Shown here: piece by piece, positions 1 to 64,000 of the stretch
Layout of the letters: each line of letters opens with the position of its first letter
Position numbering within the stretch: position 1 is the stretch's first letter
From: Tubiluchus corallicola
Taxonomy: Eukaryota > Animalia > Priapulida
NCBI GenBank assembly: GCA_030141605.1
Contig: JAQGDQ010000548.1
Span: 62,001-126,000 of the forward strand
Direction: 5' to 3'
DNA: 64,000 bases
Notes under the pieces: generated by a model
Databases searched by the model: none
What the model saw: only the letters and a program-made list of their open reading frames with translations
Told to the model about the DNA's origin: nothing
Position numbers and translations under genes: made by a program

Positions 1-259
1 TAGTTGCAAAGATCGTTGAAATCTGTTGTAAAATGGTATATTTCCTTGAAGAGTGCAGCGTACAAACAGATGACGTCATTTCCATGTCAACTATGTCATA
101 CATAGCAAAACCACAGCAGCTGCTGCTCATGTCACCTCATCATAGACGTGTGTCTTTGTGAGTTCAGCAGTGCTTGCAGAACTCTGAATCAAGTCTGTAA
201 TGTAGTGGGCGTGTCATTGGTGTACGTGGTTACAGAAAATTGCATTCTTTTTGGCTGCA

Positions 260-895
260 ATGATGGCAGATTATGGCTCGCTACACCATCCGAGCAACAG
301 ACATAATTGTATGAAACATGGCGCCTCCACTACTGCTCCTAGAATTCCACCATTCCGATCAACAGATCATGTGGAACAAGTGGAAAGCTGGAGCGTTTTT
401 GAAGAAGAAGTGATAGAATACTTGGAATGTCTGAATCCCACGAAATTGACAATTCCTAAGTTTGCCCAAACTCCGAGACGCCCCGTCGGGCCTCGTCACA
501 AGTTGCAGCTTAAACAAGACATACAGAGAACGGCCAGCAAAAGCTCTGCAGAACAATTGCCAATGACTGCCGTTCTGATTCGCTGGCACACTGGGCGACA
601 ACCTCACGTTTGCCTATCAAAGGAAGACGTTTATGACGTCATGTCTTACTTTGGACCAATCAGAACGATTCACATGAAATCGCTAAACAAAGCTCTGATT
701 ATCTTTGAAACGTTAGAGTCAGCCTGCTGGAGCGTCAGAGCTCAGTATATACTCTGGAATGGGAAGAGGTTGTGCACATCGTGGTACCATGACGCTATGA
801 AAAAACCCTTTAAAAATCGTCCACTAGATGGCGCCAGTTTCGCCGGCCTTTGGGCTGCCATGTCTTCACGTCAGAAACCAAATAAAAAATGTTGA
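260..895 (+). CDS. Intronless TEX56/C6orf201 (DUF4523)-like protein with RRM-like C-terminal domain
   Basis: First ATG at 260 in ORF 251-895. PMTAVLIRW...DVMSYFGPIRTIHMKSLNKALIIFETLESACWSV...LCTSWYH resembles the TEX56-type pattern PMxTxVVRW..FGPI..A.VVF..SAC..C.W. Confidence 0.65.
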   Translation: MMADYGSLHHPSNRHNCMKHGASTTAPRIPPFRSTDHVEQVESWSVFEEEVIEYLECLNPTKLTIPKFAQTPRRPVGPRHKLQLKQDIQRTASKSSAEQLPMTAVLIRWHTGRQPHVCLSKEDVYDVMSYFGPIRTIHMKSLNKALIIFETLESACWSVRAQYILWNGKRLCTSWYHDAMKKPFKNRPLDGASFAGLWAAMSSRQKPNKKC

Positions 896-1074
896 TGCTG
901 GTAGATTTGTAAGACAATTAATGTCCTTTGGCAAATGATCTAAGAATATATTTCCACGTGTTCTTCTAGGATCTTGCAAAGTTTTTTTGAATTTTATTTT
1001 TCAAAAGCTTGTATGTAGTAGTCCGGGGCAATTGTCAATGTTCTGGCATCTCGCGTTAATTTTTGCTATTCAAT

Positions 1075-2835
1075 GTTACCAGGTTTCTACAGAAGATTTG
1101 GTTTCTTGGATACACCAGGTTTTTAAGATATGCCACGTTTCTAGGATACACAAGGTTTCTAGGGAAGAATAGGTTTCTAGGATAAACCAGGTTTCTGGGG
1201 AGCACCAGGTTTCTAGGGATCACCGAGTTTCTGGGATACACCAGGTTTCTAGGAAATACCAGCTTTCTAGGATACACCAAGTTTCAATGATACACCAGCT
1301 TTCTAGGATGCACCAGGTTTCTAGGGAAGAATAGGTTTCTAGCATAAACCAGGTTTCTGGGGAGCACCAGGTTTCTAGGGATCACCGGCTTTCTGGGATA
1401 CACCAGGTTTCTAGGAAATACCAGCTTTCTAGGATACACCAAGTTTCAACGATACACCAGCTTTCTAGGATGCACCAGGTTTCTGGGGAACACCAGGTTT
1501 CTAGGGAACACCAGGTTTCTGGAATACACTGAGTTTCTAGGATACACCAGGTTTATGAGCAACACCAGGTTTCTGGAATACACTGAATTACTACGATACA
1601 CCAGGTTTCTAGGGAACTCCGGGTTTCTGGGATACACCAGGTTTCTAGGAAATACCAGCTTTCTAGGATACACCAAGCTTCAACGATACACCAGGTTGCT
1701 AGGAAATACCAGGTTTCTAGGGAAGAATAGGTTTCTAGCATAAACCAGGTTTCTGGGGAGCACCAGGTTTCTAGGGATCACCGAGTTTCTGGGATACACC
1801 AGGTTTCTAGGAAATACCAGCTTTCTAGGATACACCAAGTTTCAATGATACACCAGCTTTCTAGGATGCACCAGGTTTCTAGGGAAGAATAGGTTTCTAG
1901 CATAAACCAGGTTTCTGGGGAGCACCAGGTTTCTAGGGATCACCGGCTTTCTGGGATACACCAGGTTTCTAGGAAATACCAGCTTTCTAGGATACACCAA
2001 GTTTCAACGATACACCAGCTTTCTAGGATGCACCAGGTTTCTGGGGAACACCAGGTTTCTAGGGAACACCAGGTTTCTGGAATACACTGAGTTTCTAGGA
2101 TACACCAGGTTTATGAGCAACACCAGGTTTCTGGAATACACTGAATTACTACGATACACCAGGTTTCTAGGGAACTCCAGGTTTCTGGGATACACCAGGT
2201 TTCTAGGAAATACCAGCTTTCTAGGATACACCAAGCTTCAACGATACACCAGGTTGCTAGGAAATACCAGCTTTCTAGGATACACCAGGTTTCAACAATA
2301 CACCAGTTTTCTAGGATACACCAGGCTTCAACAATAGACCAGCTTTCTAGGATACACTGGGTTTCAACAATAGACCAGCTTTCTAGCATACACCAGGTTT
2401 CAACATTACACCAGCTTTCTAGGATACACTGGGTTTCAACAATACACCAGCTTTCTAGGATACACCAGGCTTCAACAATAGACCAGCTTTCTAGGATACC
2501 CTGGGTTTCAACAATACACCAGTTTTCTAGGATACACTGGGTTTCAACAATACACCAGCTTTCTAGGGTACACCAGATTTCAACAGTATACCAGCTTTCT
2601 AGGATACACTGGGTTTCAACAATACACCAGCTTTCTAGGATACACTGGGTTTCAACAATACACCAGCTTTCTAGGATACACTGGGTTTCAACAATACACC
2701 AGCTTTCTAGGATACACCAGGTTTCAACAGTACACTAGCTTTTTAGGATACACTGGGTTTCAACAATATACCAGCTTTCTAGGATACACTGGGTTACACC
2801 AATACACCAGTTTTCTAGGATACACTAGGTTTTTT
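1075..2835. repeat. 18-bp tandem satellite (ccaggtttctaggataca) with 558-bp higher-order repeat
   Basis: Monomer visible throughout. Near-identical ORF pairs at 1446/2004 and 1553/2111 are offset by 558 bp (31 x 18). The distal part shifts to a 36-bp dimer. Confidence 0.95.
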
Positions 2836-3571
2836 CTCTAACAAACACTCGTGAATATGATACCGATTTAAATCATCAACACAACAAAATTTTATTGCAA
2901 AAACAAACATGGCTAAAACAAATGTGTATCGGTTACAACATTACAATTATAGTCACGTGATTCTCAAAACTGACTTCCTATGCAATTTGCCCATGACAAA
3001 ATTTAATGGTAACCTAAGGGCCACATGATTTCAGATTCAGATACGCGATTGCATATTTCTGCATGAAAAGTTTACTTTTCAGAGCATAGAGTTACTGAGA
3101 AGTAAGCCGTGTTTAGACTATTGTTAATGGCCCTTTAATTACTGTCATGCACTGGATGGCTGCCAACTGCGTGTTACAACAGATAAAATAATAACTCTTT
3201 CCAAAGCGTTTCGTTTCAAATAGAGCTTGCTGAAGGCATGACGTTCTTTTTTCAGACAAACATATAACCATAGTCTTTAATGTATTTCGTCATGGAACAA
3301 AACATTTAATACATGCTACCAGTCACATACTTATCTGTGGTGTTTGCAATTGCGGTCAGCAGGTGGCGCCTCGTTTTGTTGTGTGTAGCACGTGACAGGC
3401 ATTAACGGTTTTTGTGTAAGCCAGAATCTTTATTGTTGTTTTTCCCAATAAATGCAATTGCTTTATGGCTCTATCAGTCAACATAAATTTTGTTTGTCAT
3501 ACGTGTCTTATTTCAGTGACAAACTCTTCCAAAAACAGGGAAAGTTTTACGGAGGCTACTCATGTCGTTGC

Positions 3572-5068
3572 CAGGGCTGGATTACCCTATAAGCTAGTAT
3601 AGGGGTTTGGCAACCTAGGGCCCCTCAAGCTTGCTGGCCCATTCTTTACATTCTGACTTTAAAGAAAGTAGAAAATCAAATTTTAAAAAGTGGGTCCTCA
3701 TTTGAGACAAAAGATCCCTGTTTGAGGCCTCTTATTTGAGATAAAGAATTCCTGTTTATGGCCTTTTACTTGAGATAAAGGATCCCTGTTTGAGTCCTCT
3801 TATTTGAGATAAAGGATCCCTGTTTAAGGCCTCTTATTTGAGATAAAGAATCCCTGTTATGGCCTTTTATTAGAGATAAAGATCCCTGTTGTGGCCTTTT
3901 ACTTGAGATAAAGGATCCCTGTTTGAGGCCTCTTATTTGAGATAAAGGATTCCCGTTTGTGGCCTTTTACTTGAGATAAAGGATTCCCGTTTGTGGCCTT
4001 TTACCTGAGATAAAGGATCCCTCTGTTTGAGACCTCTTATTTGAGATAAAGGATCCCTGTTATGGCCTTTTATTAGAGATAAAGATCCCTGTTGTGGCCT
4101 TTTACTTGAGATAAAGGATCCCTGTTTGAGGCCTCTTATTTGAGATAAAGGATTCCCGTTTGTGGCCTTTTACTTGAGATAAAGGATTCCCGTTTGTGGC
4201 CTTTTACCTGAGATAAAGGATCCCTCTGTTTGAGACCTCTTATTTGAGATAAAGGATCCCTGTTATGGCCTTTTATTAGAGATAAAGATCCCTGTTGTGG
4301 CCTTTTACTTGAGATAAAGGATCCCTGTTTGAGGCCTCTTATTTGAGATAAAGGATTCCCGTTTGTGGCCTTTTACTTGAGATAAAGGATTCCCGTTTGT
4401 GGCCTTTTACCTGAGATAAAGGATCCCTCTGTTTGAGACCTCTTATTTGAGATAAAGGATCCCTGTTATGGCCTTTTATTAGAGATAAAGATCCCTGTTG
4501 TGGCCTTTTACTTGAGATAAAGGATCCCTGTTTGAGGCCTCTTATTTGAGATAAAGGATTCCCGTTTGTGGCCTTTTACTTGAGATAAAGGATCCCTGTT
4601 TGAGACCTCTTATTTGAGATAAAGAATCCCTGTTGTGGCCTTTTATTGGAGATAAAGGATTCCTGTTTGTGATCTTTTATTGGAGATAAAGGATTCCTGT
4701 TTGTGATCTTTTATTGGAGATAAAGGATCCCTGTTTGAGGTCCTTTATTGGAGATAAAAGATGCCTATTTGAGGCCTCTTATTTAAGATAAAGGATTCCT
4801 GTTCATGGCCTTTTATTGGAGATAAAGGATCCCGGTTTGTGGCTTTTTATTGGAGATAAGGGGTCCTTGTTTGAAGCTTTTTATTTGAAACATGAAGGGC
4901 TTGTTTGAGGTCCCTTATTATGACAACCCCATCTAAAATATGTTACTAAAATATGCCATGATTAAAAATATTCGAAAGGAGTGCGAGCAAATTAGAGAGT
5001 CACCCCGTCTGCGGAGGCCCCTTAATTTCATTAGCCTAAGGACCCCAAAATGTCAAAATCCAGCCCTG
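3572..5068. mobile_element. Non-autonomous hAT-like MITE with internal satellite
   Basis: TIR cagggctggatt ... aatccagccctg. Flanks gtcgttgc / gtcttagt match only 5 of 8, a possible degenerate 8-bp TSD. Confidence 0.6.
3700..4920. repeat. ~29-bp tandem satellite (tgagataaaggatccctgtttgaggcctcttatt-like) with 203-bp higher-order unit
   Basis: The variant tccctctg recurs at 4018, 4221 and 4424 (203 bp = 7 x 29). Confidence 0.92.
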
Positions 5069-5402
5069 GTCTTAGTGACCGTGGTCATCAAGCGATGGCC
5101 AGGGGCAGGCAATATTAATAAGGTCATCCCTCCAGATACCTTTCTGAAATGATGTCACAGAACTTTTGTAAGACTTGAGAGAATTGAGAGTTAGCAAAGC
5201 ATTTTGCAGTGATCATATGTTTGTGGTCTTCATTGCTATTTTGTGACTAAAAATACACATCTATTGGCATCATCGTTACTTTCAGTCTTTGAAGACTTGA
5301 ACAACCTCATCCCTAACTACACACAAGTGCAAAAATCACAAGTAAAATTATCTAATACAAGCTGATTGTCGAGAAAAACCATTTGGTACTCCTTGTTGAA
5401 CA

Positions 5403-5786
5403 TTATGGACTTCTTGCATCTGTGGTAGATGTAACTTCCGTGGAAGATGTTGGCGGTTCTTCGGTTGTCGTTGATGATGAGGTCCCATCTGACTGATCGG
5501 TCGTTGTGGGTTCCGTTGTTGTTGTTGCCTCTTCTGTGGTCGTTGTGTCGTTGTCTTCATCACGAGACACATCTGGCAACATTCCACCTGACATGGATAA
5601 ATCTGGCGACATTCTCTCCATTTCTGGCGACATGCTCTCCATCTCTGGATCACAGCGCTCTATGCCAAGGTTGGCCATCTCACAGCTACAGCCTTCCGAG
5701 AGCCTGCAGGGAGTTGACAGGGGAACCGGAAATAGCCGACCAAATCTGAAAATCTGGCAAGAGCAAAGATTCGCTCTGGCATACAT
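5403..5786 (-). CDS. Last coding exon of a Cys-rich, Thr-rich (mucin-like) protein
   Basis: Acceptor ttgtttttgtttcag|ATGTATGCC. Encodes CSC..C..CSC..C, MxxMSP repeats and a TTTTEE-rich tail; stop at 5403-5405. Confidence 0.6.
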   Translation of the reverse strand: MYARANLCSCQIFRFGRLFPVPLSTPCRLSEGCSCEMANLGIERCDPEMESMSPEMERMSPDLSMSGGMLPDVSRDEDNDTTTTEEATTTTEPTTTDQSDGTSSSTTTEEPPTSSTEVTSTTDARSP

Positions 5787-6509
5787 CTGAAACAAAAACA
5801 ATTGAACGTTTATTAGTTACCATCCTGCACCGATGGAATTTGAGTAGGTCTGTGATACCAAAATCACCGTGTTTGTTTGATAAAATATTGATAACATTAA
5901 AGAAATTAAAAGCACACGAACTTTCAGTACCCAACTTAGTACTATCTTCAAAGTAAAAGCAATAAAAGAAGAAACAAACGAAGAAATAGAAGAAGAAACC
6001 ACCAAATATTTTTTGTTCTTAATTTCTTTCATCTGAAGATAGTGTCAAGGACGTCAGTTTATGCCATTGTACAATATTTTATAATGATTATGTAGAAAAC
6101 TTCGTATCAGACAGCATAAAAGAAGCAACTTGTAGGAAACCTTTTACCAGACTGCATAAAAGGAAACAACTTGTAGAAAACTATATATCAGACTGCATAA
6201 AAGGAAGAACTTGTAGAAAACTTTATATCAGACTGCATAAAAGAAACAACTTGTAGACAACTTTGAATCTAGCAAGATTGGCAAAGGCGCCTTTTTGTCA
6301 CATGAGTGTGGCCGACAAATAGAAGGCAGTACTGTGATAACCACGATCACGAATTGCAGTGTTAGTTTCTGACGTCATGTGACATAGAGCCCATTTTCGT
6401 GACATCACGCATTTAAGCGTTTAAGATTTGATTTAAAATAAGCTATTGTAATTTTCAATATTTTAGAGCATTCGTGTTTACACTATCATCCGGTTTTCCT
6501 TTAAGTTAC

Positions 6510-6695
6510 CCTTTCACAAATGATTTCTTCTCCTCTTCCTACGTAGCAAGTACAGTCTGTGGAAAAATCCCAATCATTCCTCGGTTCACAGTCATCGCTG
6601 CAGACAATGTCAACATTGTTTCTCTCCAGGCACAACCTTCTCCTCGCTCCTTCGGGTCCTCTGGTCAAGTAGAACAGGTCACCCCAAACTGTTAC
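6510..6695 (-). CDS. Internal exon of the same Cys-rich gene
   Basis: ttacag|GTAACA...GAAAGG|gtaact, phase 0 at both ends. VTVW...CLERNNVDIVCSDDC...CTC...ICER joins in frame to the 5403-5786 exon. Confidence 0.55.
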
Positions 6696-6833
6696 CTGTA
6701 ACGAGTTTTGAAATCTAAAAATTTCTTTTACGCATTTTTGATACATTACGTTTTTTCCATACATTTCGTTGAATCGGGATAAATGACTTTTTACTTCCTA
6801 TGTATGCCAACCTAGGCGATACTAACTACAAGT

Positions 6834-6834
6834 A

Positions 6835-6901
<67 letters not shown>

Positions 6902-7580
6902 TATTTTAAATTATACACATATACAAATATTTACATAATATACATACAGAGACCCTCTATTTGCAGGGTATGGTTAAAAAAACTTTGTAAATAAAATAGC
7001 TGTTACATTCGTGAGACTTTTATATACCAATAAATCACGGATTAGTACCCCATAATAATATAAAAGAACAACTAAAATCAAATAGCATCGGTTTACACAA
7101 AACGACCGGTATAATATAAAAGTGACTAGAAACAGAAAAATTAGATGTCTACAGATTTGTTCTGTTACGCAAAGTTTAATATTTTATACTAAAGTTTGCA
7201 AAAACGGATCACAAGCTAACTCAGTGAAAGCATCTAGCAGGTTTTTGTCACGAGAGGTATAAATTTTACTAATGTTCTGAGATTGTAGGATATTTGCGAG
7301 CGCGAATCTTTTATTTTCATCGACCAGAGTACAATTAAAAAGCAAATGTTCAACTGTTGGTGCTTTCTCAGAACGTATACAGGCATTTATGTATCCAATG
7401 TTAAAAAGAAAATCTTTAAAGTTACCTTGTCCTAGTAAAATGCTACAAGATAGTTTTTCCAGCCTTCTGCTACCTGTATGAAAAGGGTCTAGTGGAGGTA
7501 AAAATATATTTTCAGGAAGAATGGATAACGCCTGGCATTGGTAGCGAGTACGGCACCTAACTACAAGGCAGCATGGTGCA
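6834..7580 (-). mobile_element. 3' fragment of a non-LTR retrotransposon with C-terminal zinc-finger-like motif and (TAA)n tail
   Basis: LLGQGNFKDFLFNIG...C...TVEHLLFNC resembles LINE ORF2 C-termini. A (TAA)n run at about 6836-6902 lies downstream on the minus strand. Confidence 0.55.
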
Positions 7581-7769
7581 ACAAGGCCAAACATTGTATA
7601 TTTTGTCAACAAAGGGAATGGTCGCCTCCTCATTGTCTGAGAATGGCAGCACCCAGAATACATATTTCTGTCCATTGTTGGCCATTGTAACGAACCAGCC
7701 AGCAGAGAAATGTCCCTGTTTCTTGGTCTAAATGTAGCTGCATCTAATTGTGATGGTAAAGTAGCGCGT

Positions 7770-8357
<588 letters not shown>

Positions 8358-9329
8358 GTCTTTCTCTTTCCTTTGTGTTTTCCCTCTAATACCAAAATAC
8401 ATTAATTACACTATTTAACTTGCAAGATAAAAAACAACTAACACATCCAATATCAGAAAATACTAAAACTTAAGCTTGAAATCAATAGCTAAATTTTTAC
8501 ATACCACAAGAACGAGAAAGATTCCCTGTTGCAAACAGAACGACCACATCTTTAACGAACGTGAACGCAATAGTAAATTCAATCGGGCTCAATTAATTGT
8601 TTAAACTGAAAGTGCAAGTTGAATTGGTGGTTAAACCATGTGCACTGTCCGAATCGAGAATTGTGGGTCAGTCGTTCTGTTAGGAGTGGTCTTTCAATTA
8701 GACCGACTGGGGGGGTGGGGGGTGGAGAATACAAGCGGCTTAGCATTGAGATTAAAGAAAGACTATGAAGGTAGTCAATCACACGTATCAAATAGGTAAT
8801 TGTTCTCTTGAAGGTCAAAATGCCAACCGGAAATTGATTCGGAAGCGGAAGCTAATTTAAATGTGCGCTTTATTTTGAGATTAAACGTGCAGAAAAGTGA
8901 CGATTTTAAACTTATTCCTTTCGCTATTCCGTAATTTCTTCCCTCGTTTCTTCGAGCACTTTGCCTTTTAGTTCATTTTTGATTTTATTTCGCTCGTTTG
9001 TTGTTTGCCTGTTCGTTTGCCTGTTCGTTTGCCCATCAAATGTGTAGTCAATGCGAGGTTGTGATATAACTAGTGGCGCCTTCGCGCACGTACATTTTGC
9101 AACTGCTGAGTATTTTAAAGTATTTAAGACATTTAGTATGCATGCAATGCTGATCTGTACAAAGTCGTCTCTAACGTACTGTACCTTGCGCAGTTTTTTA
9201 CGCTATGTAGATTTTTTAGTTTTCCATTTTGTCACCATTTTTAGTCTATTGTTATTGGCTTAAATCAAAATAACTATTAACAGATCAAATAACTGTCAGT
9301 TTTAAAATTTTATTAATTTTAAGGGCAGA

Positions 9330-9375
9330 AAATACTCTCGTATCCCACGGGATACAACGGGTATGAAAGGGTTAA
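9330..9375. mobile_element. Isolated piggyBac-like right end
   Basis: ...tcccacgggatacaacgggtatgaaagggTTAA. No matching left end found. Confidence 0.3.
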
Positions 9376-9547
9376 CAGATTAAGCATTCCAATCCGACAC
9401 GAACTGCACTGAGCAATTATTGATAGTTTGAAAAAAATGTTATATTTTATTGCTGGGGGGTATAAACACGTTGTTGTGTAGCTTGAAAAATCGTTGATTG
9501 GTTCGTGGTCTAGTGCGACTTATTAGTGTACCGGTCGTTGCATGAAT

Positions 9548-9830
9548 GATTGTTGATTGGGTGGTTAGTTGGTTGGTTGGTAAGTTGATTGTTTCGTTGG
9601 TTTGTTGATTGATTGGTTGACTGGTTGGTAGATGGGTTTGTTTGTTGGATTGTTGGTTAGTTTGTTTGGGTATTAGTTGATTGTTAGTTGGCTGGTAGGT
9701 GGGTTGGTTTGTTGGTTAGTTTATTTGTAGACTAATTGATTGTTGGTTGATTTGACTGTTGTTGTTATTGGTTGGTTGGTTGGTAGGTGGGTTGGTTTGC
9801 TGGGTTATTGGTTAGTTTTTTGTAAATTAG
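9548..9830. repeat. Degenerate (GGTT)n-type low-complexity tract
   Basis: Seen directly. Confidence 0.85.
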
Positions 9831-10788
9831 TTTGTTCTCATTTAGTATTTTAAAGAGTAAATTGTTTTGACCTACGCGGTTGAAGAATGGGTTGAGTTTT
9901 CCTTTAACTATGCTCTATCCATCCTTCGCATTTAAGTCTGATACTTTTAAAGCCAACTTTCTTCGTTCAATTGTGTCTGAACAAATTTGGTCGTCAAAGG
10001 GTACAAAAATCTGAATCAAAGGGTTAAAATAACAAAGTACAAAGGGGATTAAATTTACCATCTAGTTAATTTCATACTTTTGAAATTCAATGAAAAACAT
10101 TTTGTCGTGTTTGTTGAAACTTCTGTTATTTTGCCCCATTTAGAGTGCACGAGAGATACGGTCTTGTTTGCAAACAAATACGAGCCTAATTCTCGAACTG
10201 AGAAGCGATTCTGCCATAAACGCTTACAACAGTCAATCCTGGGGTGTAAGGCACTCGCTTATAAGGCACTGTAACAATGTACAGTATCATTTGTGTGAAA
10301 TCGGCTAATGTAGAAAATTTCAACCATCCAAACAAAAACACTCTGATACACTTTGGCCTCTAGTCTACTCTATTTTTAAGGAGAAATTCTTGTGAAAGGT
10401 GAAAGGACCTTAATTTGTTCTTGGCTGATCGGTTGGTTTTGTCTGGATTAGCAGCAGAACACTGCACGGCTTGGGCTGTAGTAAACAGGCTATCAATAAA
10501 ATAGTGTGTACGATTACGCAAGTGTACCCCAGACTAAGCTACTCAATAGGCCAACTTAGAGTGCCTGAAAAGGGTGTTTTTTTCTTAATTTTATCCAATT
10601 AAATCAATTGTAAATGTTTAAACAAATTGCACGATTGGATAGCCGAGATTCTCCTGAATAGAACAGTACCTAAATTGTCATCGCTTAATTATGTCTGTAA
10701 AGTCATAAATCTTATAATACCCATTTTGAATGGTGTGGCCCTGAAGGAATTAAATAACCTTTTTCATCAGATATTTCTTGATAACATT

Positions 10789-11293
10789 GTAGAGTAAACC
10801 TTAGGTATAAGGTACTTACTTATAAGGGACATTCACTTATAAGAGACCACCAACACCGGTCTTGATTTTTCGTAACGTTTTACCTATGTAAAAATTTTCG
10901 TATATGAGGTACTCTGATATAGGATAAGGGATTTTCGGTTATAAGGGACGATCTCTTCAGGTCCCGCGTAATAGAAACCCGGGTAAACTACCTTGCATAT
11001 ATGGGACCCTACGATCAAAGCGAAATTGATCGATTTTTAACCTTAATTTTTCATAAACTCTGCCTTCGAACAGCTCGGTTTCCGATGTCACATACATCTC
11101 TCATCATTGAAGGAGCTTCCTACATACCGTTTTGCACTTGAATGTGTAGCAATAATCCATAAAAATATGGTAAAAGTACAGGTCTAGATACACCTTCGGT
11201 CTGACTCAACTTCGTCCATAAGGGACATCGGATATAAAGGACGATTTTTTCCTGTCTGGAGGTGTCTCTTATATCCGAGATTGACTGACTGTA
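10789..11293. mobile_element. pogo/Tigger-type MITE
   Basis: Ends with gtctcttatatccgagattgactgactgTA. Has ttataaggg(a)c subterminal repeats. A related TIR fragment acagtcaatcc...tataaggcac lies at about 10229-10270. Confidence 0.5.
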
Positions 11294-11629
11294 GTATTAC
11301 ATTAAAAATTCTGTAATATTTAACCGCTGGGTGCAGTCGCCAAATCGACCTTGGTATTCTAACCATATTTTGCCCCAAAATTCCTGCCAATTAAGTATGT
11401 TAACACATATATAAGAACAGTTAGCACAGTACAAACACTTTCAGTTCGTGTTTGTTTATATGAAATGCGTTTCAACAACTCTAAGCGCTGCTATCACCGT
11501 ACATACACTTTCTGTTCTCAGTCTTTCATGTGAAACGCAGGCTGTAATATAATTAATTTCATAATTGTTAGCACAGCACAAACACCTTCTAGTTTCAGTA
11601 TTTCACATGAAAATTCTCGCTGTAGCATG

Positions 11630-12275
11630 ATTAAATTGTCTGACAGTTGTTTTGATAGATGAATTTAAATTGACTGATAGTTGTTTTGATAGATGAATTT
11701 AAATTGCCTGATAGTTGTTTTGATAGATGAATTTAAATTGTCTGATAGTTGTTTTGATAGATGAATTTAAATTGTCTTATAGTTGTTTTGATAAATGAAT
11801 TTAAATTGTCTGATACTTGTTTTGATAGATGAATTTAAATTGTCTGATGGTTGTTTTGATAGATGAATTTAAATTCTCTGATAGTTGTTTTGATAGATGA
11901 ATTAAATTGCCTGATAGTTGTTTTGATAGATGAATGTAAATTGTCTGACAGTAGTTTTGTTAGATGAATTAAATTGTTTGATAGTTGTTTTGATAGATGA
12001 ATTTAAATTGTCTGATAGTTGTTTTGATAGATGAATTTAAATTGTCTGATAGTTGTTTTGATAGATGAATTTAAATTGTCTGATAGTTGTTTTGATAGAT
12101 GAATTTAAATTGTCTGATAGTTGTTTTGTTAGATGAATTAAATTGTTTGATAGTTGTTTTGATAGATGAATTTAAATTGTCTCATAGTTGTTTTGATAGA
12201 TGAATTTAAATTGCCTGATAGTTGTTTTGATAGATGAATTTAAATTGTCTGATTGTTGTTTTGATAGATGAATTT
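11630..12275. repeat. 34-bp tandem repeat (gatagttgttttgatagatgaatttaaattgtct), about 19 copies
   Basis: Seen directly. Confidence 0.95.
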
Positions 12276-13780
12276 CCTTGCAATCTGTGTCTTTGCTGTA
12301 CTTGGCTCCCTGGTGGAATTGCCCCCAAGTGGCTACGCATGTGGCAGGTATCATGGTCGGTTCTGGAGAGGTCTGGAGAGATCCTGGAAGCGGCAGGTTG
12401 TGAGATACTGTACAGAAGAGACAGACAGAGGCATGATCTTCATACAAGTGTTTTGCATGCTGTGATAACAAAATTTATATGAGACGACCTCAAGCCAAAA
12501 AATGCTATTATTTGTGTTGCCGAAAAGATTGCTGTCCAGAAGGTTGGCTGCATTTCAAGCGCTGTGAAAGTAACGATTGGACTCTGGAGTTAAGAGACGC
12601 TGCACAACGTGGATTGAAGCCACTTTCCATGTGTTTATAATTAACAGTGTTTTCTGCCATAAGATTTTTTAAATACATCTTATATAGTAGGCTATACTGT
12701 ATCTTCTTATATGTAATTTAGCTGGTTAAATAATGCTCATTATAACTTGGTATAACGCAATGGTGCTGCGTCGTTTGCTTGATACCTTTATGCTTTTACA
12801 CTAGTACTACCTCCACCATCATTATCGCTATCATCACCACCATAAAAGCCATCATATTCCGTATTTATTGTTGTTTTAGGGACACTAGAATCAGCAAATG
12901 AACAAACAAGCAAACAGACGGGCTGACAGAACAACAAACAAACAGCATCAAGATCATAAGCTGATTAGGCATCAAATAAATACACTACAATCGTACTATT
13001 AATGACCTTTGTAAATCGACTCATTGGACTTCAAAGGGTTGAAAGAAATTATTCTGTTAATTTGTATTACCAATAATTTACCACTAGGTCCAGTAATAGA
13101 GATCGTGGTATTCAAAAATTAAAGAAGAAGAAGAATGGTACGCGTATTTAAGCACAAGTGTTATATAAAGGATAGAGGCAGAGAAGTACTTGTGGCGTGT
13201 AGAGCAATCTTGTTACTTTCCTGTAAGAATACTGCTGCTAACACATCATGAGCACTTATGTATACTAAAACAGTGTTAATAATTATAATTATCATAATGT
13301 TTATTTGCGTGTTTAACATTAACTATGTAGATAAATTATGTAACATTATCTGTTTCGAGCAAAATCTTTAATAAAACAAAAATACGATTTAAAAAGACAC
13401 AAAACATTAGCAGACTAACAAAGAATAGTCATATTTTATACGGAAATTTTTTGGCAAAACACAAATCGTAATGTAGGTAGAAATCAAATCACTCGATTTA
13501 AGGAATCCCTGATCACCTGAACGGAGGCAAGGAAATTTACCTGTTCATAAGTTGAGGTGGTCTAGGGGAAGAAGTCATATGAAATACTGCAAGGAAGAAG
13601 TGTAGGAGGATCCCGCTCCTCATCACTTAGAGAATAGAGATTTTACTTACGTTAAGTACTAAATGGTGTGCAAAACACTGTGCATAATCATTTCTAGTGT
13701 ATAATAATAATAATAAAAACAACAATAATAATAATAATAATAATAATATTTATAATAATAATAACAACAACAACAACAAC

Positions 13781-13814
<34 letters not shown>

Positions 13815-14482
13815 TAATGACAATATAGCTTTTTAGACGATTCCCTACTTAGGCTGCCTACGTACGACACTGGTTTCCCCCCTCAAATTTAGCGCTATTC
13901 GCGTAACCCACACCAATCTTCGACGGAGTAACATGGCAATTCACGTAATATTGAAGAGCACCGTGATTGCTCGTCGGCTGGCTGTTGCTGTTTGACAAGC
14001 CACTGGCGTAGCAGTGTGTAGTTTTTTGCTGGATTACTGCTGGGTTTACCTGTCTGAAGGCGGATTTTTTTATTTTAGAATTCTGCCTGCCCAATGTCTA
14101 CAATAGACGTGACGGGCGTATGACGATGATGTTGTGTTTACCTGTTTTAACGACGGATTTCTTTTACTTTAGCTTGAAGGTAGATTTCTTTTACTTCAGA
14201 TAATTCTATCTGCCCAGGGTTTACAACGGACGCAACGGGCATAATTATGATGATGAGAATGGTAAGAGTATGATTATTTTGGAGTAACATTAAACGTTCT
14301 AAGCATTACGGCAAGTAACGGACGATTGTTAAGCTGCAAACGGATAAGCGACTGTATTGCTTTGAGTATTGTAACTGTATAGATAAGCATGTAAAACTTT
14401 GACTAGATTAAATATACATTTCTGCTACTTAGTACTTAATTTAATGCCAAATCTATTTTCAATACTATAATGTTTATATATG

Positions 14483-14532
<50 letters not shown>

Positions 14533-16664
14533 AAAACACCTAAAAAATGTCATGAGCCTGTAAGTAAACTTGTGTTTTTAATAAGGGGCAGCTGACCAAG
14601 TGACCAATAGGTCTTTCGCTGCTCCTTGTCAGCTGCAATGAAATGTAATAATAATTATGACGAATTTTAACTGCTATTGAGAAAATAAAATTGAATTGAA
14701 TTGAGTGGCATCGCTAGAGCTTGAGGTGCCCGCGGCGGCACTAGCAATGCTCTATAATAATAATAATAATAATAATAATAATTTTTATTTGTTTGCCTTC
14801 CAAATAAATACAACAAAAAACTATAATACCAATATTCAACAATATTAAAAGAAGGGCGGGATGGCAAAAGACCAAAATGGTCATCTAGACATGGTCATCA
14901 ACATGCTAGACACCCTTTAACTTCAATGTCTCTGTTCTTTCTATACTCCTCCTAGATGCTCCGTCCCTAACTAGTGAAACTTCCAATCACTGCATGGCTA
15001 GTATGCATAATTATATAAAAATAAATTATATAAGCATGAAAATAAATATTAAATGGGCAAAGAATTAATTAAGATTAACTAGGTGGCAGGCAATTGTAGA
15101 AAATACAATATCCTTCAATATCATAACAATTTGAACTGGAACATACTATTTTTTCAAGAGTGACTTACGTCAAAGAATTATTACCGCATTTTGCCATTCG
15201 CTAGTTAGATGGGCACAAGTTTTGCGTCTTGGAAATGAGTTGCTCGATAAAAACAGGCTATGGATGTACCTCTCAGTCCAGAAGTGTTCGTTTATGAACA
15301 GGTGCACAAAGAGCTGATTCTTGAGCATGTCACTAAACTTGAAATTTGAATTTTAAACTTCAAATTTGTAGAGTTTTTGTATATCACACCGAATGTTGTA
15401 CGGCAGCACTGTACTTCAATTTCTACTTTTGCAAACAAGCTCATGGAATTTCTGTCTTGTTGAGAATTATGTTCAGTTGTGATGTCGTTGCTGTTTGGGC
15501 TGGCCTGCCATTCATTAAATTTTTAACCGATTATTTAATTATCAGAAAACTTTGACTTAATTATAGGTAATGAAATATATATTTTTACAGTACTTTAGAG
15601 AACAAAAAAAGAGGTATATGAAGTAGGTTTCAGAAAAATCGTCTTAAGAAACTATATTACCATGTAGCAATTTTATGCACATATCTTACTTGCATTAGAA
15701 GGAATTTTTGTTTGTTTTCATTATAATCTCCCGCAATACTGTTCTGACCGCGCCATTACATTACGTCATCTACGCAAACGTGAATCAAGGGAAGAAAGGG
15801 CAATATTAAATTACATCCCAAAAAACTTTCCATGCAAATCTATATCACTTAGCATTTCGCTTACTTACTAGAAAGGCTTATGTAACTAGAAATGATAATT
15901 TAAAATGTTCGTGCCAATTGGTAAAATGTCGCTGACTTGCCCTCCAGGGCGCACCACTCACTAACCAAAAAAACGGATTTTCAATCTTATTGACAAGATA
16001 CACACGTAGCGGTTTTTAGATTGCATCAGGCATTTGACTTTCTACACTTCTGACAGAATCAACTTTTTTAGTCCGTCTGATCAAAGTGCTGCATTTTTAA
16101 AAATGCCGGCCGGGACATCCCGCATTTTAGACCATTTTTCTTACTATTTCCTCAAACAAATTCAATAGCTTAAAAGTCATTATGTCACCTCAAACTTTTG
16201 ACTCTTAATTACACACCAATACACTAGTATACACCCTAGTATAGCATATAATTGCGCACAGCGACATCTTTGCCAAAAATTTCAATTATCACTTGAAGGG
16301 CAAAAATGTTTTTACAGTAAAATCATTAATGCAGAACTTTTTACTCGATATAAGTCATTAAAAGCTACCACTAAACATTCTGAAGCTTATAATCCAGAAA
16401 AAATATTCACTTTGCGTGCTGTAACTGCTATTATGAAAGGGTGGGCCCAGGTCCCTTGGGCCTACCCTCTAAATCTGCCCCCCCCCTAACTATGCCACTG
16501 TGAAATTTGAATTTTTTATTAAGTGAAAAAGTGCTATAGAATTTTCACTGAAGGATTTTTCTTTGTAGGTTTTTCTTTGATACATGGTGGACATTTCACA
16601 CATGACCTGCGCTTGATGAATCATTGCAGCTTAGCTAATCTCTTCATGGATATAGTGAGCAAAA

Positions 16665-18302
16665 GTGATCAAAAGACCATGTTTGTTTGCTAAACTCAAA
16701 TCGACAGATTGTTACGGTAGAACAACTATCGTAAAGAAAGAGTTTTACTCCATGCCAGTGTGCGATGGAAAGATGCATCGCCATGATCATTTATCTACTG
16801 AAAGTATGACGTCGTCCGATGTACATAATCTTGTTGAACCAATAATCAAGATTGAAGATAATAACGTGGGCTGTAATCAGTTTCAAACATGGCAACATGG
16901 CTTACACAACGAAGCTTGCAGTCCGTGCACGAATGTGTCTATTGATATTAAATTGTTAAACAGTCGGACAGAACAGATGCACTTTTGCGACGCATTACAC
17001 TCTAGCAGCTGTCCTGCAACTGGAGATGGCAAAAATGAATCTCGTTTCCAGCACACGCTTTCAACGGAGGGTTACAAAAGAAAGAAAAAGAAAAGAGAGT
17101 TACATGTAGAACCTCGTTGTGGATTACAAGTAGATTTACGTGACAGATGCGATCCATCAGCTACGTCTACTATGCGTAATTCTGAAGGAAGTAATGACAG
17201 ATGTGCAGCTGCTTGCAAAAGTTACGAGGAAGAATTCGCCATTTTGAAGTTTTACGAACAAAATCCTCAGTTGAGTAAAAAAGTCGTAGCACGTAAATTT
17301 GGTATGAAACCTCAGGCGCTAAACGACACCTTGAAAATCAAGGATAGGGTTAAAGAAGAGCCCAAAAAGTTGTGGAATGCAGGAAAAGGTGATGCGGAAC
17401 GATTGAAGATAGTTTCTCACCCCAAACTATGCTCTTTAGCGAATAGGAGCTTGAGAAGGAACATCATGAAGCGTACGGGCAGAACGTACCAGGAAAAATA
17501 TGCCATAATCAAGTTTTACGAGGAAAACCCGCTGCTGAAAAAGAAAGACATCGCGTCCAAATTCGGCGTCAAACCTCAGACGTTAGTCGACGTTTTGAAG
17601 AACAAGGACGCCATCAAGGAAAGAGTTGAAAAGCCGCGCGACGCTAGAAAAGGTGCAATAAAGCGGACTAGAAAAGTTTCGTTCGCGGATGTCGACACGG
17701 CTCTGCTGCTCTGGGTTCAACAGCATTCGGGCTTGTACATCAACGGTGATTTACTGTACACGAAAGCAGACCAGCTCTGCAGAAAATTCGGATACCGGAA
17801 AACCGTCTCTCATGGCTGGCTGAGCCGCTTTAAAGAGCGTCACGGTATGGCAAAACCTCGAAAGACATCTAGACCCGAGTCTGTTGTTGACCATTCAAAG
17901 AAAACTGACCGACTTGAGTTGGTTTGTGACGGGTCAAACAATGAAGTTTCCGACGAATCAAAGAACAAATTTTGCCCTTCGTTAAGCGATGAAGTTTGCG
18001 ATTGTGATTACTCGAAACTGGAATTTTTTAACGAATCAGCTAGTCGTGCATGCGATGAGTCGAATGGTGCCATTTGCAATAACGCAGACGTAAAGATATG
18101 TGGTGTTGCAGAAGATGAGCATGATACCACTATGGTAAATCCACCTTCTGTTAAACAGGTTAAACAAAGTTTGAACGTTTTGCGCCAGTACGCTTTGTGC
18201 AGGGCAAACGCTCAATTCACTGAATACGTGATGCAATTTTCTCATCGTTATGATGAGTTTATAAAATGTCGATTTGGTGGAAGCAATGCAAGTTCAAATT
18301 AA
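16665..18302 (+). CDS. pogo/Tigger/CENP-B-derived DNA-binding protein (two psq-type HTH plus CENP-B HTH, no DDE domain)
   Basis: Two repeats, YEEEFAILKFYEQNP..VARKFGMKPQALNDTLK and YQEKYAIIKFYEENP..IASKFGVKPQTLVDVLK; then DVDTALLLW...SHGWLSRFKERHG. C-terminal PSVKQVKQSLNVLRQY helix. First ATG at 16752; acceptor ttctttgtag at about 16569; no TIRs seen. Confidence 0.8.
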   Translation: MIKRPCLFAKLKSTDCYGRTTIVKKEFYSMPVCDGKMHRHDHLSTESMTSSDVHNLVEPIIKIEDNNVGCNQFQTWQHGLHNEACSPCTNVSIDIKLLNSRTEQMHFCDALHSSSCPATGDGKNESRFQHTLSTEGYKRKKKKRELHVEPRCGLQVDLRDRCDPSATSTMRNSEGSNDRCAAACKSYEEEFAILKFYEQNPQLSKKVVARKFGMKPQALNDTLKIKDRVKEEPKKLWNAGKGDAERLKIVSHPKLCSLANRSLRRNIMKRTGRTYQEKYAIIKFYEENPLLKKKDIASKFGVKPQTLVDVLKNKDAIKERVEKPRDARKGAIKRTRKVSFADVDTALLLWVQQHSGLYINGDLLYTKADQLCRKFGYRKTVSHGWLSRFKERHGMAKPRKTSRPESVVDHSKKTDRLELVCDGSNNEVSDESKNKFCPSLSDEVCDCDYSKLEFFNESASRACDESNGAICNNADVKICGVAEDEHDTTMVNPPSVKQVKQSLNVLRQYALCRANAQFTEYVMQFSHRYDEFIKCRFGGSNASSN

Positions 18303-18489
18303 ACTTTTTTCACGAAATATATTGCTCCTGACTTAGGTAACATAAGTACTGACCTTAATATGGCAAAATTATAATGCATGGTTTCAACTGATGCAAAATG
18401 CAAGGCATGGAAAATTCCTAAAATGGATATTAATTTTATTAGTTGTAGAATCTGATGTACTATTGAAACCTTAGCTTAGTATTTTTACA

Positions 18490-18771
18490 TGCTTGCAAAA
18501 TCCATAGCAACCACACTTTCGTACGGTTGCTAAGTGTTTTGTAGAGACGCGACGAAAAACAATGGCTGATTTCAACATCGAATTTCTCAAGATTATGTTT
18601 TTCAGTGCACAGCCTGCACCTCAACTTCAACGTGGATTATCTCAGCTTAGAAATAACGTAGAGCGATGAATTTGGTATCAAAATGATCATCATGAAATGG
18701 AGATTCTGGATATGTGAATAACTAGAAAAGCTTAATAGCCGACTCATGGATAATTTTGCTATGCAAGCACA
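18490..18771 (-). mobile_element. Partial copy of MITE family A (TIR tgtgcttgc...)
   Basis: Reverse complement of the first part of 58087-58725. Confidence 0.75.
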
Positions 18772-21320
18772 CATATTGCAATTGTAATTTTAATAATGCG
18801 CAGAATACCGTTCATGTTGGTTTATCAAATCAAATGCATATGTATTAACTGGTAATCAGTATAATATAATCTATCTATCTGTCTACCTATCTATCTATCT
18901 ATTTATCTATACTACAATGCTGCGGTATTTTCTAGTGTACAGTAGCTGGTTAGGTAGAAATTATACATGTAAATTAAGTTTGGTTATTTTTCTTGGATAT
19001 TTTGAATTTAAGGTTAGAAATGTAAATGACTTCTGAATGATAAGATATCAACTGTCACTTTATCAAAGTGTTGTGTAGATTCAAAACACTTAAAGACAGA
19101 CAGTTGTGATATGTCAGTGGGCAGCTCGTGTATACTGTATATGTACTGTGGAACTGCAGCACCCCCTATAATATTATTGATAATATTCAATATAATAATT
19201 CTTTTTTTAGTTTTTCTTTATACTTGTGCGGAACCAGAGCATGTGAGGGTAGTACTGTTTGCTTGACAGCCCAGCAGAGTGCACTCCAGCAACGCGGTGT
19301 TTGGCTGTTGTGAGCATGCGGCCATGCGCACATGTCTGAGCTCAGGTAGAGAAAGTACTGTCTCTCACACAGTTTGTTGTCACATGCTTACCGTGAAGGA
19401 ACAAGCTTAAACTGCTACAATTTAGGCTATTAATAAGCAAAAACTATATTTTTTGTTTAGGATTTTATCAAGTTTATATATAAGCTTTCATATGTTTGTT
19501 TGTTTAAAATTACAATTACTAATCAACATTAAAATTATATATATATTAGGTTTGTTTCATATTACACAGTATTAAAATAATGGCTTAACAAACGTAGTAA
19601 AATTTGCGGGATTCAACTGACAACAACAATTAAAATTATTCAGACAGAGAATTGCCAGAACATGTTGCCAAATACATTTTGGAATTTTTTTAAAATACGT
19701 TTAGTCTTTAGTAAATATTAGGAAATGTTGAAAGTGAAGCACCAATGTGTAACTTGTCTAAAATATCAATGTTTGTATGAAAAATTAAAATTAAAGGGTC
19801 TTTCGAAGGCCTTTAAGAAAGTGATTCATACTCGTCCTCTATAATTCCTATATTTTGGGGTTATGTCCTATCATTCCTATAAAACTATAAAAATCTGCTA
19901 TAATTCCTATAAAATCATGAATTCTCAATGAAATGAGAATGTTACTGGTATTTTTCGAGCGCCTTCGATGCGCATAACCACAATTAGATATTATAAGTGC
20001 ACATCTTAATGGTTTGGGCATTTTAGTGAATGTAAATAACAGTTGTGTGTCGTGAAGTATGTATGCTTTTACAGAGTTGGTCTTCTCATTGCGTGATTGA
20101 TGTTTCTGGTGTATGCTCTAATTTGAAAAATCATTTACTTTTGCAGAGAAATTGTAAAAATCGCTGTAGTGTTAGGTTAAAATCTTTTGTTTTTATGGAA
20201 AAATGTCCTACAAATGCTATATTTTTTTCAAAAAATGTTCTATATTTTTTTAGAATAATGTCCAATATATTTGAAAAGTAGCATACGAGCCCTGGACTAG
20301 TTTTCTGAAACTAAAAGCAAGATAGGCTGTATCACTTTAATTTTTTAAGAGAAAATAACCTGTGTTTCCTGAAAAGCACCAGAATATTGTTGTATGTAGT
20401 AGAGAATTAAAATAAGTTTAATGTAATAGAGTGATGTTATTATAAAAATCTGTAGTCTCTGTGCACTACATAATACAAAATACAAATACACTATTGTGTT
20501 ATTATATAGAAGAAATGTGACACTGTCCGTTAAATTCTTAATATGAAAATAAATTCTAAGTGTTCATAAGACTGGTCACATAATTATTATAAGTTTAAAA
20601 TTACTTTGGAATTTGAAAAATTGTACTTTTTGAATAATTAAATACATTCTAGGTGCTGTACTATATGCACTAGTCAAACACCAGTACAGTGCGTCTTGCC
20701 TCTGCTCTGACAATGCCATTGCCAATAACTTTTATTATTAGTTTGGCAGTTTGCGACAAGCCATTGTGAAAGTCGTAGTAGGAAACGATTATTACTGTCA
20801 GTATCGACAGTTTGTTGATTCCCCAGATTGCCAGTTTTGTTTTGTCACTATCGTGTACTGTTTATTGCATGATTTGCGTATAAACAGGTATTAACAAGCG
20901 ACTGGTATAGCAATGGCTAGGTTTTTCACTGGATTAACTGCGTTTACATCTTGAGGGGTTTCTTTTATTTTAGAAAACTGTCTGCCCAATGAGCCAGAGA
21001 TGTGATGCACACTGTCGCAGCGATTTTATTAAAAATACATTACTTTTTATTGTTATAATAGTATTTATCTAAAATTGTTTAAGTTTCTATACGATTGATA
21101 TGGCCGGATGCGTATGATTTGTTTCAAGGATGCGTTTATTACCTTCTTAACTGGTAACTATAGTTTCCTAATTCAATATTTACGGTAGCATGTGTTGTGT
21201 GTTTTGGTCAGCAATAACCCACTAATCCTTAAGAATCAGCATGGCACCAATACCTGTAAATCCGTAACCACAGCTCTGATTCCATAGTAAGTAAAGTATT
21301 GCAGTTTTTTGATAACATAA

Positions 21321-21943
21321 TGTGCTTGCATAGCAAAATCGTCCATAAGTCGACAATTAAGCTTTTCTAGTCATTCACATAACCTGAATCTCCATTTCAT
21401 GAGGATCGTTTGGATACCAAGATCATCACTCTATGTTATTTCTAAGCTGAGATAATCCATGTTGAAGTTGAGGTGCTGACAAACATAATCTTGAGAAAAC
21501 TGCTGTTAAAGTCAACCATTGTCGTGTTTCTACAAAACACTTAAGCACCTGTACAAATGTTGGATGCTATGGGCTTTGCAAGAGCACATTGTAGTTATGT
21601 TTAAATCCAGTAGATGACTCTTCCTAATGAAGATCTGGACTTTGCAACTGAAAAAACCCGAAGCAAAATGACTGCTTCCAGGAGTTACTACTGGAGTTTG
21701 AAAATAGGATTTTTTTACAATTGCAGTACTGCTTTCTAGAAAGAAAGGTGGGTAAGGCATTATAAAATTAGATTTTTAGTATTTTTGAACATTTTGTTGA
21801 TAATTTGATGCTATAGTATAAAAATCCAATATATTTAGCGTTGGTTTTTATAAAACACAAAAAATTAACATTCGACCAATTTTTTGTTACATTCTACTTT
21901 GAAGCGTCATAACGTAGTGTGGATGGTTTTGGTTTGCAGGCAT
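21321..21943 (+). mobile_element. Copy of MITE family A
   Basis: Colinear with 58087-58725; right TIR degraded. Confidence 0.8.
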
Positions 21944-22226
21944 GCGTTGTTATTATAATAAGTGTAGTGTGTATACAAGTGTGAACAATGAAGATGAGTA
22001 GTTCTGCGGCCTCTACTGGATTGGTATGTGACTGATCTTTAAGTACTTGTGTGGCTTTGTACCTAAACCTGTGTGAGGTCACAGTAAAAGACACTTCTCT
22101 TTAAAATGTCAGCATCCTCATTGAAGAAGAAATTTGCATTGAGGGTGTATAAAAATCTAATGTGTTCACAGTTGTCTGATTGTGTGATGGGAATTTTTTG
22201 TGCCTCGTGTCACAAATGAAGTGAAT

Positions 22227-22747
22227 CAGGGATGAGAATTTTCCAAGGTTGCGCGGAATTTGGAGTTTTTAGAAGACCAGTAGTGCCATTTTTGTAAATC
22301 ATGTAAATTCGTAGAGAAAATTTTTACGGACACAGTACATTATTTCACAAACTGACCGCTAGTTGGCAGGCCGTCACTTTGTTTACATCACGTACATCAG
22401 TGTAACTACGTGTATATCTCTATGTATAAAAATATAGAATCAATTGTGCGGCGTTATTTGATTCAATTGTAGACATTTTTTATATACTTTTGCATAGGAG
22501 CGGCCAGTACTTAGGCATTTTTGAGACAATTAGGCATCGTGTATCCTTGATAGTTGGATATTTTAAATTATGCATGAAACAAGGTAATTGATATTTTAAG
22601 TCCACTTAGAGGTTCTCTATGGTCACAAAATTGCAATTTGTTGCTGGCTCCAAGGGGCTTTGCCCCTCAACCCCATTAGGGGCCTAGGTGGCCCCCCAAA
22701 CCCCGGCCTGTTTCAGAGTTTTTTGCAACTTGTCATTCTCATCCCTG
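22227..22747. mobile_element. hAT-like MITE
   Basis: 13-bp TIR cagggatgagaat ... attctcatccctg. No TSD seen. Confidence 0.5.
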
Positions 22748-23085
22748 ATATAAGAGTTACAAATTAAATGAATAGCATTTAGAATCAATTAATCCTGACC
22801 ATAATCTTAACCCTAATCCATTTCACTAACTAATTTCGTTTGTGTGATAATTGTGAACTCATAGCATAGCCATTAAACGATTACCTAATAGGCCATGTAT
22901 ATGTACTGGGAAACTGCAGCACCCCCAATTTTAATGCATGTGTGATTTTAAAATGGTTTAAAATTTGTTTAAAATTATGGTTTTGTGGTGAGTCAATCTC
23001 ATTTTAACGGCCTTTGCTTATTTAGAGGTGCTGCTTAGACAGAAGAGGACCAACTTGACCTCGTAGCAAATCTTCTGCATTAATC

Positions 23086-24684
23086 ATGGCGGACGAAGAT
23101 GAAATTGACTGTGCGCTTGTTAAAAGTGAGCCAGCTGACAATATAGTCAGTTGGGGTGAATCTGCAGATTATAGAGATACCTCATGTTTGACACATAGAG
23201 AGCTGCCCATTCGTGATGCAGCAATAGATAAGCAGTTAAAGTCTTATGTCTGTTGCACGGCGCCATCTGTAGCGGTGGAGAATGTTAATAATGATGATAG
23301 TGAGAGCGGGTCAAGTTTGATGCAGACCAGTATAAGAGACAGAAAAACATTTGCTCCGAACAATGTTGTCAAAGATGAACCTGTACTTATCATCGAGAAT
23401 TGTCACGTTAATGCTAAGGAACATGATTCGGAGCGACATTATACGATAGAACCTTTTTCAACACCAGTGGCAGCTTCTGTCAAAACAAAAGAAAGAAATT
23501 TTGCAGGAAAGGATGTAAATTATTTGCCAGTTCCTGGACAGCCCTTAGCACTTGACACTTCATCCACAAACCAAAACGAAGCTGAAATAATGATCTCTGG
23601 GATGCTTCCCCAATGTTATGAGGAAAAGATAGGAACAATGGAGAAAGTTAAGTGCGCCGAGTGTGAAGCAACCTTTTCTTCTTCACATACATTGAACAAA
23701 CACGTAAAAACTCACACTAAACGTAAACCATTTAAATGCAGCGAATGTCATGCATCCTTTGGATACAAATCAACTCTAAAAGTTCATCAACGAATTCACA
23801 CTGGTGAAAAACCATTTAAGTGTTCTGAATGCGAGGCACGTTTTGTTGATTCATCTTCATTAACCAAACATTTTAGAACCCATACTGGAGAGAAACCATA
23901 CAAGTGTAGTGAATGTGAAGCATGTTTTGCACATAACTTTAATTTTAAAATTCATTTGAAAGCTCACACTGGTGAAAAACCATTTACGTGCAATCAATGT
24001 GATGCAGCTTTTGGCAACAGACAAGGTTTGAGGAAGCACAGAATTAGTCATCAGGACAAACGACCATATAAGTGCCTCATGTGTCCTAAGACTTTTAAGC
24101 ATTATAGTTCATTAAGGCGTCACAAAATGACTCACAATGACGAGAAGCCTTACAAATGTGGTGTATGTGATTCTGCCTTTTTTCACGTATTTCATTTGAG
24201 AAGCCACATGCGAATTCACACTGGTGAAAAACCATTTAAATGCGATCTGTGCAAAGCTAGTTTTAAGTTTAATTCTAATTTAACTAACCATTTGAGAACT
24301 CACACTGGCGAAAAACCATTTAAATGCGTGAATTGTGAAGCAACTTTTACGGATCCATCAGCTCTGCGATATCACAAGTTAACACATCAAGATGAAAAGC
24401 CATTTAAATGTTTTACATGCACCAGAACTTTTAATCATCCAAAGTCTATAAAATACCACACTGATGCTAAAAAGTGTGATGTGTGTTATCTAATGTTCAC
24501 CTGCACATATGAGCTCAAATCACACTTGCTGCTTCATGCCAATACAAACTTATCCCAAATGCCACAGCTGAAGTCACAATTGAACATTTTTGGTGGTGCG
24601 AAGCCATACATATGTGAGAAGTGTGGCATGGCTTTTGGTTTCTCATCTCACCTAAAGTCCCACGAGAAAGTTCATGCAAAGTGA
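23086..24684 (+). CDS. C2H2 zinc-finger protein (tandem array with TGEKPF linkers)
   Basis: About 12 CxxC..HxxxH units and repeated HTGEKP(F/Y)KC. Acidic, low-complexity N-terminus; acceptor ttatttag shortly upstream of the ATG. Confidence 0.93.
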   Translation: MADEDEIDCALVKSEPADNIVSWGESADYRDTSCLTHRELPIRDAAIDKQLKSYVCCTAPSVAVENVNNDDSESGSSLMQTSIRDRKTFAPNNVVKDEPVLIIENCHVNAKEHDSERHYTIEPFSTPVAASVKTKERNFAGKDVNYLPVPGQPLALDTSSTNQNEAEIMISGMLPQCYEEKIGTMEKVKCAECEATFSSSHTLNKHVKTHTKRKPFKCSECHASFGYKSTLKVHQRIHTGEKPFKCSECEARFVDSSSLTKHFRTHTGEKPYKCSECEACFAHNFNFKIHLKAHTGEKPFTCNQCDAAFGNRQGLRKHRISHQDKRPYKCLMCPKTFKHYSSLRRHKMTHNDEKPYKCGVCDSAFFHVFHLRSHMRIHTGEKPFKCDLCKASFKFNSNLTNHLRTHTGEKPFKCVNCEATFTDPSALRYHKLTHQDEKPFKCFTCTRTFNHPKSIKYHTDAKKCDVCYLMFTCTYELKSHLLLHANTNLSQMPQLKSQLNIFGGAKPYICEKCGMAFGFSSHLKSHEKVHAK

Positions 24685-24899
24685 GAAAAATCCGTTGTAA
24701 CACTAAATATTAAAAAAACATTGATTGATAAAAAATCTGGCAAAGTTTTTTTTTATTTTACCTAGAACATTTTTTTCATGCGAGAGTCATGCAGGAAATC
24801 AGTTGGAGAGACCATGTAAATGTGACATAGAAAAGTACAAGCAAGAGCTATAAACTTTTTTGATGCTTAGAATGAACTTAACGACTTTGACATTCAGCA

Positions 24900-25745
24900 G
24901 TCTGAATCAGAGCAGTCTTATGTATGTGGAAAAGGAGGTCCTTCTGATTACATTGTGAGTGTGAATGCATTTGAAGTGAGTGTGTTTCAAAGTGAAACAT
25001 AAGTTTAAGTGCAGCCAGTGTAAGACAGCTTTCGTTTCTTTATGAATGTTATATGTGCACAAGAAAATTCACACCTTAGAAAAGTCATCTAAATGCAGTG
25101 AATTTCATGCAAATTGCAGACATAAATCAGGTTTAAAAATTCACCAAAGAACACACGATGGCAAAAAGCCATTTAAATGCAACAAATGTGAATCATCTTT
25201 TAGTAGAAAATAGCCTAAAACATCATCAAAAGAGTCACACTGGTCAGAAACCATCCGAGTGTAGCAATTGCTGGCAGAAAGCCATTTAAATGCAACAAAT
25301 GTGAAGCATCTTTTAATAGAAATGTAGCCTAAAACAATGTCAAAAGAGTCACACTGGTCAGAAACCATCTGAGTGTAGCAATTGCTGGCAAAAAGCCATT
25401 TAAATGCAAAAAATGTGAAGCATCATTTAATAGAAATGTAGCCTAAAACATCATCAAAAGAGTCACATTGGTCAGAAACCATCCGAGTGTAGCAATTGTG
25501 AACCACGTTTTGCATTGTAAACCTTATTTAAGAGTTCACCAAAGAAAACATATAGGTTTGAAGCCATTTCAGTGTTATGAAGAATCTTGTTTTGATTAAA
25601 TGCATAAAAATGCTCGTTAGAACCTGTACTGCGAATTGAAACCAATTGAAAAGCCAAACAATTGTAGTAAATGTGAAGCTTCTTTCACGCAGAATTATGC
25701 CTTAAAAGCGCATCAAAGAATTCACACTGGTGGAAGACCATACAC
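24900..25745 (+). pseudogene. Decayed C2H2 zinc-finger array with ~114-bp triplication
   Basis: Linker remnants aagccatttaaatgc and attcacactggtggaagacc with stops and frameshifts. Units start at about 25168, 25281 and 25395. Confidence 0.7.
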
Positions 25746-26490
25746 TCCTGGAACCAATTTCCCCATGGAAACTCGCTAGTTAAGAACAGGTGCCACCTCA
25801 CCTTTAGCTCAAAATTACATACCAGTATATTGATAACACACTACGCAGCATCAATGCTGTACATAACTTTCATTTGCTTTCTTGTGATGTTACAGATATA
25901 CGGCACCTTTAGGATTTAATAAATTGTTCTAATGCTTTTAATTCAGAGAAAATAAAAATTTATTGTGCTGTAACTCTTACTGTGAATGAGAGGGCTCAGG
26001 GCCATTGGACGCACTCCCTAAATCCGCCAACGATTATGAATGATTATAACAGTACCACTGATGTCCGGGCTGGCCCCATAGGTGGGCGACACGCTGTGGT
26101 CGTTGTGTAGTTGGTAAGCGAAATCAGTTTGCGATTGTTACGGATTTCAAGTTTTCGCTTTTGCACTGTCACATTTCACGTTTTGCTTCGCCTCGTGGCC
26201 CATGTTCTTGCTTTTGTTTTAGCGCGTTATTGATGGGCAGTACATAATAGCTGTGTGAGTTAATGTCGAATGCCTGTTATAGCTTTTGAGTTGGTGTGTA
26301 AACGCTTATGGTCCAGCACATCTTTGCTGTAATAATTTTTGTAAGTTCTTGTGTTGATTAAATGCTTATTGATAAAATTCTCACAAATCAATACGTAATA
26401 AGGTATAAGACGGATATGATATGTGAAAATTAATTGTAACCCACGAAGTTAGAATGGACAGTCTGCTGCTTTATCGTTCCCCAATATTTT

Positions 26491-26760
26491 TCAGTTAGAG
26501 GTCGATATTGCTTCGATGAGTGATTTGATTGGAATCCTGAATGTGCGAGAATTTTCTAGGGTAGAGCCTTGGTGGACTACACGTATTAGTGATAAAATTT
26601 GATTTAGCACCAATTGTCTGTTGTGCAGTTGGGATGCTAAGAAATTTTGTGATAGTCCTCTAATGCCGTAATGTTCCATTGTTTTCTGTAATATTACTAA
26701 TATATCATGCTGTAAAGTGTCGAATGGCATGGCGAGATCTAGAAAAATACCAAACACAAC
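26491..26760 (-). mobile_element. LINE reverse-transcriptase fragment (CR1/L2 group)
   Basis: FGIFLDLAMPFDTLQHDIL...HYGIRG...VHQGSTL matches the FLDLxKAFDTVxH / YGIRG / GVPQGS motifs. Confidence 0.75.
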
Positions 26761-28974
26761 TTTAATAAGTCCACAAAAATTCTAATTACCAAAATCATGT
26801 GAAATTAAGAATGGATATCCTTATCTTTAAACAATTAACACGTTCACTTATATTCAGCAAAGTAAAATATTAACTTTTATTAGAGTAAACCAATCAGTTA
26901 ATCGAAATGAACATTGCCATATCAAGAAAAAAAACAAAGCCTATTTCAAAACTATGAACTATGAATTTATTTTCACACCTCAAAATACAATATCAAACAC
27001 ATTAATAAACTTTAAATAAAATAATTTGAGTAGTGCGAGGTGAGTGTACGATCATAAGCACTTAAATGAAAAAATGATAATAGTTATGCATGCTTCTGTA
27101 GATAACTTAATGTAAATAAGGATGAATTAAATGATGTAATAATAGCAATGGTATAAGAGCAATAAACCTGAAAGTTGAGAAAGGAAACCATAATATGTAA
27201 TTACGACTTTGAGTGAACCTTAGAGTGAATTTTTTTTAAATAGTTACGGATATTAATTATGTGATTGTCTGTCAATGTACCACTTACTTGTATTAAAATG
27301 CACCATATTGCTTACTCGTATATACAATGAAATACATATATACACATATATATATTCAAATTTAAGTGGGGGAGAAGACATTAAATTATAAATTATACTT
27401 GTAGTAATAACTATAATTGTATAGAACATTAAATATAATTGATGGTAGTAATGTAGCCATCATAACCATTAAAGATGGGCTATGGGGAGGGAGGGGGGCA
27501 TATTATAAAAATATTAGTGATTCATTCTCAAAATGCATTAAAAAAAATTCACTTGCCTAGTCTCCTGCCCTTTCTTATAAATAGATTAGTCTATTAAAAA
27601 TTAACGGTGATGCTGCAGATAGACATAGACGTGACACTGGATGCAATTATTGTTAATTACTTAAATAAACTAATCAAAATAAAGCAATGACAAAAGCAAA
27701 AATATAAAAACAAACATAACAACAATAGCATAAGTGAAAAAAAGAATAATAATAAATGAAGATGATGAATAAGTATCAATAATTAGTTACGAATTAAATA
27801 AAATTATAATAATGCACAGTTGTTTACAAAATGCTCGGCAAGAAAAAATAATGTGAATATGATTATATAACAGAAAACAAGAAACGTAAAAGCAAAGCAG
27901 AGCAGTTAATTTATGTCAAGATGTAAGATTACGGCGCAATCAATCGCGTCTCGGAGCTGTTACTTTGTGACATTTGGAAATCAGTTAGGTCGATTGCACG
28001 AACTCAGTACTCAGCTCTAGATTATGTCTTTAGAATTTCCTCCATTAACAGGTACATCCGTAACTTTCATCGCACGCTCAAAACATCTGCCAAAGAACTT
28101 CTTGCTGTCCTCGAGTGGACCCGCCATCTGTCCTCTCATTAGACAGACACGGTAATTTGCTAGTTTCTCTGGACATTCACTACTGTAACAGAAATAACCA
28201 GAAGTATCGTAAGTTCAGTACAGATTATTATAGTTTTTACTGTCCTATAGCCCACGTGTTTATTGACGTGGTATGTGGCCTCAAATACGAAATAAACCAT
28301 GTATGGCACAGGGCACATCTGATGGATGCTAGAATGGTTATATCATTTCAAATCAGCAACAAAAATTGTATAGAACCAGTTAAACTCTTTGGAGTTTTAG
28401 CACCTCATCCCTCGCCCTCTCTCCATTTTTTTCTGCCATCCGCAAAAAATGTGATCTAATTAACTGAAAGGAAGTATTTGCCAAATAATGAGTCAGAGCA
28501 ATGAAATTAATTTGAACTGTTTATAATTATAACTATTATAAGAAAGGTGATCAATATCTGAAATGTCTAATGATTGCAGAATTTTATTTAAGTAGTAGAA
28601 TAAATAGCCCTTCACAAATTTAATGTCAGGCCTCAACCATAAACAGTGCTCTCTCTCTAGCCGAATGAAGTAAGTGATTTTTGTAAATCTAAGTTTATTA
28701 ATTGGACAGCAATTTTCTGAGTGATTTTTTTGTTCAAATTACATTACTGCAAATTTTGTATTTTTTGTTTTTTCTCCTTGTTTAGAATTTAAAGACTGCA
28801 GAAACACCTTATGCAAAGAACTTTTGTGTTTGCTGTGTTAACAATAACAGTATTCAATTTCATACTTAATTCACTTGGATCATTAAAAAGGAAAAAATGC
28901 CAAATAAATGCTACTGCATATGACTTATATTTACAGGTAATAGCTGAAGTGCTTTTGGAATTTACTCAATATGA

Positions 28975-29950
28975 GAGTGATAAAATGCTCTGGAACTTTT
29001 TGAGTGAACATTGTTGTACACTCATCCTTCTTTTAGAGTGATAAAATGCTCTGGAACTTTTTGAGTGAACATTGTTGTACATTCATCCTTCTTTTAGAGT
29101 GAACATTGTTGTACACTCATCCTTCTTTTAGAGTGATAAAATGCCCTGGAACTTGTTGAGTGAACATTGTTGTACATTCATTCTTCTTTTAGAGTGATAA
29201 AATGCTCTAGAACTTGTTGAGTGAACATTGTTGTACATACATCCTTCTTTTAGAGTGATAAAATGCCCTGGAACTTGTTGAGTGAACATTGTTGTACATT
29301 CATTCTTCTTTTAGAGTGATAAAATGCTCTAGAACTTGTTGAGTGAACATTGTTGTACATACATCCTTCTTTCAGAGTGATAAAATGCTCTGGAACTTGT
29401 TGAGTGAACATTGTTGTACATTCTTCCTTCTTTTAGAGTGATAAAATGCTCTGGAACTTGTTGAGTGAACATTGTTGTACATTCATCCTTCTTTTAGAGT
29501 GATAAAATGCCCTGGAACTTGTTGAGTGAACATTGTTGTATATTCATTCTTCTTTTAGAGTGATAAAATGCCCTGGAACTTGTTGAGTGAACATTGTTGT
29601 TCAATCATCCTTCTTTTAGAGTGATAAAATGCTCTGGAACTTGTTGAGTGAACATTGTTGTACATTCATCCTTCTTTTAGAGTGATAAAATGTCCTGGAA
29701 CTTGTTGAGTGAACATTGTTGTACATTCATCCTTCTTTTAGAGTGATAAAATGCCCTGGAACTTGTTGAGTGAACATTGTTGTACATTCATCCTTCTTTT
29801 AGAGTGAACATTGTTGTACATTCATCCTTTTAGAGTGATAAAATGCTCTGGAACTTGCTGAGTGAACATTGTTGCACATTCTTCCTTCTTTTAGAGTGAT
29901 AAAATGCTCTGGAACTTGTCGAGTGAACATTGTTGTTCAATCATCCTTCT
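28975..29950. repeat. 61-bp tandem repeat, about 16 copies
   Basis: Unit gagtgataaaatgctctggaacttgttgagtgaacattgttgtacattcatccttctttta; first starts at 28975 and 29036. Confidence 0.95.
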
Positions 29951-31893
29951 TTATCACCACTTGCGTCAAAATGCCAAATGATTGCAAAGGTCAGGCTTAA
30001 TAGGCACGTTTTCCTTTAAGAAGGTGAGGCCATGCTGGTCACCATAAATTTTCCATAAGCATCTTTCCAACAACATTGCTTCTGTTTTGTTATGTCTGTA
30101 GGGTAGACGATCGATATATTGGCCTCAACGTCCTGCTTAGGAGCTCAACTTTCCCACACGAACGTCTCGTAAAAGGCATTGTTCATACAGTACTAGTGGA
30201 AGATGTTTTCTCGGGCGACGGAGTTTCCACATCCAAAACGAAGCTGGAAAGTGGCTTTTGTCTCTGTAAAAAAAGAATAAAAATGACACCTTATGGGCAA
30301 GTGAAAAATGTATGAAGTAACAAACTAAACTAACAATGGGAATGATTGATTGAAATAAACAGTCGGTCAACAAAGATGAAAGTTTGTTGCTGCAACGTGA
30401 TAGTTTTTGTCATACCTTAGCTGCCCACCAATGCTTTTTCTGCCTTTAATGTGAAAATTGTGGACCTCAATCCAACCGTGTCTGTTGCCCAGGGCTTACC
30501 TAAAGTATTGTACAACCAAGGTTTACCATTGTTGATAAATGAAACTTCTACAGCAAAATAATAATAACAGTATTGCAGGAATACTAAAATCGCAGATCAT
30601 AGGCACAATTATGTAGATTCCAAGGTTCCTGATGGGTAGCAAGTGTTTTCAGGGGTGAATACTAGCAGTAAGAGATAAGGATGTGCTATTGTTGATGGAA
30701 ATGATGCTGAATTTGGATTTTTGTTACCATGTGTATATTTCATTTGCATTATTGTTGATAATCGGTTTTACAGAGTCTGCTAAAACCCTTTTGGGCTGCC
30801 TTCATCGGAGACTAGTGTGGTGGGATTAATGTGAGCAAGGATTCATTTCATGTGAAATACGAGCAGAGTGTAAGTATGTGTCTACAGAGTTGTTTATTTT
30901 GGACAGTAAGTTTGTTTGGAAGGTTCTAGGCTTGTAAAGCAGATGGATTTTTGGAGGCAGAAATGGAAAATGACAGAGACCTTGCCGATGACTCCATGCT
31001 ATAACTAATGCAATAAAATGTCTATTTAAACATTGCTGTTTTACGTAGCAACGATGATTACATAATTACTAGACATTTTAGTGCAAACAAACGTGGAGAG
31101 TTTTTTTTGCCGTTGGAGAAGAATTTTTATTTCTTAAATCAAAGTGAATATTGTGAAACATCTGTTGATGGTCTGTGAGAGACAATAGTTAAATGCACAA
31201 TGTTGTATCGACAACCTTTACGTAGCACCAGCACGACTCAGGAGTGAGGTAATTGCCTCGTCATACTTCTTCACTTAGAGCTCTTGGACAACCCACCCTG
31301 TGAGAGATTCTGAAACTTTCGGAGCATTGGTGGAGTGTTCACATAGTGGTGGAGTCCGCAGTATTCTGGTTATACTATTCGGCGGTAGAGGAGAAGCAGA
31401 GATACGACTATGATTCCAGATTATACTACTTGTGGCGTGTCAGAACTCATGGATCGGCTACATAGTGGAGCATCCTCCTTATTCCAGTGCAGGATCATGG
31501 ATTTGGGACTGTGAACCATCCTTGGTGCACTCTGGAAGAGCCGGCCATCGGGAACGACGTATAAACATGAGTATACTCCTTGCTACTTGTCAAATCTGGG
31601 CCCAGTTCTTGTTCAATAATATACTATATAATTTGCACAGCATCCAGGTGTTTATGTTGTTCTATTTCAAAGTTTGTGAAAACATTTTACGATTAACAAC
31701 TCAATGATTATATTTAATAAAATAATCGAGTCCTATAGGAGAATTGCCCCAACATGAATCCAAACGCTTGGTAATGAAATTTGTAGAAATAATTACCCTG
31801 ACGTGTAACTAAATTTAGATTTGAGACTTTGATACTAAATTACCCTAGATCAATTATAATATATTAGCTTTAATACCACAAACTACCACATAG

Positions 31894-33430
31894 ATGGAAT
31901 TACAATGTGTATCTATTGGTCTCGAAGAGGCCAAAAGACCATTGAAATTCCATCTTTCTGAAGGAAGAGTCACTCAAGTAATTAAATTTGAGTATCTAAT
32001 CCCTTTTAACAACATTGTAACTGCTAGATCAGACGCCGGATGGCCAGCTCAAGCCGTGAATGCTAGAACTAGTAACGATGAAATATGCTCTACTGGAGAG
32101 ATTGGGCGAGGCTGGGGCAATTGCTGCTTCCTGTTTGGAACAGGTTTGACACAAACATGTCTATTGCCAACAACGGTGTCTAGATCAGCACTAGAATATG
32201 CCTGGATCTTCTGAATACATGACATGGAGATGACAGCAGCATTTACTGTAGGAACCAATCATGATAAAGGAGATACTAGATCCATGGGCAAAATATCACA
32301 GAATGGGGAAGACAAGATGGTGCTATGTACTAGAGTAGGAAATGGTAATTGGAAGCATAATGATACAGAGTGTGAGGTGGCAGAAGGCCAGAAAATAGTT
32401 ATGCATAAAGGAAAAACTAGCACTATCATTACCTTAACAGGACTAGCAAGAATGGTAGTTGATTGCGATGTAAAGGAACACGACTCACATAATAATGTAT
32501 ACCTTATAGTGTACGAAAAAGAAGAAGCCACAGGGGGACTGGACAGATAAGGGTAAGGTAGATGGTCCAGCAACAACATTGGATCTGCCATATGTCACAG
32601 AATTAGGTGGAAAGCTGCACTATGCAGAAAGACTGATAAAATGGGGAGAAGTTGATATTAATTCCATTCACTATTGGATAAGAGAAGTGAGCGGGAGAGA
32701 ATTAAACCATAAGCTGAAGACTAATGGAAGAGTAAAACTGGAGGCATTGCATGTATCAGTAACGATGGTATGCAGACTAGGCATCAAGCCAGTTAAATTA
32801 AATTTGGCCACAGTGAATGAAAGTGATAAGGATGAACCAATTAGGATAAGTACATATTTGAAAGAGGATTGTACTTTAGTGGTAACATCAACAACTTGTC
32901 ATGTTTCTCCTCAAACAGTAACTTACTCATCCATAAATACAATTGAGAAAATCATTAAGGTTGGCTGTCCAACATCAACCGGAAAGGTATGTGTTGGAAC
33001 AAATTGTGTTAAGGTAGGTACTGATAAAATGTGGTTAAATTGGGCTTCACATTATGTAGAATCATGGAGACGCTATTCTACGGCAGTGACACAGGATCCT
33101 ACAGCTGGACTTGGTGCTTTTGGAGGAGGATTAGTTAAAGGAATGAAAAGAACAGTCAGTGATATACTCAAAAGTATAGGATTTGATAGTTCTTTTAAGA
33201 ATAGGATTAATAGTAGTAGGCTACTTTGTGTGCACTAGAATGTAGAATGATAAAGGAGCCATGCTAGGTATAGGGCTAATGGTACTTGGAGTGACGAGTT
33301 TTATACCAGGAGTAATGACTCAATCTGTTGAGTTCAACAAAGAGGTTCAAAAACAACTGGATACTCTTTGGGAAGAACTTAAGAAAAAAGATGAAGCCAT
33401 AAAAAGTAGGGATGATTTGTTGTATGATGG
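31894..33430 (+). pseudogene. Endogenous viral element 1: flavivirus-like envelope (E) glycoprotein, degraded
   Basis: Fusion loop ICSTGEIGRGWGNCCFLFGTGLTQTC (core 32104-32145) vs flavivirus DRGWGNGCGLFGKG. LTGLARMVVDC vs LTGYGTVTMEC; DLPY..ERLIKW vs DLPLPW..ETLVTF; stem GAFGGGLVKGMKRTV vs FGSLGGVFTSIGK; two TM helices at 33183-33320. In-frame stops at 32212 and 33243; frameshifts near 32550 and 33185. Confidence 0.88.
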
Positions 33431-33899
33431 TGTATTGATGTGTTGTATGATGAGGGCATTTCCTGATGGTGTACGACCTGGAGGACTTGGTTTTGTTCCA
33501 CCACCTCTGGAGCATGCAATCTACCGGAATTTAGAAGACTTTGGCTGACGACATCTTGCCGCTTGCACTAAATAGACGACGTTAGTAAAGTTTTTTTTAT
33601 AATTATTAAATGTCAACCGTAATTAAGAATTAACATTAACACTTTCATGTAATTATACAATTAGTCTTTTTCAGCCACTCTAGGTTCTACTGCACAGACT
33701 GGTTGGTGCTTGGAATCTGAAAATCAGTGCTGAATATTTCAGTCGAAGCATCTGTAATATTTTTCATAATGAAATCACCTCTTTTGTTGTCTTAATTTTT
33801 CGTACGGAGGTCTTAGATGATTTGAAATATAATCTTGAGATGTTAGTTATGGAACAGAATAGAAATGTTTAGCGTGAAAGATCTTACTACTCGGTCTAA

Positions 33900-34315
33900 C
33901 CGTTGCTTAACTTTAACACAGGCTAATGCTTGAAGCAGAGAATAACTTTGCAAAAACATCTAAATTTAATAATTTAATCATTTTTTGATAACAGACTACA
34001 AGAAAGAAAATGGGAAGAGAAACAAGGTTGAAAAGGTCACATTTAGCCTGGATTCGAACCAGGGAAAACGTGATTACAAGTATTTTGGTCTTGGCCAATA
34101 AGTCTTAAATATGCCATCTAATACAACATGTTCAACTGTCAGTTTACTTGAACTACAGAAATTAATTGAATTTCTTATCTGTTAGACCTAAGCTTTTGTA
34201 ATAATTAATGTATTTCCAAAAAAATGTTAATAATGTCGGATTACTAGACGAATTGTTAGGATTAAAGACCTGCTTTGATAACTGCTAATTGTTCATTATA
34301 TTTTTCTTATAATTA
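33900..34315 (+). repeat. Duplicated block A, left part (continues at 40312-41010 after the hAT insertion; paralog 46222-47390)
   Basis: ctttaacacag.ctaatgcttgaagcagag... is colinear with 46222-46615. 40312-41010 matches 46616-47390; 41345-41480 matches 48280-48420. Confidence 0.85.
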
Positions 34316-34757
34316 CAAGGCCGTAGTCGGCAGTCCGGCCATGGCTGGACCACTTTTTCTGCCATACGTGCCTAGACATCTCCCCTTCATTATTTATAAT
34401 GACAACAATAAAGCACATAAAACGTTTCTATTCGATGCTAAAGGAAGCAATTTTGGTTTAGACTTCATTATTATATCCAATCAGCAAACAGAAATTATAT
34501 CCAATCAGCAAACAGAATAACGCACTCGTTTTTGTTACTCATTCTCAAAGCTGAAATACTAGCTGCCTATCAAACTCTGTGATTATCGATTGCTTCTCTA
34601 GCTGGCAGTTAAAGTGTGTGTTTCGTCTCAGCCAGCTATATTATCTTTTCACTGGGTCAACTGTTGGATGTGAATTTTATCTTTATTGTGAATTTATGTT
34701 TTTATGTGAATTTTATCTTTATTGTGAATTTATGTTTTTATGTGAATTCATCTATCA

Positions 34758-35150
34758 TGGATATACCACCGGTTCCAAATCACATTTCCCCAACGCTCGT
34801 TTGGTCATAAAAACATTGTGCAAAGAAGTTTTCAGTCTTCCTGGTTTGCAAATAGAACGTGGTTGCATTATGACGAAGCAAACGACCTTGCGTTTTGCCA
34901 TGTATGCATTGTGATTCTTGTCAGGATACTACTAGTGATTCCGGCTACAAATTCTACAAGTGAAAGGACATTCTCAGCCCTGCGTAGAGTAAAAACTTAT
35001 TTGCGTAGTACGATGACTCAAACTAGACTGAACAATCTCATGACTTTGCATGTACATATGGATAGAACAGACGCTCTCGACCTGAAGGAAATTGCGAACG
35101 AGTTTACTGCTAGAAATGAGCGGCGCAGATGTGTGTTTGGAAAGTTTTAA
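34758..35150 (+). pseudogene. hAT transposase remnant: TTF-type zinc finger fused to hATC dimerization domain
   Basis: RSFQSSWF..WLHYDEANDLAFCHVC is joined directly to LVIPATNSTSERTFSALRRVKTYLRSTMTQTRLNNLMTLHVH. Confidence 0.85.
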
Positions 35151-35230
35151 TCAATCATGTCATCATTGAGTATGTGTAGTGCTCTATTATATTATAACTC
35201 TGTATTATAAATTATACTTGATATATATAA

Positions 35231-36261
35231 TTGATGACAATGACAGCAGTACTAACGAGGCAGATGACGCTGAATATAGCTCGGTCAAAGAAATGAAAGC
35301 ATTAGCTGTAAATTTAACCAAGAAGTCAAAAGATGTTGAAAAACTAAGGATAGTCATAAATGTTATGAGAGGACATGACAATTCGCAGCAAATATTAGAA
35401 AAACTGGAAACAGTTAACAACTTGGTTGTAAACCTAGACAAAAAGATGTCACAAATAATATCAGGCCAAATTGGCAAACCTTTATATAGCAATGCAGTCA
35501 GAAAAAACCTGCCAAGGTCATTCTCTGAAACAGCCAAGACAAGTAACACTTCAAGTAACTCCTCGTCCATATAGGACCCTGATAAAACTGTCATTGTAGA
35601 AAATGTGAGCTAAAAACATCTCGTCAGTTCCAGCATTAACATTAAGAAGAATTTGTGTACACATTTTCCGAGAACGAAATTTGATATTGCCTTCAGAACA
35701 TCCAGAGGGAAAATTCAATTACAAGTCCCAGATAAAACAACAGCAAACGATATGATAAAGAACTGGAAGCCAGAATATATGGGAGGTGGTACTCGCGTAA
35801 GAAAGCCAGTATCTCCGCGTATGAGCGACGCAGAAACACGCGCTGATATTGAAAGATACTATGACATCATCCAGATTGAACGCTGCAAAAGAAAAGACGG
35901 GAAAAACTTGCCATTAGTGAAAGTTACGTTCCAGACAGGAGACGATCTCACAAAAGCAGTCCAGGAAAGCCTACCAATCGGTCAAATGATGTGCTCGGTA
36001 GAAGAGTTTGCTCCTAAGAGAAGACCACTCAGATGTTTTAAGTGCCAGGGGTACAAACACATTGCGAAATGGTGTACTAGAGGCTCCAAATGTGGAAAAT
36101 GCTCAGGAAAGCATGAATCAAACGAGTGTACTTCAGAACAGTTAAAGTGTGCAAACTGTGGCGAATCGCACGCGGCATGGGACAGAAGTTGTGAACTTTA
36201 CGTAAATGAAGCCAAACGACTAAGCAATTACTCACCCTCTTTACCTACATCATTCATATGA
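35231..36261 (+). pseudogene. LINE ORF1 (coiled coil plus three CCHC zinc knuckles), interrupted
   Basis: CFKCQGYKHIAKWC, CGKCSGKHESNEC and CANCGESHAAWDRSC; stops at 35572 and about 35611. Confidence 0.85.
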
Positions 36262-39200
36262 TAACATTCTCATGTCCCGCTTGCGAGAAACCTGTTAAAC
36301 ATAACCAAAAGGCTCTAGGATATGACAACTGTTATAGGTGGATTCACCTAAGATGCTTACCGTTATCTGTTGACGATCATAATGACCTGGCTACAGATGA
36401 TAATGAATGGTTTTGCCATCTTTGTCTACAGTCTATTTTCCCATTTAATAATATACCAGATGACGAAGAATTTAAACATATTGCACGTTTTTCAAATATT
36501 GGTTCTATCTTGTGCGATTATAACTTAAATCTCTTTTGCACTGAATCAGATGATAGCAATAATATCACGAATATGGCACATCCTGATTTAAATTTTTTTA
36601 ATACACCAAACTTAATACCAAAAAGCAATTACTATGATGAAGATCAGTTCACATCTTTGTACAGTAACACTGATTTCAATACACCACTGTCTATGATCCA
36701 TGTTAATATTCGTAGCCTAAAAGCTAATTTTGATTATTTAAATGTATATTTAGAATCATTAACTATAAGTTTTTCAATTATTGCCTTATCAGAAACATGG
36801 CTCCAAGATGATTCAGGAGTAACCATTTTCCTGCCTGGATATGAATTTATAAATCGTAAACACAAATCTGGTGGTGGAGTCGGCTTGCTTATAAGGAAAG
36901 ACATACCTTATACAGTGAGAAAAGACCTATGCCACATCAATGATCCAGACATAGAATCACTCTTCATTGAATTACGCAGCAAGAATAAAAATACAATAAT
37001 GGGAGTAATATATAGACCACCTGGTGAAAATCCTAACCATTTCACAGACAAAATACAGAACACTATGGCAATTGTTAATCGACAAAACAAACATATTTTC
37101 TTACTAGGAGACTATAATATAAATTTAATAAACCACGCTTCTCACAACGAAACCGGACACTTTTTAGACACAATGCTGACCAATTATCTGTTTCCTACTG
37201 TTACAAGACCAACAAGAATTACGCCTTATTCAGCAACACTAATTGATAATATATTTACGAATGCACTAGATTATAAGTATAAATCAGGTATTTTTCTAAC
37301 AGATATAACAGATCACCTCCCAATTTTTTTAATTATTGATCTCAAAATTGAAACATACAGTAAGGAATACGTGCGCAAACATACTTATAATGTTCATATA
37401 AAAAACAAAATTATCCAAGATTTAAATCAATGTGACTGGTTAGATTTATATTCTGCAACTAATACCGAAGACGCATACAATTTATTTCATACTAAGCTTT
37501 CTGATATCTATAACAAACATATTAAACTACAGAAAAGCAATAACAATCATCAAGCAGCAAAAAACCTTGGATTACTACAGCAATTTTAGTAAGGGTTAAG
37601 CGGAAAAATAAAATGTATCGTTCTCTGGTGAACAAGACAAATAATGACGTATCTGAAGTAGAATACAAACGATATAGAAATGAACTTAATACAGTTATAA
37701 AAGCATCAAAATGTCAGTATTATAGGGATAGATTGATGACAGTTAAAGATAACATAAAAAAGACATGGGATACAATGAAAGAAATTATGCATAAAGAAAG
37801 GCAAAATCGACCCATTACGTTGTTCATAAACAATTAATTAAAAATAATGTAGAGGTGGCAAATGCTTTTAACGATTACTTTGCCAATATTGGACCAATAT
37901 TATCAGAACAAATTGAAAACACAAACATAAATCCATGTACATATCTTAAAGGTACCTACCGACAAAGCTTTTTTATTAGTGCAGTAACAGAAAATGATAT
38001 AATAAATACTTGTAAATCGTTTAATCGGAATAAAGGTCCTGGTAAGGACAAAATGTTACCTAAAGTCGTAATAGACACCATTGACTACATCTGTAAACCT
38101 TTGCAATATTTAATTAATTTATCTTTTCTTACAGGTGAAATACCAACGAAATTGAAAGAATCAATTATTGTTCCTTTGTTTAAATCAGATGATCCCATGT
38201 CTCTGAACAATTATAGACCAGTGTCCTTATTGCCTTTTATATCAAAAATATTAGAAAAAGTTTTTTACAATCAGTTATCTCATTATTTAATAAAAAAAGA
38301 ATTCTGAGTAATAAACAATTTGGTTTCAGAAAAGGTAGCTCCACTGAAATAGCCTTAACAAAAATTATAGAAAATATCATTAATACTGTTGAAAACAATG
38401 GCACATCCTACGGAGTATTTTGCGACCTATCAAAAGCATTTGATACAGTAAACCATGACATTCTGCTAAATAAGTTGTACTATTACGGTATCAGAGGTTT
38501 GCCTCATATGTGGCTAAAGAATTATTTAACAGGGCGCACTCAGACAGTAAAATATAATAACGCTTTTTCAGATGTAACACCAATCAAATGTGGCGTGCCC
38601 CAAGGCTCAGTCCTCGGGCCACTACTTTTTTTAATTTATATTAATGACATCAAATTTTGTGTTAAAAATCACAATTTATTTCAGTTTGCTGATGATACAA
38701 GCATTTTTTTTAGCTTTCATAAAATAGAAACCAATAGACTACATAAATACAGTTCTACATGATCTAGCTATATGGTTCAAAACTAATAAACTTTCACTAA
38801 ATTCATCAAAAACAAAATACATTCTGTTTAGATCCCGAAGTAAACCAATCCAGGCGAACCACGATTTAATAATAGACCATAAAAGAATTACACGTGTAAA
38901 AGAACTGAAATTTCTGGGATTAATACTGAATGAGCATCTAGACTGGCGACCACATATTTTCATGATCAGATTAAAAATATCAAAAAATATAGGTATCATT
39001 TCATATATTAAAAACTTTCTGAACACCGACCATCTTCTAACATTATACAACAGTTTAATATTATCATATTTAAATTACTGCACAACATTATGGGGCTTTA
39101 CTTATACTACAAATTTAGAATGCTTAAGAGTTTTACAACGAAAATTTTTACGTGTCATCTTCAAACTAGACAAAAGGAGCACAATTACTACTACACATTT

Positions 39201-39504
39201 TAAGCAATGTCAAATATTACTTCTGGATGATGTCATTAATTTTAATGGATGTATATACATGTATAGAACAAACAACAACTTATTTCCAACTTTTTTTGAA
39301 AATCCAGTCAAGATAAATGTAAAAAAATACAATACCAGACATAATGAATATATACCAAGACGTTGTAGAACAAATATGGCGAAACACTTCATTAGCTATA
39401 TGGGACCAGTCCTATGGAACAGACTAAGCCGCAATTCGAAATGTAGTCACTCCCTTTTAACTTTTAAAAAAACCGTCAGAAAAGAAATATTTCAAAAGTA
39501 TTAA
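36258..39504 (+). pseudogene. LINE ORF2 (PHD-APE endonuclease-RT), frameshifted
   Basis: PHD CPAC...WIHLRC...WFCHLC; APE HVNIRSL, LSETWL, LGDYN, TDHLP; RT NYRPVSLLP, GVPQGSVLGPLLF, FADDT. ATGA overlap with the ORF1 stop. Confidence 0.92.
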
Positions 39505-40423
39505 GAGTAACACAATTTTAGGCTCAAACTGTATACATCAAAAAATTATTCTGTAATGAAATTTGCACATTATGGTCTATATATAAGTAACTGTGGTAAA
39601 TACAGTTGTATTTTATATATTATATATGAAGTGTATTTATGTGTGTAAAATGTATTGTACTTCTGCAAATTGAGAATAAAATTTGAATTTGAATTTGAAT
39701 TTGAAAATTTGAAAAAAAAAGAAATGAAACAGTTTTCGCAAGCAGTAAGAAGTAATTGTATACATATGCTACATCAACAACTTTGCAAAACTATATTGTC
39801 GCAATCAGCTTAACGCTTAAGTAAGAAGAAGTAAATTCGTTTTGGCACATTTGAGTGTGCCGCCTCTTTTGCACATTGCTCCGTTTGGTTGCTATGGCTT
39901 GTTAATATTATTAAAATTTTAATGCAAATCTAATCCCTACATCTTGTCATTCACCATTGTTTCTCATCATATCATTACACTTATTACCTTACAGGCTTTC
40001 CTTCCTTTTATCTTGAAACTTTGTTATTCCATTTTGCCTATTCAGCTCAGACCTTACAAGTTCATCTTCTGATCTGAGCCGATAATTGACTGCGCTGAAT
40101 TAATCAATTGTTTGGCTATATTTCATCTATTATTTTCAAATTGTGAATTTTTGTGTAAGATATTGTAAAATTGTACTTGGCTTTTGGAATAAATAAATTA
40201 TATTATATATTATTATATTAATATACTCTTCTGTATGTTGCTGCTGTATTCTTCTTCTACCTGTTCCGTATCTGTGGTCGGACCACTTTTCAAAAGCCGA
40301 CTACGGCCCTGAATTAACGCGATGACATAGTAAGTCCTATTACTTCATAATAAGTCACATTTTAAAGCATAACTTTATGAAGTTCAGCAATAGTGAAATT
40401 GCTTTGTTAATTTCAGAATCAAG

Positions 40424-64000: not shown

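Follow-up and report, generated by a model that had tools for sequence, protein, structure and literature searches.

What do the broken reading frames in the middle of this piece of priapulid DNA descend from, and how did they come to lie there? The window, i.e., the whole stretch of 64,000 nucleotides of the Tubiluchus corallicola contig JAQGDQ010000548.1 that was analysed, had been described in an earlier note, made from the letters alone, as carrying a decayed EVE of a flavivirus-type envelope (E) glycoprotein from a divergent lineage. We call this element EVE 1, and a second one in the same window EVE 2. We asked whether EVE 1 is indeed a remnant of an E gene, whether it belongs to the host genome, which viruses are its relatives, and by which route it could have been inserted.

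A broken E gene in host DNA

EVE 1 (31894-33320) encodes the larger part of a flavivirus-type E protein, split into five pieces on the plus strand. It carries four coding lesions, two in-frame stops and two frame changes. Its features are given below, together with the ORFs; L001 is an intact viral relative presented in the next section. The domain names of flavivirus proteins, like the hallmarks of LTRs used further on, are established knowledge.

31894..32214, plus strand: E piece 1, domain I/II strands and fusion loop, with an in-frame stop at its end
32086-32160, plus strand: fusion loop with flanking cysteines, reading CSTGEIGRGWGNCCFLFGTGLTQTC, the loop itself being quoted as GRGWGNCCFLFGTG
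32215..32550, plus strand: E piece 2, domain I/II, with a two-cysteine insertion of ~30 residues; a frame change within 32510-32550
32510..33180, plus strand: E piece 3, remaining domain II/I, then a region rich in cysteines and resembling domain III (~32810-33040), then the stem; a frame change at ~33170-33185
33180..33245, plus strand: first TM helix (33183-33233, hydropathy up to 2.6 over 17 residues), then an in-frame stop
33246..33320, plus strand: second TM helix and likely signalase site, end of E (hydropathy ~2.0, L001-like spacing)
33321..33480, plus strand: charged stretch after E, without an NS1-type DxGC start
31894-32214, 32215-32550, 32510-33238 and 33246-33548, all plus strand: the four ORFs
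32212-32214 (stop), 32510-32550 (frame change), ~33170-33185 (frame change) and 33243-33245 (stop): the four lesions

The four consecutive ORFs reported in the earlier note are all present as described, and the first two share a common frame in which a single stop separates them. The fusion loop stands between the expected cysteines, as had been claimed, and has the pattern GW-x3-C-x2-F/W-G-x-G between conserved cysteines. The motif used for the scan, which was written after the loop had been seen, occurs nowhere else in the window, read in all six frames, and in none of 200 shuffled windows. The stem and two C-terminal TM helices are also present: the hydropathy peaks lie at 33183-33233 and 33255-33320, and helices occupy the same place in the structural model of L001. 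Both helices had been attributed to the four ORFs. They do exist, but the first one, assigned by position and without profile support, lies outside all four, in a separate fifth stretch that is followed by a stop. Hence, there are four lesions, and EVE 1 is more decayed than EVE 2, which has one stop.

At the start of E, ~24 residues are missing (the match to P0002, a relative described below, begins at its residue 220, and the E of P0002 at ~197). EVE 1 also lacks one otherwise near-invariant cysteine of domain II. Its right border falls between ~33430 and 33484, since the purine excess drops after ~33440 and repeat-derived contigs begin at 33484; the fourth ORF ends with ~20 codons of host repeat, which starts by 33484. 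The charged stretch 33321..33480 resembles neither an NS1 profile nor L001; a score of L043 against that profile was set aside as circular. No other 1.6-kb stretch of the window is as purine-rich as EVE 1 (0.595, against 0.58 in the E of L001). The CpG observed/expected ratio of EVE 1 is 0.30, compared with 0.71 in the window, 0.61 in the E of L001 and 0.71-0.91 in insect-specific types, and is uninformative on the viral host because decay after insertion can lower CpG.

Similarity searches point to a flavivirus-type E protein. With Pfam PF00869, piece 1 has an E-value of 4.5e-4 and pieces 1 and 2 joined (with an X at the stop) one of 1.1e-5, in both cases below the gathering score of 27; pieces 2-4 taken singly have no Pfam flavivirus match. 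In a PDB sequence search with the joined pieces 1 and 2, the best 60 of 119 matches (E up to 10) are all flavivirus E chains, the best at 1.7e-5, and a profile of EVE 1 and its relatives matches flavivirus E proteins of the PDB at 8.5e-14. A profile of 39 reference E sequences gives 36.7 bits to piece 1 (best shuffle 3.2) and 13.8 bits to piece 2 (best shuffle 5.6). Piece 3 alone has no flavivirus match in Pfam, PDB or the ESM Atlas, and its identity as E thus comes from the relatives that align there, not from its own library matches. It is aligned by tblastn to residues 480-665 of P0007, the polyprotein of L001, colinearly with pieces 1 and 2 at residues 279-476 (joint E 1.3e-16), and has phmmer scores of 35 bits with L001, 26 with P0008 and at most 7 with 60 others. 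An hhalign comparison of piece 3 with the alignment A4 was discarded as circular, since piece 3 is itself a row of A4. The domain III region scores 13.5 bits with an insect-specific-type profile, at the domain III of the latter (0/100 shuffles), and 0.4 with the vector-borne type.

A single-sequence AlphaFold fold of pieces 1 and 2 has a pLDDT of 31.6. The model of the L001 E protein has a mean pLDDT of 70, with domains I/II mostly at 70-94, confident membrane helices and values below 50 at residues 325-384 (domain III). As its input was a 40-row alignment including 33 reference flavivirus E rows, this model is pulled towards the flavivirus E fold. Foldseek places flavivirus E first for it, both in the PDB (4.3e-16, TM 0.33-0.38) and in BFVD, and bunyavirus-type glycoproteins lower. 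By proxy of this colinear model, EVE 1 is predicted to have the domain I/II beta fold. The best matches are flavivirid E proteins and the predicted fold of L001 matches flavivirus E; the reading of EVE 1 as a decayed flavivirus-type E gene from a divergent lineage therefore stands, given the E homology, the four lesions and a place in the tree outside the reference types (see below).

To which genome does this gene belong? Four of the six sequencing runs contain the stretch. They come from two studies: runs X1 and X2 represent one sample, from which the assembly may have been made, and run X3 a second sample and study. Run X5, a shallow one that can show neither presence nor absence, covers neither EVE 1 nor the unique flank. 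Contigs of the three runs span the core of EVE 1, including both frame changes, with 1-6 substitutions and no gaps, and contigs of run X2 (31847-33593) join it to the host flanks. In X1, the core is covered at a depth of 170-183 and the unique flank at 179, which is the single-copy level, though depth gives no exact copy number. EVE 1 sits in host DNA, is joined to host flanks and shows coding decay, i.e., it is a non-retroviral EVE. The whole polyprotein P0007 matches the window solely at EVE 1, colinearly, and NS3, NS5 or RdRp were not found among 150 of the 172 complex ORFs of at least 65 aa in the window. In run X3 only, the depth is 440-2080 over 32505-32945 and 54-146 elsewhere in EVE 1, from either amplification bias or extra copies.

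The window is rich in transposon relics. It contains a decayed LINE at 35170-39504 (zinc-knuckle ORF1 and PHD-endonuclease-RT ORF2), a CENP-B/Tc5 HTH ORF (16659-18302), an intact-looking Tc1/mariner-type transposase (51384-52517), a 61-base tandem array of ~13 copies (28935-29939) and a long (AG)n tract (7184-8418). A single-exon C2H2 zinc-finger ORF lies at 23059-24684, and a C6orf201-like (DUF4523) ORF, whose nearest Atlas clusters are chordate and cnidarian and which thereby marks the host as an animal, at 206-895. A weak match at 62551-62754 (E 0.2) was rejected as a low-complexity ORF.

Relatives and placement of the donor virus

We searched for relatives by phmmer over 1.84 billion protein representatives and obtained six matches, of which five are E-like; the remaining one, P0003, a Staphylococcus repeat protein, was discarded as spurious. 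The closest is P0002, a fragment of a prM-E encoded by a Logan contig of 2387 bases, with 49% identity to EVE 1 (E 1e-35) and 54% to piece 1. The identity to EVE 1 is 28-29% for P0004, P0005 and P0006, and 22% for P0007. P0004 is part of a cluster of six near-identical E fragments (with P0008-P0012) that have a degenerate loop and are spread over four long contigs of ENA, 34-942 kb in size, with three members on contigs of one length; P0006 is on a 250-kb contig. The members of this cluster and P0006 are likely further EVEs, possibly amplified. Scans of viral contigs with piece 1, P0008 or the alignment A2 gave no confirmed relative. Word-indexed searches of proteins of up to 2000 aa returned nothing for the joined pieces 1 and 2, EVE 2 or the alignment A1, which are weak negatives.

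P0007 is the sole ORF of L001, a 9691-base IMG/VR viral contig. It is an intact polyprotein of 3101 aa with the domains Flavi_DEAD, FtsJ and Flavi_NS5 (NS3, methyltransferase and NS5). The ORF is closed upstream by a stop and has a hydrophobic segment from residue 4. The net charge of its first 100 residues is +4, compared with +11 to +27 in 38 references (one further row began at an internal Met). A DxGC after E, present in 37 of the 40 genomes examined, occurs neither in L001 nor in EVE 1. These traits of one genome suggest a virus without a conventional capsid or NS1; the silence of Pfam on the two proteins is uninformative because a tamana-like control is equally silent. The open-access literature searched contained nothing on point about capsid-less flavi-like viruses. 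L001 also has 40-base complementary arms near both ends (149-188 and 9487-9526).

After the fusion loop, EVE 1, L001, P0005 and P0008 have in common the two-cysteine insertion of ~30 residues, which the alignment and the cysteine spacing indicate to be absent from reference E proteins. On this sequence comparison, the shared insertion is a tie of EVE 1 to these three that does not depend on any tree. The reference E proteins came from two IMG/VR motif scans (at least 120 stretches each, of an estimated 180 and 210), with type labels given by loop motif and tree. In a set of 64 sequences, the five relatives score 140, 92, 66, 45 and 42 bits against pieces 1 and 2, compared with at most 28.4 bits for vector-borne/NKV E proteins, 24.8 and 17.0 for tamana-like ones and at most 19.7 for insect-specific ones.

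Phylogenetic trees of E gave the same grouping, with the reservation that long branches meet in them and that the relatives were recovered with EVE 1 as query. EVE 1 and the five relatives are together in a 61-row tree (98/97), outside 42 vector-borne/NKV-type, 11 insect-specific-type and two tamana-like rows, and again in a 22-row tree (95/88). In the larger tree, four near-duplicates were dropped and P0008 stands for the cluster of six. The insect-specific clade is recovered at 100/99 without EVE 1; in an AU test, EVE 1 and the insect-specific rows as one side of a branch were not rejected (p 0.081). The two tamana-like rows group with the orthoflaviviruses, apart from EVE 1.

The phenylalanine after the loop cysteine had been taken as a pointer to insect-specific flaviviruses, and this is not supported. 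The loop of the Rana tamanavirus (PMC10770923) is DRGWTTGCFIFGKGGV, with CF[LI]FG as in EVE 1, and the same CF[LI]FG loop is found in the tamana-like contigs L043 and L103 and in P0002. Since it is common to tamanaviruses, this residue is no marker of insect viruses; the low scores with insect-specific E proteins and the tree, which keeps EVE 1 outside of them, also speak against the pointer. On the other side stand the AU result above and the domain III region, which scores with the insect-specific-type profile and not with the vector-borne one. The earlier suggestion of a divergent, possibly unsampled lineage was correct as to divergence but not as to sampling, since unnamed relatives exist, one of them 49% identical. 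The donor lineage appears to be undescribed, as judged within the literature searched and a reference set without named members of lineages Ia and Id-Ij (PMC11760431) and X2 (PMC9752770). A search of open-access articles for endogenous flavivirus glycoproteins of lophotrochozoans gave nothing on point.

L001, with ~20% identity and a long branch, is the one relative that ties this E family to an RdRp. The RdRp of L001 has 23-32% identity to all 17 others tested, and 23-28% to the 11 ortho/insect-specific rows, outside of which it falls. In an 18-row RdRp tree, it groups with five jingmen-like polymerases (100/99), on a long branch. L245 (5312 bases) is an unnamed flavi-like NS3-NS5 contig whose best RdRp match is L001 (31.6%) and which falls outside the orthoflaviviruses.

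Insertion and competing explanations

How could a fragment of an RNA virus have reached the germline? The features that bear on this question, at the left end of EVE 1 and in EVE 2, are the following:

~31163..31890, plus strand: multicopy LTR-like repeat (~730 bp, start approximate) with TG...CA ends, TATAAA at 31560 and AATAAA at 31716
43517..45622, plus strand: EVE 2, with LTR pair, viral fragment and pol end, inside a piggyBac relic (PF13843)
43517-43772 and 45357-45622, plus strand: EVE 2 LTRs, with 4 mismatches in 255 plus a 10-base gap (~98% alike)
43838-44869, plus strand: viral part of EVE 2, with signal, pr, furin site RSKR, M and start of E, and one stop
44872-44959, plus strand: partial LTR copy of 88 bases at the 3' junction of EVE 2
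44949-45323, plus strand: BEL/Pao-type pol end of EVE 2 (DUF5641)

The earlier statement that EVE 1 has no visible LTRs is likely wrong. A multicopy repeat with TG...CA ends adjoins its first codon, in the same orientation and with the junction within 3 bases of the CA terminus. The depth of this repeat in X1 is 3,500-10,200, against ~180 in unique DNA, i.e., 20-55x. The unique contigs end at 31193 and restart at 31847, bracketing it, and its other copies exit at 31883/31890 into unlike flanks. LTR involvement is likely because such a repeat abuts the 5' end; as no internal retroelement gene is tied to the repeat, an LTR is its presumed identity. The repeat could also be a later neighbour, because no second LTR, target-site duplication or primer-binding site of the EVE 1 insert was found in the window. 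Searches by tblastn with P0002 and P0007 found no prM or E start upstream of the repeat, and no poly(A) tail was found at the right border.

EVE 2, ~12 kb away and with no DNA similarity found to EVE 1, is a young LTR-virus hybrid in which the anatomy of capture is nearly complete. It has a CACGC duplication and, at its 5' junction, a 30-base inverted LTR copy, and its pol runs directly into a purine tract and then the LTR. EVE 2 is at single-copy depth and its LTRs are multicopy; in the remaining copies of the element, the DNA ahead of 44951 is a different one, the viral fragment replacing the interior in that one copy. A run presumed to be RNA had no coverage of EVE 2, which has no bearing on expression. 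Its prM has 19-22% identity to those of L001, L238 and P0002, with conserved pr cysteines. Judging by these proteins, EVE 2 is from a different virus than EVE 1, of the same broad lineage. In three runs, we observed a joint that skips the entire element, which would stem either from an allele without the insert or from piggyBac copies elsewhere. L238 represents a third capture of the LTR type and comes from another host. This JGI contig (L239 is the same locus) has a broken prM-E at 19-2482 between 125-base direct repeats, and after the first of them a stretch starting with TGG, which we take to resemble a tRNA primer-binding site.

We regard it as quite probable that EVE 1 is a broken single-copy E fragment of an unnamed flavi-like lineage, likely inserted in the germline by an LTR retrotransposon that switched template at its LTR. 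The donor would have been an RNA virus resembling L001. The reverse transcriptase of the retrotransposon would have switched from its own LTR to the viral RNA (copy-choice), and the E fragment would have been inserted behind the LTR-like repeat, in the same orientation. EVE 1 would now make no protein and decay, being at most a putative small-RNA template. Copy-choice was proposed for the EVEs of Aedes, with which 543 of the 614 nearest LTRs share the polarity (10.1101/127498). We infer this mechanism for EVE 1; in EVE 2, nearly all of the anatomy can be seen.

Could EVE 1 instead be a decayed env, from a family of LTR retroelements that acquired a flavi-like prM-E long ago? Atlas virus, a nematode belpaovirus, reportedly has an env derived from a phlebovirus-like glycoprotein and would be a precedent for such uptake. 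All genomic cases with readable DNA, i.e., EVE 1, EVE 2 and L238, adjoin or lie between LTR-type repeats, and both the TGG stretch of L238, as a possible primer-binding site, and the six near-identical members of the P0004 cluster on four long contigs fit an env. However, EVE 1 and EVE 2 are single-copy while the LTRs are multicopy, and the viral piece is directly behind the 5' LTR, not behind pol. In the EVE 2 element, pol is followed by the purine tract and the LTR, and other copies are without the viral piece. The three inserts come from different viruses (15-27% identity) and are truncated at different points, and L001 carries the same family on a free RNA-virus genome. The single copy number, a viral piece that follows the 5' LTR, and L001 as a free virus all weaken this explanation, which we consider unlikely. 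Nothing on point about a flavivirus-type env in retroelements was found in the open-access texts searched.

It is rather improbable, too, that a genuine flavi-like EVE entered through LINE machinery or break repair, with the LTR-like repeat arriving later or becoming adjacent through a deletion that clipped the start of E. In its favour, neither paired LTRs nor a target-site duplication were found, and the region, dense in transposon relics, has 2-6 kb downstream of EVE 1 a LINE that encodes endonuclease and RT; yet the junction is at most 3 bases from the CA terminus of the repeat, in the same orientation, tblastn with P0002 and P0007 finds no prM or E start upstream of the repeat, and the right border is without a poly(A) tail. 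A relic of a host class II fusogen, the glycoprotein of another virus order or a viral contig contaminating the assembly would fit the low identity to named viruses and the absence of Pfam flavivirus matches for pieces 2-4 taken singly. These possibilities are already largely refuted and very improbable: flavivirus E is at the top in every library searched, with bunyavirus-type Gc lower, in two samples contigs from DNA runs connect the core with its left and right flanks, the depth being single-copy, and the stops and frame changes rule out a live virus. Capture by an LTR retrotransposon is the likely reading that we retain for EVE 1.

Significance and comparison with known systems

EVE 1 is too divergent for the Pfam cut-off, yet it ties L001 and unnamed proteins to animal germlines. 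It gives their lineage a host association and a means of dating, and represents a fossil record of a virus group otherwise seen only as anonymous sequence. The hybrid structure of EVE 2 implies that the mosquito-style route of capture likely operates in other animals. With considerable doubt, one may go further and propose that EVE 1, L001, P0002, L238 and EVE 2 belong to an undescribed unsegmented flavi-like clade that is sister to the jingmenviruses and perhaps the living form of the fossil lineage X2. Its members might have a prM-E with canonical loop and a signal-peptide start, without conventional capsid or NS1, and LTR retrotransposons might have taken up their prM-E on at least three occasions, in two or more hosts. 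If L001, its loop and prM being intact, does sit between orthoflaviviruses and jingmenviruses, this bears on when prM arose and on the loss of the loop and the segmentation of jingmenviruses (PMC11410658).

Since flavivirid EVEs of aquatic animals have been published (PMC9752770), EVE 1 is a known kind of fossil; what appears new is the lineage of the donor virus. Screens by similarity to named viruses detected flavivirid EVEs in 36 of 1075 species and, outside mosquitoes, mostly of non-structural genes (PMC9752770). Like the Aedes EVEs (EFV-cISF; 10.1101/127498 and PMC9752770), EVE 1 is a truncated, decaying fragment of viral RNA in the germline, with a putative LTR of like polarity beside it; for EVE 2, the adjacent LTR of like polarity is clear. 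Unlike them, its donor is outside the insect-specific clade. The flavivirus EVEs of Aedes go with Ty3/gypsy elements, whereas EVE 2 is in one of BEL/Pao type.

EVE 1 resembles the orthoflavivirus E protein (PF00869) in its loop with flanking cysteines, in the order of its domains and in having a stem and two TM helices, and its relatives have a prM-like protein before E. It differs by an identity of ~15-20%, the two-cysteine insertion, a cysteine-richer domain III-like region and the absence of DxGC. Compared with the genus Orthoflavivirus, L001 has its RdRp outside the clade and no evident basic capsid before prM, and DxGC is absent in both L001 and EVE 1. The E of EVE 1 is not nested in the clade of insect-specific flaviviruses (lineage Ic), though a sister position was not rejected (AU p 0.081). 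With the tamanavirus and orthoflavi-like lineages (Ia and Id-Ij; PMC11760431), it shares an unsegmented relative of ~10 kb and the CF[LI]FG loop, but tamana-like E rows group with orthoflaviviruses and not with EVE 1. Finally, the RdRp of L001 resembles that of jingmenviruses in its RMSG motif and in joining, on a long branch, five jingmen-like polymerases; its PDB scores are 132 bits with JMTV NSP1, against 133-161 with orthoflavivirus NS5. Jingmenviruses are segmented and have an E homologue without fusion loop or prM-like partner (PMC11410658), whereas L001 encodes one polyprotein with both, and EVE 1 has the loop.
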